A stretch of DNA of 64,000 nucleotides, taken from the IMG/VR virus record IMGVR_UViG_2791355311_000001, positions 1-64,000 of that record, one strand, 5' to 3'. This DNA is from a virus (taxonomy: Duplodnaviria > Caudoviricetes). Below the pieces are notes generated by a model. That model did not search any database. It was given only the letters and a program-made list of their open reading frames with translations, and had not been told where the DNA came from. Both the position numbers and the translations under genes were made by a program. Shown here in pieces: positions 1 to 64,000 of the stretch (position 1 is the stretch's first letter; every line of letters starts with the position of its first letter).

Positions 1-2
1 AT

Positions 3-38
3 GTTGAATACTACGAGTACGAAGAAAGTTGGTACTAG
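3..38 (+). CDS. 3' end of a gene entering from the left, possibly the terminase large subunit of prophage 1
   Basis: Reads VEYYEYEESWY*, similar to the acidic/aromatic C-terminus of prophage 2 TerL (EQEYEFYSENAW). Prophage 1 has no other TerL in the window. Confidence 0.35.
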   Translation, partial: VEYYEYEESWY

Positions 39-747
39 GGACAAGGGCGAAGGCGGCGACCAGGCACGGGACTGGAGCAAGTGGCAAAGCCAAACACGTG
101 GGAGTTGTGCAAAAACTTCACAAGTCAGTAAAGACCAATTAAAAAAAAGAAAAAATGGCTTTGTTTTTTTTTTGGGCTAAAACTTGAAAATTTTATAATT
201 TTTAAACATAGGGTGGTATATGTCAAAAAAATTCCAATGGGTTCATGGCTCCCCTATAATAAAAAAATCACAACAAAATGGCTTAAGGTTTCTAACTATA
301 AAAAAATATTTTTCTATCTCTAAAAACTCAAAGCTTAAATAAAATAATTAGTTTTTAGCACTCTAAACTTAAACAACATTTGTAATATTATAACAAGCTT
401 AAAAATAATAGTTTTTAGTAGTTAAAATATTATAAATTAACTACTTTTTATATTTTTTAAAGTTTTTTTGTAAATTTTTGCAAGTTTAAGCAAAAGTCTG
501 TAAAATTTTATGTATTTTGTTTTTTTGTGGGCTGATTTTTGTTTGAAAAACTCAAGGATACGACCCACACCGACAATCATTCTTATTAAATGCTTTTGGA
601 TTAAATTGTGTTGGACTTTGTGCTTGCAAAGGCAGTGAAATTTAAAAAAAATCAGTATTTTATACTTTTCTTACTTTTTATCCTATTTTTAAGTATTATT
701 TAATTATGTATTTATTATAATTCTACAAAGAAAGCAAAGGAACAAAG

Positions 748-1362
748 ATGACCGTAACAAACTTTAGAAAAAAATACGGCTTTTCAAGAGAAGAACTATC
801 ATCTGTTATAGGTTTATCAGACTCTTTTTTGGAAAAGATAGGAAGCCAAGATATAAGCAAGCTATCAACTAAAACAACAGTCTTATTTAATCTATTAGAA
901 GAAAATATAAAGTTAAAAAACAAGATAAAAGAGCTTGAAGCAAAAGAAAAAGATATAAACGATAGCTTTGATAGCTGGAATGAAGTTAAAAAAGAAGTTA
1001 ATAAAAGAGAAGGTGGTTACACTGTTAAACCAAAAAATATTTACTGGGTAAATTTAGGTTTGAATGTTGGTGATGAAGAATTTGGCAAAGGTAAAAAGTT
1101 TTTAAGACCTGTGCTTGCTATCAAACAAGTAACAAAAAATCTTTTTATAGGAATGCCACTAACAACAACAATAAGAGAAGATAATGAATTATTTCACACA
1201 ATAACTTACACAAATAATAAGCAAGAAAAATCAAGTTCTGTTATAATTTTTCAAATAAAAGCATTTAGCATTAAAAGAATTGTTAATAGAGCAGGTAAAA
1301 TAGATAATGAAAGTTTCAAAATTATTACAGATAAGTTAATAAAAATAGTTACTCCCCGCTAA
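748..1362 (+). CDS. XRE-type HTH fused to a PemK/MazF-like endoribonuclease domain
   Basis: N-term FRKKYGFSREELSSVIGLS HTH. C-term FDSWNEVKK...IYWVNLGLNVGDEEFGKG..RPVLAIK...GMPLTT is PemK-like. Confidence 0.7.
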   Translation: MTVTNFRKKYGFSREELSSVIGLSDSFLEKIGSQDISKLSTKTTVLFNLLEENIKLKNKIKELEAKEKDINDSFDSWNEVKKEVNKREGGYTVKPKNIYWVNLGLNVGDEEFGKGKKFLRPVLAIKQVTKNLFIGMPLTTTIREDNELFHTITYTNNKQEKSSSVIIFQIKAFSIKRIVNRAGKIDNESFKIITDKLIKIVTPR

Positions 1363-1411
1363 AAAACGGGGAAAACTTTACAAGTTGCCCTGTAAAGCGA
1401 ATTGTAGGCGA

Positions 1412-1440
1412 ATTATACACAAATCATCTTCAAAAGTCAA
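1412..1440 (-). promoter_or_regulatory. Sigma70 promoter pointing into the 3' end of the HTH-PemK gene
   Basis: Minus strand TTGACT(1440-1435)-N17-TATAAT(1417-1412). Confidence 0.65.
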
Positions 1441-1442
1441 AC

Positions 1443-4400
1443 TTAACAAACTCCATCGGCAAGTTTAATATTACCGTTTTCGTCTAAATTAGTAGCTTCA
1501 AAGTCCTTAACTTCCTTATCTACGGCTTTTAACTCATCATTAATAGTATCCATATTCTTTTTAAGTGTTTCAAGTTTTTGATTAGCTAGTTTTAAACTAC
1601 TCTCTTTACTTTGCAGTCTTTTTTTATTAAAAGCTTTAGTTTTAGCAAGCAAGCTATCGTATTTGTTTTGCAACTCTTGTTTTTTTGTTAAATCCTTTTC
1701 TTTTACCATCTTTTCAAACAAGCCCTGTGCTTCTTTTGTAGGTGTATCACTCTTTAGATTTTCTTGTATCATCCTAATCTCACCTTGTAGGTTGGTAATA
1801 TCAACGTTTTTGCTTTTGATGCTAAAGTCGGTATCACGTCTTGCATCAAATAAATCAGCACGCTTGCTAAGCAAAGAATTGTGTTTTATCTTTAACTCAA
1901 GTTCAGCACGTTTTATAGGATCTCTTGCAAGAGCCAACATTACTTGCTCCGCACTAGGCATAGCAGCGGAGTCATCCATACTTACACTCATAGTATTTGC
2001 TTTTTCTTTGCCATATAAAGCATCATTCCAACCACGTTTACCTAAAACAGTTTCATACATCAAGCTATCAATTGTTCCAGCCTGCATAAAAAAATGTGTA
2101 TTTACTTCATCGTTTATATTGCCAGAGCGGACTCCCCGCCCGTTTCTTTGTTTGATCTCAGCAGGTGTCCAGGGTAAGTTTAGATGATATATATCAGTAG
2201 TATATTTTTGTATATTTAGTCCTTCCCCGGCTGTTTGTGTTGTGCCTATAACAACTTTAATTTTACCGGCATTATAAGCATCCACTATATCTTGCTTTGC
2301 TTGCATCATTTTTTCCCCACTCATATTATTACTTTCTTTACCTGTTTTTACATTTGTAGCTTCATTTCCAGAGATGATAGCTATTTCACTTTCTTTAAAT
2401 TTTCCACTTGCAACAAGCTCATCTTTTATTTTTTTATGTAAATTCTTTTTTAAAGCACCAGCAAAAACAGCACTATGTCCTGCATTATCTAAAAATATAA
2501 TCTGTCCAGCATCTTTATTTGCTTGTCTTTTTTCGCTCACCATTTTAATGGCAGCCTTTATCTTATTGTTTGTATGATTCATTTCTATAAACTCACCATG
2601 AATAAAATCTTTACTCTGATAAAGTCTAGGATCAGCACTTGCATTTACAGCTTCAGAGTAATACCCCATCATTTTGTTTTTACCATCCGCATCACTTTTT
2701 GCTTTTTCCATCTTGTTAAAAATATCTTCAAACACAGCAACGGTATTATCATTAGCATCTAGATAATGAAACTGTATATTTTCTTTTGGTATTGTTATGC
2801 CGTTTTTTGCAAAATCTTCCATAGGTATATAATCAATAAACCTACTCTTAATACCATCAAGTTCAAAAAAGTTTTTAATCTCTGTAAGCCCTGTTTTAAA
2901 CCTACCGTCTTGTGCAAAATATTCACTAGTGCTAAAATATCTATCTTTAAAAATAGTAGCATCATATATACCATACTCATCTAAAATTTTATTATCAAGC
3001 ATTCTTAAAACAGTGTAAAGCTCCATAGGTTTATTAGGTGTAGGTGTAGCATCAAGCATAAATATATTACTATTATTGTTGCGTTCAGATATATATCTAG
3101 CCTTAAAAAATACATCATAAGCACGATTAGAGCCAAAAGAAAGTTTGCCAGTCTTTTTATTTCTTTTAATATTAATGCCAACACCCAAACCATCTTTTGC
3201 TATTTTGCTAGAAAAGCCAACATTTTTAAAAGCCCTTGCTTCATCTATTATAAGAGAGTCTATACCAAGCCTATCAAGAGTAAGCTTTTTATCTTCTTGA
3301 TTTAGATGGTAGGTTTCTAAAAGCAGTTCAGTACGTTCTTTGTTTAGTGCTTCTTGTCGTCCTTTGTCATTTAAATTCATAGTATTTTCTATCAAAAATT
3401 CATTAAGATACTTCCTTGTCGCTTCTTGTGGCAAAGCTAGCTTTTCAAAGCCCTCGTGCGATATTAGCACATAATCAGCTCGTGAATTTCCAAGTTCACT
3501 AAGCATTCTTACTCTTTTTTCAGCAGGCAAATTATAAAGATTTATAATTTTAGCACCAGGATATATTCTTTTTATCTCACTCTCCCAATTTTTCATAACC
3601 TTGCTAGGCACTACAAATAGTGGCTTTTGAGACATACCCCTTAGTTTTAAAGCCTTTGCTAAAAGTATTGCAGCAGCAGTCTTACCACCGCCAACATCGT
3701 GAGAGTTGATACCTTTACCTTCAAATATAGCCTTTGCAGCCCACGCTATTTGATTATCTCTAAACCTAAAGCCTTCAGCCGCTTCGTTTATAGCGTCTTG
3801 CACTAAAAACTTAGCTTTTGTATAATCAGGTGTAACATAAGAATTAAACATATTATTATAAATGCTTTCCACTCTTTGCTTTAATTCAGGGTTGTTATTT
3901 ACTCTTTCTTTTATCTCAAATTTTATATCTTTTACTCTCTCTTGAGCTTCTCTAAGTCTTTGCTTATAGATAGCTATGTTCTCGTCTTTGCCCCTTGCTA
4001 TTAGCTTTCTTGAGTTTAAATAGTTATCAAAAACTTCGCCAAATTCACTTTTATACTCTTCGCTAGCTTTTCCATCGCTACTATATTTTACAACCTTTTC
4101 AAGCTTATATATATTTATATTATTATCTATTAGCCAAGGTTCGTTACCATTTATCTCAAAGTCATCTATGGTCTTTACAGGTGGCAAGCTTTCTTCAAGC
4201 TTTAGCTTTTGGCTTTCAAGCTTATTAAGAACAACATCATCGTATATATAAGTCTGCTTTAGTTTATCTATATTATCAAGCTTTTTTCTAAGATTACCAG
4301 CATAATAAAGCACATCATTAGTAACAAGATTAATTCCAGATACACTGTAACCATGATCAAGTGAGCGGTGAAACTCCTGCTTGTTTAAAATCTCGCTAGG

Positions 4401-7400
4401 CTTACTAAAATCAATCTCCCCAGTTCGCCCCATGCTAGCCTTTAGCCTAAACTCCAAAGGTGAATCAGCATCTACATCAAGCCTGCCCATATTTTCAAAC
4501 CTAGTTCGTTTTATAGCTATCTCTTTAGGTGTAAAGTCCTTATCAAAAAAGCTAGCATAATCATGAAACAATGTATTTTCATCGCCAAAAGTTCTAACAA
4601 GGGCATTATCATTATATGGATGCTTTTTAAACCTTTCTTTATACTGGTTTATAAGCTTTGTAGCACCTTCTAAGTCTTGCTTCTCACTAGCCTTTTTTAT
4701 CTTATCAAGTAGCATTATCTTTTTGCCGTTTGGTGTATTTGTTATATCTTCATATATCCTAACTTTTTCTTTGATATCACTAAATTCAACAGTTTGAGTA
4801 GCTTTCTTAATACCTTTTTCACCTATAAAAAGTTCAGGGTTTTTAATATCATAATATTTTACATTATTATCACTAGCCCACTTTTTAAACTCATCAGCTT
4901 CAAGCGGCATTTTATCCATCACCTCTTGTTTTTTTATCTTTTCTTCAAAGCTAGGCTTTATTTTTATCCTTGATAAATCACTCTCGCCAAGCACTTCATA
5001 AGCCTTGTCACCATGAAATTTACTAATTCCAGCTTTCAAATCTCCCAAAATATTTTCAGGGTGTTTTTGAAAATACTCATTTAAATATATATCATCAGCT
5101 GTTTTGCTAGATTTTATAAATGCATCGTTATTAGCCTTTTGAGCCTCACTTATTTGCTTATTTGCTCCCCTTTTTTGCAAAAAGATTATATCTGTTCCTA
5201 CATCAGTATGAGCATTTTGGCTAAAGCTTTTATCAGCCAGTCTATACATACCTATCACATCAGCCTTACTCATTAGCTCGGCTCTTATCTTAGTATCTAT
5301 CTTATCAGCCACACCTCTGCTTGTTATAAAGGCAAGTATGCCATCATCTTTTACACTATCAATACCTTTAACAAAAAAGTAATCATGCAAAGTTCTAACA
5401 TCTGTTCTATCTAGATTTCTACCACCGCCCCTTCTTTCTAAAAAAGGCACATTTGATATAACCAAATCATAATCACCCTTTTTAAACGATTCAAAACGTG
5501 TATGGTAGTGTTTGCCTTTAGAGTAAAGCCTTTTAACAACCTCGTGTGCATTAGGGTCTATATCTATAGTAGTCCAATTTAATTCAGGCTTCATTCCTAC
5601 AAAGTTACCACTTCCAACAGCTGGTTCAAGTGCATTTTTTATCTCAACTCCAGCATCATCTAGGGCTTTATACATAGATTTTATAACAGGGTAGGGAGTA
5701 TAAAATTCAGTAAATCCAGCTTCGCCATTTTTTAAACCACCCCTACCAGTATAAAGCCTTAAAATTTCCCTATCTTCATCTGATATATCTTTAACATCTT
5801 TTTTAAGTATCTCTAAGGCTTTTTTATTTAGCTCAACTCTTTCTCTTTTATCTAGTCTTATAGGCTCTTTGTTGTTTAAATCATAATTACTTTGTGTATC
5901 TTGTGTAGTGTTTTCTTGCTCGTTAGCTTTTGTAGGCTCTTGTATATCACTAGCCAAAGGCTCATCTTTAGCTAGTGTATTGTTGCTTGCTTCGTCTAAA
6001 AGCCTTGCTCTTCCGGCGGTATCGCTTGCTCTTGTAGTGGAAAGCCCGCTATCGTATTCATCTTGTTTTGATACCACAGTGTCTCTACTAGCCCCCACAT
6101 CACCTGTCCCATCGCTGCTAGCGGGTTCATATCCATCCACTGAGTCATCGCTCGCGGATACCCGCCCACTCTCGCTAGGGCTTGCAGTATGCTGTCGGCT
6201 ATATCGTAGGGTGTCGCTAGTATCTCGTAAGCTTGCTCCCTCACTTCCTTGATATTGCTCTTTAGTGGTGCTTCCCCTTCTATTATCTGACTCGCTATGT
6301 CTTGTAAGTCCTTGTTGGGTAATCTCTGTTTGAGTATCTCCGCTAGCTCTTGCGTTGTTAAACTCTTCATTGACTTTAATCGTGCCATATTCCACTCCTT
6401 TATTTGTAATTTTTTCACTAAAAAGTCTATTTGCTATACTTATATCATTAGATGTAAAAGCTTGCATAAAAACATCAATATTTTTATCATTATATCCTGA
6501 TCGTTTTAATATATTAAGCATTTGTTCATCAGATAGTCTTTTTTCAGGTGGAGTTGACATGCTTTGTTTTAAAGCATGTAGTATATTATATCCAGCAAAT
6601 CTAGGCTCAACAGGCACACCGTCATTTATAATATTACTTATTAAAATTTCTTCATTAGTTGGCTTGTATTTTACATTTATAAAATCTCTCACAAAATCTG
6701 GACTTATATTTGGGTTTTCTTTAATTTTCTTACTAACTTCAGATTGAGCCTCGTTAAACCTAAGCATAGAATCCTCTTCTGCCTTACCAACATTTTGCCC
6801 AAAGTCTTGCACATGCTTTTCAAATTTCTTTATCTGCTTTTCATTAGCTTTAACAAATGCAGCCTCGCTTATATTATCAGCATATTCTTTTACATCTTCG
6901 TATGTTTGCTGGTCTATAACACTAGAGTCTTTGTTTTCTTTTAAGTCCTTAGCAACTTGCTTTTTTACATCAGGACTTTCATTTGGTATTACATCTTCAA
7001 CAATATCATCAGTTGTTATATCTTCCCCATTTTCAACTTTTTTAACAGAATACAACTCGCCTATTTCTTTAGCTTGTTCTTGTATCTTTTGTCTTCTTGC
7101 ATTCTCAGCATCACTTATAGCGATATCTTTTTCTTCTTGTGTTTTTGCATTAGCTATATTTTCATTAGCCTGTGCTTCTTTATTTTCAGCACTAGCTACA
7201 CGTCTATCTTTTATTTTCTTAAAAGAATTTATTAATGCCTTTCCACCATATTCTAAACCAGTGCCTAAAACAGCAGCACTAACAGCACCCATAGCAGCAC
7301 CTTCGGCTACATCTCTATCACCACCGTGTGCAGCTATTGCCCCACTTACTGCACCTGTTCCACCATAAAATAAAGATTTTTTACCTATTTGGGTCAAAAG

Positions 7401-7961
7401 CTTACCTTTATTAAAAACTGCTCCCATAGGAATTAAGTTTATAGGATCAATAAAACTACCAAGTATACCGCCAATTGTTCCTGCAACATCCCACTCGTTT
7501 GGATGAGCTTCGTGCCATGCCTTGTCTTTTTCTTTAAAAAGGTCTATACCTTTTTTTGCTTTTTTCGCCCAATCAATACCATAATCAACATTACCATCTT
7601 TATCTTTCATTGCTTTTTTTCTATCTTCATCAAAAAAATTTACAGCATCATCTGGTAATTTTGAATATCCAAGTGCAGATTCCGTAGGCTCTTTAAAGAA
7701 ATTCATTCCAAGTCTCGTCCACGGGCTTTCGATATCCTTGGCATACCTAGCTTTTTTTAATGCTTCACCTTCGCTAAGTTCACCACGAAATATTTTATTT
7801 ATATTATCGTTATTTACACCACGATTAAAAAGCTCTTCACGTTTTGCATTTTTATACTTTATATATTCATCTTTTGCAAAATTTATTACGGCATCTTTAC
7901 TAAAGCCTTGTTTTTGTAAGGCCATGATGGCATCATCGCCTAAAAATTCTCTTATTGTCAT
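1443..7961 (-). CDS. Large polyvalent virion/ejection protein with N6-adenine MTase and SNF2-type helicase domains (DarB-like)
   Basis: EFYTP, LEPAVGSGNF (motif I), ISNVPF (motif IV), HDVGGGKT (Walker A), IIDEAR, GEGLNIQ, QRNGRGVR. N-terminus is Gly/Ala-rich and hydrophobic. Confidence 0.8.
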   Translation of the reverse strand: MTIREFLGDDAIMALQKQGFSKDAVINFAKDEYIKYKNAKREELFNRGVNNDNINKIFRGELSEGEALKKARYAKDIESPWTRLGMNFFKEPTESALGYSKLPDDAVNFFDEDRKKAMKDKDGNVDYGIDWAKKAKKGIDLFKEKDKAWHEAHPNEWDVAGTIGGILGSFIDPINLIPMGAVFNKGKLLTQIGKKSLFYGGTGAVSGAIAAHGGDRDVAEGAAMGAVSAAVLGTGLEYGGKALINSFKKIKDRRVASAENKEAQANENIANAKTQEEKDIAISDAENARRQKIQEQAKEIGELYSVKKVENGEDITTDDIVEDVIPNESPDVKKQVAKDLKENKDSSVIDQQTYEDVKEYADNISEAAFVKANEKQIKKFEKHVQDFGQNVGKAEEDSMLRFNEAQSEVSKKIKENPNISPDFVRDFINVKYKPTNEEILISNIINDGVPVEPRFAGYNILHALKQSMSTPPEKRLSDEQMLNILKRSGYNDKNIDVFMQAFTSNDISIANRLFSEKITNKGVEYGTIKVNEEFNNARASGDTQTEITQQGLTRHSESDNRRGSTTKEQYQGSEGASLRDTSDTLRYSRQHTASPSESGRVSASDDSVDGYEPASSDGTGDVGASRDTVVSKQDEYDSGLSTTRASDTAGRARLLDEASNNTLAKDEPLASDIQEPTKANEQENTTQDTQSNYDLNNKEPIRLDKRERVELNKKALEILKKDVKDISDEDREILRLYTGRGGLKNGEAGFTEFYTPYPVIKSMYKALDDAGVEIKNALEPAVGSGNFVGMKPELNWTTIDIDPNAHEVVKRLYSKGKHYHTRFESFKKGDYDLVISNVPFLERRGGGRNLDRTDVRTLHDYFFVKGIDSVKDDGILAFITSRGVADKIDTKIRAELMSKADVIGMYRLADKSFSQNAHTDVGTDIIFLQKRGANKQISEAQKANNDAFIKSSKTADDIYLNEYFQKHPENILGDLKAGISKFHGDKAYEVLGESDLSRIKIKPSFEEKIKKQEVMDKMPLEADEFKKWASDNNVKYYDIKNPELFIGEKGIKKATQTVEFSDIKEKVRIYEDITNTPNGKKIMLLDKIKKASEKQDLEGATKLINQYKERFKKHPYNDNALVRTFGDENTLFHDYASFFDKDFTPKEIAIKRTRFENMGRLDVDADSPLEFRLKASMGRTGEIDFSKPSEILNKQEFHRSLDHGYSVSGINLVTNDVLYYAGNLRKKLDNIDKLKQTYIYDDVVLNKLESQKLKLEESLPPVKTIDDFEINGNEPWLIDNNINIYKLEKVVKYSSDGKASEEYKSEFGEVFDNYLNSRKLIARGKDENIAIYKQRLREAQERVKDIKFEIKERVNNNPELKQRVESIYNNMFNSYVTPDYTKAKFLVQDAINEAAEGFRFRDNQIAWAAKAIFEGKGINSHDVGGGKTAAAILLAKALKLRGMSQKPLFVVPSKVMKNWESEIKRIYPGAKIINLYNLPAEKRVRMLSELGNSRADYVLISHEGFEKLALPQEATRKYLNEFLIENTMNLNDKGRQEALNKERTELLLETYHLNQEDKKLTLDRLGIDSLIIDEARAFKNVGFSSKIAKDGLGVGINIKRNKKTGKLSFGSNRAYDVFFKARYISERNNNSNIFMLDATPTPNKPMELYTVLRMLDNKILDEYGIYDATIFKDRYFSTSEYFAQDGRFKTGLTEIKNFFELDGIKSRFIDYIPMEDFAKNGITIPKENIQFHYLDANDNTVAVFEDIFNKMEKAKSDADGKNKMMGYYSEAVNASADPRLYQSKDFIHGEFIEMNHTNNKIKAAIKMVSEKRQANKDAGQIIFLDNAGHSAVFAGALKKNLHKKIKDELVASGKFKESEIAIISGNEATNVKTGKESNNMSGEKMMQAKQDIVDAYNAGKIKVVIGTTQTAGEGLNIQKYTTDIYHLNLPWTPAEIKQRNGRGVRSGNINDEVNTHFFMQAGTIDSLMYETVLGKRGWNDALYGKEKANTMSVSMDDSAAMPSAEQVMLALARDPIKRAELELKIKHNSLLSKRADLFDARRDTDFSIKSKNVDITNLQGEIRMIQENLKSDTPTKEAQGLFEKMVKEKDLTKKQELQNKYDSLLAKTKAFNKKRLQSKESSLKLANQKLETLKKNMDTINDELKAVDKEVKDFEATNLDENGNIKLADGVC

Positions 7962-7964
7962 GGC

Positions 7965-8738
7965 TTAATCCATTTCATACTTATTAAGCCAATCTACACT
8001 ATAACTTTTATTTTTTGGCTTTTCTTGTATTTTTTTAGGTTCGTTTTTGTTAGGTGTACTACCGGTAATACTATCACTAAAAGCCATATCATCAGAAGTG
8101 TTTTTTTCGCCATTAAAAGCACTTCTACTTATATACTTATTTCCACTCTTGTCAGACTTTATATATCTTAGATATTTAGCATCTAAGTTTTTATACTCTT
8201 CTAATGATATAGGCTTATACTCATCAGGGTCTATACCTGTGTTTTTTATCTGTTCTGCCTTATGTTTTTGATACTCTTTGTGCTGCTTATCTATCTTATT
8301 ACCAAATAAAATAACCTCATTATCACTAAGCCCCTTTGTCTCATCAGGAAACATCTTCCTAACTAATGATATAGAGGCTATCCTATCTTCGTTGCTAAAT
8401 CTAGCTTTTTGTTTAGCTTCAGCAGTGTTCGCATTATAATAATTAACCTTACTATTAGTTTCCATACTCCTAAGTCTAAGCTCTTTATCTTTTATCTTAT
8501 TATCGTGTTCTAGATTATTTATTTGAGCGTTTGCTGTTCTTTCTTTCAGTCCATACTCTTTATTTTGTAAAGCTACAAGTCTCTCACGTTCCGCCTTTTC
8601 TTCTTCTCTCTTTTTTCTTTGAAGTCCTATGTCTCCGAGTCTTGATATACTCTCTCCAATAGCAGCTATTCCCATACCAGTACCAGCACCTGAACTCATA
8701 GTTGGATTTGGTAGGTAGTTTATATTAAATCTAGCCAT
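7965..8738 (-). CDS. Putative internal virion (ejection) protein
   Basis: Gly-rich N-terminus then coiled coil. Position parallels 46885-48291 in prophage 2. Confidence 0.5.
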   Translation of the reverse strand: MARFNINYLPNPTMSSGAGTGMGIAAIGESISRLGDIGLQRKKREEEKAERERLVALQNKEYGLKERTANAQINNLEHDNKIKDKELRLRSMETNSKVNYYNANTAEAKQKARFSNEDRIASISLVRKMFPDETKGLSDNEVILFGNKIDKQHKEYQKHKAEQIKNTGIDPDEYKPISLEEYKNLDAKYLRYIKSDKSGNKYISRSAFNGEKNTSDDMAFSDSITGSTPNKNEPKKIQEKPKNKSYSVDWLNKYEMD

Positions 8739-8740
8739 TA

Positions 8741-9019
8741 TTACATCTCCTCATCTTCATTACGTTTTCTATAGATATTTAAATTACTACCACTCCAAGC
8801 CCTTTGCAAGTCTTGTTCGGATCTATTTCTTCGCTTTCGCTCCTCTCTTGCCAAATCAAGATTAAAATTAAACTGTTTTTGTTGTAACTTAGCTTGTTTA
8901 TGACTAGCTATTGCACTACCAACACCACCGACAACAGCACCTACAGCATTGATACTATCGGCATTGTTTTTTAAAAAATCACTAAAGCCATTACCAGCAT
9001 TTTTCAAAAAATCCCACAT
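8741..9019 (-). CDS. Small putative internal virion (ejection) protein
   Basis: Resembles 48257-48595 (MWDFLKNAG vs MGFFEFLGNAG; AW near the C-terminus). Confidence 0.55.
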   Translation of the reverse strand: MWDFLKNAGNGFSDFLKNNADSINAVGAVVGGVGSAIASHKQAKLQQKQFNFNLDLAREERKRRNRSEQDLQRAWSGSNLNIYRKRNEDEEM

Positions 9020-9021
9020 TA

Positions 9022-11115
9022 CTATCTCCTTTCTTTTTCTAATGATAGATTTAGTTTTATATTTTTAGCTCTTGAATATTTCTTATACTCTTCAAGTTTA
9101 TTTTTAATATCTCTTTGTTTGTTATAATCTCTCTCTTCTACTGATTTTTTATACTCTTTTTTGAGTTTATTTGCTTGTTGTTGTGCCTCTTTTTGTTCTT
9201 GAAATTTTCTAAACCCAACACCTTTTGAAAGTATTTCACCGACACTAGCATCATCTTTTTTATTGTATGACTTTGGTGCATCTATAAAATCAGGTGCTAC
9301 ACTATGAACCGTGCTTTTAAACACATCTTGTCCATATCTACCAAAAGTAAGCGGTGGTAGATAATTTCTTGTTAATTCTGCTATACGTTTATACATTTTT
9401 TTAGGTATGCCGTCATCTTCTTTTTCAAAGCTATATCCAAGTGTGCTTTTACCTTCAGCTAATACATTCCATATACCCTTAGCAAAACCACCACTAAGTT
9501 CAAGCTTATCAAAGCCATCAAATCTAAATCCAGGCACCAAACGACCTGAGTTTAAATACCAACCATTACCTAAATCCATAAAGCTTTTTATTCCAAAAAC
9601 ATTAGGAAATTTATTACTATCAGCCCACGATGGCTTAAATAAATTCTCTTTTTCATTATCACCAAAAAATGAACTAGCTCCAAATCCTACAAGTCCAGCC
9701 TGAAGTAGCATAAACTTACCAGGATTTTTCATTATTGTTTTTAGCACCATAGGACTTGACTTTACACTGTAATGTAAAAATGGCATGATCCCGCTTTTAT
9801 CAAGCCATCTAAGAGTTCCATTAAAATGTGTTGAATAATCCACATAAGCATACTGTGCATCTTTCATAGCCTCTTTTGGACTCATTCCAGCATCTATATT
9901 TTTCTTATATCTAGCTAGTTTAAAAAACTTATCTTCCCAGTCGTATGCTTTTCTTATCGCATCACCAGTTTTTGAACCTTCTGAAAAATAAGCAAGCCTA
10001 GCTAAATTCCAAAAAATGCCATCTCTCTTTTCTACTTTTAAGTCTTTTATACCTTCAAGGTCATTAAGCATAGAGTTTAAACCAACTCCGTTTGCTTCAT
10101 TAACAAGCTTATCAAAAGCCTTTTTATCAGTAGCAAGCATATTTAAAGTCTTTGCAAGATATTTTAAATCACCATGCAAATAACTAAGCATAAAGTTTGA
10201 ACCAAAATTGTATAAATGTGTAAAGGGGTTTTTAACAGTAACATTTACTTTTATATGATCAATTAGCTTATAATACCAGTGGTTAAATTTCTTTATCTCT
10301 CCGCTTATCAAATCAGCTTCTTTAACAGCATTTGCAATATCTTCTGGCACATACTTACCAGCCAAAGCACCATATTTTTTTATACCACCACCAACAGTCT
10401 CATCACTTATTCTTACTAGTCCATCAGCCATCTTATCACCAGCATATCTATCAGCAAAAGTTTTTAGTATATTTGCCCTTAGTAATTGAACCTTTTGTTC
10501 TGCTATTGTTTTTGAGATAGCAAAGCTTGAGTCTTCAATCATTTTAAGACCAACACGCTGATCATAAGTTAAATCTTTTCTTGCTTTAAACTCATCAAAC
10601 AAAAGCTTTTTTGTTTTTTCGTTTTCTTTTAAATGTTTTTCATAGTAGCGTTTTATATAATTGCTTAGTTTTTTATCTTCGCTTAAAGCACCAGCTTTTA
10701 CAAGATCAGTAGCATTATCATCTATGATTTTTCTATATGTTGCATAGGTTTGTTTTAGATAATCAGGTAAGTCTTTAGATTCTATCTCTCCATCCATTGC
10801 CTTAAAAAGGAGCTTACTTTCATCTTTATTTAATTGTGATAAGTTATCCCTTACTCTTTTAGCATGAGCATATATGCCCATCTTTGTTTTTGTAAAATCA
10901 TCTAAGATATTATTTATCTCTCGGCCATATTTACTTAGACTTAAAATTTTAGCTATTTGTGGATTTTTTTGTGCGATTTTTACACTTGCATCATCTGTAA
11001 GTTTACCAGCAATTTCAAAAAGTTTATCTACTTTTTTATCCCAATTATCTTGTTTTAAAACATCATCAAAAAGCTTTGAACTCTTTGCAATGGTTTCTTT
11101 TATAGGACATTTCAT
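9022..11115 (-). CDS. Phage protein, probable internal virion protein
   Basis: 697-aa ORF in the late operon next to the ejection genes. Confidence 0.5.
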   Translation of the reverse strand: MKCPIKETIAKSSKLFDDVLKQDNWDKKVDKLFEIAGKLTDDASVKIAQKNPQIAKILSLSKYGREINNILDDFTKTKMGIYAHAKRVRDNLSQLNKDESKLLFKAMDGEIESKDLPDYLKQTYATYRKIIDDNATDLVKAGALSEDKKLSNYIKRYYEKHLKENEKTKKLLFDEFKARKDLTYDQRVGLKMIEDSSFAISKTIAEQKVQLLRANILKTFADRYAGDKMADGLVRISDETVGGGIKKYGALAGKYVPEDIANAVKEADLISGEIKKFNHWYYKLIDHIKVNVTVKNPFTHLYNFGSNFMLSYLHGDLKYLAKTLNMLATDKKAFDKLVNEANGVGLNSMLNDLEGIKDLKVEKRDGIFWNLARLAYFSEGSKTGDAIRKAYDWEDKFFKLARYKKNIDAGMSPKEAMKDAQYAYVDYSTHFNGTLRWLDKSGIMPFLHYSVKSSPMVLKTIMKNPGKFMLLQAGLVGFGASSFFGDNEKENLFKPSWADSNKFPNVFGIKSFMDLGNGWYLNSGRLVPGFRFDGFDKLELSGGFAKGIWNVLAEGKSTLGYSFEKEDDGIPKKMYKRIAELTRNYLPPLTFGRYGQDVFKSTVHSVAPDFIDAPKSYNKKDDASVGEILSKGVGFRKFQEQKEAQQQANKLKKEYKKSVEERDYNKQRDIKNKLEEYKKYSRAKNIKLNLSLEKERR

Positions 11116-11174
11116 AATAAAGCCTTTTTTAGTTTTTTATATACTATTAAAGACTTTCCTAAAAAATATAAAAA

Positions 11175-12938
11175 CTACCAGCTCTTACCGGTTTTGCTTC
11201 TATTGCTTGCCCTTTCCTTACTTGCTCTTGAGCGACCACCTGGCTTACCATCGCTCATGCCACTTCTGCGACCACCCCTGCTACTTCTAGAAGAATTATC
11301 ACTACCTGAGTTACCATTACGACCAAGACCACGACCAAGACCACTTCCTAATGCACCATAGTCACCATTACGACCAAGACCACGACCAAGACCACTTCCT
11401 AATGCACCATAGTCACCATTACGACCAAGACCACGACCAAGATTATTTCTATCTGCTTTTAAATTCTCTTTATTTCTTTCGAAAGTAGCTATAAGATTTA
11501 AATGCTCTCTCACAAATTTATTTTTTTCATTTCTCGCACGCTTATAAAGTCTATCACTAAGCTCATGTATATTATCTGAGCTAGCCATTGTTGAGCTTGA
11601 TGTAACACTCTGTGTTTGTGCTGTAGCTTGTGTATTTATCCTATCCCAATCCAAAATATTTGGAGTATCATAAGAAAACTTAGCTAACTCATTTTTCACT
11701 TCATCACTTAAACCAAAAGCTATACTATCAAGCTCTCCACGAATATTTATATTAAAGTTTACATTTCCGTAAGCATCCATTGAGATATTAGTCCCATAAG
11801 TAGAGTTAAAACCATCTATGTTTAAGCTTCTTGACATAGAGTCTCTATTATAACTAGAGACTTCAGAAAAGCTATTAAACCCAGTTTCTAAAAACGCACT
11901 CAAACTTTTATCAACTATTGTGCTACTAAACACATTATTGGTTATATTACTTACAAGTTTATCGCCTTGATAAACAGCTGATATCTTTTCATTATATGCA
12001 AAGCCAAGAACATTTTTATCTATGTCTGTTAAAAACTCAGCTCCCATATCAAGACCTATCATAGATTTCAAACCTTGCAAAAAGCTTCTATCGCCTATGT
12101 AGGTATTTACTTGCTTATTATCAATATTTACAGCACCTACCAAGTCTCCACCAAATCCAAAGCGATTATCAAGCCCAGTTGCTACTTCTAAAGCTTCTGT
12201 TACTAATGTTTGCACTGCTTTTAATGCCATAAACCCACCGATAGGAGATATCGTAGTTCCAAGAGCTGATAAGCTTTTACTTATAGCCACATCTACACTC
12301 TTTTTAAGAAGTCCTGTGTAAACATGCTCTGCAATATTTGAAGCATTAAATTTATCATCTTTAGCATAATCAAATGCAATACCAGCAAAAATTGAACCAA
12401 GAGAGCCTAAATAAACATTACTAATACTCTCAAGCACATTCTCTAAAGCACTATCTTTATGTATCTCATCAGCAAGACCTGCAAGACTACCAGCTTTATA
12501 GTATCCATTTCCAGAAATTCCAATATTCCCAAACTCACCTAAAGCTAGAGGATTTGTTTTATCAAATCTTGCATTCTCACTATCGCGGTTTGATAGCTCA
12601 TTTGTATAATGTCTTAAATCATTTATAGCATTTATGGCAATTTCTGTAGCATTTGTAAAACCCTCTAAACTTCTTTTATAATCTTTATACTCAAGTGATA
12701 TCTGTATAGCACTTAGTGCAAACTCTACAAAGTCTTCATTAAGTTGCATTATAGCCTCACTTAAAGACCCACCTTGTTCTATAAAAAGCCCTTTTAAATT
12801 TGGCATAGGTAAAGAAAAGGCATTATAAAGACTTCCGCTCGCATAACTCTCATCAAAGTTACTTCCCGCAAGTTCTGTAAAAATATCATCACTAAAGTTA
12901 TATGTTGTATTTATAAAGTCTTTAAATGCAATATACAT
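11175..12938 (-). CDS. Phage virion-associated protein with Gly/Arg/Ser-rich tail
   Basis: Paralogue of 35353-36906 (MYIAF start, GFGG(D/E)L.G, RRSGMSDGKPGGRSRAS tail). Confidence 0.65.
   Translation of the reverse strand: MYIAFKDFINTTYNFSDDIFTELAGSNFDESYASGSLYNAFSLPMPNLKGLFIEQGGSLSEAIMQLNEDFVEFALSAIQISLEYKDYKRSLEGFTNATEIAINAINDLRHYTNELSNRDSENARFDKTNPLALGEFGNIGISGNGYYKAGSLAGLADEIHKDSALENVLESISNVYLGSLGSIFAGIAFDYAKDDKFNASNIAEHVYTGLLKKSVDVAISKSLSALGTTISPIGGFMALKAVQTLVTEALEVATGLDNRFGFGGDLVGAVNIDNKQVNTYIGDRSFLQGLKSMIGLDMGAEFLTDIDKNVLGFAYNEKISAVYQGDKLVSNITNNVFSSTIVDKSLSAFLETGFNSFSEVSSYNRDSMSRSLNIDGFNSTYGTNISMDAYGNVNFNINIRGELDSIAFGLSDEVKNELAKFSYDTPNILDWDRINTQATAQTQSVTSSSTMASSDNIHELSDRLYKRARNEKNKFVREHLNLIATFERNKENLKADRNNLGRGLGRNGDYGALGSGLGRGLGRNGDYGALGSGLGRGLGRNGNSGSDNSSRSSRGGRRSGMSDGKPGGRSRASKERASNRSKTGKSW
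11313..11442. repeat. 51-bp coding tandem repeat, about 2.5 copies (17-aa unit LGRGLGRNGDYGALGSG)
   Basis: Units at 11313-11363 and 11364-11414, partial unit at 11415-11442. Confidence 0.9.
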
Positions 12939-12943
12939 CTATC

Positions 12944-13609
12944 TTATTTCTTTCGCTCTGTCATACTCATTGTGGTTGGTTTAGTAATGTTTACATCATT
13001 TTTAATAAGCTCACTTTGTAGGTCAAAAAAGAACTTAGTCATATCACTAGGCACTATCATACCGCCTTGTTGATTGCCTTCGATAAAGCTTCCTAAAATA
13101 CTAAGCACTTTTATTACCCTATTATCTTTTACTTGTCTATCTATCGCTTCTTGTTGTGATTGAGCCAGTTTGTTTTCTTTTTCTAGCTTTTTTATCTGAG
13201 CTTCTAGCATTCTTCCTTGTTTTTTTAGATTTTCCAGTTCATCAGCTCTTTGTTCTGATAATTTTGCATTTTTTATCTCTTGAGCTTTCGTTTGCTCTTT
13301 TATGCCAGCGATATTTGCTTCCATAGCTTCGCCTTGTTTTCTTAGGTTTTCAAGCTTTACAGCAAAGCTTAGGTCTTCATCGGCTAATTGTAAAGCTACT
13401 TGCATTGCTGTTTGTGTAAATTGCAAAGTCATCTGCGGAAGTAAAGCAACAAGTATCTTTATACGATAATCATTTGTTATATTGTACTCGCTAAATTTCT
13501 CTTCTAAAAACTTTATTGTTTGGTTATAAGGGCTATCTTCTTTTGTTGTTAGCTCTATTAAATCCTTTAATCGCTCTTTATATACTTCATTATAGTTTGT
13601 ATCTATCAT
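12944..13609 (-). CDS. Phage coiled-coil structural protein
   Basis: Paralogue of 36909-37568 (NQQGG.(I/V)VP.DM). Confidence 0.65.
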   Translation of the reverse strand: MIDTNYNEVYKERLKDLIELTTKEDSPYNQTIKFLEEKFSEYNITNDYRIKILVALLPQMTLQFTQTAMQVALQLADEDLSFAVKLENLRKQGEAMEANIAGIKEQTKAQEIKNAKLSEQRADELENLKKQGRMLEAQIKKLEKENKLAQSQQEAIDRQVKDNRVIKVLSILGSFIEGNQQGGMIVPSDMTKFFFDLQSELIKNDVNITKPTTMSMTERKK

Positions 13610-13844
13610 CTCTTTGTATCCTTCTTATCTTTGCATTTTGTAGAGTAAGAGTGTTGTTTATATCTCTTACTTTTGAGCTTATGCCATTATTATTTATTTT
13701 ATCTATCGCATTTGATAAATTATCTATTCTTTGCTCCAAATAATTAACTTTATTTTCTAAAACTTGTTTTTCTTGTTCTAGATAAGATACTTTCTCTTTT
13801 AGCTCTTTTAGCTCTTGATTATTGTTTGTGCTTTCATCTGACAT
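13590..13844 (-). CDS. Small coiled-coil phage protein
   Basis: Heptad pattern. Paralogue of 37565-37843. Confidence 0.6.
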   Translation of the reverse strand: MSDESTNNNQELKELKEKVSYLEQEKQVLENKVNYLEQRIDNLSNAIDKINNNGISSKVRDINNTLTLQNAKIRRIQRDDRYKL

Positions 13845-14247
13845 CGCTTATTACCACCTTTAGCTCTTTACATCTTGTTAATTTTAAAAATTTATTTAAA
13901 GTATCTTTGCTTTTATACACGCCCTTATCATCATAACTAGCCCCAAGCAAGATACATCCTTTTGTGTCCTTTGGGTAATTCCCAGCATGTATCAGCACAA
14001 ACCTATCTTTGGCTACGTTTTCATTGTGCAAGAGTGGCAATGTCGTTTTAAACTTAGGGCTAGAATGCCAAGAGACATGATAAAGCCCCTTTGGCATTCT
14101 TTTATCTTTGTTTCTTTCTATTGTGTCAGGTCCTGCTGGTTCTAGTGTGTAGCCATTTAGCATTATCTCATCATCACTATTTTTTAGTTCAAACTCGCCA
14201 ATGGTCCCATCGTTTATATCTTTTATTCTCATTATGTGAAGTATCAT
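13834..14247 (-). CDS. DUF5675-like protein, probable endolysin
   Basis: YTLEP...PKGLY...SPKF...LIHAGNYPKDTKGCILLG. Lies next to the holin, in the slot held by the M15 peptidase in prophage 2. Confidence 0.65.
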   Translation of the reverse strand: MILHIMRIKDINDGTIGEFELKNSDDEIMLNGYTLEPAGPDTIERNKDKRMPKGLYHVSWHSSPKFKTTLPLLHNENVAKDRFVLIHAGNYPKDTKGCILLGASYDDKGVYKSKDTLNKFLKLTRCKELKVVISDVR

Positions 14248-14558
14248 CTAATGCCTTTATTTGTTTTTGTCTCTATAAATTTATCAACTATGCTATTTAT
14301 CCACTCAGCGCCTCTCCACGCGACAAACCCACCAACAGCTAAAGATAGCCTTTCATGGTCTGTAAAATAGTATGATATTTCATAAGCTATCCAGCAAAAA
14401 AACATACTAGATATTGCACCTGTAAAGAAATTAGCCATCTTTCTTGTGTTTGTCTTATCTTCACTATACTTATCATTTAAAAATCCAGCCACAAGACCAA
14501 TAGTTGCTATCCAAAGTAAATAACTATTTTTTTCAAAAAATATTAAGATATCATTCAT
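14244..14558 (-). CDS. Putative holin
   Basis: 104 aa with three hydrophobic segments, in the lysis cassette. Confidence 0.7.
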   Translation of the reverse strand: MNDILIFFEKNSYLLWIATIGLVAGFLNDKYSEDKTNTRKMANFFTGAISSMFFCWIAYEISYYFTDHERLSLAVGGFVAWRGAEWINSIVDKFIETKTNKGIR

Positions 14559-14814
14559 CTATACATCCCTTTAAAAGTATTTCTATTTGCTTATAGTATT
14601 TAGATAGCTCTTTTGCTGTCTGCGGGTTTTTTTCATCAAATGCTGGTTTATTTGGTAGCTCTACTTTACATTTCACTGGCACGTATACATCTTTATACTC
14701 TGTTTTTACTATTACTTGTTTATCAGCACAACCTGCTAAAATAATCAAAAAAACAACTACAAAGATATAAAATACAAACTTACAATTTCTGTTTTTAGTT
14801 TCTGTTTTCATCAA
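14551..14814 (-). CDS. Lipoprotein, putative o-spanin
   Basis: Lipobox ILAGC and Pro-rich YKDVYVPVKC..P.KP. Confidence 0.65.
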   Translation of the reverse strand: MMKTETKNRNCKFVFYIFVVVFLIILAGCADKQVIVKTEYKDVYVPVKCKVELPNKPAFDEKNPQTAKELSKYYKQIEILLKGCIDE

Positions 14815-15146
14815 GAAAGCTCCTTAAAAAGTTGCTCATAGTATTTTAGTTTTACGCTACATTTGCTATTTGATTTTGGCGTTGTTATCTTTTTAAATTT
14901 ATCATCAAGCTTTATAAGTTCATCGTTTAGTTTTTCTTTATCTACTTTTAATGCTTTTAGCTTTTCGTTTTGAAGTTCTATCTTAGAGTTACACTCACTA
15001 AGGTTTGATATATAAAGTTCATTTGTTATATTGCTAGCGTTTAGTTTGTATGTCAAATCATCTATTTTATTATTCAAATGATTTATCCACACAAAACAAA
15101 GTACAATAATCATATAAGGTATATAATTAAAATAGCTTTTTATCAT
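14811..15146 (-). CDS. Putative i-spanin
   Basis: N-terminal TM segment plus coiled coil, overlapping the lipoprotein gene. Confidence 0.6.
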   Translation of the reverse strand: MIKSYFNYIPYMIIVLCFVWINHLNNKIDDLTYKLNASNITNELYISNLSECNSKIELQNEKLKALKVDKEKLNDELIKLDDKFKKITTPKSNSKCSVKLKYYEQLFKELS

Positions 15147-15511
15147 TGTCTATACTTTATTTTGTGATAAAGCCTACAGCTATAATAAAACAGCTTAGAC
15201 TTAAATTTTCCAACCCCTAAAGACAAAAGAGTCTTTAGAAGCATGTCATCAGCGTATTTAAAGCTCACATTTTTAAGTGTGTCGTATTTGATAGTGCTAT
15301 CAGCTACATCACATAAATAATCATGCAAGATAGTAGCCGATAGATACTCAGGACTATTTGGTGGAAAGATAGGCCATAAAAGGCGAGGCACATTTGCACC
15401 ATTGCTTTTATACCCCTTAGGTACTTTTATACCTTCAAAGATAAAATCTTCTACTACTTCGAATTTATCTTTACCAAAAGGTTTAACAATGACTCTGTTA
15501 AGTTTGTTCAT
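15143..15511 (-). CDS. DUF1353-like phage protein
   Basis: VPKGY.SNGANVPR..W...P...YL.A.ILHDYLC...ADD. Nearly identical to 39200-39568. Confidence 0.75.
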   Translation of the reverse strand: MNKLNRVIVKPFGKDKFEVVEDFIFEGIKVPKGYKSNGANVPRLLWPIFPPNSPEYLSATILHDYLCDVADSTIKYDTLKNVSFKYADDMLLKTLLSLGVGKFKSKLFYYSCRLYHKIKYRQ

Positions 15512-15682
15512 ATTTGTTTTAAAGTAGAATTACGACTAGAGGTTAGGCTAGAGGGTCACAACCTCCAGCCTAATGCTTAACTTCGGCGGTGGATAAATCC
15601 ACATCGCCTCGTCTTGCAAAGCTAAAAATGACAAGCAGTTGTCGTTTTTTACGCTTCTCACCTCAGAAAGGAGGTGAGCTTA

Positions 15683-15745
15683 ATGCTTCAAAAAATCATA
15701 TTAACAATTATAATACTTTGTTTTATAGTTGTCAAGGCTTACTAA
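15683..15745 (+). CDS. Ibs-like 20-aa type I toxin peptide MLQKIILTIIILCFIVVKAY (not in the ORF track)
   Basis: Strong SD AAAGGAGGTG held in the hairpin CTCACCTC/GAGGTGAG. Short hydrophobic peptide ending in AY. Confidence 0.75.
   Translation: MLQKIILTIIILCFIVVKAY
15707..15735 (-). promoter_or_regulatory. Antisense (antitoxin RNA) promoter inside the toxin ORF
   Basis: Minus strand TTGACA(15735-15730)-N17-TATAAT(15712-15707), perfect consensus. Confidence 0.75.
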
Positions 15746-15748
15746 GCC

Positions 15749-15768
15749 TAGCCCCTTTTTTGGGGCTA
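15749..15768 (+). terminator. GC-rich hairpin after the toxin ORF
   Basis: TAGCCCC-TTTTTT-GGGGCTA. Confidence 0.5.
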
Positions 15769-15807
15769 ATATGGTTTTTCCCTCTAGCCGTTTTTACTAT
15801 CTCCTTT

Positions 15808-16320
15808 CTATTTAGTTAACTCTAACTCCGGGAGCTGTTTAAAAAGCTCTTCTAAATCTACATCTCTAGGGTCTACACCTTGTGCTTCCTTTTCAGCTAA
15901 AAACATATACCCAGTTTTCCACACTTTAGACTTCCACACACCAAAAGCTTTTCCTTCTTCTTGAAAGTCATTTTCATACCCAGCATAAGAACTGGCACTT
16001 AAAATATTATCATATCCGTGTTCTTGTGCTTTTTTATCTAAATACTCCCCAGCTCTATCCTTAAATTCTTGTATAAGTTTTTCTTTTGTGTATTCTTGTA
16101 TACTCTTTGTCTCTATGATTTGAGCTACATATTCACCATCTACCTCTTTATACTCTACCGTTTGATAATCAGGGTTAATTTGAACTTCTACAACAGGAAG
16201 CAACCCAATCTTATTTAGTTCCTCTTTACTTAGTCTATCAAGATAAAATATCCCATCATCTGTAGTTACATAACTATCAAATACAAACCTTTTTTCTTTT
16301 TTATCAAAGTATTTTTTCAT
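15808..16320 (-). CDS. Tail fibre assembly/chaperone-like protein
   Basis: LD.KAQE.GYDNI.SA.SYA...FQ.EG.AF..W...VW motif, downstream of the tail fibre. Confidence 0.65.
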   Translation of the reverse strand: MKKYFDKKEKRFVFDSYVTTDDGIFYLDRLSKEELNKIGLLPVVEVQINPDYQTVEYKEVDGEYVAQIIETKSIQEYTKEKLIQEFKDRAGEYLDKKAQEHGYDNILSASSYAGYENDFQEEGKAFGVWKSKVWKTGYMFLAEKEAQGVDPRDVDLEELFKQLPELELTK

Positions 16321-17434
16321 TTTTTATCCTTATCTCCAAGCTGTGTTGGCGTTCTTGTTTCTAAACTTAGATGGAACATTACTTTTTGACAATGCTGAGC
16401 CTTGAGCAAAATATTGGTATATAGTAACACGACCAACGCTCCAGTTAGTTATGTTTTTGTTAAACTTTTTACAATCGTGGAACATAAAGGACATATCAAT
16501 AACTTTATCAGTCTTGAAATGTTCTAAAGTCTGATTAAACTCATAGCAGTCCCAAAACATACTATTCATATCAGTAACATTTTCTGTATTGAGGTTATTT
16601 AAAGACTGGTTAAATTTCTTACAACCGTAGAACATATCAGCCATATTTGTAATTTGTGTTGTATCCCAAAGACTAATATCAGGGTCATTAAAGTACAGAC
16701 TGTTATTTGCATTTGAGTCATTCTTGAAAAGATATTTAAACGAAGTTGGTGGCTTTGAGAAATATAAACCATCATTAGGTTTAAATGTATAAGGAGTTCC
16801 TCCTCGCTCTACGTATTTTGGGTATACTGGGTCTTTAGTGGTATGTGTCAGTGGAAAATATGTACCTTTGAATCTTTGGACTTTAGATTCAACACTATTG
16901 CTGTTATTAACTGTTATATGTGACATTTTGATATCAGTAGGACTAACAGCAAAATAAATAAAAAGCTCATAGCCATATAAATTTTTTGGTACTACTTTAA
17001 ACTTACACATACTACCAAATCCTGATATTTTAGAGCCATCCATTACTACTATCATCCCAGTTTGCCCAGCAATTGCGTTGTTTAAAGACAGTGTTTCTTT
17101 TGTAGATGGGGTTATAACAAAGTTGTTACTCTGTCTTAAATCAGCACTTAAACTTGTTTGTTCCCTTTTATCAAATGCAGTCTGTCCTGCTTTTTTTAGA
17201 TATAAAAATTCAGCTGAAGTTTTGTCTATTTTCTTATCTATCAACTCTTTAAGGACTTTACCTTGATTGGCACTAAGGGCTTCCTTTGGCGATGAACTAG
17301 CAAGATTATCTGTTACTGTTGTATAGTTTGCGTTTTCTGAACGAATATACCTACTATCTGCACTACTTTGAGTTAAAAATCCTGAAGTGCTAGGTATAGC
17401 GCTTCTTACAGAGTTTAACTCATTCTTTGTAGCA
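15893..17434. repeat. 1542-bp near-identical copy of 39657-41198
   Basis: Co-linear at offset 23,764. Only two substitutions seen by eye. Confidence 0.9.
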
Positions 17435-17775
17435 AAATTATTTTTTTCACTAGTGTACGTATCTACAGTTAGTTTGCTATCTAACTCAATCTTTGTAGCA
17501 TAAGTACTACTTGCCTCTGTAGTCGTAAGATAACCCGCTAGTGCTGAACTTAATGCGTATTTATCATCGCTTTGTGCTTTTGTATAAACATCTCCTAAAA
17601 GCTCGTTTATCTTATTACTTGAATAAGTCTTGTTAACATTTTTATTGCTATCGTCGATAACACTCTCTTGCTTTACTTGCTCACCTTTTTTTAAAAAAGT
17701 GTTATCAGCTTCAACTCTAGAGTAAACATCTTTTTCAGTTTCTACCGTATTACTTGCTTTAATTATCTTTATCAT
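16330..17775 (-). CDS. Tail fibre / receptor-binding protein with C-terminal BspA/DUF285-like repeats
   Basis: YTKAQSD fibre repeats. C-terminal WDT..ITNM..MF..C..FNQ.L repeats. Confidence 0.75.
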   Translation of the reverse strand: MIKIIKASNTVETEKDVYSRVEADNTFLKKGEQVKQESVIDDSNKNVNKTYSSNKINELLGDVYTKAQSDDKYALSSALAGYLTTTEASSTYATKIELDSKLTVDTYTSEKNNFATKNELNSVRSAIPSTSGFLTQSSADSRYIRSENANYTTVTDNLASSSPKEALSANQGKVLKELIDKKIDKTSAEFLYLKKAGQTAFDKREQTSLSADLRQSNNFVITPSTKETLSLNNAIAGQTGMIVVMDGSKISGFGSMCKFKVVPKNLYGYELFIYFAVSPTDIKMSHITVNNSNSVESKVQRFKGTYFPLTHTTKDPVYPKYVERGGTPYTFKPNDGLYFSKPPTSFKYLFKNDSNANNSLYFNDPDISLWDTTQITNMADMFYGCKKFNQSLNNLNTENVTDMNSMFWDCYEFNQTLEHFKTDKVIDMSFMFHDCKKFNKNITNWSVGRVTIYQYFAQGSALSKSNVPSKFRNKNANTAWR

Positions 17776-17784
17776 ATTTGCTCC

Positions 17785-19371
17785 TTAATATCTATGTATT
17801 TTTATATCATCACTTGATAAAACATAATAATTAAATGTTTCTACACCACTCATACCTTTCGGCTGTGTTTTAAACTTTAGCTTATTGTTAAAGTTTGTTA
17901 TCATTGCACTGTTTGTTACTACTATCGTTCCAGTTTGTCCTACTGTGGCATTATTTAAGCTCATCTCTTCGCTTTGTGCTGGTTTTATCACAAAGTTATT
18001 TCCCTTACTTAAATCTATACTTAAGCTTGTTTGTTCTATTTGGTTTTTAGGTAAAGCGAAATTATCATCATCTATACTAAAACCTTCGCCTAAAACATTA
18101 AACAAATCTGCATATTCAGCTTTGCTTAAACTAGCACCATCAAGGGCTTTAAAACCCTTAGGTAAAGTTTGTCCTTTTGGGTAGTTAAAGATAGTTCCTA
18201 CAGGGATTGTGCTATTGTTTGCACTTATTAAGCTTTCTATCTTTGTGCTTGAATATGTCTTATTGGTTCCTTTGTTGTTATCATCTATGACATCTTGATT
18301 CGTTTTTTGTTGAATTTGTTCTGTTGGTAGATTAAAACTACTTTCATCACTTCCAAACTTATCACCTATGATTTCATAAAGTTCTGCATACTCTGATTTA
18401 TCTAAGCTACTTCCATCAAGTACCTTAAACCCTATCGGAAGTTCTTTGTCCTCCGGATATTCTACTACCGCACCCACCGGCACAGATGGGCTGTTTATAT
18501 CTATAAGTGTTTCTACTTTTTTACTTGAATACACCTTTATTAAAGATGGCTTTTTATCATCTATAAGCCCATCACTTGATACAGTTTGTATATCATCCTT
18601 TAACTCATTTAATTTATCTTTTAGCTCTGTTAGCTCTTGTTCTTTTTGTTTTATCTCATCAGCTGATTGTCTGACTTGATCAACTTCTTGTTTAGCTTCT
18701 TCTAACCTATCCATATAATCATCAATTTGTCTATTCTCTAGTTTTACATCTTCTACTTGTTTTATTATTTCTTGTGCTTTTTTATCTAATTCGTTTATTA
18801 CTTCATCGCGTTTGCTATACCAACAGCACATTTTTTCTTGCACAAAGTCTAATAGTTTTCTTGTTTGGTCTGCGATGTCTTGTGTAGCTTGTTGTTGTCT
18901 TGTCTCCACAGTAGCTACTGCATTTTGTGCTACAAGTTTCATCTCGTTTGATTTGTTTTGTAGTTCTTGATATATTTTAGATTTTAGTGCGTCAAGTCTG
19001 CTTATACCTTCATCAGCTCTTGCCAAAGCACTTTCTACTCTCTCAAGCTTTGATACTACTTCATCTTTTATACTATCCGCTTCACTTATTTTAGCTAAGC
19101 CACTAGATACAGCTTGGTTAATTTCACTAGCCTTAGCTTCTATTTCGCTTTTTATATTGTTTAAGCTAGTTTCATATCCTCTTAAAGCGCTTTCAAGTCC
19201 GTGAAGTTGTGCATATTTGCTATCAAAATCACTCTTACTAGAATCAAGTGCAACCTGTATAGCCTTAACATGGACTTCTATTTGCCTAAGCTCTTCAAAG
19301 TCCATAGCCTCTATTCTTTTGCCAAGTGCTAAAATCTCTTTACATATCTGAGTAAATTCTTTTTCAGCCAT
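17785..19371 (-). CDS. Tail fibre with long coiled coil and two tail-collar-like domains
   Basis: Two repeats of PVG.(V/I)..YP....LP.GF..LDG.SL.K.EYA.L...(I/L)G. Confidence 0.75.
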   Translation of the reverse strand: MAEKEFTQICKEILALGKRIEAMDFEELRQIEVHVKAIQVALDSSKSDFDSKYAQLHGLESALRGYETSLNNIKSEIEAKASEINQAVSSGLAKISEADSIKDEVVSKLERVESALARADEGISRLDALKSKIYQELQNKSNEMKLVAQNAVATVETRQQQATQDIADQTRKLLDFVQEKMCCWYSKRDEVINELDKKAQEIIKQVEDVKLENRQIDDYMDRLEEAKQEVDQVRQSADEIKQKEQELTELKDKLNELKDDIQTVSSDGLIDDKKPSLIKVYSSKKVETLIDINSPSVPVGAVVEYPEDKELPIGFKVLDGSSLDKSEYAELYEIIGDKFGSDESSFNLPTEQIQQKTNQDVIDDNNKGTNKTYSSTKIESLISANNSTIPVGTIFNYPKGQTLPKGFKALDGASLSKAEYADLFNVLGEGFSIDDDNFALPKNQIEQTSLSIDLSKGNNFVIKPAQSEEMSLNNATVGQTGTIVVTNSAMITNFNNKLKFKTQPKGMSGVETFNYYVLSSDDIKIHRY

Positions 19372-20019
19372 CTAATCCATCCTTGTTTTATCTTTCATAA
19401 GTTTGTCAAGTTCTCTTAAGTCTTCTCTGTCAGGGTCTATCTTTTGGTTTTGATAGTCAATAAATAAATAAATAAATTTTCTATATGATAAGTTCTTTAT
19501 CGTATATACATTAGCCATCCAATAATCCAATTTTTGGATAAAATCACTATCCCATACATAAAAACTATCAATCGCATAATTAATATCATAAGGCTTTAAC
19601 CACCCCTGTGCCTTTAGTGCTTCTTCTGTGTTGTAGCTTCTCTCATCAAAGTTATTTAGGTTATATTCGCACATTGCACTTTTATAAAGCCTGTCATATT
19701 TATAATAAAACTTATCTTCTTTCGCTCTATCTCTTGCTATCAAAGCACATAAAGCATTTAAAAGCATTTTGTCAAGAAAATCAATCTCATCATTATCGTT
19801 TTTTGGTAGTTTAAATTTCCTTACAAAATACTTTTTATCAATATAATAATCCACTTCAAAATGCCTATGGTCTATCTCTATAAGCTCAAGTGGAGTAGTT
19901 GCCCTAGTTATTTCTAGGGCTGATTTTTCCATAAGCATAAAAAACTCATTATCATCAGGGATTTTTACATCTCCCCTTGTGATAATCTCATATTGTCTTT
20001 TAAATGCTGATAGTGTCAT
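19372..20019 (-). CDS. Putative head-tail adaptor (start likely MTLSAF at 20019)
   Basis: Directly follows the capsid gene. N-terminal part resembles 42347-42730. Confidence 0.45.
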   Translation of the reverse strand: MTLSAFKRQYEIITRGDVKIPDDNEFFMLMEKSALEITRATTPLELIEIDHRHFEVDYYIDKKYFVRKFKLPKNDNDEIDFLDKMLLNALCALIARDRAKEDKFYYKYDRLYKSAMCEYNLNNFDERSYNTEEALKAQGWLKPYDINYAIDSFYVWDSDFIQKLDYWMANVYTIKNLSYRKFIYLFIDYQNQKIDPDREDLRELDKLMKDKTRMD

Positions 20020-20945
20020 TAGTTTGCCTTTAAGCTTTGTAATGCACAAAAGGCATAAGGTGTACACACTCTAAGAGTAAACTCGCTTATTATCTCTTTT
20101 AACTCTTTATCATCTGTTGTTACACGACTTTTTACTTCCATAGGACGCCAATTAACCTTAACGATATCTTCAGGGTTATAAGCAATTATTTCGTTGTTTT
20201 CAAGATAAGGGTTTAAAAGTATCTTGATATTGCTACCGTATGAGGTGCTTTTTAATGTCTGCACATTCACACCAAGATAGTTAGTGTCCATTGTTGCTTG
20301 TTGTTTTTTCTCAAGCAAAAAGTCTAATCTATCCTTTTGGTTATCGCCCATCATTAGTATTTTATAAGGACGTCCTTTTAAAAATCCAACCTTAAGCAAG
20401 TCTAATATCATTTGCCAACTAAGCTCAGAACCACCGGCATCTACTTTGTTTGAGCTAGTTAAAAAGCTCTTAAGCCCACCACATTTACCAGCCGTATTAG
20501 CAGAGTTTACTCTTTGCACCGCAGCTTGATCTGACACTAATATCTTCTCGATTGTTCTTTTATGCACGTGTGAACTAAGCTCACCTTGCACGGCTAGTTG
20601 TTTTTTACCATCTATTCTGTTTCCAGCTGCTTCACTACCTGTAACACCATAAGCATTTTTAACTATCTGAAAGTGATTTTTCAAACTTCCACCTGTATAG
20701 TTTTTAAGATCAGCCATCGCTGCACCTTCATTGTGTGCATTATCTATATCACAATCAGGTATCTCATCATAAAACCATTGATGACCCAAACTAACACTTG
20801 AGCTTCTATCTGCCGGTGCCATTGTTTGTATCGTGCTTAAAAATGGTGTTTCAGTCCAGCCTATCTGATATATTCTTCTTTCTAAGTCTGCCCCGCTTTT
20901 ACCAAAAGCTTCTTGTGTTGTTACTAAACCTTGTTTCATTGCCAT
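20019..20945 (-). CDS. Major capsid protein (SU10/DUF5309-like)
   Basis: ETPFLS.I, H.W..D, N..QI...V.G(S/T), E.TL.V..P.A. Homologous to 42730-43712. Confidence 0.8.
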   Translation of the reverse strand: MAMKQGLVTTQEAFGKSGADLERRIYQIGWTETPFLSTIQTMAPADRSSSVSLGHQWFYDEIPDCDIDNAHNEGAAMADLKNYTGGSLKNHFQIVKNAYGVTGSEAAGNRIDGKKQLAVQGELSSHVHKRTIEKILVSDQAAVQRVNSANTAGKCGGLKSFLTSSNKVDAGGSELSWQMILDLLKVGFLKGRPYKILMMGDNQKDRLDFLLEKKQQATMDTNYLGVNVQTLKSTSYGSNIKILLNPYLENNEIIAYNPEDIVKVNWRPMEVKSRVTTDDKELKEIISEFTLRVCTPYAFCALQSLKAN

Positions 20946-20963
20946 ATTATTATTCTCCTAACT

Positions 20964-21479
20964 TTATGCAAAAAATTTAGAATAAAAGCCTAACTTATCA
21001 TCATAGCTAGCTTCGCCTCTATTCATCTTCTCTATCCTCTCATCCATAGAGATACCGCCTGCCATTCCTCTACCTGTGTCAAACTCATCATCTTCTACTT
21101 GCTTATCTTTAAAGTGTGTAAGATAGATATTTTCAAAACCCATAGGGTTATAATACAAATCAGCAAATCCCGGGTCTTTCTTATCAAATTCAAGTATCTT
21201 ATCTATGATTTTTCTAACATTAAAGTCAGAATATTTATTTTTCATAGTTTTATCAATTTCATCTAGCTCACGCTCTTGTTCCATATGTTTGAAGTTATGA
21301 TATTCATCTTCATTCATAGTTATAGTTTTTGGTTCTTTTGCTTTTGGCTCAGTTTTTTCTGCTGGCTTATCAGCTGCTTTTGTTTCTACTTTTTTTGTGC
21401 CTTGTTCGCTATTGTCTGTGCTAGGCTCTTGTCCGACATCATCCAAAGACACATCAAAAGCACTTAAATCTTTATCCAT
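20964..21479 (-). CDS. Putative scaffolding protein
   Basis: Acidic, charged, directly upstream of the capsid gene. C-terminal KMNRGE resembles RIKRGE in 48592-49266. Confidence 0.6.
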   Translation of the reverse strand: MDKDLSAFDVSLDDVGQEPSTDNSEQGTKKVETKAADKPAEKTEPKAKEPKTITMNEDEYHNFKHMEQERELDEIDKTMKNKYSDFNVRKIIDKILEFDKKDPGFADLYYNPMGFENIYLTHFKDKQVEDDEFDTGRGMAGGISMDERIEKMNRGEASYDDKLGFYSKFFA

Positions 21480-21910
21480 TATTTATCTCCCTCATTGTCT
21501 AATAATTCAGGCTCTACCGCTGGCAAAACTTCCACATCTGATTTATGCTCCTTTTCACCCCTGCTAGCCTTTTCAAGTTCAAGCAATCTTCTTTTTGTTT
21601 TTACAAGTTCTGCTTTTAGCTCTTCTATGGTTTTAAACTCTACAACACCAAGTGCCTCAGCCTCTTTTTCATCTTTTGATAAAGCTTCCCACTCTTCAGG
21701 ACTCATCACACTTATGGAGTTTATAAAGCCACCATTTTTTAATCGCAAAACATAATCCCCTATGTTTCCACCATCTACCTGCCCCTTTGTGGCATTTTTA
21801 CCCCTGCCACCTTCATAGACATTTAGTCCGTTACTTGCTTGATACTTGATAATACCAAGCACTTCAAACTGTTCTTTATATCTCATAAAAACTCCTTTGG
21901 TATTTTTCAT
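21479..21910 (-). CDS. Hypothetical phage protein
   Basis: ORF between portal and scaffold. Confidence 0.55.
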   Translation of the reverse strand: MKNTKGVFMRYKEQFEVLGIIKYQASNGLNVYEGGRGKNATKGQVDGGNIGDYVLRLKNGGFINSISVMSPEEWEALSKDEKEAEALGVVEFKTIEELKAELVKTKRRLLELEKASRGEKEHKSDVEVLPAVEPELLDNEGDK

Positions 21911-21944
21911 ATTTTATTTATTTCTTTCCTACTTTTTATAAAAA

Positions 21945-23621
21945 CTATACGCCACCCATAGCTAAATTTGCTAATTCTTTTTGCTCATCGCTTAATTCTT
22001 GTTCTTGTGCTTCTTGCTGTGCTTGCATCGCTTGTTGTTCTGCCATCGCTTGCTGTTGTGCTTGCATTTGTGCTATATACTCATCTATCATCTCAAGCGG
22101 TGCATTTTCACCAAGTATAAGTGTCAAAATCTCTTTTAATATACCCGACACTATCTCTATAGACTGTATGCCGTTTTGAGCTAAGACTCCAAGCAGGCTA
22201 TTAAGCTGCCCTATCTTAACCTCCTTGCTTATAGTAGTTCCAAACTCTATATTTACATCAAAATCAAGTCTATTACTACGCCTAAAGCTCTCATCACCTA
22301 TCTTTGCTATAAGCTCTTCATCTTCTGTTATCTTTATAAAGTCATCATCGCTAGTATGTTTATATATAAGCTCTACAAAGTGAGTAGCATAAGATGAAAG
22401 CATAGTCTCCATTAGTGTTTGCATCATACTCTCAATTCTCATAGAACTTGATGCATTCACAGTTTGCAAAGCCCCCATTGCACGCCTATCGCTAGGGCTA
22501 GTCTGTCCGGTCATTACACTATTTACACCAGTAATTACTTCATACTCATTTTTAAGCATAGCTATCTCTTCACTAAGTGGATATGCATTTGGTTGTGGTA
22601 ATGGTTGGATTATATCGCTTATGCTTTTACCTTGAATACTTTGCGCCCTTATATATTTTTTTCTTGCAGATATGTCGCTTATAGCTATCTCTCCAACCTC
22701 TTTATCTATGATATACAAAGGGTCTATTTGATTTTCTGTTATATCTATCTTTTGATTTCTTTTTATGTTGTATTCTTCTTGTATTTCTCTTGCTATTTCA
22801 CTTATACAAGACCCATAAACACAGTTTTGATTTTCTCTATCTTCTTCTAAAATCCTTGGCATATCCTCTATACAATACCCAAAGTGAAAAGGTAGTCTTG
22901 AAAATGTAGCCTCTCTAACAAGCACATCATTAGCAAAGCTTTTTAATTTCCATACGATCTTATTATCCTTATAACTCTTTTCGTATAAGTCTTTCATCTG
23001 TATGCGTGAGCTATCTTTACTATAAGCCCTATAAATAGCCTCTTCATCCTCCACTTGCTTATAGTATTTGCTTTTAATCTTTTGTTTTACTTCTCTTATT
23101 GATTGGTGCCATTTGTAGGCTACATATTCTATATCATTTATATCACTTGCATCTTTATCAAAGGCTAGATCGTTTATAGGTATAAATCTAGTTCTTATTT
23201 TCTTTTCTTGCCCATCATAATAAAGGCTGGTTATTCCAAGCGGTAGATATAGTGCGGATAATACCGCCTTGCTTAATCCTACCCTATGTTCTGTTTTTTT
23301 CCATCTGTTTTTAAGCACTGCTGTTAGTGCATTTTGTAAGGTTAAATCACTATCACTTTTTAAACCAACCCTTGTTATCTCTATAGGACAACGATCGGAC
23401 ATAAAGCTAGTTTTAAATATTGAGTGTATTATCAAAACAGTTGTCTTTATAAGTGGTACATAAAGCCTTGATCTGCTTCTTTCTGTATTTTTTCTTTTTG
23501 TGGTTCTGTTATCTTCTTTATATTTTGCAAGATATGCTCTTTCACAATTTAAAAATCGTTCTTGTAACTTTTCTAAATTCTTAAAAGCTTCATTTACTAA
23601 TTCCAGCTTAACATCAGCCAT
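21945..23621 (-). CDS. Portal protein
   Basis: 558 aa. RSRLYVP, FD..A....D, CVYG, QEEYNI.RN..ID, Gln-rich C-terminus. Homologous to the split portal of prophage 2. Confidence 0.8.
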   Translation of the reverse strand: MADVKLELVNEAFKNLEKLQERFLNCERAYLAKYKEDNRTTKRKNTERSRSRLYVPLIKTTVLIIHSIFKTSFMSDRCPIEITRVGLKSDSDLTLQNALTAVLKNRWKKTEHRVGLSKAVLSALYLPLGITSLYYDGQEKKIRTRFIPINDLAFDKDASDINDIEYVAYKWHQSIREVKQKIKSKYYKQVEDEEAIYRAYSKDSSRIQMKDLYEKSYKDNKIVWKLKSFANDVLVREATFSRLPFHFGYCIEDMPRILEEDRENQNCVYGSCISEIAREIQEEYNIKRNQKIDITENQIDPLYIIDKEVGEIAISDISARKKYIRAQSIQGKSISDIIQPLPQPNAYPLSEEIAMLKNEYEVITGVNSVMTGQTSPSDRRAMGALQTVNASSSMRIESMMQTLMETMLSSYATHFVELIYKHTSDDDFIKITEDEELIAKIGDESFRRSNRLDFDVNIEFGTTISKEVKIGQLNSLLGVLAQNGIQSIEIVSGILKEILTLILGENAPLEMIDEYIAQMQAQQQAMAEQQAMQAQQEAQEQELSDEQKELANLAMGGV

Positions 23622-23688
23622 ATAACTATCCTTTCTAACATTTAGAATAGTTTAATTAGTATTTTCCTATTTTTTATAAAGTTTTTTA

Positions 23689-23820
23689 TTTACAAATTTA
23701 CTTTTTTTATATATAATTTCAAATTAAAGATAACTTGTGATGGATTAAAGCTGTAGTCTTGCATTCAAGGTAGGCATTTGCTTAGTATTCTGCACGCTCC
23801 TGGGGTTATCTTTTTTTTTA
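23689..23820 (+). ncRNA. Candidate ~95-nt sRNA with its own sigma70 promoter
   Basis: TTTACA(23689-94)-N17-TATAAT(23712-17). Terminal stem AAAGATAAC/GTTATCTTT followed by a T-run. Confidence 0.4.
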
Positions 23821-23830
23821 TTTTTGTGGA

Positions 23831-24277
23831 TTATTTTTTGTTTCTTCCGCTTATATGATATAAGCCTAAGATTACAGTACTTATAACAGAAGTGATTGAA
23901 AATGCAGTTTGTTCTGTATATACGGCATATGCTACTATACCCAAACAACTAAGTATAACTACAAAAGCCAGCCATTGCCCAATACCAGAGTATTTTATAT
24001 TTGCGTCTGATTCTTTTATTCTTATTTTTTGTTCATCTTTTTCTATATTTATTAACCCATTCTCAATTTGCCTAACATGTTCATTATTTTGTAAAATTAC
24101 TTCTAGATACTCTCTAGCCAAGTCTTGATTTATTTTTGCTATACTTGCAAGTTCAGATGGGTTTATCTCTACATTTACATTTGTGTTTTGGATTATAGCC
24201 TTTACATCCATATGTTTATCCAAAACATCTTGATTTTTATTTTTTTGAGCTTTTTCTTTTAAGTTGTTCTTCTTCAA
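23831..24277 (-). CDS. DUF2335-like two-TM membrane protein (moron)
   Basis: P.EL.....I...LA...L......EH...IE, then GQW and two TM helices. Confidence 0.55.
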   Translation of the reverse strand: MKKNNLKEKAQKNKNQDVLDKHMDVKAIIQNTNVNVEINPSELASIAKINQDLAREYLEVILQNNEHVRQIENGLINIEKDEQKIRIKESDANIKYSGIGQWLAFVVILSCLGIVAYAVYTEQTAFSITSVISTVILGLYHISGRNKK

Positions 24278-24401
24278 TTGCTCTATCTCTCTTTTTATAA
24301 AAATCTATAAATGTTTCGCCATATTCTTTAGCGTGTTTTATCTTCACAGGCGTAAAAGCATTTCTAAAGCCCATAACAAGATAGTTAAATGCTACATTCA
24401 T
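24237..24401 (-). CDS. 54-aa hypothetical protein MNVAFNYLVMGF... (not in the ORF track)
   Basis: SD AGGAGG upstream. Overlaps the start of the DUF2335-like gene. Confidence 0.5.
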   Translation of the reverse strand: MNVAFNYLVMGFRNAFTPVKIKHAKEYGETFIDFYKKRDRAIEEEQLKRKSSKK

Positions 24402-24568
24402 TTTTTGCCTCCTTATCTATCTAATAAGCACAATAATTATACCATATATTAATTAAACTTAATCAAGCTAAAACAACATAAAAGTATTTAATGCCTAAGT
24501 AAATATATTTTATCTTTTTTTTCCTAACTTTTATATATTAAAACATCTTCATCTGTATAGAAAACTAT

Positions 24569-24892
24569 TTATTTTTTTTGGTTTTTTAAAGTAATAATTT
24601 TTACTTTTAAAAAAGGTTCATCGTCTTCGTGTTCTTTTATAAATTCAGCTTTTAAAATCTCATAATATGGTATATCCAAATTTTTTAGCATTTCCTCTGC
24701 GGCCATATTTGGATTACCAATATATCCAGTATCAATTGGGGCATCTTCTCTCGTAATTATAAATTCTTTTACCTTGTATATTGATAACTTGTGATCACCA
24801 CCAGCTCTTAAACCAGTTTTTACATTTGTTATGTTACCACTATTGTTGCCATTTACTATAACAGAATTGTTATTGTTGCTTATATTGCTCAT
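24569..24892 (-). CDS. Hypothetical protein co-transcribed with the repressor
   Basis: ATGA overlap with the CI stop. N-terminal NSVIVNGNNSGNI motif shared with CI. Confidence 0.6.
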   Translation of the reverse strand: MSNISNNNNSVIVNGNNSGNITNVKTGLRAGGDHKLSIYKVKEFIITREDAPIDTGYIGNPNMAAEEMLKNLDIPYYEILKAEFIKEHEDDEPFLKVKIITLKNQKK

Positions 24893-25278
24893 TGTGTAAC
24901 CTCTTTTATTTTTAGTAGCTTGTCTTTAAACTCTTGTAATATTTTGTTATTGCCGTATTCTTCAAATAATTCTATAAACTCCATAAGCTCAGAACTAACT
25001 TTGTGCTGATGGCTATTTACTATATTTCCACTATTTGAGCCATTGACAATAACTGAATTTTGAATATCTGAATAATTACCCTTGCCATCTAATAGCCATT
25101 CCAAGCTAACAAGATTATCCTGTGAAACATCTATTAATCTCTTTGTAGGTATTGATTTTCTATCTTTCCAGCCATTTAAAGTTTTATAAGGAACATTCAT
25201 TGCAACTGCTAATTCTTTATCTGTTTTGACTTCAAAAAGCCACCTTAATCGCCAAAATATATTTTCAACATCTTGCAT
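24889..25278 (-). CDS. CI-like phage repressor (HTH, no peptidase domain)
   Basis: DKELAVAMNVPYKTLNGWKDRKSIP...VSLEWLLDGKG. Divergent from the Cro-like gene. Confidence 0.8.
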   Translation of the reverse strand: MQDVENIFWRLRWLFEVKTDKELAVAMNVPYKTLNGWKDRKSIPTKRLIDVSQDNLVSLEWLLDGKGNYSDIQNSVIVNGSNSGNIVNSHQHKVSSELMEFIELFEEYGNNKILQEFKDKLLKIKEVTQ

Positions 25279-25291
25279 TTTTATCCTTTTA

Positions 25292-25343
25292 AAGTATTTT
25301 TTACTATAAAATACTTGACTTTTAAAAAAAATAGGGTTATAAT
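25292..25343 (+). promoter_or_regulatory. Lytic promoter with overlapping operator-like inverted repeat
   Basis: TTGACT(25315-20)-N17-TATAAT(25338-43). Inverted repeat AAGTATTTT/AAAATACTT at 25292-25316. Confidence 0.6.
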
Positions 25344-25419
25344 TACCACAAAATTAAGTAAATGATTTGCCAAATATCACACATTATAGCAAATCTTTTA
25401 CCAAAAAGGGCTTTAAATA

Positions 25420-25668
25420 ATGGTAAAAATAGATTTTGAAAGTATAGGTGATAGACTTGAAGCTATGAGAAAAGTAGCAGGGCTAAACAAGCAAAAAACC
25501 TATGAGCTATTAGAGACTACGAAATTTATCTATCACGAAGTCCGTTATGGTAGAAAAAAAATGCCATTAAGTTGGGCTTTTACTTTTAATGAAAAATATG
25601 GTTTTAACTTGCAATGGATTTATTCAGGACAAGGCGAAATTTTTATATCAAATAAGGATAACAAATGA
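25420..25668 (+). CDS. Cro-like HTH regulator
   Basis: IGDRLEAMRK..GLNK...NLQWIYSGQGE. Confidence 0.7.
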   Translation: MVKIDFESIGDRLEAMRKVAGLNKQKTYELLETTKFIYHEVRYGRKKMPLSWAFTFNEKYGFNLQWIYSGQGEIFISNKDNK

Positions 25669-25771
25669 GTTTAGAACTTAGCCTATTGATAATATCAGTA
25701 ACATTTATATCTTTTATGGGTGGAGCATTTTTATCAATATTTTTATATTTGTTTTTTACAAAGGGTAAAAA

Positions 25772-26371
25772 ATGAGACCGATAGGATCAACAAAAGAGCG
25801 TTTACCTATATACAACATGACTTTTAATACATTGATTTGCCAATTAAAAATGGATAAGCATATATCAGATGAAACCAAAAACAAGCTAATACAAGCTTAC
25901 ACTTTACTTTATTATACAGGTTGTAGGGTTAGCGAGATAGCAAAATTAGATGTATCAGATATTAAAAATATAATAGCATTAAAAACACTTGCATTAAACG
26001 GTCAAACTAAAACTAAAAGACCAAGAACTATCCATTTTACAGATAGAATGATAGCTATAATAAAAGATTTTAAATTAGATAATGCTACTAAACATGGGGA
26101 TTATTTGTTTTACCAAAATGGCACAAATTACCCTATGGATAAAAAAGGTTTAACCAAACTTTTAAACAACTATCTAATGGCATATCTTAAAACAGACCTT
26201 TACACTACGCATAGCTTTAGAGCTGGCTATATAACAAGGATAGTTGAAAGCACGGGCAATATAAGAACGGCTTGTGATATGGTAGGACATAGAAATGTAA
26301 CTACCACACTTAGATATATAGCTACCTCAAAAGAGCAAAAGTTAGACGCACTTGCAAAGGTATTTGGATGA
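25772..26371 (+). CDS. Tyrosine recombinase, catalytic domain only
   Basis: TGCRVSE, TKTK, HSFR, GH.....T.RY catalytic set in 199 aa. Confidence 0.85.
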   Translation: MRPIGSTKERLPIYNMTFNTLICQLKMDKHISDETKNKLIQAYTLLYYTGCRVSEIAKLDVSDIKNIIALKTLALNGQTKTKRPRTIHFTDRMIAIIKDFKLDNATKHGDYLFYQNGTNYPMDKKGLTKLLNNYLMAYLKTDLYTTHSFRAGYITRIVESTGNIRTACDMVGHRNVTTTLRYIATSKEQKLDALAKVFG

Positions 26372-26748
26372 GAGAGTTTATCCCTATTCAATACTTTGAT
26401 TTATCAAACACAACTAAAAAAGATATTCAAAACCTTTATTATAGAGATAAGCAAATAGGTAGAACAGATAGATTTATGATTGAAAACGGGCAGTTATTAG
26501 TGCATAATGATTATAAATGCCCACATTTTCACAAGGTAGCTGATTTATATTACAAAGCACTTGAATGTGCTAATTCACAAAGAGAGTTAGCAAAATTTGT
26601 AGCAAAGCAAACAGGTAAAGATATAAACACTGTGTATTTTTATTTTAGAAATTTCCGTTTCAAAAATCCAGACTTTGCACAACAAATATGCAATCTCTTA
26701 AAAAGATTTATAAAAGAAAATAATTTATTTGGGGATTATGATGAATAA
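26368..26748 (+). CDS. Hypothetical phage protein, possible HTH
   Basis: SQRELAKFVAKQTGKDINTVYFY. Confidence 0.55.
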   Translation: MREFIPIQYFDLSNTTKKDIQNLYYRDKQIGRTDRFMIENGQLLVHNDYKCPHFHKVADLYYKALECANSQRELAKFVAKQTGKDINTVYFYFRNFRFKNPDFAQQICNLLKRFIKENNLFGDYDE

Positions 26749-29656
26749 TGTATTTGAGACAATAAAGCAAACCATATCCAAAGACGACTTAAAAGACTTT
26801 ATAAGCAATGAATATGGTATAGAATTTAAAGCAAACAATGCCAATGCCTTTTGTCCTTTTCACGATCATAATTTCCAAACACCATCACTAGGAGTGAGTG
26901 CCAATAACAACGGAGCATTTTTCCACTGCTTTGCATGCAACACCAGCGGAGATATAACCAAATTTGTAGAACTCAAAGAAAACATATCACCACTACAAGC
27001 AGCCAAAAAAGTATGCGAATATTTTAATATACCTTGTGATATTAACGCACAAGACCTATCCGAAGAAGAAAAAAAAGAAAGAGCCAAAAAATTAGAAGCT
27101 ATAAAAAGACAAAACAAAGAAAGAAGAGCCAAAGACAACGAACAAAAACAAGAACTTATCAAAAAAAATATAATAGCAATAGGCAAAATAGCACCAACTC
27201 TTATAAGAGATTTAGAGATAAATTATTCTAGTATCAAAGACACCCTAGAAGAATCATTTCATTTATATTTTATGCCGATATTTAAAGATATTTCAAAAGA
27301 CCTTTTAGGTTATAGCTTAGAGCATAAAAGCCTAGCTATCATCATAAGAGATAAAAACAACAATCCTATAAATATCAGATATAGACAAAAATTTAAATAC
27401 GATAGCACTCACAAGATGCTAACAAATGAGAGAATGGACGGCAAATGGATAGGACAAGCAAATATGTCATCTTTTCCTTTTCCACTAAGCCTATATGGAA
27501 ATCACACAGACGATAAAGTGATAATCTGCGAAGGTGAAAAAGATGCACTAAATTTATATAGTGTAGGGGTTAGAGCCTTGACCTTGGGGGGAGTAAATAA
27601 TAGCTTTGAGCCTTACAAAGCCTTACTAAAAGACAAGACTGTATATATATGGTTTGATAATGATGAAGCAGGGTATGAAAACGCTATCAAAAAATACCAC
27701 GAATTAAAAGATGTAGCAAAAAATATATATGTAGTTTTATTTTATGCTATTAGCAAAAAGCTACCACCAAAATATGATATTAGCGATTTTATAGGGGATA
27801 ATATACCAAAACTACACGCAAATACTATATATGATTTAATATCATATAGTTGCTTTAAAGTCTCAAATGTGCTTATAGATGAGATATGTGATTATTATCC
27901 AAAGCTTAGCAAAAAGCTAGAAAAATTTAGAGAGATAGAGCCTTTAAAAGAATTCATAGATATAAAAAAAGAAATTATCCAAAAAGATGATAATGGCAAC
28001 TATATAAATATTTTTCCAGTCAAAGGCGAACTAGATGATGAATTTATAGACCGCATCCTAGACAAAACAAAAGCCTTAAAAAAAGAACTAGGCAATGAAA
28101 GATATGATTTATTAAAAGACCTTTATTTACGCAACTTTGTAGTAACAGAAACAGAAACAGAAAATTTTGAGCGATGGACTAAATCTTTTGACGAAGCCTT
28201 TAAGATAAGCAAAACAATGAGATCAAACTATCATCAGACACATATTGTGGATATGGTAGAAAGTCTAAACCAAAGTTTTTACAAACTAGGCTACATCTTA
28301 GGCGAATACAAAGGCAACCTATATGTATGGACAAATAACCACTATATGAAAATAGAAATTAATTCTATGGCTAAATTTATACATAGTTACTGGATGAAAG
28401 CAGCACGGGTTGATTTAAAAAAACAAACAAGACCAAATGTTGATTTAATAGTAGCAGACCTTATAAGCTTAGCTATCAATCTTGATGAAATAAAAGCAAG
28501 ACAACAAAGGCGTGTTATAAATATGTTAAATGGCACTATCTTTATAAGTAAAAATGGCAAGGTTACTTTTAAAGACAAGCACGACCACAAAGACGGCGCT
28601 ACAAATATTCTTAAATTTCATTATGACCCTAATGCAACTTGCCCTAAATGGAACAGATTTTTAAGCCAAGTAATGAGCGATAGTGATGATGAAAAAACAC
28701 TAATGGAATTTATAGGATATTGTTTATTACCAAGCCATGATTATGAAAGCTTTTTATTTTTATATGGCAAAAGTGGAGCAAATGGCAAGAGCGTTATTCT
28801 TGATACACTCAAAAGCTTTTTTGGTGATGATAATATCTCAGCCTTACAACTTCAGCAATTTGAAGGACACCAGCTACACGCCCTAACAAATAAAATAATT
28901 AATATAGGTAGTGAGATAGATAAAAACTCAAGCGACAAAGGACAACTTGCCAACTTAAAAGCAATAGTTTCACCAAAGGATAATTTGCAAATAAACCCTA
29001 AAAATCAAGAGCCTTATTTATTGCTTCCAAATGAAAAACCAAAACTAGCCTTTGCAGGTAATGAAAAGCCTAGACAAGGTTTAGATAATGCAGTCTTTAG
29101 GCGTATGCTTTTAATTAGCTTTGATAAGGAAGTAAAAGACGGACAAAAGATAAGGGGGCTTAGTGATAGATTTGCCGATGAAATGGCAGGAATTTTTAAT
29201 CTAGCCATAGCAGGACTTGCAAGACTTATCACAAATGGCAAATTTACACGTTCACGCAGAATGCAAAACGAACTAGAAGAATACAAAGACGAAGTAAATC
29301 CTATCAGGGCTTTTGTGCGTGATGCAATCATACAAGATGAAAATTATTTTATACCAAGCAAATATCTATATGCGGTATATAAGAATTTCATAGAAGACAA
29401 AGGTGGCACACCGCTTAAAGAAAAGAACTTTTTCAAAGCATTTAGAGATGAATGTTTGATGAATAATATAGTAACATCCTACGAACAAAAACGTTTGCAA
29501 TCTCACTACCTAGGACTTACAAATGATAGACCTTATTGTATCGTAGGCGTTAGAATCAATCTAAATATTGACTTTGATTCAGTAAGTTTTGGCGGACAAC
29601 AGATATTTATTAACACAATGAGTGTTCGAAAAGGAGCAGAACTTGCTTCTATTTAA
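26729..29656 (+). CDS. Primase-helicase (CHC2 Zn finger, TOPRIM, D5-like SF3 helicase)
   Basis: CPFHDH..CFAC, ICEGEKDA, WFDND, GKSGANGKS, RRML. Confidence 0.85.
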   Translation: MGIMMNNVFETIKQTISKDDLKDFISNEYGIEFKANNANAFCPFHDHNFQTPSLGVSANNNGAFFHCFACNTSGDITKFVELKENISPLQAAKKVCEYFNIPCDINAQDLSEEEKKERAKKLEAIKRQNKERRAKDNEQKQELIKKNIIAIGKIAPTLIRDLEINYSSIKDTLEESFHLYFMPIFKDISKDLLGYSLEHKSLAIIIRDKNNNPINIRYRQKFKYDSTHKMLTNERMDGKWIGQANMSSFPFPLSLYGNHTDDKVIICEGEKDALNLYSVGVRALTLGGVNNSFEPYKALLKDKTVYIWFDNDEAGYENAIKKYHELKDVAKNIYVVLFYAISKKLPPKYDISDFIGDNIPKLHANTIYDLISYSCFKVSNVLIDEICDYYPKLSKKLEKFREIEPLKEFIDIKKEIIQKDDNGNYINIFPVKGELDDEFIDRILDKTKALKKELGNERYDLLKDLYLRNFVVTETETENFERWTKSFDEAFKISKTMRSNYHQTHIVDMVESLNQSFYKLGYILGEYKGNLYVWTNNHYMKIEINSMAKFIHSYWMKAARVDLKKQTRPNVDLIVADLISLAINLDEIKARQQRRVINMLNGTIFISKNGKVTFKDKHDHKDGATNILKFHYDPNATCPKWNRFLSQVMSDSDDEKTLMEFIGYCLLPSHDYESFLFLYGKSGANGKSVILDTLKSFFGDDNISALQLQQFEGHQLHALTNKIINIGSEIDKNSSDKGQLANLKAIVSPKDNLQINPKNQEPYLLLPNEKPKLAFAGNEKPRQGLDNAVFRRMLLISFDKEVKDGQKIRGLSDRFADEMAGIFNLAIAGLARLITNGKFTRSRRMQNELEEYKDEVNPIRAFVRDAIIQDENYFIPSKYLYAVYKNFIEDKGGTPLKEKNFFKAFRDECLMNNIVTSYEQKRLQSHYLGLTNDRPYCIVGVRINLNIDFDSVSFGGQQIFINTMSVRKGAELASI

Positions 29657-29660
29657 CCCT

Positions 29661-30005
29661 TGTCTTATGAATGTCTTATCATTGTCTTATGATTTTACAC
29701 CGTTCATAAGACAGCAAAACCACGATAAACACGGGGTTAGTAGTGCCTTGTCTTATCATCTTATGATTTTTGCCCCTATATTGATTTTGAAAAATATTTT
29801 TTTTATTTTATTTTATTTTTTTCTAACTAATATAGTAAAAATCATAAGACAGATAGAAAACTTAAACAATCAAATAACCATTTTATCGGCTTTCTCTTTT
29901 GTCATACGATTTTTAACCTTAATAAGACAGCAAAAAAGCAAAAGCCCATTTTTAGGGGCTTTGCTTGTCTTACGATTTTTTTATGATAATAAGACATATA
30001 AGACA
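29661..30005. repeat. Iteron-like TGTCTTAT array, probable replication origin
   Basis: Nine exact copies in both orientations plus two variants, flanking an AT-rich core, directly after the primase. Confidence 0.7.
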
Positions 30006-30016
30006 GGAGCTAAAAG

Positions 30017-30568
30017 ATGAACGATTTACAACAAATGGCATTTAATATCTACATAGACTCAGCAAGCTTTGAAAATGACTTTAAGCCTATGAGTGAAGAG
30101 GCCATAGCCCAAAAGATGAGAAACGAAGGACACGAGACTTCAAGCTCATCCATAAACAGATGGAAAAATAAATTTGAATGGAACAAGGCACTAGAAAATA
30201 AAATAACCCTAGCTATGAGTGAAAATAAAGAGTTAAAAAACATAATACAAAAAAGCTCACTACAAACTACCGTAAAAAATACAAAGGTAGATATAGAACG
30301 AAATAACATGATAATAGCCGGTAGCTATGAGATCATGGAAAGAGAATTAACAAGGTTGATTAATGACCAAAAACAAAATGGCAAATTAAAGTCCAAAGAA
30401 GATATAGAGCTATTTAAATTTATAGCAACACTAAGCACACAAAGACACGACAAAATGCTTGACAGACTAGCACTTATACCACCGGAGTCGGTTTCTGGTG
30501 ATGAGCTAATTAGCAGGCTCATGGATGTAACCATAGATGTTGAAGTTGAAGAAGATACACAGGAGTAA
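30017..30568 (+). CDS. Putative terminase small subunit / HTH protein
   Basis: N-terminal HTH (SEEAIAQKM...SSSSINRWKNKFEW), helical middle, acidic tail. Confidence 0.45.
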   Translation: MNDLQQMAFNIYIDSASFENDFKPMSEEAIAQKMRNEGHETSSSSINRWKNKFEWNKALENKITLAMSENKELKNIIQKSSLQTTVKNTKVDIERNNMIIAGSYEIMERELTRLINDQKQNGKLKSKEDIELFKFIATLSTQRHDKMLDRLALIPPESVSGDELISRLMDVTIDVEVEEDTQE

Positions 30569-30571
30569 AAT

Positions 30572-30766
30572 ATGATAGAGATTAAATTTATAAGTTTGCA
30601 AAAAATCAAATATGGCAAGTATAAGGCTAGACTTTTTAATGAAAAGAAAAATCTTGTTTTAGAGATAAACAAAGAGTTTAGACTTAATGAACTTGGAATA
30701 GTTGGACAAGAAATAATAAAAGCAGAGAAAAAAATAAAAGAAGAAGAGGAGCCTAGATTATTATGA
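30572..30766 (+). CDS. Hypothetical phage protein
   Basis: ORF with SD in the early operon. Confidence 0.5.
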   Translation: MIEIKFISLQKIKYGKYKARLFNEKKNLVLEINKEFRLNELGIVGQEIIKAEKKIKEEEEPRLL

Positions 30767-31155
30767 ATTTTATGACATTTGATGAATATGTAAAAATACT
30801 TAAAACCGCTGAAAAACAAGCAACCAAGACAGAGATAATGAGAATGAATAAACCGTTAAAACCTGATAATCCGAAAGCGGTTTTTGTCAAAGTAAATGCG
30901 AAGCTCTTAGAAATTTGGGATAAAGAGTTTTATTCTTGTGTTGATAGTGAAGTTGAAAACATAATAAACGAAGCTTTAAGTAAAAAGCAAAACACAAAGC
31001 TATCAAACAGTGTTTTATCAGGTATAAAAGAAGCGAGAACAAGAATTGAGCTATTAAAAGATATCATAAACAAAATAGCAAATATCCAATGTAATAATTT
31101 AACAAATGCAAAAAAGATAATAGCAAATATAAATGAGGTGGTGCAAAATGCTTAA
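30763..31155 (+). CDS. Hypothetical phage protein
   Basis: Overlapping start/stop in the operon. Confidence 0.55.
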   Translation: MNFMTFDEYVKILKTAEKQATKTEIMRMNKPLKPDNPKAVFVKVNAKLLEIWDKEFYSCVDSEVENIINEALSKKQNTKLSNSVLSGIKEARTRIELLKDIINKIANIQCNNLTNAKKIIANINEVVQNA

Positions 31156-31260
31156 AGATATCGTAAAAGATAAACTTATAGTTTTAGCAAAGATGTTGTT
31201 AGTTGTTGTAACTATGATTTTTATAATGGCTATACAAGCCTTAGTAAATTAAGGGGATGT

Positions 31261-31455
31261 ATGAAAACAAGTATGTATTTATATGGGGGTGAAAACTCAC
31301 ATCTTATATCTATAAACAATGGTGCTGATGACCGCATAGCAAAGGCAAAGATATTAATAAAAGAACTTTTAAAAGAACCGTTAAAGAGTAGAGATTTTAA
31401 AAGGATAGATGATATTTGCAAGGCTATAAAGCATTGGGAAAATTTAAAAAACTAA
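31261..31455 (+). CDS. Hypothetical phage protein
   Basis: ORF with SD in the operon. Confidence 0.5.
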   Translation: MKTSMYLYGGENSHLISINNGADDRIAKAKILIKELLKEPLKSRDFKRIDDICKAIKHWENLKN

Positions 31456-31465
31456 GGAATAAAAG

Positions 31466-31921
31466 ATGAATATAGGTTATTTTAAAAATGTTATATATAC
31501 AAACGAACAAGGGCAGGAGTTAAGTTATATAGGTGGTATTATCAATATACCTTTTGCCAGACCTTTAGAAGTTGCTTTGTTAAAAGCTAGTGCGGAAGAT
31601 AAAAAAAACAATGCTAATTTACCAGATTTTAAGATAGTTTTACAAAGACCAAAAGGCTATCAAGGGCAAAGACAAATAATAGGTGCTTTATGGAAAAGAC
31701 AATCGCAACGCGGTTTAGAATACATTTCAGGAAGTATCCAAAGTCCAATCTTACCCGGTGGGCAAATGTATATAGCATTGTTTGAGCCAACACAAGATGA
31801 TTCACAACTTTTATATGAAATAAGTTGGAGTGTGCCAAAGAGCAATAACACTCAAAGCAGTATACCGGATGTAAACACAGATGATATAGCTTATGAGATT
31901 AATAACGAAATACCTTTTTAA
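31466..31921 (+). CDS. DUF736-like protein with SSB-like acidic tail
   Basis: PDF.I...IGALWKR.S..G..YISG.I.SP. C-terminus NEIPF. Confidence 0.65.
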   Translation: MNIGYFKNVIYTNEQGQELSYIGGIINIPFARPLEVALLKASAEDKKNNANLPDFKIVLQRPKGYQGQRQIIGALWKRQSQRGLEYISGSIQSPILPGGQMYIALFEPTQDDSQLLYEISWSVPKSNNTQSSIPDVNTDDIAYEINNEIPF

Positions 31922-31942
31922 AAGAAAACAAAGGGGCGAATA

Positions 31943-32155
31943 ATGAATGATTATAAAGATATATTAGTAACGTGGTATTCACCGAAATATAACAATGGCT
32001 ACAAGGTAGTTATTAGGGTAAAAGATGAGTTTTTAAAGGAAAATTACATGTATTATAAAGAACCTGATATTCTTAAAAAATATAGGGAAGTTTTAAACGA
32101 TGATAGTGCAGTTGTGCTTTTTGTAGAAGATGAAGTTTATTTTATAGAGGTGTAA
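31943..32155 (+). CDS. Hypothetical phage protein
   Basis: ORF in the operon. Confidence 0.5.
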   Translation: MNDYKDILVTWYSPKYNNGYKVVIRVKDEFLKENYMYYKEPDILKKYREVLNDDSAVVLFVEDEVYFIEV

Positions 32156-32157
32156 AA

Positions 32158-32409
32158 ATGGAAGTAAAAGAGATATTAGAACAAAGAGAGCAAACGCATG
32201 GAACTTTTGAGGAGCAATCCTCAATCTCCCAAACTTTAAAACATACACTAGGTAAGTATAGTTACAAACTAACCCCTCAACAAAGAGAGGCTATGCAGAT
32301 GATAATGCATAAACAAGCGAGGATTTTAGCAGGTGATCCAAATGTTAAAGACCATTGGGTTGATATAGCAGGTTATGCGACATTAGTAGCTAAAGAATTA
32401 AAGGAGTAA
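32158..32409 (+). CDS. DUF6378-like phage protein
   Basis: L.QR..THG.F...K.ARIL.GD....DHWVDIAGYA. Confidence 0.7.
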   Translation: MEVKEILEQREQTHGTFEEQSSISQTLKHTLGKYSYKLTPQQREAMQMIMHKQARILAGDPNVKDHWVDIAGYATLVAKELKE

Positions 32410-32411
32410 AA

Positions 32412-32867
32412 ATGCCATATGTAAACTTATATTTAGATGATGAAGTTGCTTATCAACTTTTAGAAGAATTAGAAGTAGAAGAATACCTTTCTCTACTTGA
32501 ATCTAAATTACTAACAGATAATGATATAACAGCAGGAGGAGTTGTTTATTTAGCAGAGATTTTAGAAAAAATAGACACAAGGTCAATAGGCGAACTTATT
32601 TATATGCTTAGTGATGATAGAGCAAAAGAAATAAAAGACTTTTTATCAGCATATAAAAAAATTAAAGGAGGTCAAGAGCTAAACACAAGAATACAAAGAG
32701 CGATAGAAGATTTATCACATTATTTTAACGAGTATGAAGAGTATGCGGAGTTAGATTATGAAGATTGGAATAAAGATGATGCAGAGTTTATATTAATCAA
32801 TATGTCATATTTATTAGATAAATTAAGAACTTATGTTGATGACACTTTAGATGAGTTGATGGAATAA
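32412..32867 (+). CDS. Acidic hypothetical phage protein
   Basis: ORF with SD AAGGAG. Confidence 0.55.
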   Translation: MPYVNLYLDDEVAYQLLEELEVEEYLSLLESKLLTDNDITAGGVVYLAEILEKIDTRSIGELIYMLSDDRAKEIKDFLSAYKKIKGGQELNTRIQRAIEDLSHYFNEYEEYAELDYEDWNKDDAEFILINMSYLLDKLRTYVDDTLDELME

Positions 32868-32871
32868 AACA

Positions 32872-33383
32872 ATGACAAAAACACAATTTAACGACATAAA
32901 AGAAAAGCTACTTGAGTATTGTAAAGACAAAGGGCTAAGTATAGTAAATCAAAGAGCAGGTTATGCAGCAAACCTTAGCAAAGAGATAACCGAATATCTA
33001 AGAGCTAATAACGACGATGATAAGGTAGACGCACTTTGTGATATGATTGTGTTTACTCTAAATGCCACCTACAAGCTTGAATATAGAACCGGAGATTCTC
33101 ATTTTGATAATAAAGTGCCAGTCATAGCTTTTGCTTTTTTAAGTATGTATTGTGACAAGTTAGCAAATATCACAGATGTAGCTTATTTTGTAGCAAACAT
33201 TATAAGAAATATTGAAATAATGGGCTATGATAGCTATAAATGTATGCTTGAAACGATTAAGAAGATAAGCTCCCGCACAGGGCATTACGATGAAAAAGCA
33301 AAAAATTTATCAAAGATACTTCAGATGAAGCCAAAGCCAAATGGTACAAAGCTGATTATGCTAGTTGCAAGTTAATGGATTAA
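32872..33383 (+). pseudogene. MazG/dUTPase-like all-alpha pyrophosphohydrolase with a probable frameshift near the 3' end
   Basis: EYL.A.....VDALCD.IVF. One extra A in the run at 33300-33305 gives KKFIKDTSDEAKAKWYKADYASCKLMD*. Confidence 0.5.
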
Positions 33384-33626
33384 TATGAGCTATTTAAACT
33401 ATGATGAATTATCAGGTTTATTCATTGCACCTGGCTTGCTAAATGATAAATATGCCAATTACCTAGTATAGGCTGAAAAAGACGACACAGGCAAGACGGT
33501 ATATAGAGCAAAAAACAGATGTAACGATAAATATTTGCAAGACAGATAAAGGCTTTGAGGCTAAAAAAGTTTTTTTATATGAAGCCTTTTATAACTATAT
33601 AAAAGCAACATAAGAAAGGAATACAA

Positions 33627-33803
33627 ATGAACGATGAACTATTAACGGCAAAAGAAGTTATGCAACTTTTAAAGATAAGTGCAACAACTTTATGGAAGTA
33701 TGTAAAAGCAGGGAAGATAAACAAACACTCTTTGACAAAAAGAACTATAAGATATTCTAAAAATGAGATACTACAACTTGTTAAATCTCAAACAGTGGCT
33801 TAA
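33627..33803 (+). CDS. Excisionase / AlpA-like HTH (58 aa, not in the ORF track)
   Basis: MNDELLTAKEVMQLLKISATTLWKYVKAGKI...RTIRY. Converges on the integrase. Confidence 0.8.
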   Translation: MNDELLTAKEVMQLLKISATTLWKYVKAGKINKHSLTKRTIRYSKNEILQLVKSQTVA

Positions 33804-34999
33804 GAAATTAAGCCACTTAAATAATCACCCCACCATTGCATTAAAACTCTCATCTGTTTTAAATTGCTAGCCCTATTATAAGCATCTCTTATCTTGTCTT
33901 TATCAGCATGTGCCAAACATTTTTCTATTATATCTATACCACATTGATGATCATCTCTTAACTCATTTGCTAAAGTTGAAAACATCGCCCTAAAGCCGTG
34001 AGATACTATCTCATCTTTACTATAACCAAGTCTTCTTAAGGCGGCATTTAGTGTGTTATCGCTCATACACCTATCAGCACTTCTTAAACTTGCAAATAAA
34101 TAGTTGCTACTCTTGTCAGCTACCAGCCTGTAATCTTTTAACAAATCCATAGCTTGAGTAGATAAAGGCAAGATAAATTCTTGTTTCATTTTCATTTTCT
34201 CAGCCGGTATCACCCATAGCTTGTTTTTAAAATCTATCTCATTCCACTCACAAGCCCTAATGTTAAAAGGGCGGACAGCAGTATTCATTAAAAGCTTTAA
34301 TGCTACCTTTGTTTTATAATCGCCATTGTATTCATCTATACTAAGTATCAAACCTCTTATGTCATTTGTCTTTGTTAGGGTAGGGTAGTTTTTTGTTTTT
34401 GCCTGTTTGAATGTATATCTAAAACTTATATCAGCTATTATATTATGCTTTGTATAGCCGTAGCTTACGGCATATTTGTATATTTGATTAAGTAGGGAGA
34501 ATATTCTTTTTAATGTTTCAAGAGAGCCACTATCTTCTATTATTTTAAGCGTATTTATAATATCAACTGTGCTTATAGCGTTTATATCTCTATCGCCTAA
34601 ATATTTTGATACATGTTTATTAAACACCAATAATTGTTTTTTTGCATAGCTTTGCGTGTTTGTAGCGTTTTTAATCTCTAGCCACTCAAGCCCTATTTTA
34701 TTTAGAGTGTTTATCATTTTGCCTTTATGCATTAAGGGATCATTGCCCTCTTGCAAAGCTTCTAATAATTCAGCCCTTTTCTTCCTTGCATTTGCAAGAG
34801 TAAGTGTAGGATAATCACCAAGTGCTATTCTTCTAATCTTTTGAGTAACAGGACTTTTATATTCAAGTGCAAAATGCTTACGACCATTAGGCTTGATAAA
34901 TAGATATAGCTTATCACCATCTGAAAGCTTATACTCTTTATCTTTTGGTTTTAAATTCTTTATCTTAGTATCAGATAACGGAGTGCTTATCTTAGGCAT
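33800..34999 (-). CDS. P4-type tyrosine integrase of prophage 1
   Basis: Arm-binding N-terminus (LSDTKI..LKPKDKEYKLSDGD.LYL), HGFRAMFST, LAH, AYNR. Confidence 0.92.
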   Translation of the reverse strand: MPKISTPLSDTKIKNLKPKDKEYKLSDGDKLYLFIKPNGRKHFALEYKSPVTQKIRRIALGDYPTLTLANARKKRAELLEALQEGNDPLMHKGKMINTLNKIGLEWLEIKNATNTQSYAKKQLLVFNKHVSKYLGDRDINAISTVDIINTLKIIEDSGSLETLKRIFSLLNQIYKYAVSYGYTKHNIIADISFRYTFKQAKTKNYPTLTKTNDIRGLILSIDEYNGDYKTKVALKLLMNTAVRPFNIRACEWNEIDFKNKLWVIPAEKMKMKQEFILPLSTQAMDLLKDYRLVADKSSNYLFASLRSADRCMSDNTLNAALRRLGYSKDEIVSHGFRAMFSTLANELRDDHQCGIDIIEKCLAHADKDKIRDAYNRASNLKQMRVLMQWWGDYLSGLIS

Positions 35000-35070
35000 A
35001 CATAATCCTTTTAACGGACTTTTTTTACAAAGTCCTTTTTTAGTCCGTCAAATTATCCGTTAAAAATGTT

Positions 35071-35120
35071 TAAAACAAGTTAAAACAAGTTAAAACAAGT
35101 TAAAACAATATAAAACAATA
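35071..35120. repeat. 10-bp tandem repeat, TAAAACAAGT x3 plus TAAAACAATA x2
   Basis: Seen directly between the integrase start and the att core. Confidence 0.85.
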
Positions 35121-35208
35121 TAAATAAACCAACACGAACAAAAACACGATTTTATCGAACTTCGGTTAAACAAAATAAAAGAAAATGAATAAGGGGAAAA
35201 TATGTAAA

Positions 35209-35231
35209 TGGTGGAAGCGAGGGGAATCGAA
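35209..35231 (-). other. ssrA: att core: duplicated 3' end of tmRNA
   Basis: Minus strand TTCGATTCCCCTCGCTTCCACCA = T-arm half, Ala-type acceptor strand and CCA. No upstream RNA body; adjacent to the integrase. Confidence 0.75.
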
Positions 35232-35352
35232 TTATATTAAGTAAAAGCCCATAATATCGTTATTATTTATTTTATGTGCTTTGTTTAGTCAATAATGAAG
35301 TCAATAAAAAATATATTAGTGCGTAAAAAAGTAATACATCAAAATGTCAATT

Positions 35353-36906
35353 CTACCCCCAGCTACTACCGCCTCTTTCTCTATTTCTTGACCTTTCCCT
35401 ACTTGCTCTACTTCTGCCACCGGGCTTACCATCACTCATACCACTACGGCGATTACTGCTCTTTGATGAGTCTTTATCTCTACTACTACCGCTACTTGAT
35501 GCCCAACTACTTCCAAAGCTACTGCCAAATTTATCTTTGAAAGATTTGTCTATAGTCATTTCAAGACCACTCTTATATTCACTTTTTTTAGTTTTGTCGT
35601 TTTCTCGATAAAAACCACCACTTCCGTTTGTATGCCATCTATCTCTACTCCTACTCCTCCTAGAGTTACCACTACTTGATGCCCAATTACTGCTTAAATT
35701 ATCATTAATAGCGTTAGTAAAGGGGCTATTTATTGTTGTGTTATAACCATAATTGTTAGCTATATCCTCGACGCTCTTATTTTTAATTATACCACCATAA
35801 AGGCTACTCTTACCATTTCTAAGCCAATCGCCATCACTCCTACCTGTAGTGATTAAATTATATGCCCTCATATCTACCAAGCTACCCTTAAATGTATTCC
35901 CTGTCATTGTGCTTGTGATTGTTCCATCAGTCCCATAAGTAGCTGACACGCGACCATCAACACCAAAGCCAGCCATATTGCCGTCCCAATCTGTAAGCAT
36001 TTCTAATTTACTCTCAACTTCATCGCCAAACAACGAATTGACACTGCCAACTAAATCTTTTAAAAATTCTCCTATTGTTTTTGGCTGTTGATAAAGTGCC
36101 ATTCTCTTACCATCAACTTCAGCAAAGCCCATCAACTCCCCACCAAATCCGTAGTGTCTGTCTAACTTTGTCATCACCTCAAACGCTTCTGTTACAGCCA
36201 TTTTGACAATTTCAGCTACAAACATACCGCCTATAGGGGCTATACTTGTGCCTATAGCCGACATTGTTTTCTTAACGGCGACATTGGTCGCTTTTGACAA
36301 CAAAGTATCTGATAAATTCTCAACAGCGTTAGCGGATAAGTTTAGTTTGCCTGTTGTAAGACCATCATAAATAGTACCTAAAACAGTACCGCCAATTCCC
36401 GGCATTATCGTATTTCCTACATATTCTAATTTATTCTCAATAATGCCATCAAATTGCTTCTCTTTTACAAACGCTTCAAGCGAATTTGTATAACCATTTG
36501 CTTGTAAAGTTGCCCTATCTTCACCAAATATAGCGTTATAGCCTTGCCCTTTGTTAGTAAATTGCCTTTTTAAAGGAAGTATTACATCTTTAATAACCCC
36601 CTCTATATCTTGCATTATCTCTATCGTTGTATCTATATCATCATTCATAACAGACATTTGAATACTCATTAATGCAAACTCAGCAAAATCTTCATTAAGT
36701 GATGTTATAGCACCGCTTAAATTACCACTTTTGTTTAAAAATATAGCCCTATAATCAGCCCCTGTCTCATTAAATGCAGAATATCCAAACCCACCAGCTA
36801 ATGTGCTATCCATAGCACCACCAGCCATATATGAAAATACATCACTTTCAAGCGTATTCTCTGCATTAAATGTAGCGTTTAGACTATTTTCAAAGGCTAT
36901 ATACAT
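35353..36906 (-). CDS. Phage virion-associated protein with Arg/Ser/Gly-rich tail
   Basis: Paralogue of 11175-12938. Confidence 0.65.
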   Translation of the reverse strand: MYIAFENSLNATFNAENTLESDVFSYMAGGAMDSTLAGGFGYSAFNETGADYRAIFLNKSGNLSGAITSLNEDFAEFALMSIQMSVMNDDIDTTIEIMQDIEGVIKDVILPLKRQFTNKGQGYNAIFGEDRATLQANGYTNSLEAFVKEKQFDGIIENKLEYVGNTIMPGIGGTVLGTIYDGLTTGKLNLSANAVENLSDTLLSKATNVAVKKTMSAIGTSIAPIGGMFVAEIVKMAVTEAFEVMTKLDRHYGFGGELMGFAEVDGKRMALYQQPKTIGEFLKDLVGSVNSLFGDEVESKLEMLTDWDGNMAGFGVDGRVSATYGTDGTITSTMTGNTFKGSLVDMRAYNLITTGRSDGDWLRNGKSSLYGGIIKNKSVEDIANNYGYNTTINSPFTNAINDNLSSNWASSSGNSRRSRSRDRWHTNGSGGFYRENDKTKKSEYKSGLEMTIDKSFKDKFGSSFGSSWASSSGSSRDKDSSKSSNRRSGMSDGKPGGRSRASRERSRNRERGGSSWG

Positions 36907-36908
36907 TC

Positions 36909-37568
36909 TTAACTTCTTTTAGTCATTGTATAAGTGCTAGGTTTGTTCGGTGTTGCTCCTGCCTCAACCAACTTGCCAACCAAATCAAACAAATATCTAC
37001 TCATATCAGTCGGCACAACTAAGCCACCTTGCTGATTTCCTGTAATCAAATTCTCAATTATATTCGCACCTTTGATTAGTTTATTATCCTTAACTTGCTC
37101 TTTTATCGCTTTATGTTGTTCTTCTGCTAGTGTCTGCTCTTGTGCTAGTTTAGCTATTTGTGCATCTAGCATTAGACCTTGTTTATGCAAATTTGCAAGT
37201 TTATCGGGGCGTTGTTCTTGTGCCTCTTCATTCTTTATTTGAGTACCTTTTGTTTGTTCTTTTATGCCCTCAATGTTTGCCGTCAAAGACTCGCCTTGCT
37301 TTTTTAAATTATCTAAATTTGTATCAAAACTAAGTGACTGATTTGCTAGCTCTATCGATATTTGCATTGCTGTTGTAGTAAATGATGTTGTCATTACGGG
37401 CAACATTTCAGCAAAAACCCTTATTCTCTCGTTTGCACTTAATTGATATTCATTAAATTTTTCCTCAAAAAATGCTATAGTCTTATTGTATGGGGAGTTT
37501 TCTTCTACACTTAAAGCCAACACTTCTTTTAAAATTTTCTTGTATTCTTCGGAATAAGTACTCATCAT
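36909..37568 (-). CDS. Phage coiled-coil structural protein
   Basis: Paralogue of 12944-13609. Confidence 0.65.
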   Translation of the reverse strand: MMSTYSEEYKKILKEVLALSVEENSPYNKTIAFFEEKFNEYQLSANERIRVFAEMLPVMTTSFTTTAMQISIELANQSLSFDTNLDNLKKQGESLTANIEGIKEQTKGTQIKNEEAQEQRPDKLANLHKQGLMLDAQIAKLAQEQTLAEEQHKAIKEQVKDNKLIKGANIIENLITGNQQGGLVVPTDMSRYLFDLVGKLVEAGATPNKPSTYTMTKRS

Positions 37569-37843
37569 TTATCCTTTTCAAGTTTTCTAATTTTCAACTT
37601 TTGAATTGTTTGTTCTTGTTCTAAATTTCGCACAACACCCCTAAGCCCATTATCTTCTATGTTTGCAAGCCTAACATTTACGCTATCGTTTGCCACGCTT
37701 AGTTGTTCTATCCTTTGGTTTAGTCTATGCACTTCATTATTTAGCGCTGTTATTTGCTTTGCTTGTTGTTTTAAATTATTTATTTCATTATTTAGTGCTG
37801 TTATTTGTTCTTTTAATACTTCTATCTCATTATTTTCAGCCAT
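37565..37843 (-). CDS. Small coiled-coil phage protein
   Basis: Internal QITALNNE duplication. Paralogue of 13590-13844. Confidence 0.6.
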   Translation of the reverse strand: MAENNEIEVLKEQITALNNEINNLKQQAKQITALNNEVHRLNQRIEQLSVANDSVNVRLANIEDNGLRGVVRNLEQEQTIQKLKIRKLEKDK

Positions 37844-38180
37844 TTACGCGCCTTTCAAAGTGTGGGCAGTCCGTAAAGTTCTTATAGTTTCCACCCCATT
37901 TATTTATAGGGGTTAAACTTTCCCAAAAAGCTCCAATTTCTTTTAAATCATCTTTGTTGGTTAGCCAGTTACCTTCTTTAAATATAAACAAATCAATAGC
38001 ACACTTTATTAAGTGGTTTGAATTGTTTGTTTTGCTTTTTCCTGTTTTTAGATAAATTTCTTGTTGCTCTTTTGTTCTTAAAAGCTCTCCACCTCTTACA
38101 CTGTATCCGTTTGTATGTATATAGTGCAAAAGCTTTTCTACATCTTTCATAAATAATTCTTGTTCTTTTCCTAAACTCAT
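37836..38180 (-). CDS. Endolysin, M15 family peptidase
   Basis: RT.EQQ, S.H....AID, WGG.....D.PHFE. Confidence 0.85.
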   Translation of the reverse strand: MSLGKEQELFMKDVEKLLHYIHTNGYSVRGGELLRTKEQQEIYLKTGKSKTNNSNHLIKCAIDLFIFKEGNWLTNKDDLKEIGAFWESLTPINKWGGNYKNFTDCPHFERRVNG

Positions 38181-38183
38181 CTT

Positions 38184-38456
38184 TTATATTTTCCTTTGAA
38201 AAAAATTAAGTGCAAATTCTTTTAAACTAACTAACATATCACTACCACTAAATGCCCCAACACCACATATAGCAAGGCTTAGCTTTTCGTTAGTTGTAAA
38301 ATAATATGCTATCTCATATACTACATATGCAGAAAAACAACCATCAATTACTCTAAAAAATATATTTCTAAGGTTATGATTTTCCGCTTTGCTCCAGCTT
38401 ACAAAACTGCCTACTATTCCTACTATCAATATATAAATTATGTAAGTTTCTAACAT
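38184..38456 (-). CDS. Putative holin
   Basis: TM segments. YEIAYYFT..EKLSLA matches 14244-14558. Confidence 0.7.
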   Translation of the reverse strand: MLETYIIYILIVGIVGSFVSWSKAENHNLRNIFFRVIDGCFSAYVVYEIAYYFTTNEKLSLAICGVGAFSGSDMLVSLKEFALNFFQRKI

Positions 38457-38458
38457 AT

Positions 38459-38653
38459 TTATATCTTAAATATCATTAGCCATTTTGCAGGGCTAAGAAC
38501 AGCAGAGTATGTACCAACGCTTACTAGCCACGCTATAAATGTTGTGTTTTCATCTTCAAACATCACATCAAAAAAATAAAATGCCCCAATAGACACAGCT
38601 ATCGAGATTATGCCACCTATAAAGAGTGCTAATACCTTTTTCATTTTACGCAC
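38459..38653 (-). CDS. Two-TM membrane protein
   Basis: Two hydrophobic helices, in the lysis cassette. Confidence 0.55.
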   Translation of the reverse strand: MRKMKKVLALFIGGIISIAVSIGAFYFFDVMFEDENTTFIAWLVSVGTYSAVLSPAKWLMIFKI

Positions 38654-38847
38654 TCCAACAGTAGAGCTTCAACTTTTAAATAATACTCCATTAGCCCCTT
38701 TGCGTCCTCAATACTCTCATATTTAGGTTTGTTTGGAATCTCTGCTATACACTTAGTAGGCACTAGCACATCTTTATATACTATTTGTTTAGTAGCACTA
38801 GCACATCCACTAAATAGCATTAATGCTATTATTAAAATGCTTTTCAT
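38641..38847 (-). CDS. Lipoprotein, putative o-spanin
   Basis: Lipobox FSGC and YKDVLVPTKC. Confidence 0.65.
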   Translation of the reverse strand: MKSILIIALMLFSGCASATKQIVYKDVLVPTKCIAEIPNKPKYESIEDAKGLMEYYLKVEALLLECVK

Positions 38848-39203
38848 CTGCTTACCTCCTTAAACAATGCTTCAAAGTAAGCTAGTTTTTTCTCGCAACT
38901 AGCATTTTTTGAAACGCTTTCAACCTTTATCTTTTTATTTAATGCTTTTTGTATATTGTGATTATCTACTTTTAACTTTTTTACAGCCTCATTTTGCTTA
39001 TAAATGATCTCATCTTTTTCTCTAATTTTTACACCCAAAAGTGCATTATCAAGCTTTAAATTTGATAGCTCATTTTTAGAATTTAATAGCTCATTGTTGA
39101 TTGTGTATGTCTTATAAAGAAGCATACAAAGAGTTAAGATAAGCCCGATAATAGCGTAGTTTAGTTTAGAATTCTTAAGTAGATTAAATATTATACTTAT
39201 CAT
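38844..39203 (-). CDS. Putative i-spanin
   Basis: N-terminal TM segment plus coiled coil. Confidence 0.6.
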   Translation of the reverse strand: MISIIFNLLKNSKLNYAIIGLILTLCMLLYKTYTINNELLNSKNELSNLKLDNALLGVKIREKDEIIYKQNEAVKKLKVDNHNIQKALNKKIKVESVSKNASCEKKLAYFEALFKEVSR

Positions 39204-39568
39204 TGTCTATACTTTATTTTGTGATAAAGTCTACAGCTATAATAAAACAGTCTAGTTTTAAATTTATTCACACCCAAAGCTAAAAGAGCTTTTAAAAGCA
39301 TGTCATCAGCATATTTGAAGCTCACATTTTTGAGTGTGTCGTATTTGATAGTGCTATCAGCTACATCACATAAATAATCATGCAAGATAGTAGCCGATAG
39401 ATACTCAGGACTATTTGGTGGAAAGATAGGCCATAAAAGGCGAGGCACATTTGCACCATTGCTTTTATACCCCTTAGGTACTTTTATACCTTCAAAGATA
39501 AAATCTTCTACAACTTCAAATCTATCTTTATTGAAAGGTTTAACTACCACACAATTAATATCCTTCAT
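39200..39568 (-). CDS. DUF1353-like phage protein
   Basis: Nearly identical to 15143-15511. Confidence 0.75.
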   Translation of the reverse strand: MKDINCVVVKPFNKDRFEVVEDFIFEGIKVPKGYKSNGANVPRLLWPIFPPNSPEYLSATILHDYLCDVADSTIKYDTLKNVSFKYADDMLLKALLALGVNKFKTRLFYYSCRLYHKIKYRQ

Positions 39569-39583
39569 CTTTAGTTACTCCTT

Positions 39584-40084
39584 TTATATCTCTAATTCTG
39601 GTAAACCCTCTAAAAGTTCATCAAGGTTTATTGTGCTAGGGTCTTGATCACCTTTCTCAGCTAAAAACATATACCCAGTTTTCCACACTTTAGACTTCCA
39701 CACACCAAAAGCTTTTCCTTCTTCTTGAAAGTCATTTTCATACCCAGCATAAGAACTGGCACTTAAAATATTATCATATCCGTGTTCTTGTGCTTTTTTA
39801 TCTAAATACTCCCCAGCTCTATCCTTAAATTCTTGTATAAGTTTTTCTTTTGTGTATTCTTGTATACTCTTTGTCTCTATGATTTGAGCTACATATTCAC
39901 CATCTACCTCTTTATACTCTACCGTTTGATAATCAGGGTTAATTTGAACTTCTACAACAGGAAGCAACCCAATCTTATTTAGTTCCTCTTTACTTAGTCT
40001 ATCAAGATAAAATATCCCATCATCTGTAGTTACATAACTATCAAATACAAACCTTTTTTCTTTTTTATCAAAGTATTTTTTCAT
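39584..40084 (-). CDS. Tail fibre assembly/chaperone-like protein
   Basis: Identical to 15808-16320 except the last ~22 aa. Confidence 0.65.
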   Translation of the reverse strand: MKKYFDKKEKRFVFDSYVTTDDGIFYLDRLSKEELNKIGLLPVVEVQINPDYQTVEYKEVDGEYVAQIIETKSIQEYTKEKLIQEFKDRAGEYLDKKAQEHGYDNILSASSYAGYENDFQEEGKAFGVWKSKVWKTGYMFLAEKGDQDPSTINLDELLEGLPELEI

Positions 40085-41198
40085 TTTTTATCCTTATCTC
40101 CAAGCTGTGTTGGCGTTCTTGTTTCTAAACTTAGATGGAACATTACTTTTTGACAATGCTGAGCCTTGAGCAAAATATTGGTATATAGCAACACGACCAA
40201 CGCTCCAGTTAGTTATGTTTTTGTTAAACTTTTTACAATCGTGGAACATAAAGGACATATCAATAACTTTATCAGTCTTGAAATGTTCTAAAGTCTGATT
40301 AAACTCATAGCAGTCCCAAAACATACTATTCATATCAGTAACATTTTCTGTATTGAGGTTATTTAAAGACTGGTTAAATTTCTTACAACCGTAGAACATA
40401 TCAGCCATATTTGTAATTTGTGTTGTATCCCAAAGACTAATATCAGGGTCATTAAAGTACAGACTGTTATTTGCATTTGAGTCATTCTTAAAAAGATATT
40501 TAAACGAAGTTGGTGGCTTTGAGAAATATAAACCATCATTAGGTTTAAATGTATAAGGAGTTCCTCCTCGCTCTACGTATTTTGGGTATACTGGGTCTTT
40601 AGTGGTATGTGTCAGTGGAAAATATGTACCTTTGAATCTTTGGACTTTAGATTCAACACTATTGCTGTTATTAACTGTTATATGTGACATTTTGATATCA
40701 GTAGGACTAACAGCAAAATAAATAAAAAGCTCATAGCCATATAAATTTTTTGGTACTACTTTAAACTTACACATACTACCAAATCCTGATATTTTAGAGC
40801 CATCCATTACTACTATCATCCCAGTTTGCCCAGCAATTGCGTTGTTTAAAGACAGTGTTTCTTTTGTAGATGGGGTTATAACAAAGTTGTTACTCTGTCT
40901 TAAATCAGCACTTAAACTTGTTTGTTCCCTTTTATCAAATGCAGTCTGTCCTGCTTTTTTTAGATATAAAAATTCAGCTGAAGTTTTGTCTATTTTCTTA
41001 TCTATCAACTCTTTAAGGACTTTACCTTGATTGGCACTAAGGGCTTCCTTTGGCGATGAACTAGCAAGATTATCTGTTACTGTTGTATAGTTTGCGTTTT
41101 CTGAACGAATATACCTACTATCTGCACTACTTTGAGTTAAAAATCCTGAAGTGCTAGGTATAGCGCTTCTTACAGAGTTTAACTCATTCTTTGTAGCA
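39657..41198. repeat. 1542-bp near-identical copy of 15893-17434
   Basis: Direct comparison. Confidence 0.9.
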
Positions 41199-42220
41199 TA
41201 AGTGTTATTTGCATTTACGGTAGTAAGATAGTTAGCTAGTGCTGAACTTAATGCATATTTACCATCGCTTTGTGCTTTTGTATAAACATCTCCTAAAAGC
41301 TCGTTTATCTTATTACTTGAATAAACCTTATTAATAGCACTTGAGTTGTCGTTTATAAGATTGGTCAATTTCTCATCTACATTTATATCTGCTAATTTTT
41401 GTTCTATTTTATTACTACTATATGTTTGAGTTTGTGAAACTACATTATCATTTATAACACCCCCAGAGATAACTTGATTTATTTGCTCTTTTATCTCAGA
41501 TAAACTACTCCCCAACTCTTTTAATTCAGCCTTTTTTTGGTCTAACTCATCATTAGCCGAATTCACATTTTGCATAAAGTCTTGTATTTGCTCTTTTAAC
41601 TCGTTAGTTTCAGCTTTTGCGCTTTTAACAATTTGTAACACTTCATCGCTTTTCTCTTGTTGTATATTTTCAAGATGTTTCTCTATTTGTGTAAATTTTG
41701 TGTGCTTATCATCTGTATAGGCTCTTAACTCATCGGTTTTTAAATCAATATGCCTTTTCGCACTATCAACGCTTGTCAATGTTTGATTAACCTTTTCTGC
41801 ATTTTTTCTAAAATCATTTGTAGCGTTTGTTATCTCATCGTGCTTTTGCTTAATATCATTAGCATATCTTTTACTTTCATCTGCCTTACTTATTGCATTT
41901 CTTTCAGCGGTTAAAGCACTTTGCTTAAGGCTTTCAAGTGTTGATTTTAAGGTATCTAAGGTATTATGAAATTCATTAAATAAGCTATATTTACTGTCAA
42001 AATCACCCTTTTCGTTTTCAAAAGTGTTTTTGACCTCATTTATACCTTGTTCTATTGTTTCAACCCTATCTTTAGCTTGTGTAATGCTTTCGTTTATACC
42101 TTTTATTTCTGTTAAATTGATAGTCTTTATAGCACTTTCTAACTCTGTTGTTTGTGTTAGCAAAAACTTTAATGCCTCTAGCGTTTCATCAGCTAATTTT
42201 AACTCGTGCATACTTATCAT
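40094..42220 (-). CDS. Tail fibre: coiled coil plus C-terminal BspA/DUF285-like tip
   Basis: C-terminal ~365 aa match 16330-17775 apart from one T/A change. Confidence 0.75.
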   Translation of the reverse strand: MISMHELKLADETLEALKFLLTQTTELESAIKTINLTEIKGINESITQAKDRVETIEQGINEVKNTFENEKGDFDSKYSLFNEFHNTLDTLKSTLESLKQSALTAERNAISKADESKRYANDIKQKHDEITNATNDFRKNAEKVNQTLTSVDSAKRHIDLKTDELRAYTDDKHTKFTQIEKHLENIQQEKSDEVLQIVKSAKAETNELKEQIQDFMQNVNSANDELDQKKAELKELGSSLSEIKEQINQVISGGVINDNVVSQTQTYSSNKIEQKLADINVDEKLTNLINDNSSAINKVYSSNKINELLGDVYTKAQSDGKYALSSALANYLTTVNANNTYATKNELNSVRSAIPSTSGFLTQSSADSRYIRSENANYTTVTDNLASSSPKEALSANQGKVLKELIDKKIDKTSAEFLYLKKAGQTAFDKREQTSLSADLRQSNNFVITPSTKETLSLNNAIAGQTGMIVVMDGSKISGFGSMCKFKVVPKNLYGYELFIYFAVSPTDIKMSHITVNNSNSVESKVQRFKGTYFPLTHTTKDPVYPKYVERGGTPYTFKPNDGLYFSKPPTSFKYLFKNDSNANNSLYFNDPDISLWDTTQITNMADMFYGCKKFNQSLNNLNTENVTDMNSMFWDCYEFNQTLEHFKTDKVIDMSFMFHDCKKFNKNITNWSVGRVAIYQYFAQGSALSKSNVPSKFRNKNANTAWR

Positions 42221-42354
42221 AATTTAGCCTTTTTGATAGTTTCTTTACACTCAATGAAATGTTTAGCCATATTTTTTAAAAACTTAAGCAAATCAATATC
42301 AGCTATTGATTTTACATTGTCAATTAAGTGTATTTTGTCTTTTTCATTAATCAT
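42217..42354 (-). CDS. 45-aa hypothetical protein MINEKDKIHL... (not in the ORF track)
   Basis: Fills the gap and overlaps both neighbours. Confidence 0.4.
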   Translation of the reverse strand: MINEKDKIHLIDNVKSIADIDLLKFLKNMAKHFIECKETIKKAKL

Positions 42355-42730
42355 AATAAACCTCTATACCGTCATTTGCGTTAAATTGATTGATTATATC
42401 CATAGCTAACTGCCTAAACCCCATATCTTTATTAAGTAAGAAAAGCACTTCATACATAACAGCATAAGTTAATACTTCATCTATTTGTATATGTTTTTCA
42501 GTTGAGTTTATATCTACTTTATCGGGTATTCTTAGCCCAAACCCATTGCTTAATCTTCTCAATAATCTTATGTTTGTTGTGTCTTTTACTACCAATTCAG
42601 ATGGTACACATTTTGTAGCTACAAATACAATCGCCTCTTTAACTAATTCATTTAAAAGTTCATCGCTAGGGAGATTGATACCACTCTTCCCCCTTAGCGA
42701 CAATAACTTTTTAAACTCACTTGCAATCAT
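42347..42730 (-). CDS. Putative head-tail adaptor
   Basis: Follows the capsid gene. P.EL motif shared with 19372-20019. Confidence 0.45.
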   Translation of the reverse strand: MIASEFKKLLSLRGKSGINLPSDELLNELVKEAIVFVATKCVPSELVVKDTTNIRLLRRLSNGFGLRIPDKVDINSTEKHIQIDEVLTYAVMYEVLFLLNKDMGFRQLAMDIINQFNANDGIEVYYD

Positions 42731-43712
42731 TATGCACGAAGTCCTACACCTATACAGAATGCGTCCGCGTTTCTAACTTCAAGACAACCCTCAGTATAAA
42801 ATCTCTTTTGAGTTGCTGTTTTAGAGGTTGGCACTTCCTCAATAGTAGTCGGAATTAATAAGCCCATTTTTGCATAATCAAAATCACCGGCAATTAAGAC
42901 ATCATCAAGACCGTATTTAGTGTTTAAAAATCTGTGTAATCTAAAATTAACTACCCCAAAATCAGTTTCTAAGCTTGTTACTCTTGTGTTGATTTTCTTT
43001 TCGCCCCCAAATTGTCTAGTAGCCATTTTATTAATAGCTTGTTTTAAACTAGCACCGATAAAAACATCTTTTGGAGTTGCACCACTATCCCATATCTTTT
43101 GTAAAATAGTATTTAGCTCTTTCTCTGTTAAAGGTGTTTTTGTGCCTTGCCAATTTTGTGAGTTGTCAAAAGCCAAAACATTGCCCCTAGCACCACTTGT
43201 AAATGCACTCGCCCCTTTTGCTAAGTAGTAAAACAATCCTGCCATTTCAGCCGGTGTTTCATCAGCTCTTGTTGTTGGTTTTAAAAATACACTTTGTTTA
43301 GCGTCGCTATTTCTACCTAAGCCCAAAAGTGCATACTCAATATCTAGTTTATGCTCTTTTGTTTTCTTGCCTAATTCGTGTTGTAACTCTTTTCCGCCAT
43401 AGGTTTTAACAGCTTGCATAGTTTTAGAAACCATTACATCAGTTGTAAATATTTGAGTTGAGTTTGTAACGCTTTGTTTAGTTGATTTTGCTGCACCTGT
43501 AAAGTCGCTTATCTCTTTTTGAGCATTTTTCTTTGGGTCTGCCAAGCTATCTACTATCCAACTATGTGTGATACCTGATACTTTGCTTTTACCTATAAGT
43601 GATAATAAAGGTGTGTCTTCAGCACCTACCATAATGATTTTGTCATAAACTGATGGGACTAAGCCCTCTCTTCTTGTGGCTGGGTTTTGAAACCCTGTTG
43701 AAGTTATTGCCA
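42730..43712 (-). CDS. Major capsid protein (SU10/DUF5309-like; start likely MAITSTGF)
   Basis: EDTPLLS.IG, HSW..D, NSTQIF...V.VS.T, EHKLDIEYA, E..LEVRN..A. Confidence 0.85.
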
Positions 43713-43859
43713 TTTCGTTTCCTTTGTTGTTAAATTTCAACAACTTTAACGAATAAGGCAGTCCAAAAACTACCCAATTTTTGGACTTTTAAAAGAAAAA
43801 TAGCGTTAAATTAAAAATTCATAATGATTAATTCTTTACGAGCTGTTTTGTTCTTAATT

Positions 43860-46800
43860 TCATTTAGTTTCCTTTTCTTTGTTTTCTATGCCTAAATCTT
43901 TCGCTAATTGTGTAATTGCACCTTTACTTAGCTTTCTTTGTTTTGCTTTATCAAGTAAAAATTTCCTCATTGCTACCGATTTTCTTGCCAAATTTCGCTC
44001 AAAATCTGTTAAATCATTTTCGGTTATATCTGCCAAACTATCGGCTAATATTTTGGTTATATTCCTAACCTCTTTGCCTTCTTGGTTTTTTTGTGGTATA
44101 ATTCTTTTAGCAGATGAATGTGCTTTAGCACCAGTCCCAGTTCCATTATTGGAAGTGATAGGTAAGGACGCCCTATCCATCTGCCTTTTAATTAATCTCT
44201 TAATTTCTTTTTTATTTGAGCTTCTTAAAGCGTGAACTATAAGATTTACATCCTCTTTGTTTCTTTGAATCCCTATATACCCTGTCTTATTGTCTTTCAG
44301 TTTTTTTAATAAGATAGCATTGTCTTCATTGCTCCCATCTAAGAAATGTGTTGGGTTGTTTTTGATTGCGTAAATAAGCCTAGCCACGTCTCCTTGTGTT
44401 TTAAACACGTTGGGATGTTTTTCTCTTAATTTGTCTAAATTTGTCTGTATTGGCGTATCGTTTATTTTTGCTTTTTCTCTAACATTTTTTGGTACATCAA
44501 ACAGAGTATTTTTGTATTCAAGAACCCCGTTCTGCATAGTAAAACCATCGCCTTTTATTATAGGCTCTATGTTGTTGCCAACTTCTGCTAATTCTTTTGC
44601 GTCGTTTAGTACATCTTGCAAAGTTTTAATAGTTTCTTTTGGGGCATTTGTGCGTTTTAAACTTTCTATATAATCACTAAACCCATTATCTTTTGCTTTT
44701 GCGTGTTTTAGTCCTTCTGCCAAATGATAATAAAATGCACTATCATCGCCCATATAAGGTATATATTTTTGTGCTTTAGCCCTTATAGCATTGACTGTTG
44801 CTGTTTTACTAGCACCCTCAAAGGTAGTAGCTATCCCCTTGTTAAATAATTTCGGTTTAATGTATGTGTTTTCTAAGGCTTGTAAGATGTCTATGACATT
44901 ACCTCTAGTTTTTGCCAATTTGTCTATTTGCTCTTTTATTGCTTTTGCTCTTTTGCTTTTGAAATTCATCTTTTCTAAAACTTCAGACAATGCTATTGAG
45001 TCTAGTGCCTCTTTCTTGTTATATGTTCCACTTATCCCCGTAGCCCCATCTATGTAATGCTTTAGCAAAGCCGACTCAAATCTTTCTGCCTCTTCATCAG
45101 ATAGCCTGTTAATAAAATCATCATATATCTTGCCTTGCGACTTATAAGCCCCCTCAAATGCATTTACAATATCTTCCATACTACTATCTTTATTTATAAC
45201 AGTCTCAAAAAACTTATTGCCCGATATATGCTTCATATCTTTGTAATTTTTTAGGTTGTCTTTTAGATATTTAATCGCGTCACCATCGGCTAAAAGCTCA
45301 TCCATAGCTTGCTCTAATATCTCTTTGCCCCTTGCAAAATCAATCTTTGTAGCTTGTGTAACCTTATCCTTGTTTAATATATCGTTTAGCCCTTTATTAT
45401 AATCAGACCTAAGCTTATTTAAATCCTTAACGCCTAACTCTTTGCCCCTTAGATTTTCAAACGCATTGATAATTTCTTGTGTTTTATCTGAACTTTTATC
45501 AAACTCATTAAGCCTACTTGTAACATCATCTATCATATCATCAATAGCTTTATCGCTTAATGTTACGGTTTTAGCCCCACCCCTATTTTCTACAAAATCT
45601 GCAAGTTCGTCTATTGCTCTCCCAAAGTTACCTTTGGTGTTGTTGTAATAATTTTCTACTATTGTTGATAATGCGTTTTTATCGCCCTCATCAAGTCTTA
45701 GTGCTTGTTTTATTTTGCTTATATCATCGTGTGCTATTTCTTGTAATTTTCTCGCCCCATTACCTGAGCTATCTTGTCTTAACGCGTCAATAAGCCTTGC
45801 GGACTCTTTCCTATCACTTAACGCTGTGTTTAATATATCTTCTCTAATCTTATCAACGCCACCACTTTCTTGTATCTTTTTAGAAACATCATCAAGGTGT
45901 AATTTTTCAGCTAGATATGAGCTAAAATCTTTTATTTTATTGATAACAGGATTAAATGCTTGTATATCGGTATAGCCCCCACTATCTACACTAAGCCCGT
46001 CTTTTTCTGCCCCTTTTAAAATTAAATCTCTTTCATCTCCTGCTATTGCCTTTGATACCTTTTCAGCACCACTGGCATTTGCAGTCGGCACACTTTTTAA
46101 AACATCTCCTGCAAGACCTGCTACTTTGCCTGTTGGTGTGTGAGTTAATACCCATTTCCCTGCATTTAACGCAGGTTTTGCACTTTTTCCCAATGCCTTA
46201 AATGCTAAATCGCCACCAGCTGAAAACCCAGCTTCTTCTACTACTTTTTGTGCTAAATCTTTTAAATTAATATTTTGTTCTGTGGCATTTGAGTTTATAA
46301 TACCATCAACTCCACCACCCAAACCACTGCCAACTGCACCACGAGCCACATTTGATAAGAAGCTTTTCCCACCTTTAACAGCTAATGCCCCACCTATGAT
46401 TGAGCCTAGATTATCTCTGCCAATTCTGGCGATATGTTTTAAAATCCCGTCGTCTAAATCTATTAAATCATCTCCCCTTTCAATATACATAGTGTTAGTA
46501 TCATTATCAACGATAAGCCCATCGCCTAGCTTGTTTGCTCTAATAACATCGCCTATTTTTCCTAAGAATTCGCCCTTTTTCTTATCATCGCTAAATATAG
46601 GCTTTGAGCTATCATATCTTGACAGAGAATTATTTACAGCACTTCTTAAATCATCATCGTTTTTAACATTGCTAAATTCATCTTTATAGTCTTTTCCATA
46701 GCCTAATGCACCGCTTACACCTTTAACCCCAAGTTCTGCTATATTTTTCATAGGGCTTATAAATGGTAGGTCTAATTCTAAGGGCTTATCTTCTGCCTCG

Positions 46801-46883
46801 ATATTAGGTTTAAACCCTTTTAATTTTTCCAAATGCTTTTTTATACTATTTCTTGCTACATTTTCATCAATTAAGCCATTCAT
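43860..46883 (-). CDS. Large internal virion/ejection protein, possibly with a C-terminal BECR-like domain
   Basis: 1007 aa with Gly/Ala hydrophobic patches. KHP..F....DV..LI..IK.NP...GI.......I.HA segment near the C-terminus. Confidence 0.55.
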   Translation of the reverse strand: MNGLIDENVARNSIKKHLEKLKGFKPNIEAEDKPLELDLPFISPMKNIAELGVKGVSGALGYGKDYKDEFSNVKNDDDLRSAVNNSLSRYDSSKPIFSDDKKKGEFLGKIGDVIRANKLGDGLIVDNDTNTMYIERGDDLIDLDDGILKHIARIGRDNLGSIIGGALAVKGGKSFLSNVARGAVGSGLGGGVDGIINSNATEQNINLKDLAQKVVEEAGFSAGGDLAFKALGKSAKPALNAGKWVLTHTPTGKVAGLAGDVLKSVPTANASGAEKVSKAIAGDERDLILKGAEKDGLSVDSGGYTDIQAFNPVINKIKDFSSYLAEKLHLDDVSKKIQESGGVDKIREDILNTALSDRKESARLIDALRQDSSGNGARKLQEIAHDDISKIKQALRLDEGDKNALSTIVENYYNNTKGNFGRAIDELADFVENRGGAKTVTLSDKAIDDMIDDVTSRLNEFDKSSDKTQEIINAFENLRGKELGVKDLNKLRSDYNKGLNDILNKDKVTQATKIDFARGKEILEQAMDELLADGDAIKYLKDNLKNYKDMKHISGNKFFETVINKDSSMEDIVNAFEGAYKSQGKIYDDFINRLSDEEAERFESALLKHYIDGATGISGTYNKKEALDSIALSEVLEKMNFKSKRAKAIKEQIDKLAKTRGNVIDILQALENTYIKPKLFNKGIATTFEGASKTATVNAIRAKAQKYIPYMGDDSAFYYHLAEGLKHAKAKDNGFSDYIESLKRTNAPKETIKTLQDVLNDAKELAEVGNNIEPIIKGDGFTMQNGVLEYKNTLFDVPKNVREKAKINDTPIQTNLDKLREKHPNVFKTQGDVARLIYAIKNNPTHFLDGSNEDNAILLKKLKDNKTGYIGIQRNKEDVNLIVHALRSSNKKEIKRLIKRQMDRASLPITSNNGTGTGAKAHSSAKRIIPQKNQEGKEVRNITKILADSLADITENDLTDFERNLARKSVAMRKFLLDKAKQRKLSKGAITQLAKDLGIENKEKETK

Positions 46884-46884
46884 A

Positions 46885-48291
46885 TTAATACCTTTTTATG
46901 TTTTTTATTTGGGATTTTGTTTTTTTATGTTCGCTTTTTGTATTTTCCATAGTTACGGGGTCTATCCCTGTTAAATCCTTTATCCTAGTTAAAATTGCTG
47001 GTATATTATCTAGTTCTGCTTGAAAATCATCGCTATAAGTGCCATTTGGTAGGGTTTTAGCCATTGATTGTAATTCAGAATTAAGCTCACCGCTTAAGAC
47101 TGCTAAAGATGATAAGAAGTTATTTGTAGATGGGTCACCAAACTTTGGTAAAATTCTGTCCATTGCCTCAGCTACCTTATCACTTCTCGCTCCTTTTGCA
47201 AATCTTGTATATAGTGCATTTAACTTATTTTTTAAAGCAGTAGCCTCAATATCATCACTATTTAAGAATTGTTTTATCGCGTTTATAGGCTTGTTTGCTC
47301 CAAAAAAACCGGTATGATTACTAGCTCCTTTTTCTATCATTCCGACGATTGTGCCTAACTCTTTTAAGGCTGTTAGATTTGTCGCCATAGCTTTTGCATT
47401 CTTAGAACTTGCTATAATATTATTTCTATTAAATAATCCCCCTTTGCCTGTGCTTTCAAGCCTTATATAGTTATCTAAAGTTTGCGGGTCTAAATTCTCA
47501 ATAGGCGCTCCATATTTTGCTGACAATGCGTTTCTTGCTCTTTTGTTTCCTAAAACATAGCTTTTAACTGCTGAAAAATTAGCCTCATCTTGTTGTGCTT
47601 GTGCGTTGCTTTCTTTTATTTTTCTTATGTATTCGTATGGATTTGTGTTAAACCCTGTCCCTAATGAGGCTATTTGTGTTTTTACAAGGGTATTAACTGC
47701 TCCGTTTATTTGGTCATCTGTATACCCTTGCTGTTTTAATCGCTCCCTAGTCTTGCTAAGCCCCTCTTGTGATATTCCAAGAGTTTTAGCAACATCTGGG
47801 ACCTCTTTATTTAACCAATCTGCTTGTGAATTGGCGAGTATATTTTCAGTATTGATTTTCTCTTGTTTTTCTTGCTGGTCTGCAAACATTTTCGCATAAG
47901 CAATATCTTTATTTGCTTTAAACTCATTCCACCTAGTCCATAGGCTTTTATCTCTGTAGTCTTTTGTGTTTGCAAATTCATCTTGTTTTAAAGCATAATC
48001 TTTATTCCAATGGTCGTTTTCTACATTAAACTTATTTTGTTTAAAATCACGGTCAAACGCGTTATCGGTGATTGTTTCTTGTAATGTTTTGTTGCTTAAA
48101 TCCTCACTTGCTACATTATGCCTTTTATCCTCATCAAGCTTCATTTGTGTTTGATTTTTTGCAACATTATGCTTATAAATATCCCATAAACCACCACCTA
48201 TATCACCTGTTGCTTCTATCCTCATTCGTGATGGATTGAAATCCACCACTTTAGGGTTATAAAATGCCATAAGGTTTCCTCTCCTCGTCAT
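46885..48291 (-). CDS. Putative internal virion (ejection) protein
   Basis: MAFYNPKVVDFNP start. Position parallels 7965-8738. Confidence 0.55.
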   Translation of the reverse strand: MTRRGNLMAFYNPKVVDFNPSRMRIEATGDIGGGLWDIYKHNVAKNQTQMKLDEDKRHNVASEDLSNKTLQETITDNAFDRDFKQNKFNVENDHWNKDYALKQDEFANTKDYRDKSLWTRWNEFKANKDIAYAKMFADQQEKQEKINTENILANSQADWLNKEVPDVAKTLGISQEGLSKTRERLKQQGYTDDQINGAVNTLVKTQIASLGTGFNTNPYEYIRKIKESNAQAQQDEANFSAVKSYVLGNKRARNALSAKYGAPIENLDPQTLDNYIRLESTGKGGLFNRNNIIASSKNAKAMATNLTALKELGTIVGMIEKGASNHTGFFGANKPINAIKQFLNSDDIEATALKNKLNALYTRFAKGARSDKVAEAMDRILPKFGDPSTNNFLSSLAVLSGELNSELQSMAKTLPNGTYSDDFQAELDNIPAILTRIKDLTGIDPVTMENTKSEHKKTKSQIKNIKRY

Positions 48292-48595
48292 CTTTCCTTG
48301 CTAAAAGGCTAGTGTTCCACGCGTTTGCTAAGTTATTTTGTGCTGTATTTTCTTTATTTAGAGACCTATTAGCTAACATTTTATTATAGTCCCATTGCTC
48401 TTTCATAAGCTTATTATTCGCCCTATTTGCTTTATATTTTGAGTAACTATCGTAAATGTTTCCAGCTGTTCCAAGTGCTGTTAAAAAGTTGCTAGTTCCA
48501 TCTTTTCCACTACCGCTTAGCCACTCTTTTACACTTCCAAAATTATCGCCTATAGTTTTTCCTGCATTTCCTAAAAACTCAAAAAAGCCCATCAT
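48257..48595 (-). CDS. Small putative internal virion protein
   Basis: Similar to 8741-9019. Confidence 0.55.
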   Translation of the reverse strand: MMGFFEFLGNAGKTIGDNFGSVKEWLSGSGKDGTSNFLTALGTAGNIYDSYSKYKANRANNKLMKEQWDYNKMLANRSLNKENTAQNNLANAWNTSLLARKDDEERKPYGIL

Positions 48596-49266
48596 AGCCC
48601 CCTTAACAACTCTTCGCCTATATCAACATTTGAAACACTTTCTCCCCTTTTAATTCGCTCAAATGTATCACTCTTTGCTGTTGCTCCGTTTGTGCCTATA
48701 ATATCATCTGGTGTTTCTTTTGGAGTAGCTGTATTTAGCATTGCTTTTGCTACTATTTTCCAACCCTTGTAGTCTTCACCAAGTAGGTCAATTACTCCGT
48801 TTTCTTCAGCAAACTTTCCTAAATCTTCCGGCTTAATTGTAGGAAACTCTTTTTCAAACATATTGATATTTTGGTTAAATAGCTCTTGTTTTCGGGCTTG
48901 TTCCATCATCTGCTCTTGTTGTGCTTTAAACGCTTGTAACTCTTGCATTTTCTGGTTGTAATCAGACAATCCCAACTCTTTTAACAACGTTTCTCTTTCA
49001 AGTTCAGCTGGTGTTGGCTCTGCTTGTTGCTGTGATTGTTCTTGTGCTTGTTGTTCTTGTGCCTCTTGCTCGTTTAAAGCTTGTGCTAAAGCGTTCTTAA
49101 TATCATCAGGATTTAGCCCTTTTTGCTCTTGTGCCTCTTGCTTTGTTTCTTCTTTACTTTCTTGCCCTTGCTCTTGTGCCTCTTGCCCTTGCTCTTGTGT
49201 CTCTTGAACTTCGCTATCGCCCACTAATTCATTTACTAAACTTGCTAATGCCTCATTCTCTGTCAT
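48592..49266 (-). CDS. Putative scaffolding protein
   Basis: Gln/Glu-rich repeats, downstream of the portal. Confidence 0.65.
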   Translation of the reverse strand: MTENEALASLVNELVGDSEVQETQEQGQEAQEQGQESKEETKQEAQEQKGLNPDDIKNALAQALNEQEAQEQQAQEQSQQQAEPTPAELERETLLKELGLSDYNQKMQELQAFKAQQEQMMEQARKQELFNQNINMFEKEFPTIKPEDLGKFAEENGVIDLLGEDYKGWKIVAKAMLNTATPKETPDDIIGTNGATAKSDTFERIKRGESVSNVDIGEELLRGL

Positions 49267-49393
49267 CTTTATACTCCTTAATTGTTTGTATTAAATTTAA
49301 AATGTGTTTTTGCTTTTCTATTGCTAAAATTCTTGTCCTATCATCATTTGATGAGTTGTTAAAAGTTGCTTGTGCTTCATATAGCAAACTCAT
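49253..49393 (-). CDS. 46-aa protein after the portal (start likely MSLLYEAQ)
   Basis: ATG at 49393 with GGAG upstream. Typical small gene between portal and scaffold. Confidence 0.45.
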   Translation of the reverse strand: MSLLYEAQATFNNSSNDDRTRILAIEKQKHILNLIQTIKEYKDDRE

Positions 49394-49577
49394 CAGTTGC
49401 TCCAATATCGCCCGTGTCAGGGGGTTGTAATATTGGGAGATTTCCTTGTTCGCTAATAGCTCCTGCTCCAATATCGCTAGTTCCTGCTCCCTTGTTAATA
49501 ACATCTTGTAAGCTCTCTTCCTTTCCTAGAAATTCATCAGTATTCTTAACACCATACAACGGTAAAAGCATTCTGAT
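49377..49577 (-). pseudogene. 3' fragment (66 codons) of the prophage 2 portal gene
   Basis: IRMLLPLYGVKN... continues in frame from ...ANGKI once 49584-60319 is removed. Confidence 0.88.
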
Positions 49578-49583
49578 AATCTT
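49578..49583. repeat. Left junction core AATCTT
   Basis: Direct repeat of 60314-60319. Confidence 0.88.
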
Positions 49584-49596
49584 GTATGATTCCCCT

Positions 49597-49820
49597 ACAA
49601 CATTTATAAAAGTTCTACATTCTCAAATCATACTTTTATAAATTGTTTAAACAATGTAAAATGATGATAACTCGCTGTTAATAATTCAAGTGCTTTGACA
49701 CTGTTGGGAAGATTTTAGCGATTATCATCGTTTTTGTTACTGATTAAAATCTTAGTAAGTTTAATTAAAACTCTACTGAATACAAGAAAAGTAACAAGAA
49801 CTAAATTAAATTTTACATTC
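49597..49820 (+). ncRNA. IS110 bridge RNA (5' hairpin, target-binding loop, donor-binding loop)
   Basis: Stems 49602-13/49632-43, 49653-62/49810-19, 49663-76/49717-29, 49732-41/49790-99. Guides match donor and target junctions. Confidence 0.85.
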
Positions 49821-49836
49821 AAAAAAGGATTCACAC

Positions 49837-50802
49837 ATGAAAAAATGTTATTTTTGTGGAGTTGATGTATCCAAAAATACTTTGGATTTATGTTTTTTAA
49901 CAAACAACGATAATATAAAACCTAAATATGAAAAATTACCAAACAATAAAGAAGTATTAAAAGCTTATTTTAATTCATTTATCAGTGATGATATACTTGT
50001 AGTATTAGAATATACAAACAATTATCATATAGCATTGCAAGAAGCATTAAGCGAATTAAAAATAAAATACTCAGTACTTAACCCAAACAAAACATCACAC
50101 TTTTTAAAACACCTAACCCATATAAAATCAGATTTAACAGATAGCTATGGACTTGCTTTATATTGTAAAATGTTTAAGTCCTATATAAACCCATCTAAAT
50201 ATAATAAAGAATATATATTAATTAAAAGCTATAACACTACAAGCGAGCTTTTATCAAAGATAACAACTCAATTAAAAAATCTAAAAAAATCACAATCTTT
50301 AACTTATGATAAAGACATAGAAATAATAGTTAAAGATTTAATAAAACATATAGATAGTATAAAAGAAAAACTTAACAATATAGCTTTTGAACTACTAAAG
50401 CAATACATACCACAAACCGAGCAAATTATAAAAGATAGCAAAGGAATAGGTAAAGATTTAGCTTTAAAACTATTCCCACAGCTACATTTTAACAGATTTA
50501 AAAATGCAAAAGAATTTATCTCTTTTATTGGCTTATCGCCTAGAATTTATGAATCGGGTACAAGTGTTAAAAAAACTAAAAAAATAAATAAAATTGGAAG
50601 CAGCACAATAAGAAAAGCTTTATTTATGTCTGCTTTATCTTGTATCAGATTTAACGATAAATTTAAAACAAGATATAACAGGTTAATAGATAGTGGAAAA
50701 AATAAAAAAGTTGCTATTGTTGCAGTAATGTGTGCGATAGTCCGATTTTTAAAAAGTTATTTTAAAAATGAAACAAATACCTATAAATTTAACACAGTTT
50801 AA
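49837..50802 (+). CDS. IS110-family (bridge) recombinase
   Basis: GVDVSK, LEYT, KSDLTDS (DEDD RuvC-like). GIG, FIGLSP...ESG (catalytic Ser region), KVAIVAVM. 321 aa, intact. Confidence 0.92.
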   Translation: MKKCYFCGVDVSKNTLDLCFLTNNDNIKPKYEKLPNNKEVLKAYFNSFISDDILVVLEYTNNYHIALQEALSELKIKYSVLNPNKTSHFLKHLTHIKSDLTDSYGLALYCKMFKSYINPSKYNKEYILIKSYNTTSELLSKITTQLKNLKKSQSLTYDKDIEIIVKDLIKHIDSIKEKLNNIAFELLKQYIPQTEQIIKDSKGIGKDLALKLFPQLHFNRFKNAKEFISFIGLSPRIYESGTSVKKTKKINKIGSSTIRKALFMSALSCIRFNDKFKTRYNRLIDSGKNKKVAIVAVMCAIVRFLKSYFKNETNTYKFNTV

Positions 50803-50962
50803 AATTTTAAAATCTGTGCTTAATAACTTTAATAACAAAAGGAGTATTACAAGACAAGATATATTAAACACTACAGACATATCAAAAGATAATTTAAGTA
50901 AAACAATTAAAAATGGTTATTTGTTAGAAAACAAATTAAACAAACATTTAAACAGTTTATAA
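50768..50962 (+). CDS. Small winged-HTH-like protein
   Basis: LTQFKILK...ITRQDILNTTDISKDNLSKTIK. Confidence 0.5.
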   Translation: MKQIPINLTQFKILKSVLNNFNNKRSITRQDILNTTDISKDNLSKTIKNGYLLENKLNKHLNSL

Positions 50963-50974
50963 AAGGATGACACA

Positions 50975-51415
50975 ATGGCAAAAGCTACAGAAGCTTTATT
51001 GAACACAGAAAAAGAGCAAGAGATAAAAAATATATGGAATGCTTTAAATCAGAATAACGACTTATTCGAACAAAAGATTAAAGTAACAGGTTTAAAACTT
51101 CAAGAAGGTAAGGAAAAAATAGATAAAGATGGTAACATCTTAACAGATGAGTTTGGAGAGCCGCAAAAATGGGATAACACTTATCGTTTAAGCTATGTAT
51201 CTTTAAATAGTGGTGGCGAACACTCAACAAGAATAACACAAGAACAATATTTAAATTTAAAACTTGATGAAGTATACATCGCTTCTGGCTCTATAAAATA
51301 CGTATTATACAAAGACGCATATAACACAACCCCGACCGTGGTATTTGAAAAATTTACCCCAGCTAGCGAGTTGTTTGTAACGGCAATGTTAAAACTTGAA
51401 GGTTTAAAAAAGTAG
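50975..51415 (+). CDS. Putative single-stranded DNA-binding protein
   Basis: Beta-rich 146 aa with OB-like pattern, upstream of the RCR Rep. Function inferred from context. Confidence 0.45.
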   Translation: MAKATEALLNTEKEQEIKNIWNALNQNNDLFEQKIKVTGLKLQEGKEKIDKDGNILTDEFGEPQKWDNTYRLSYVSLNSGGEHSTRITQEQYLNLKLDEVYIASGSIKYVLYKDAYNTTPTVVFEKFTPASELFVTAMLKLEGLKK

Positions 51416-51520
51416 CGCAAGCCCTGATTTTATAGGGCTTTAAACAAAAGTAAGTGCCTAGACTATCAGTACCTCACACCGTTACAAGCCCCTTTAGATA
51501 AAAAAAGAAAGGACAAAAAA

Positions 51521-51739
51521 ATGAAAACAACAATTTTTAATTCAGATATTGAAAACATATCATCTTTAGCCAATAATAATAAACATACAATGTCTATAGC
51601 CAAAGATATAGCAAATGTTATAAATGAAATAGATAGTTCTGTTTTTGTTAATAATTTAATCTTTCTCTTAAATGATGAGCAAAAAGAGCATTTTTTATAT
51701 CACTTAAAACACTCTATCATAGAAAGTAAAACAAAATGA
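51521..51739 (+). CDS. Hypothetical protein
   Basis: SD AAAGGA; ATGA overlap with rep. Confidence 0.55.
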   Translation: MKTTIFNSDIENISSLANNNKHTMSIAKDIANVINEIDSSVFVNNLIFLLNDEQKEHFLYHLKHSIIESKTK

Positions 51740-53184
51740 TTTTTGATAGCCTAAATTTTAACATTGTTCACCAAGGTATTGATACTTTAGTTTTAGGTAT
51801 TCGTTGCAATGATGAAGAATACTACAAAAATGAGTATTCTGAGTTTATATCAAAAATTTACGATTTAAAAAATCAAGCCCAATTAATAAATACTTACGGT
51901 GAAAAATATATCCTTGATGATTTAGGCTCATCATACGGTAATTTTAAAGTGTCATCTAAAGGCTTAGGTAATTATTTCGGTTTCTTTGAAAACGATGATA
52001 TATTTTGCTTAGTAGGTGATACAAGCTTTAAAAATAAACAAATGTATCATTTAAAAATACAATTTAGAAGTATATTTTTACTTAAATACGGTCATAAAGA
52101 ATGTTATAACCGTGTAAAAGCATTTTTAAATGATATATTCAAAGATAAATTTGATGTTGAAATCTCAAGGGTTGATATTTGTACCGATGTTGCTGGTATA
52201 AAATACACACCGCAGGATTTTTTAAAATTTAGAAGTTTAAAAAGAACAACAAATTACACTCATTCAACCTATAAGCATGATAGCACACTTATAAAAGATG
52301 ATGAAACAGAAACAAATCTTATAAACTTAGAACAAATGACAATTAACAATTTTATGCAATATAACAGATTTGAAGGTATCGCATTTGGCAAATCTCCATG
52401 TATGTTTAGAATATATGACAAAGTTAATCAGGTCATTAAAAAACGTATAAGTAATTTAATATTTACTAAGTGGGAGCTTTACGGATATGATATAAACTCT
52501 AAAAGCAATGTTTATCGCCATGAAATTGAACTTGGTCGCCCCTTTGTTAAAAAACTTATGGGCGATAATGTAACTGATGAAATTTCTTTTTTATTTGATA
52601 ATTTAGGGAAATTTTGGGCTTATGGTTTAAAAATTTGTAAGTGGTATGATTTAACAGATGATGAAGTTAAGAGATTAACAGAAAGCAACATTAAATCAGA
52701 TAGCAAGCGACTTATATATTTTCGTTGTGAAGCTGACACAAACCGCTTGAATTTTTGGGATATGATTAATAAATTTGATGAAGAAAACAACGAAGCTTTA
52801 TATCTTCATAAGTTTATTAATACAAGAGATATTAAAAAAGTAAAGATAGCTTTTAAATCTTTTATATCTTCAGTTTATAGTAATTTAGGTTCATTTGATG
52901 ATAATTTCACCTATGTAATCAATGAAGTTAAAAAAGACCTTGCTATGCAAAAAATATCACTTCATGAATACGGTTTATCTAAAATGTGCGGTAGCTTTAA
53001 TAAAAACGAGCAAATTATTAAAGGTGAAAAATTAGATGTTATAAATCCATTATATCCATCACTTTATCGCTCACTTGATGACTTATTACAAGCTTTACAG
53101 GATATTAGAAATGATGATTATAAAAAAGATATTGAAAAATCTTTAACGGTTTTAAAAAATGATGGATACATTTATGAATATTAA
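51736..53184 (+). CDS. Rolling-circle replication initiator, Rep_trans-like
   Basis: GIDTL, ISRVDICTD, FG.....FRIYDK (catalytic Tyr), RHEIEL. Confidence 0.8.
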   Translation: MIFDSLNFNIVHQGIDTLVLGIRCNDEEYYKNEYSEFISKIYDLKNQAQLINTYGEKYILDDLGSSYGNFKVSSKGLGNYFGFFENDDIFCLVGDTSFKNKQMYHLKIQFRSIFLLKYGHKECYNRVKAFLNDIFKDKFDVEISRVDICTDVAGIKYTPQDFLKFRSLKRTTNYTHSTYKHDSTLIKDDETETNLINLEQMTINNFMQYNRFEGIAFGKSPCMFRIYDKVNQVIKKRISNLIFTKWELYGYDINSKSNVYRHEIELGRPFVKKLMGDNVTDEISFLFDNLGKFWAYGLKICKWYDLTDDEVKRLTESNIKSDSKRLIYFRCEADTNRLNFWDMINKFDEENNEALYLHKFINTRDIKKVKIAFKSFISSVYSNLGSFDDNFTYVINEVKKDLAMQKISLHEYGLSKMCGSFNKNEQIIKGEKLDVINPLYPSLYRSLDDLLQALQDIRNDDYKKDIEKSLTVLKNDGYIYEY

Positions 53185-53476
53185 CAATAATTTATACATA
53201 GCATTAGTTGGTTATCTAATTGAAGAAAATAAAGAAAATAAATATATTTGTATTGATTTAAGGCATTATAGTGTTATAAAATCTTTTGCAAAGCAACATG
53301 GATTTATTAAATATAATAGCTTTGTAGGGAGTTTAAAACGTTATCGTGAATTACAAGAAAAATTAGCAAAAGATTTTGTTATTGCTCCTATTCGTAAGTT
53401 TTTAAGTATTAAAAATTATACCTTTAAAATTAGGGGCGATTATCTATTTATAGTTAAACAATTTACATTATTTTAG
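53159..53476 (+). CDS. Hypothetical protein
   Basis: ORF overlapping the end of rep. Confidence 0.5.
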   Translation: MMDTFMNINNNLYIALVGYLIEENKENKYICIDLRHYSVIKSFAKQHGFIKYNSFVGSLKRYRELQEKLAKDFVIAPIRKFLSIKNYTFKIRGDYLFIVKQFTLF

Positions 53477-53491
53477 AAAGGTTTTTTTATT

Positions 53492-53869
53492 TTGATAAAA
53501 ATTAATAGTATTTCTAGTTTTTTAATTAAATTTTTAAAAGATTATTATCCATATAAAAAAAATATTTCTTTTAAAATTGAAGAAATTAATAGACATTTTT
53601 TAATTATTGATTTTTATTTTAATGAAAGCTATGTAAAAAATGATTTTAGTAATTATATAACTTTTACACATTATTTTATTTTAGATGATAGTTATCTTGT
53701 CTTTCATTTTTTTATTTTTAAAAAAGCAAAAATTCAATCATCATTTTTACAAAATTTTATAATTAATCTTAAAAATGATTTTATTTTTTCTTTCAATTTA
53801 AGAGATTATGTTTTTAATTATGATGAAAATTTAACAAAATACAAAGGAGTTATTTATGCAAATAAATAA
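53492..53869 (+). CDS. Hypothetical protein (very AT-rich)
   Basis: 125-aa ORF with TTG start that fills the operon gap. Confidence 0.4.
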   Translation: MIKINSISSFLIKFLKDYYPYKKNISFKIEEINRHFLIIDFYFNESYVKNDFSNYITFTHYFILDDSYLVFHFFIFKKAKIQSSFLQNFIINLKNDFIFSFNLRDYVFNYDENLTKYKGVIYANK

Positions 53870-54182
53870 AGAAGATATCGCAAAATTTAGCGATAAGGCA
53901 AAAGGTGTTTTCGATGGACTTTCAACAATTACAAGCGTATTTTTTCCACAAATTACTGCGCCAGTTACTGCTGTTAGTAAGGTATTTTCTAAAATATCAG
54001 AACTTGATGACACAGAAGCAGAAAACATCGCAGGTTTATCTGCTACAGCTTTTAAACTTGATGAAATGATTAAACAAGTTGAGAAAGGCGAAAAGATAGA
54101 CATTGAACACTTAAAAGAACTTTCTGAAAACATTAAAAGTATAGATAGCTCTTTAGATAAATTTTACAAGGTTATTTCATGA
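53856..54182 (+). CDS. Hypothetical helical protein, possibly virion
   Basis: SD AAGGAG; amphipathic helices. Confidence 0.6.
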   Translation: MQINKEDIAKFSDKAKGVFDGLSTITSVFFPQITAPVTAVSKVFSKISELDDTEAENIAGLSATAFKLDEMIKQVEKGEKIDIEHLKELSENIKSIDSSLDKFYKVIS

Positions 54183-54844
54183 TACAATCTGTTACAAATC
54201 TGAATCAATTTTTTGAAGAGCCTGCGGATGGTTATTATCTTTTTAATGGAAATATCTATAAAAAAATTGGAGAGATTTCATTATATATTGATAATAATAC
54301 TTATGAAAATATATCTATGCTTAACACGAAATATCGAATAATATTTGTTAAGACTTCTCTTATTACCGCAGTTGATTTAAAAGACAATAAGGACTTTATT
54401 GAATCAACTTTTTTTGATTCTGAGGGTTTTCCTTCTCGTGTCCCTGCGATTTCTTCTTCTGGCTTATCTTTGCCTTTGCTGACTCCGGTAAAATTAAAAG
54501 GTTTTGATTTTTGGTTTTGTATAGCATCTTCTTTTATGCTATACATTGACAATAATACAGAAATATTATGTTATGTTCCAGAAACTTCTTTATTAGATTG
54601 TTTTGGTAAACTTTATAATCTTTCTGTTGCTTGTCCTGCTTCGCTAATTACTGAATATAAAACTGGTGAATTATTTCCTTATTGGTTCTTTTTTAATATT
54701 TATTCTTCTTTTGGTTTGCCATTTAAAAAAGACCATTTCTTAAAAGTTCTTGCCGATAAGAAAGATTTTTTGAGTTTTGAAGAATTTAAATCTTATGATG
54801 AAGAATATTATTCTCTTTATTCTTGGGCTGATTATTTTGAATGA
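54179..54844 (+). CDS. Hypothetical protein
   Basis: ATGA overlap; aromatic, beta-rich. Confidence 0.55.
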   Translation: MIQSVTNLNQFFEEPADGYYLFNGNIYKKIGEISLYIDNNTYENISMLNTKYRIIFVKTSLITAVDLKDNKDFIESTFFDSEGFPSRVPAISSSGLSLPLLTPVKLKGFDFWFCIASSFMLYIDNNTEILCYVPETSLLDCFGKLYNLSVACPASLITEYKTGELFPYWFFFNIYSSFGLPFKKDHFLKVLADKKDFLSFEEFKSYDEEYYSLYSWADYFE

Positions 54845-54902
54845 TTTTATATTTTTTATACAAAATGTTATAATCTATAAAAAAAAGAAAGGATAAAAAA
54901 AA

Positions 54903-56039
54903 ATGCCTCTTCCTGTTGTTGGTATTATTGCTAATCTTCTCCGAACCGGTGCTATATCTGCTTTTGATATTGCTAGTGCTGGTGCTGGTTCTTATGCTTT
55001 AACAAAAACTTTAAAAGATACTGATTTAAGTTCTCCACAAAACACTGGTGATTATATAAATCCTTTAGGTTTTTCAATTGCTCGTAATATTGTTGAGCGT
55101 ATAAATAATTATTCTCGTTCAAGTTCCTCAACAACTGATTTTAATCTTTCAGAAGCTCCTTCAATACCAAAGCCTGAAGATTATATTAACAAGCTCAGGT
55201 CAATTCATGATAAGGATTATACTATTCCCGCACCATCAGCTCCGCAAACTCCTAAGAACAATTTATCTTCTTCTGCTTCGTTTGCTAGTGGTAGCTCTAA
55301 TATTAATGCTGGTAATTCAACAAATCTTATCAGTGCTATTAATTCACAAAATGCTATACTTGCGGAAATTGCTTCAGCATTAAATTCTTTTGTAGCTTTA
55401 CAAGCAACAAAATCTCTTAATATTGCAGTGCCTACACAACAAGCAAGCAAAAAAGGTGGTTTTACACAAACTATATCTACACCTTTACCAAATTTTAAAC
55501 CAAAACCTGAGCTTAACTCAAAATCACTTGAAAAAAGTTTGGATTTAATAGCAAATTTATATAAAAAGTCTCTTGAAAATCCTAGTAAATCTGTAGATTT
55601 AACAGAAGTTACCAAAGCTTTAAATAATATAGCTAAAATAAAACCTAGCATAAAAATGACAATGCCAAAAGACTTATCTATAGCTTTCCCTGAATCAATG
55701 GCTGTAACTTTACCAGCTGATTACGTTGCAAATCAGACAGCTATTAAGGAAGCTTTATCTGGAACCTTTGAAATACACAAAGAACAAGCCGAATACATGA
55801 AAACACCAGCAACAGTTAAAGACCTCGATGGTAACACCATCGCTAAAGCTACTCCAAGAGAGATGTCGCTTACATACGAAGCAACTAGAGCAAGAACTGC
55901 AACAGATGAAAACAATTTTGAACTTGATGAAAATGATATAAATGCTTTATATCCTGCTTTACCGGATATATCTCAATTATTTAAATTTAAACTTGTCGGC
56001 GAAGTTACAAAGGATTATTTAAATGAAACAAATAAATAA
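54903..56039 (+). CDS. Putative DNA-pilot/minor virion protein
   Basis: Gly/Ala-rich hydrophobic N-terminus (MPLPVVGII...AGAGSYAL), Ser/Pro linkers, strong T at third codon positions. Confidence 0.5.
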   Translation: MPLPVVGIIANLLRTGAISAFDIASAGAGSYALTKTLKDTDLSSPQNTGDYINPLGFSIARNIVERINNYSRSSSSTTDFNLSEAPSIPKPEDYINKLRSIHDKDYTIPAPSAPQTPKNNLSSSASFASGSSNINAGNSTNLISAINSQNAILAEIASALNSFVALQATKSLNIAVPTQQASKKGGFTQTISTPLPNFKPKPELNSKSLEKSLDLIANLYKKSLENPSKSVDLTEVTKALNNIAKIKPSIKMTMPKDLSIAFPESMAVTLPADYVANQTAIKEALSGTFEIHKEQAEYMKTPATVKDLDGNTIAKATPREMSLTYEATRARTATDENNFELDENDINALYPALPDISQLFKFKLVGEVTKDYLNETNK

Positions 56040-56220
56040 AAATGATTTAAAAAATAATGATGTCAATAACAACGATGATAGTAATATATTGATTGATATT
56101 ATCGTTATTCTTGTTATTATTGGTATTGCTTACTATTTTATAAGCTCTTTCAAACTTGTTGGAGATGTTTCCCGTGAATATTTGGATGAGCAAAAGGTTA
56201 TAAATAATGTCAGAAACTAA
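56023..56220 (+). CDS. Small single-TM protein
   Basis: ILIDIIVILVIIGIAYYFI. Confidence 0.55.
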   Translation: MKQINKNDLKNNDVNNNDDSNILIDIIVILVIIGIAYYFISSFKLVGDVSREYLDEQKVINNVRN

Positions 56221-56968
56221 GCAAAGTAACACAGCTCGCATTATTGGTCTTGGTGTTGATGAAATGTTTGAAGATTTAACATATTCGGTTGCTTATAACG
56301 AAGTTCTAACAAGACTTAAAAATAGTGGTATGCCTGATGGAATTTTAAACGACGCTATTAATAGTGGTATTAGTATAATGTTTTCGGCTGCTTTAATGAC
56401 TTATATCCAAAAACAAGAAGCTATTATCCATAAAATTGTTGGTATTGCTGGCTCTTTGCTTATTGCTACTCTTACGCCTGTTCGTGCCGGTGCTAAAAAT
56501 CTTTTTAAAAAATTTTCCAAAGGTCGTAAGCTTGGCATGTTTAGTAAAATTTTTGGCGATTCGGATGCTAATAATATATCTTATGGACAAGTTATTGCAA
56601 CGAGTGCTAATTCTGCTTTTAATGCTCATCAATCTTCAAGTAATGTTTTTCAAGCTGGCAGTGTTGCAATGCAACAACGGGAGCATATTCTAAACACTAA
56701 AAATCATCAGATGAATTATGCTAAAGCTAAAGTTGATAGCATAAATCAAACATTATTATTTAAACTATTTACATCTAAATTTACAAGTCAAGACAAAGAA
56801 ATTTTACGTAAAATTACTGGCTCTTCTGAGATAAACATAGAAAATATTAACAAAGTTGCTTCTTTTATGTTTGTAACAGACAGCAACGGCGATATTACAG
56901 GTCTAGCTGAACAATTTACAACTATGTTAAATGGTTTGGGGTATTTTCATAATAAGGGTAAAAAATGA
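56207..56968 (+). CDS. Putative membrane-associated virion protein
   Basis: Two hydrophobic segments followed by a basic patch. Confidence 0.55.
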   Translation: MSETKQSNTARIIGLGVDEMFEDLTYSVAYNEVLTRLKNSGMPDGILNDAINSGISIMFSAALMTYIQKQEAIIHKIVGIAGSLLIATLTPVRAGAKNLFKKFSKGRKLGMFSKIFGDSDANNISYGQVIATSANSAFNAHQSSSNVFQAGSVAMQQREHILNTKNHQMNYAKAKVDSINQTLLFKLFTSKFTSQDKEILRKITGSSEINIENINKVASFMFVTDSNGDITGLAEQFTTMLNGLGYFHNKGKK

Positions 56969-57126
56969 GTATGAGTGAACAAGAATGTAAAGAAGCTGTT
57001 GAAAAAGAAATTTTATTGTTAAGTACAATTAGTAAAAATATTGAAATATTAAATTCCAATATCCAAAAACTTTTACTTGCACTTACTGGTGAAACTGGCG
57101 ATTCTACAAAAAGTCAAGGTAATTAA
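56965..57126 (+). CDS. 53-aa coiled-coil peptide MSMSEQECKE... (not in the ORF track)
   Basis: ATGA overlap; fills the gap exactly. Confidence 0.5.
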   Translation: MSMSEQECKEAVEKEILLLSTISKNIEILNSNIQKLLLALTGETGDSTKSQGN

Positions 57127-57128
57127 AC

Positions 57129-57857
57129 ATGATTGCTCCTTTAGTTTGTTGTTGTAAAAAAGAAAAAAGGGAATTTTATCTTTCTGTTTTTCAACTTATA
57201 ATTGAACTTCATGCAAGTTCAACTTATTATGATGGTGATTTAGCAAATTTGTTTGGTATTCACGTATTTCCAATATTTCCTCTAGAATTTCAAATTAATC
57301 ACAATCTTCCTAATTTCTTTTTTCGTAAAGATATTTCTTTTCCTGAAAATCATTTACCCGGATATGACTATGAAGCACCTTTATTTTTGACTGGGTTTTT
57401 TAAAAATGCTCCTGAAACTTTTTTTTATGCTGATGATTACAGCGAAAAGCCTATTCGTATTCCTGATCCTAATTTAAGTGTATCTTCAATTAACGAAATT
57501 TACTTGGCTATATTAAATTATTATGATAAAAAATCTTTTGATATAAACAACTATACCCCCGATGAATTTTCTTTTATTTTTACAAAAAAACATTCTTTTA
57601 ACGGTTTTGATTTGTTTGGCGGCGATACAGTAAAAACAAAGCACTATAATTATAATTCTTTTTCAAGTTGTTTTAATAATCTTAAATCTCTTTATGCTGA
57701 TTTTATTTCTTCGCTTGATTTTGCTAAAAAATCAAATAATTTTTATGAAGATTTTACAGGTATTCATATAGGTAAAGAATTTACTGAAATTAGTCCTTAC
57801 TCTTTTTCTCACATTTCCAGTATTGAATTATCTATAGCACTACCAATAATAAAATAA
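57129..57857 (+). CDS. Hypothetical protein, possibly receptor-binding
   Basis: 242 aa, aromatic-rich, N-terminal CCC. Confidence 0.5.
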   Translation: MIAPLVCCCKKEKREFYLSVFQLIIELHASSTYYDGDLANLFGIHVFPIFPLEFQINHNLPNFFFRKDISFPENHLPGYDYEAPLFLTGFFKNAPETFFYADDYSEKPIRIPDPNLSVSSINEIYLAILNYYDKKSFDINNYTPDEFSFIFTKKHSFNGFDLFGGDTVKTKHYNYNSFSSCFNNLKSLYADFISSLDFAKKSNNFYEDFTGIHIGKEFTEISPYSFSHISSIELSIALPIIK

Positions 57858-57872
57858 AAAAGGAGTTAATCA

Positions 57873-58229
57873 ATGCCCGTATATAAAGTAACCCAGCAAC
57901 AAGGAAATCGTGTTATAACTTCAACATACGAAGCTAAAAGCTCTACATCTTTATTACAATTTTTACAAGAAGTATCAACCGCTAAAGTTAAGTATATATA
58001 TCGTGTAGAGTATGAAGATGAAGAAACGACACCGCCAAACGATGACTTTAATTATCACAAACAATTTAAAGCATTTGCAAAAAATAGCAATAATGCTTCT
58101 AAACAAGTTTTAATACATAATGTTAAAACAACTAAGAATGAGCAAGAATTAACAAATGCAATAATTACACATCTTAGTGTAGGAGAACAAGCAATTAAAT
58201 CTGTGGCTTGTTCTTTGTTTATGCACTAA
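57873..58229 (+). CDS. ~115-aa paralogue A, candidate structural protein
   Basis: SD AAGGAG. Pattern shared with 58967-59320 and 59342-59680. Confidence 0.6.
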   Translation: MPVYKVTQQQGNRVITSTYEAKSSTSLLQFLQEVSTAKVKYIYRVEYEDEETTPPNDDFNYHKQFKAFAKNSNNASKQVLIHNVKTTKNEQELTNAIITHLSVGEQAIKSVACSLFMH

Positions 58230-58282
58230 ATTTTTAACCTTTCTTATAATCTAACCGCTTTAATTTTGAGCCTTGTCTATTT

Positions 58283-58328
58283 AAGCCTTGCGGTCGCTCT
58301 GCGACCTGCTGGCTTGATCCTTTTTTTT
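58283..58328 (+). terminator. GC-rich hairpin followed by a T-run
   Basis: AAGCC..GGTCGC-TCT-GCGACC..GGCTT then T8. Confidence 0.5.
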
Positions 58329-58560
58329 CTCATTCTCTTACTTTTTCTTACTCTCTTTTTGCCATTTTCTATCTTCTTGAAAAACTATAATCACATCTTA
58401 TTAAATTCTTTATAAAAATACTCCCCAAACTCTTGTATTTTTTATTTTTATATTATTTTGCTTACTTGTTTTGTTTTTCTTTGATTCTATAGCTTGTTTG
58501 ATATCTTTATACAGCTTTTTAACTTAACCCTTATATTTTTTTATTTATTTCCTAATAAAT

Positions 58561-58706
58561 AATATTTTTCATTCTTGCATAAATACCCAATATTATTTTA
58601 TTTTTGCTTGTCAAGACTGCGAAGCACACCGCTAGGTGCTTGGTCTTTACAAGCTTTCAAAAATAAAATAATAAACTCCAATTTATGCCAAGAATGATAA
58701 AATATT
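58561..58706. repeat. 146-bp imperfect inverted repeat (candidate sso or packaging signal)
   Basis: Includes a 16-bp perfect arm TATTATTTTATTTTTG/CAAAAATAAAATAATA, GCTTGTCAAGAC/GTCTTTACAAGC and AAGCAC/GTGCTT. Confidence 0.8.
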
Positions 58707-58966
58707 TCTTATATCTGTTTGTTTGTCTTTTTTTTTAATCAACTAAAATTTTGTAATAAAAACATATCCATCTGTGTTAATTTCATAATTTTACATTTTT
58801 AAAAGTTGCTTAAAAACTTTTAAACGCCCCTTTATAACGTTTAATAATCATGTGTTGCTTCAACTTTTTATATTTATCTTTATAATTTGAATTGTTTTAA
58901 AAACGTTTTTTAACAAATATTTTAAGTCTATATGACACAAATAAAACAAGAAAAAAAAGGAAACAC

Positions 58967-59320
58967 ATGCTAAAACAATACATCCAAGGTTTAAATCCTA
59001 AGACATTGTCTTTTAGTGATAATAGTGATGAGGATTCTCTGTTACCACTTCTTGCTGGAAAAATTGAAAAATATGAGCAAACTGCTACTGGTGGAGCTGT
59101 ATTAAATGAACTTCCCACTACATTAAATCGTAAAGAATTTATCGTTTCTAAAGATAGTCCTACTGGTAGAATTTCTTCAATAGTTAGAATACCGCACGTT
59201 AAAGAAACTTTTTACTTTAACGAGCTTAATGCTTCTGTTAAAGGTAAATTTGATTCATCTTTTACTAGCGATGTTAAATGTGATGAAGTTAAATTACGTT
59301 TCGACTCTCTAGCAAAATAA
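58967..59320 (+). CDS. ~115-aa paralogue B, candidate structural protein
   Basis: RIPHVK.T and VKCDEV motifs. Confidence 0.6.
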   Translation: MLKQYIQGLNPKTLSFSDNSDEDSLLPLLAGKIEKYEQTATGGAVLNELPTTLNRKEFIVSKDSPTGRISSIVRIPHVKETFYFNELNASVKGKFDSSFTSDVKCDEVKLRFDSLAK

Positions 59321-59341
59321 TTAAGATAAAAGGATAAAAAA

Positions 59342-59680
59342 ATGGCTAAAACATTAATAAGAAACAAGATAGCTAGTAAAACTTTTGGTATGGCTTTGCC
59401 TGCTAGTGCTGAAACTGCAAAAGCTTTTGCTGATGTTGCTCTTGAGGGTGAATATGCAATATTTGAAAGAAAAAGTGAGCAAGGTAATGATACCGAAGCC
59501 CAAGTTATAGAATATGTTGTTACTGGTAAGAGTGAGGCAGGTTTTAAAACAACATTTAGTTTTTATGCAAATGCTAACAAAACAGAAGTTGATATTAAAA
59601 CTGCTCTTTTAGAAAAAACTTTCAACGGTGTTAAGTTTGATGAAATTTATATAATTTCGGCTAAATATGTTAAAGGTTAA
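59342..59680 (+). CDS. ~115-aa paralogue C, candidate major structural protein
   Basis: Strong SD AAAGGA, VKFDEI motif, T3-biased codons. Confidence 0.6.
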   Translation: MAKTLIRNKIASKTFGMALPASAETAKAFADVALEGEYAIFERKSEQGNDTEAQVIEYVVTGKSEAGFKTTFSFYANANKTEVDIKTALLEKTFNGVKFDEIYIISAKYVKG

Positions 59681-59691
59681 TAAACATTAAT

Positions 59692-59922
59692 ATGCAATCT
59701 TTAACAAATGAATATTTAGAGTTAGTGCTAACTGCACTAGCTCTTTTCTTATCTGGTCTCAATTGGTTTATATCTCAAAAATTATCAAGTTTTTCTTATA
59801 GACTTGATAAGATAGAAACATCTTATACTGACACTTATCAGATAAAAGCAGATATACAGCTATTAAAAGAAAAAATAGATTTCATTATTGAGATGTGTAA
59901 AGATAATAATAAAAAGGTTTAA
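59692..59922 (+). CDS. Putative holin (one TM plus coiled coil)
   Basis: LELVLTALALFLSGLNWFI, directly upstream of the endolysin. Confidence 0.55.
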   Translation: MQSLTNEYLELVLTALALFLSGLNWFISQKLSSFSYRLDKIETSYTDTYQIKADIQLLKEKIDFIIEMCKDNNKKV

Positions 59923-59924
59923 CT

Positions 59925-60266
59925 ATGCCGTTAGGAAAAGAACAAGAAGATTTCACTAAAGATTTAAATAAATTACTTACATATTTACATAATAATAACT
60001 ATAATGTAAGATGTGGTGAACTATTTAGAACACAAGAACAACAAGAAATTTACTATCAAAGAAAACTAACTAAAACAAAAAATAGCTATCATACAAAAAA
60101 ATTAGCTATTGATTTATTTATATTCAAAAACGATACATGGTTAAAAACCAAAGAGCAATTACAACCAATAGGGGATTATTGGGAGAGCTTAAACAACATA
60201 AACAAATGGGGTGGTAATTATAACAGTTTTATAGACTGTGTACATTTTGAAAGAAGAGCAAAATAA
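59925..60266 (+). CDS. Endolysin, M15 family peptidase
   Basis: S.H....AID and WGG...D..HFE. 70/113 identities to 37836-38180 by manual count. Confidence 0.85.
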   Translation: MPLGKEQEDFTKDLNKLLTYLHNNNYNVRCGELFRTQEQQEIYYQRKLTKTKNSYHTKKLAIDLFIFKNDTWLKTKEQLQPIGDYWESLNNINKWGGNYNSFIDCVHFERRAK

Positions 60267-60297
60267 GCTAAAATAAAAAACTACAATTTAAATACTC

Positions 60298-60319
60298 TTG
60301 ACATTTATCTTAAAATCTT
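60298..60319 (+). promoter_or_regulatory. Right end: -35 box TTGACA plus junction core AATCTT
   Basis: Joins TATGAT (49585-49590) at 17-bp spacing only in the circular form. Confidence 0.85.
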
Positions 60320-61735
60320 CCCATTTGCTTTTTTAAGTTGCATTGCACCTTCCATATCTTGAAGTTGCAAACAAACGCCAAGTTGATTACCAATGGCTCC
60401 CATTGCTTCCATTAGCCCCTGTTTTTGCACTTCTTTATTTAAAGCACCAATTCCCGTATTTAAACTAACTGCAAAAGATGGTATTTCATCTCTGCTATAT
60501 CCCGCAAAGAAATCAGCGTTGCCATATTTCCAAACCAATTTTGCAAGTCTTTCAAATATAGGCTCAAAAAATGTTTCGTTAAAAGTTCTAATATAACCTT
60601 GTATCCTAACGCTACCTTCATTCGCCATAATGCTAGCCATCGTTGCAGTTTCTTTTCTGTATGTACTTGCTCCATTTTGTTGAGGGCTTACACCACTTGC
60701 TTCGCTCATTTCTTGGTCTATTAAACTTACTGCTAGTTGTGCCACATTTAGATTAGGCGCAGGTAGCACTTGTAAGGCTGTTGGCTCATTTGTAAATATT
60801 GGCAAGCCTATCGTTTCTATTTGCTCCCTTGTAACATTTGCACTTGTGTTAACTACTATCTTTGGCTTTAATGCCATATTGATACCATCTATAATTGAGT
60901 TTCTTGTAATGTTTATCTCGTCTTGTAAAGGTAAAATACTAGCAAGAGGTGGCTCACCATACACACAAACAAAGTCTTGCTCGTTAAAATCTCTAACCTG
61001 TGGTGTCATATACCCAAAGATAAAGGGTTGTCCATCTTTTAGCTTAATGCCTTCTCTTAAAAGTGTTTCGTTAAATAAGGTTGAAACTTCCCATTCCCCA
61101 TTGATTTGTTCGTAAATATCATATACTTCAAAACGCTCATAAGGCTTAAATTCAATATCATCAAGGCTTAATAACACTTGTTCTTTTTTAAATATCTTTC
61201 TTTTTGCAAGTGCTAACAAATCATCAGCCGTTAAGATTAGTTTATTGACTATATAACGCACATCTCTTGGGCTTTTAGCATTTGGGTCAAAGTATATCTC
61301 ATCTAATTCTATCTCTTCAATAATAGGCATATCACCAGACCAATATACCTTAGCCACGCTTGTTCCTAAGAACGGTATTTTTTGAAAGATTGGTGCAAAT
61401 GTGTTATAAAGCTTTAGCATATCGGTGTAAATATCCAAAGCCTCTTGCCATTTGTCTATAACTTCTTGCTTAGAATTGATATAAGTTTGAAGTTTCGCAA
61501 AAGTATCATTGTTAAAATACGTTTCGCTTAAACTATCACTTATACGCTTAGCCTTTGCGTTTATCTTTGGTATATAAATGCGTGATTTGTTCCTTTTTGC
61601 AAGTGATGTTATCTGCTCTTGTTCTAGATTAAGCAAGTAAGCACTATTTAATTTATCAAAGCTAGGCTTATACTTTTCAAAGCCGTCCTTCGCATTTGAT
61701 AACAACTCTTGCAAATAAACTACATCTTTTCCCAT
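60314..61735 (-). pseudogene. 5' part (474 codons) of the prophage 2 portal gene, interrupted
   Basis: KSRIYIP, FDPNA, CVYGE, LQDEIN.TRN. Stops two codons into the inserted element. Confidence 0.88.
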
Positions 61736-61736
61736 A

Positions 61737-62018
61737 TCACTTTACCAAAGGTGTTACATCTTGCACGAAATCGGTTATAAACTCATCATCTTTTAATGCA
61801 TTTATAGCCTTTAAACTATCATCATCCATACCACCTGTTAAAGGTATTTTAGCGATAAGCTGAGCTGAGCCTATAACATCTCTCCAATACACACCCTTGC
61901 TTATATATTCAAGCATAATATCAGCCTTTTTCTTGCTAAGCTCATCGCCCCTTATATACTCATATTCGGGTATTTGTTTAACTTCTTGTAACTCTTCTTT
62001 AATCTCTTTCTTTGCCAT
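61737..62018 (-). CDS. Hypothetical phage protein
   Basis: ORF between terL and portal. Confidence 0.55.
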   Translation of the reverse strand: MAKKEIKEELQEVKQIPEYEYIRGDELSKKKADIMLEYISKGVYWRDVIGSAQLIAKIPLTGGMDDDSLKAINALKDDEFITDFVQDVTPLVK

Positions 62019-62346
62019 TTTCTTGCTCCTTTTTCTTTATGTTAAAATATGTTGATTTGCTAACCCCAGTCATTTGCATAACTTTGTCCTTGCAAACACC
62101 TTTTTTAATTAGTCTCTTAACTAACTCAACCTTTGCCTTTTTCTTTGGAATATATTTAATACCGCTAGTTATTTCGCAAATCATACTAGCGATAACAAGG
62201 CTAAGGTCTTCATCGTTTAGCTTAACTGCGTCCCTTATAACGCCCAAGCTTATGTTTTGCCGAATATATTCAAATTTCCAGTCCAAATTCAACCCAATTT
62301 TTGGACTATTCTCTTTTTTACCACGCGTTTTCACTATAAAATTCAT
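61999..62346 (-). CDS. Protein with C-terminal HTH (Mor-like regulator?)
   Basis: SGIKYIPK...KVMQMTGVSKSTYFNI. Confidence 0.55.
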   Translation of the reverse strand: MNFIVKTRGKKENSPKIGLNLDWKFEYIRQNISLGVIRDAVKLNDEDLSLVIASMICEITSGIKYIPKKKAKVELVKRLIKKGVCKDKVMQMTGVSKSTYFNIKKKEQENGKERD

Positions 62347-63643
62347 ATTCTTGCTCTATTTTGTTATAATTTATGCCATCGTAAAAGCATAAAGCTAAAC
62401 TATCAGCATAATCAGGACTCACCCCATAATCTTTTTTTATCTCTGTTTTTGGAATTATCAAATATCTATCTTGCTTATCATAAGCAAACTCAATCATCTG
62501 CAATTGTTTTTTTAGTTTTTCGCTGTGAGTTATTGCTAGTAAATGAAACTTCTCTTTTAAATTAAAATACATTTCAGCGCGTTTGTTAAAATATCTCTTT
62601 TGATTTGTTGCTTTAAAACTTGCCTTTGCTTCTACACAAACACCCCTTAAGCCCAAATCACAAAGCATATCAAAGACACCAGCACCGACGCCTATAGTGT
62701 CTATGTATATCCATTTTGGTTTAATTTGGGCGAGGTTGTATTCCCTTAATATCTCTCTTGCAAGTTGTGTAACTGAATTAATCCTGTATGACTGAAACTC
62801 CGTTATATTGTAACCTTGCCTTTTGCATAAAACACTCTCATCATCGCCCTCACGTGCGACATCAAGACCCCACACATTCATATCATCGGGGTTAAAAGTT
62901 AGCTCTTTGTTAAACGCATTTTCAATCATTGAAACGCTAAACATTGCGTTGCTTGTAGTGTCTAAAAATTCGCCATATATCTCTTGTTTGACAACATCAC
63001 TATCAGCGCCGCCTAGTTCCTCGATAAGTTCGTTGATTTCATTTTCTCTAAGCATTGGGTTATCAAAGCTAGAAACTTGATAATTAACCCAATCCTTTTC
63101 GTTTCTCATGCCTTTTATTGCTAAATCATAAAACTTATTCTTGCCTTTTGGAACACCACCTATAAAAGCCCTTGAATTAGGATAATCAAGCAACATAGGT
63201 CTTATTGCGTTATCCCAAAGATAGCTATTTTTTAAGATAATTCCTGCCTCGTTTAGTATAATGATGTCATAGCCAAAGCCCTCTATATTTTCAGGTCTTT
63301 CAGCACTTCGCATATCTAAAAAAGCCTCGTTATTAAAGACTAAGCGTTTATCTTGTGAGTAGAATTTCCAAAAATCGCTAGGTAGTTGTTTTAATTCAGG
63401 TAAAAAATAACGCTCAAAATAACGCTGTAAGTTTGATGTGATAGTATCTACCCAAAGGATTTTCTTACCTTCAAGTAACCACTCAATACTAGCATTTGCT
63501 ATCCCTTTTGTGTAGCCTACACGGCGACCTTTTTCAATTGTGGTAAATTTTGATTTGTTTTTAAAAAATACTTCCCTTTGCCAAGGTGCATATTTTAAAC
63601 TTATAGTTGCATCACTCATCATCAACCAATCCCTTACGCTCAA
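62318..63643 (-). CDS. terL: Terminase large subunit
   Basis: KGRRVGYT (Walker A variant), IILNEA, GVPKGKN.FY, GLDVAREGDD, SPDYADSLAL. Confidence 0.88.
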   Translation of the reverse strand: MSVRDWLMMSDATISLKYAPWQREVFFKNKSKFTTIEKGRRVGYTKGIANASIEWLLEGKKILWVDTITSNLQRYFERYFLPELKQLPSDFWKFYSQDKRLVFNNEAFLDMRSAERPENIEGFGYDIIILNEAGIILKNSYLWDNAIRPMLLDYPNSRAFIGGVPKGKNKFYDLAIKGMRNEKDWVNYQVSSFDNPMLRENEINELIEELGGADSDVVKQEIYGEFLDTTSNAMFSVSMIENAFNKELTFNPDDMNVWGLDVAREGDDESVLCKRQGYNITEFQSYRINSVTQLAREILREYNLAQIKPKWIYIDTIGVGAGVFDMLCDLGLRGVCVEAKASFKATNQKRYFNKRAEMYFNLKEKFHLLAITHSEKLKKQLQMIEFAYDKQDRYLIIPKTEIKKDYGVSPDYADSLALCFYDGINYNKIEQEYEFYSENAW

Positions 63644-63998
63644 TAGTTATTTTGTTATTGTTCTGTTGTGCGTTTGTGTTGTTTATTATCGTATTTGCTT
63701 CTTTACCAAGCACCGTTTCTTTATTTCTTGCTGTTATTCTGCTGTGTGCTTCTACATCTTGTATCGTGTCTGCCATCTCCAAAAGCTCATTTGCTTTTTT
63801 TTGATTTGCTAAGGCGATATTTTGAAAATAGATTAAATGTTTGGTTCTTTCTTCCACCACTTCGTGAAAAGCTTTCACTTCTTTTTCATTTAGCTTTGCT
63901 AGCTCTGTTTTTATCGCGACTTCAGTTTTCACAAGTTCTTTTAAATTTTGTTCTACATCTTTGCAAAGATTATAAACAAAGCCAACACTAACATCATA
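63612..63998 (-). CDS. Putative terminase small subunit (5' end outside window)
   Basis: Frame is open to the window edge (YDVSVGFVYNLCK..., HTH-like) and lies directly upstream of terL. Confidence 0.55.
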   Translation of the reverse strand, partial: YDVSVGFVYNLCKDVEQNLKELVKTEVAIKTELAKLNEKEVKAFHEVVEERTKHLIYFQNIALANQKKANELLEMADTIQDVEAHSRITARNKETVLGKEANTIINNTNAQQNNNKITIERKGLVDDE

Positions 63999-64000
63999 TT

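What the first reader, a model, noticed from the sequence alone, without database searches (positions are those of the whole stretch)
60298..60319. Promoter that exists only in the excised circle
Seen: TTGACA at 60298-60303, 16 bp to the end of the core, then G49584, then TATGAT (49585-90). This gives TTGACA-N17-TATGAT immediately upstream of the bridge RNA. In the integrated state the two boxes are 10.7 kb apart. Established: junction promoters are a hallmark of IS110 elements. Inference: because all cargo genes are co-oriented and no obvious CI-type repressor is present, this promoter might also drive SSB/Rep and act as the lysogeny switch.
Basis: partly seen in the sequence, partly recalled or inferred. 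Interest (0 to 1): 0.74.

Follow-up and report, generated by a model that had tools for sequence, protein, structure and literature searches.

The report
Split promoter of a bridge-recombinase phage-like element
A 10.7 kb phage-like mobile element in a Campylobacter genome carries the two halves of a promoter at its opposite ends, so the promoter exists only when the element loops out as a circle; this is a known trick of IS110 insertion sequences, seen here on a much larger element.

Summary
TTGACA (60298-60303) and TATGAT (49585-49590) are at the stated places. Joining 60319 to 49584 gives a 17-bp spacer and an 11/12 sigma-70 match. Only 3 of 20,000 random genome junctions score as well.

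The boundaries are firm.
- The element splits a phage portal gene that is uninterrupted in relatives.
- A related element has 13 empty sites that define a TT core.
- The RNA just downstream is a covariation-supported bridge RNA whose loops match each copy's own flanks and ends.

All 26 related elements with both ends seen, at 16 different flank pairs, keep TTGACA or TTGACT at the same distance from the right end. All 21 aligned left ends begin GTATGAT.

The cargo is a conserved phage-like set linked to the recombinase in Campylobacter: a rolling-circle-type Rep lead, a holin-like gene and an M15 endolysin.

The best reading is an IS110/IS621-type junction promoter for the bridge RNA and recombinase. 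Read-through into the Rep block is plausible. The repressor-free lysogeny switch is untested. No expression or circle data exist, and Campylobacter promoters usually lack a -35 box. This is a new variant of a known kind.

The parts
60298..60303 (+). -35 half (TTGACA) of the junction promoter, in the right end of the element
   Evidence: The equivalent hexamer is TTGACA (12) or TTGACT (14) in 26 of 26 related elements with both ends. The three bases after it vary.
60304..60319 (+). Last 16 bases of the right end. They form the spacer, hold the left donor sequence TTAAAATC matched by the bridge RNA, and end in the TT core (60318-60319).
   Evidence: The donor-loop match is at 49745-49754. The TT core comes from empty sites.
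49582..49583 (+). Left copy of the TT core at the integrated left junction
49584..49590 (+). First base of the left end (G) and the -10 half (TATGAT)
   Evidence: GTATGAT begins the homology in 21 of 21 aligned upstream regions.
49597..49597 (+). Predicted transcription start (an A, 7 bases after the -10), 2 bases before the 5' stem-loop of the RNA
   Evidence: Inference from spacing. The fold of 49597-49840 starts its first helix at base 3. Not measured.
49587..49593 (+). Anti-Shine-Dalgarno segment. It can pair with 49827-49833 and lies between the -10 and the predicted start, so it would be absent from junction-promoter transcripts.
   Evidence: Helix 1 of the consensus structure: 9 pairs, 90.5% of cells paired, 3 pairs with compensatory changes. 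In the window itself the helix is weaker: 6 of 7 pairs by my reading.
49599..49799 (+). Bridge RNA: 5' stem-loop (about 49599-49647), target-binding stem-loop (about 49662-49729, guides about 49678-49687 and 49705-49716) and donor-binding stem-loop (about 49735-49797, guides 49745-49754 and 49778-49787)
   Evidence: Fold -54.8 kcal/mol, z -5.24. Consensus structure: 94.2% of cells paired, 17 pairs with compensatory change, 0 of 500 shuffles as high. Guides track cognate flanks.
49827..49833 (+). Ribosome-binding region of the recombinase gene, partner of the anti-SD segment
49837..50802 (+). IS110-family DEDD recombinase (321 aa)
   Evidence: PF01548 4.4e-13 and PF02371 3.4e-20. The family profile matches ISCro4 (9t56, 8.1e-28) and IS621 (8wt6, 2.3e-26) over the full length. 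D10, E58, D99, D102 and S240 are invariant in 13 sequences.
50768..50962 (+). 64-aa ORF overlapping the recombinase stop; possible winged-helix regulator
   Evidence: Weak matches below cut-offs: TIGR01889 0.0047, MarR_2 0.021. Kept in 5 of 5 relatives checked at 34-42% identity.
50975..54844 (+). Early block: 146-aa possible ssDNA-binding protein (50975-51415), 72-aa ORF, 482-aa Rep-like protein (51736-53184) and four further ORFs
   Evidence: ORFs. Rep lead to Rep_trans and a weak collinear motif alignment with an inovirus replication initiation factor, E 0.057. G5P/ssDBP lead at 0.84-0.86. No Pfam hit.
54903..58229 (+). Middle block of unknown, partly membrane-type proteins (378, 65, 253, 53, 242 and 118 aa)
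   Evidence: No family hits. The 253-aa and 118-aa proteins are kept at 55-68% identity in relatives.
58561..58706 (.). Long imperfect hairpin in a 737-base non-coding gap; candidate replication origin or packaging signal
   Evidence: Self inverted match. DNA fold -40.7 kcal/mol, z -9.26. Its role is inferred.
58967..60266 (+). Late block: 117-aa and 112-aa conserved proteins, 76-aa holin-like membrane protein (59692-59922) and M15 peptidase endolysin (59925-60266)
   Evidence: PF13539 3.9e-9. One hydrophobic segment in the 76-aa ORF. Synteny in relatives.
60305..61735 (-). Interrupted host gene: N-terminal 473 codons of a prophage portal protein, now ending in 3 element-encoded codons and a stop
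   Evidence: PF23899 4.9e-16. Relatives read straight through the insertion point.
49377..49583 (-). Cut-off C-terminal part of the same portal gene
   Evidence: The frame continues the portal sequence found in L014-L017, L019 and L020.

Best explanation
The two hexamers are the halves of a sigma-70-type promoter that integration has pulled apart.

Shown from sequence:
- The window holds a 10,736-bp mobile element (49584-60319).
- It moves by bridge-RNA-guided recombination at a TT core, using an IS110-family recombinase encoded at its left end.
- When its ends are joined, the -35 box from the right end sits 17 bp from the -10 box of the left end.

Inferred:
- Transcription then starts near A49597, at the foot of the bridge RNA.
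- It yields the bridge RNA and, by read-through, the recombinase mRNA, as in IS621.
- The segment that can pair with the recombinase ribosome-binding site lies between the -10 box and the start. Junction-promoter transcripts would lack it, while transcripts entering from the flank would carry it and be poorly translated.
- There is no terminator-like site before the Rep-like gene and the genes overlap or nearly touch. The same transcripts therefore probably reach the early block (50768-54844).

Whether the promoter governs the whole element is open.
For: Sequence and chance.

Boundaries:
- The portal gene is split exactly here and is continuous in relatives.
- For a related element, 13 empty and 6 occupied copies of one site (19 of 30 loci could be classified) give the TT core and the same joint.

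Family:
- Recombinase domains and full-length matches to IS621 and ISCro4.

Bridge RNA:
- Structure with compensatory changes.
- Left-flank matches of 9 or more bases in 15 of 21 cognate pairs against 5 of 386 non-cognate pairs.
- Right-flank prediction: mean 5.1 of 7 identical for cognate pairs against 2.35 of 7 for non-cognate pairs.

Conservation:
- The -35 position holds TTGACA or TTGACT in 26 of 26 elements at 16 flank pairs. These were located without using the -35.
- GTATGAT begins 21 of 21 left ends.
- The flank-supplied -35 in the integrated state matches on average 2.6 of 6 over 41 left junctions.

Independent parallel: circular saliva inovirus genomes that carry an IS110-type transposase have a promoter-like site across the sequence matched by their own donor-type guides. 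It is TTGACG-18-TATATT, 10 of 12, in L168, and 9 of 12 in L171.

Literature: the circle rebuilds a promoter across the core and boosts bridge RNA and recombinase (passages of PMC11208160, and PMC13626964).
Against: - No transcript, start site or circle was observed. No RNA run is listed, and the runs laid gave only scraps.
- The host is a Campylobacter (record titles). In C. jejuni about 89% of promoters show a periodic A/T pattern instead of a -35 box, plus an extended -10 (passages of PMC3656092).
- In this genome TTGACA-like hexamers are not enriched 17 bases upstream of -10-like hexamers (33 at spacer 17 against 16-40 at other spacers).
- The -10 box here has no TG extension.
- Conservation of TATGAT is over-determined. 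The donor guide covers its first bases and the anti-SD helix covers the rest, so only the -35 half is independent evidence.
- 'Only in the circle' is not absolute. One insertion site (L071, L100, L125) supplies TTAACA at 17 bases in the integrated state.
- In the window the anti-SD helix is weaker than in relatives.
Confidence: 0.7

Rival explanations
1. The junction promoter is the master switch of a temperate phage. All about 20 co-oriented genes form one transcription unit that is on in the circle and off once integration splits the promoter, so lysogeny needs no repressor.
For: - All listed genes are on the + strand, overlapping or with gaps of 2-105 bases, except one 737-base gap.
- The only + strand terminator-like site lies inside the holin-like gene.
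- No extended -10 box lies between the left end and the end of the Rep gene in the window or in 4 of 5 relatives.
- No CI-like family was found.
- In inoviruses with IS110-type transposases a comparable split promoter faces the replication genes.
Against: - A conserved small winged-helix candidate follows the recombinase.
- In the window a perfect TGnTATAAT stands at 54866, before the 378-aa gene, and a TGnTAnAAT at 58695, before the late block.
- No capsid or other virion protein could be identified, so 'phage' itself is not proven.
- In IS621 the junction promoter favours re-insertion, not replication.
- No expression data exist.
Confidence: 0.25
2. The hexamers are kept for reasons other than transcription. 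TATGAT is held by the donor guide and by the RNA helix with the ribosome-binding site. TTGACw is a protein or RNA contact of the recombination complex. The promoter-like look would then be a by-product.
For: - The -10 box overlaps the sequence matched by the right donor guide and by helix 1.
- The host genome shows no general use of a TTGACA -35 box.
Against: - The -35 hexamer lies 16 bases from the end, outside the 10 bases matched by the left donor guide, and the 3 bases between vary.
- Its spacing to the -10 is exactly 17 in 26 of 26 elements.
- A similar arrangement with different sequences occurs in saliva inoviruses.
- The IS110 family is known to use such promoters.
Confidence: 0.15
3. 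The -35 box at the right end serves as an outward-facing half promoter. It would pair with chance -10 boxes in the flank to switch on neighbouring host genes, as described for several insertion sequences (recalled, not from a call).
For: The box sits 16 bases from the end and points outward.
Against: - In the window the integrated right junction scores only 7.5 of 12, and the gene beyond it runs the other way.
- Right flanks differ among the 16 flank pairs, so no constant partner exists.
Confidence: 0.05
4. Chance resemblance in an AT-rich genome.
For: Promoter-like 9-10 of 12 matches are common here: 83 found against 67.9 expected in shuffles.
Against: Only 3 of 20,000 random junctions reach 11. 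The pattern is kept in 26 of 26 relatives.
Confidence: 0.01

Closest known systems
IS621 / IS110-group bridge recombinase elements (Durrant et al. 2024, PMC11208160; Nature 2026, PMC13626964; passages read)
   Same: - DEDD plus Tnp recombinase.
- Bridge RNA in the left end, with a 5' stem-loop, a target loop and a donor loop.
- Short shared core and no terminal inverted repeats.
- -35 box in the right end and -10 box in the left end, joined in the circle.
   Different: - The core is TT rather than CT.
- The element is 10.7 kb with about 19 passenger genes instead of about 1.5 kb.
- It is usually a single copy per genome.
- An anti-SD helix overlaps the promoter.
- The host normally lacks -35 boxes.
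Filamentous phages that integrate with their own IS110-family transposase: Neisseria Nf/MDA phages, Thermus phages Zuza27/OH16, and saliva 'Inovirus D_HF' and Dulem virus records (PMC7058167 and PMC11437467, passages; records)
   Same: - Small genomes of 7-10 kb with all genes co-oriented.
- An IS110-type transposase next to small ORFs and a replication initiation gene.
- A promoter-like site across the inferred attachment core.
   Different: - Those phages have Zot/pI, coat and attachment genes. The window element has no Walker A motif in any frame and no Zot match, but it has a holin-like gene and an M15 endolysin.
- In their prophages the transposase sits at the far end from Rep. The inferred core in the free genomes lies downstream of the transposase, so the split promoter faces Rep directly.
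- Here the core lies upstream of the bridge RNA.
- Recombinase identity is 22-32%.
Expanded cargo-bearing IS110 loci (Hu et al. 2026 preprint, 10.64898/2026.08.14.744561; abstract and passages read)
   Same: - IS110 recombinase and bridge RNA mobilising far more than 1.5 kb.
- Half-matching sites are used. L054 shares L053's bridge RNA but matches only the left flank.
   Different: - Those loci are described as progressive accretions of mostly plasmid DNA and resistance genes.
- Here the cargo is one conserved syntenic gene set, linked to the recombinase in 28 other species genomes.
- The words promoter and Campylobacter do not occur in that text.
Tn916-type control, where genes are expressed only after circularisation, and fold-back inhibition of IS10/IS50 transposase translation (both recalled, not from a call)
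   Same: - Excision joins a promoter to genes that it cannot reach in the integrated state.
- Transcripts entering from outside hide the transposase ribosome-binding site.
   Different: - Different recombinases.
- In Tn916 a whole promoter reads across the joint, rather than being assembled from two halves.

Membership tests
IS110 family / bridge recombinase system | [quoted passage not shown] | tested here: met
   4.4e-13, above the cut-off. D10, E58, D99 and D102 are invariant in 13 sequences. They align with ISCro4 motifs.
IS110 family / bridge recombinase system | C-terminal Tnp domain (PF02371) with a conserved serine | tested here: met
   3.4e-20. S240 in YESG(S/T)S is invariant.
IS110 family / bridge recombinase system | Non-coding RNA with two internal loops that covary with the target and with the element's own ends | tested here: met
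   No Rfam family matched.
IS110 family / bridge recombinase system | Short core shared by donor and target, scarless empty site, no terminal inverted repeats | tested here: met
   TT core from 13 empty and 6 occupied sites of a related element. Ends are 9 of 40 identical in inverted register.
IS110 family / bridge recombinase system | Promoter rebuilt across the RE-LE joint | tested here: inconclusive
   The sequence is present and conserved. Activity is not testable with these tools.
IS110 family / bridge recombinase system | Compact insertion sequence of about 1.2-1.6 kb without passenger genes (classical definition) | tested here: not met
   The element is 10,736 bp with about 19 passenger ORFs. 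A 2,046-bp derivative exists in L058.
Inoviridae (filamentous phages with an IS110-type integrase) | Zot/pI morphogenesis ATPase | tested here: not met
   No Walker A motif in six frames of the element. No Pfam family for the 221, 378, 253 and 242 aa proteins.
Inoviridae (filamentous phages with an IS110-type integrase) | Rolling-circle Rep of the Rep_trans type and a small ssDNA-binding protein | tested here: inconclusive
   Atlas leads only. hhalign gave E 0.057 with collinear motifs. 0 of 10 family members hit PF02486. No PDB hit.
Temperate phage | Virion structural genes | tested here: inconclusive
   No hit in Pfam, PHROGs or NCBIfam or in 50,697 phage records for three proteins. One usable model had no clear fold match, best Z 5.3. 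A lysis pair is present.

The most novel reading that the evidence does not exclude
A family of Campylobacter phage-like rolling-circle replicons uses a reprogrammable bridge recombinase as its integrase. It keeps itself silent as a prophage by taking apart the promoter of its early operon on integration, not by a repressor. The anti-SD helix blocks recombinase translation from stray read-through. The same split-promoter logic, aimed at the Rep genes, operates in the Neisseria-type and saliva inoviruses that carry IS110-type transposases.
Probability: 0.25. Interest if true: 0.75.

Novelty: new variant of a known kind. Interest (0 to 1): 0.55.

Why it matters
The junction promoter itself is textbook IS110 biology. 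The setting is what adds something.

- One conserved 10-kb phage-like gene set travels with a bridge recombinase across many Campylobacter species.
- Its target loop has been rewritten for at least 16 different flank pairs.
- This is a natural example of a bridge system carrying a large, coherent payload to programmable sites.
- It gives a testable model in which integration state, not a repressor, sets gene expression.
- It offers 26 natural guide-target pairs with a TT core for anyone studying bridge RNA rules.
- It points to a possible second layer of control, a hidden ribosome-binding site in read-through transcripts.

Tried and rejected
- Rfam: no bridge RNA family. Only two chance matches, at E 0.67 and 0.81.
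- Single-protein scans of genome and viral collections found nothing. Alignments were needed.
- Expression: no RNA holder listed. The three DNA runs laid gave only scraps of the element, with no joints.
- Free circles: none of 43 IMG/VR and metagenome loci had the right end next to the left end or a terminal overlap.
- Cargo identity:
  - PHROGs, NCBIfam and Pfam gave only sub-threshold matches.
  - tblastn of the 482, 253 and 118 aa proteins against phage records found nothing, and the 482 aa protein found nothing in plasmid records.
  - The model of the 118-aa protein was unusable (pLDDT 50).
  - The model of the 112-aa protein (pLDDT 80) had no Foldseek match at E 0.001 or better in PDB or BFVD, and a best VIA Z of 5.3.
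- A covariance model of the Campylobacter bridge RNA found nothing credible in five inovirus genomes.
- A search of the host genome for a better-matching target of the window's bridge RNA was too permissive to be informative.
- Contiguous right-flank matching without regard to position did not separate cognate from non-cognate pairs (4.5 against 4.5). The position-specific test did.
- Literature: searches for bridge RNA with inovirus and for a promoter at the joint of Neisseria filamentous phages found no paper on a split promoter in such phages.
- The search of earlier findings returned nothing.

Full report
**What is in the sequence**

TTGACA stands at 60298-60303, followed by 16 bases to 60319. 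G49584 is followed by TATGAT at 49585-49590. Read across a 60319-to-49584 joint, this gives a -35 box, a 17-base spacer and a -10 box, matching 11 of 12 consensus positions.

In a script that joined random pairs of genome pieces, 3 of 20,000 junctions scored 11 or more. The integrated left junction, the integrated right junction and the restored empty site scored 8, 7.5 and 8. No linear site in 49000-60800 exceeds 10 of 12.

**The boundaries are real**

The ORF at 60305-61735 (minus strand) is the N-terminal part of an SU10-type phage portal protein. A terminase gene lies beside it. Its reading frame continues on the minus strand from 49583 downwards. Portal genes of related genomes read straight through this point. 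The 10,736 bases between are therefore an insertion. AATCTT stands at both junctions.

For a related element that occupies one site in several genomes, I fetched 30 loci holding the left flank. Nineteen could be classified with my anchor word: 13 were empty and 6 occupied. The comparison shows a TT core shared by target and element, and the same kind of joint. The ends are not inverted repeats (9 of 40 identical).

**What the element is**

- **Recombinase.** The first gene (49837-50802) has both IS110-family domains. A profile of it and 12 relatives matches the solved bridge recombinases ISCro4 and IS621 over their full length.
- **Bridge RNA.** The 253 bases before the gene fold into a 5' stem-loop and two stem-loops with large internal loops (z -5.24). 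On an alignment of 19 different sequences the structure is 94.2% paired, and 17 pairs carry compensatory changes. No shuffle of 500 reached that, and slid partners gave 38-47% paired.
- **Donor loop.** The second loop is nearly invariant. It matches the last bases of the right end and, in reverse complement, the joint and the first bases of the left end.
- **Target loop.** The first loop varies and follows each copy's flanks.
  - Matches of 9 or more bases to the left flank occur in 15 of 21 cognate pairs, against 5 of 386 non-cognate pairs.
  - The seven bases predicted from the 3' side of the loop match the observed right junction at a mean of 5.1 of 7, against 2.35 of 7 for non-cognate pairs.

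This is a bridge RNA, and it begins two bases after the predicted start at A49597.

**The family**

The genus is Campylobacter. Record titles name C. concisus, C. showae and uncultured Campylobacter.

- The recombinase was found in 32 of 141 other species genomes of the genus.
- The 482-aa cargo protein was found in 29 of 141.
- By the coordinates, 28 genomes hold both, next to each other and in the same orientation.
- Twenty fetched loci show the same gene order, from recombinase to M15 peptidase, over 9.8-11.2 kb. One is a 2,046-bp derivative that keeps only the recombinase, the small ORF and the peptidase.
- One genome has two copies, 96-99% alike. The second lies at a site that matches only the left guide.

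**Conservation of the split promoter**

In an unselected alignment of the 330 bases before the recombinase, homology begins at GTATGAT in 21 of 21 sequences.

I located right ends only by the motif next to the core. The hexamer 16 bases from the end is then TTGACA (12) or TTGACT (14) in 26 of 26 elements. These are the window, 17 genome loci and 8 metagenome loci, at 16 different flank pairs. The three bases after the hexamer vary. In the integrated state the flank supplies on average 2.6 of 6 matches at the -35 position over 41 left junctions. One site supplies 5 of 6.

**An added layer: a hidden ribosome-binding site**

The consensus structure includes a helix between the bases from the -10 box to just before the predicted start and the ribosome-binding site of the recombinase. 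It has 9 pairs, 90.5% of cells paired, and 3 pairs with compensatory changes.

Transcripts from the junction promoter would lack the 5' strand of this helix. Transcripts entering from the flank would carry it. I infer that it damps recombinase translation from read-through. In the window itself the helix is weaker than in relatives. This is inference, with IS10-type fold-back inhibition as a recalled analogy.

**Cargo**

All listed genes lie on the + strand. They overlap or have small gaps, apart from a 737-base gap that holds a 146-base hairpin.

- **Rep-like protein (482 aa).** It resembles Rep_trans rolling-circle initiators by language-model features and predicted structure. It aligns weakly but collinearly with an inovirus replication initiation factor (E 0.057). 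Pfam and PDB sequence searches do not support the assignment.
- **Possible SSB (146 aa).** It has only a weak lead to phage ssDNA-binding proteins.
- **Lysis genes.** A holin-like ORF and an M15 peptidase end the element.
- **Virion proteins.** None could be named. There is no Walker A motif in any frame and no relative in 50,697 phage records for three conserved proteins.

'Phage-like' is therefore a description, not a proven class.

**Comparison with the literature**

- Passages of Durrant et al. 2024 state that the circular form rebuilds a promoter across the core and drives the bridge RNA.
- The 2026 Nature paper adds that linear IS621 loci depend on weak read-through, and that the joint promoter then boosts recombinase and RNA and favours re-insertion.
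- A 2026 preprint describes IS110 loci with cargo up to about 100 kb, mostly plasmid-derived.
- Filamentous phages of Neisseria and Thermus are known to integrate with their own IS110-family transposase.

tblastn found such transposases in 18 phage records. Of these, 13 are small inovirus genomes from saliva (11 Inovirus D_HF records and 2 Dulem virus records) and one is Thermus phage Zuza27.

In two of these circular genomes the RNA before the transposase carries donor-type guides like the window's. The sequence they match lies just after the transposase gene, inside a promoter-like site that faces the replication genes (L168 at 10 of 12; the same sequence context is present in L170). A third genome, L171, has a comparable site at 9 of 12.

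The split-promoter layout thus recurs in a second lineage, with a different geometry.

**Reasons for caution**

- No transcript or circle was seen.
- Campylobacter jejuni promoters mostly lack a -35 box and use an extended -10.
- The host genome shows no excess of TTGACA-like hexamers at the right spacing.
- The -10 box here has no TG extension.
- Conservation of the -10 box is also explained by the donor guide and the helix.

**On the lysogeny-switch idea**

Against it, a conserved small ORF has weak winged-helix matches. The window also has host-type extended -10 boxes at 54866 and 58695.

For it, those boxes are missing at the equivalent places in 5 of 5 relatives. The early block has no such box in the window or in 4 of 5 relatives.

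**Verdict**

- The element and its bridge RNA are established from sequence and comparison.
- The promoter reading is well supported by conservation and by analogy, but it is untested.
- Its extension to the Rep block is plausible.
- Its role as the sole lysogeny switch is speculative.

Noticed in passing
outside the window: G000:C1:573092-573650 (locus L004): A decayed second copy of the bridge RNA and the first third of the recombinase gene. It is 71-76% identical in DNA, has 8 stops and different target-loop letters, and its left end is no longer recognisable.
   Followed up: partly
window about 37852-38174, minus strand: A second M15 peptidase gene, 72% identical in DNA to the element's endolysin gene. 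It presumably belongs to the resident tailed prophage whose portal gene the element interrupts.
   Followed up: no
window 60305-61735 and 49377-49583, minus strand: The insertion removes the last 60-odd codons of the prophage portal protein and adds three foreign codons, so the resident prophage may be crippled.
   Followed up: partly
L058 (G121:C1), element of 2,046 bp: A natural miniature of the element. It keeps both ends, the bridge RNA, the recombinase, the small winged-helix-like ORF and the M15 peptidase, but none of the other cargo.
   Followed up: partly
window 58561-58706: A 146-base imperfect hairpin (DNA fold z -9.26) in the only long non-coding gap of the element. Relatives have a comparable gap. 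It could be a single-strand origin or a packaging signal.
   Followed up: partly
window 57129-57857 and syntenic ORFs in L053, L055, L056, L062, L071: The 242-aa protein and its very divergent positional counterparts share only a cysteine-rich N-terminus (pattern L-x-C-x-C-C within the first 10 residues).
   Followed up: no
L168:2793-2822, L170 about 2864-2893, L171:2534-2563: Circular saliva inovirus genomes with an IS110-type transposase have a promoter-like site across the sequence matched by their own donor-type guides. It lies downstream of the transposase and faces the replication genes.
   Followed up: partly
L130 (metagenome contig), 7193-8862: A distant relative of the 146-aa and 482-aa gene pair (38% and 30% identity) with no IS110-type recombinase within the fetched contig, which suggests the replication module travels with other integration modules.
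   Followed up: no
window 54866-54874: A perfect extended -10 box (TGnTATAAT) with 90% A+T upstream, 37 bases before the 378-aa gene. It is not kept in 5 relatives.
   Followed up: partly
window 49602-49654 against G000:C1:814475, 490772 and other places: The AT-rich 5' stem-loop of the bridge RNA has short 80-87% matches at several other genome places. I did not work out whether these are relics or chance.
   Followed up: no
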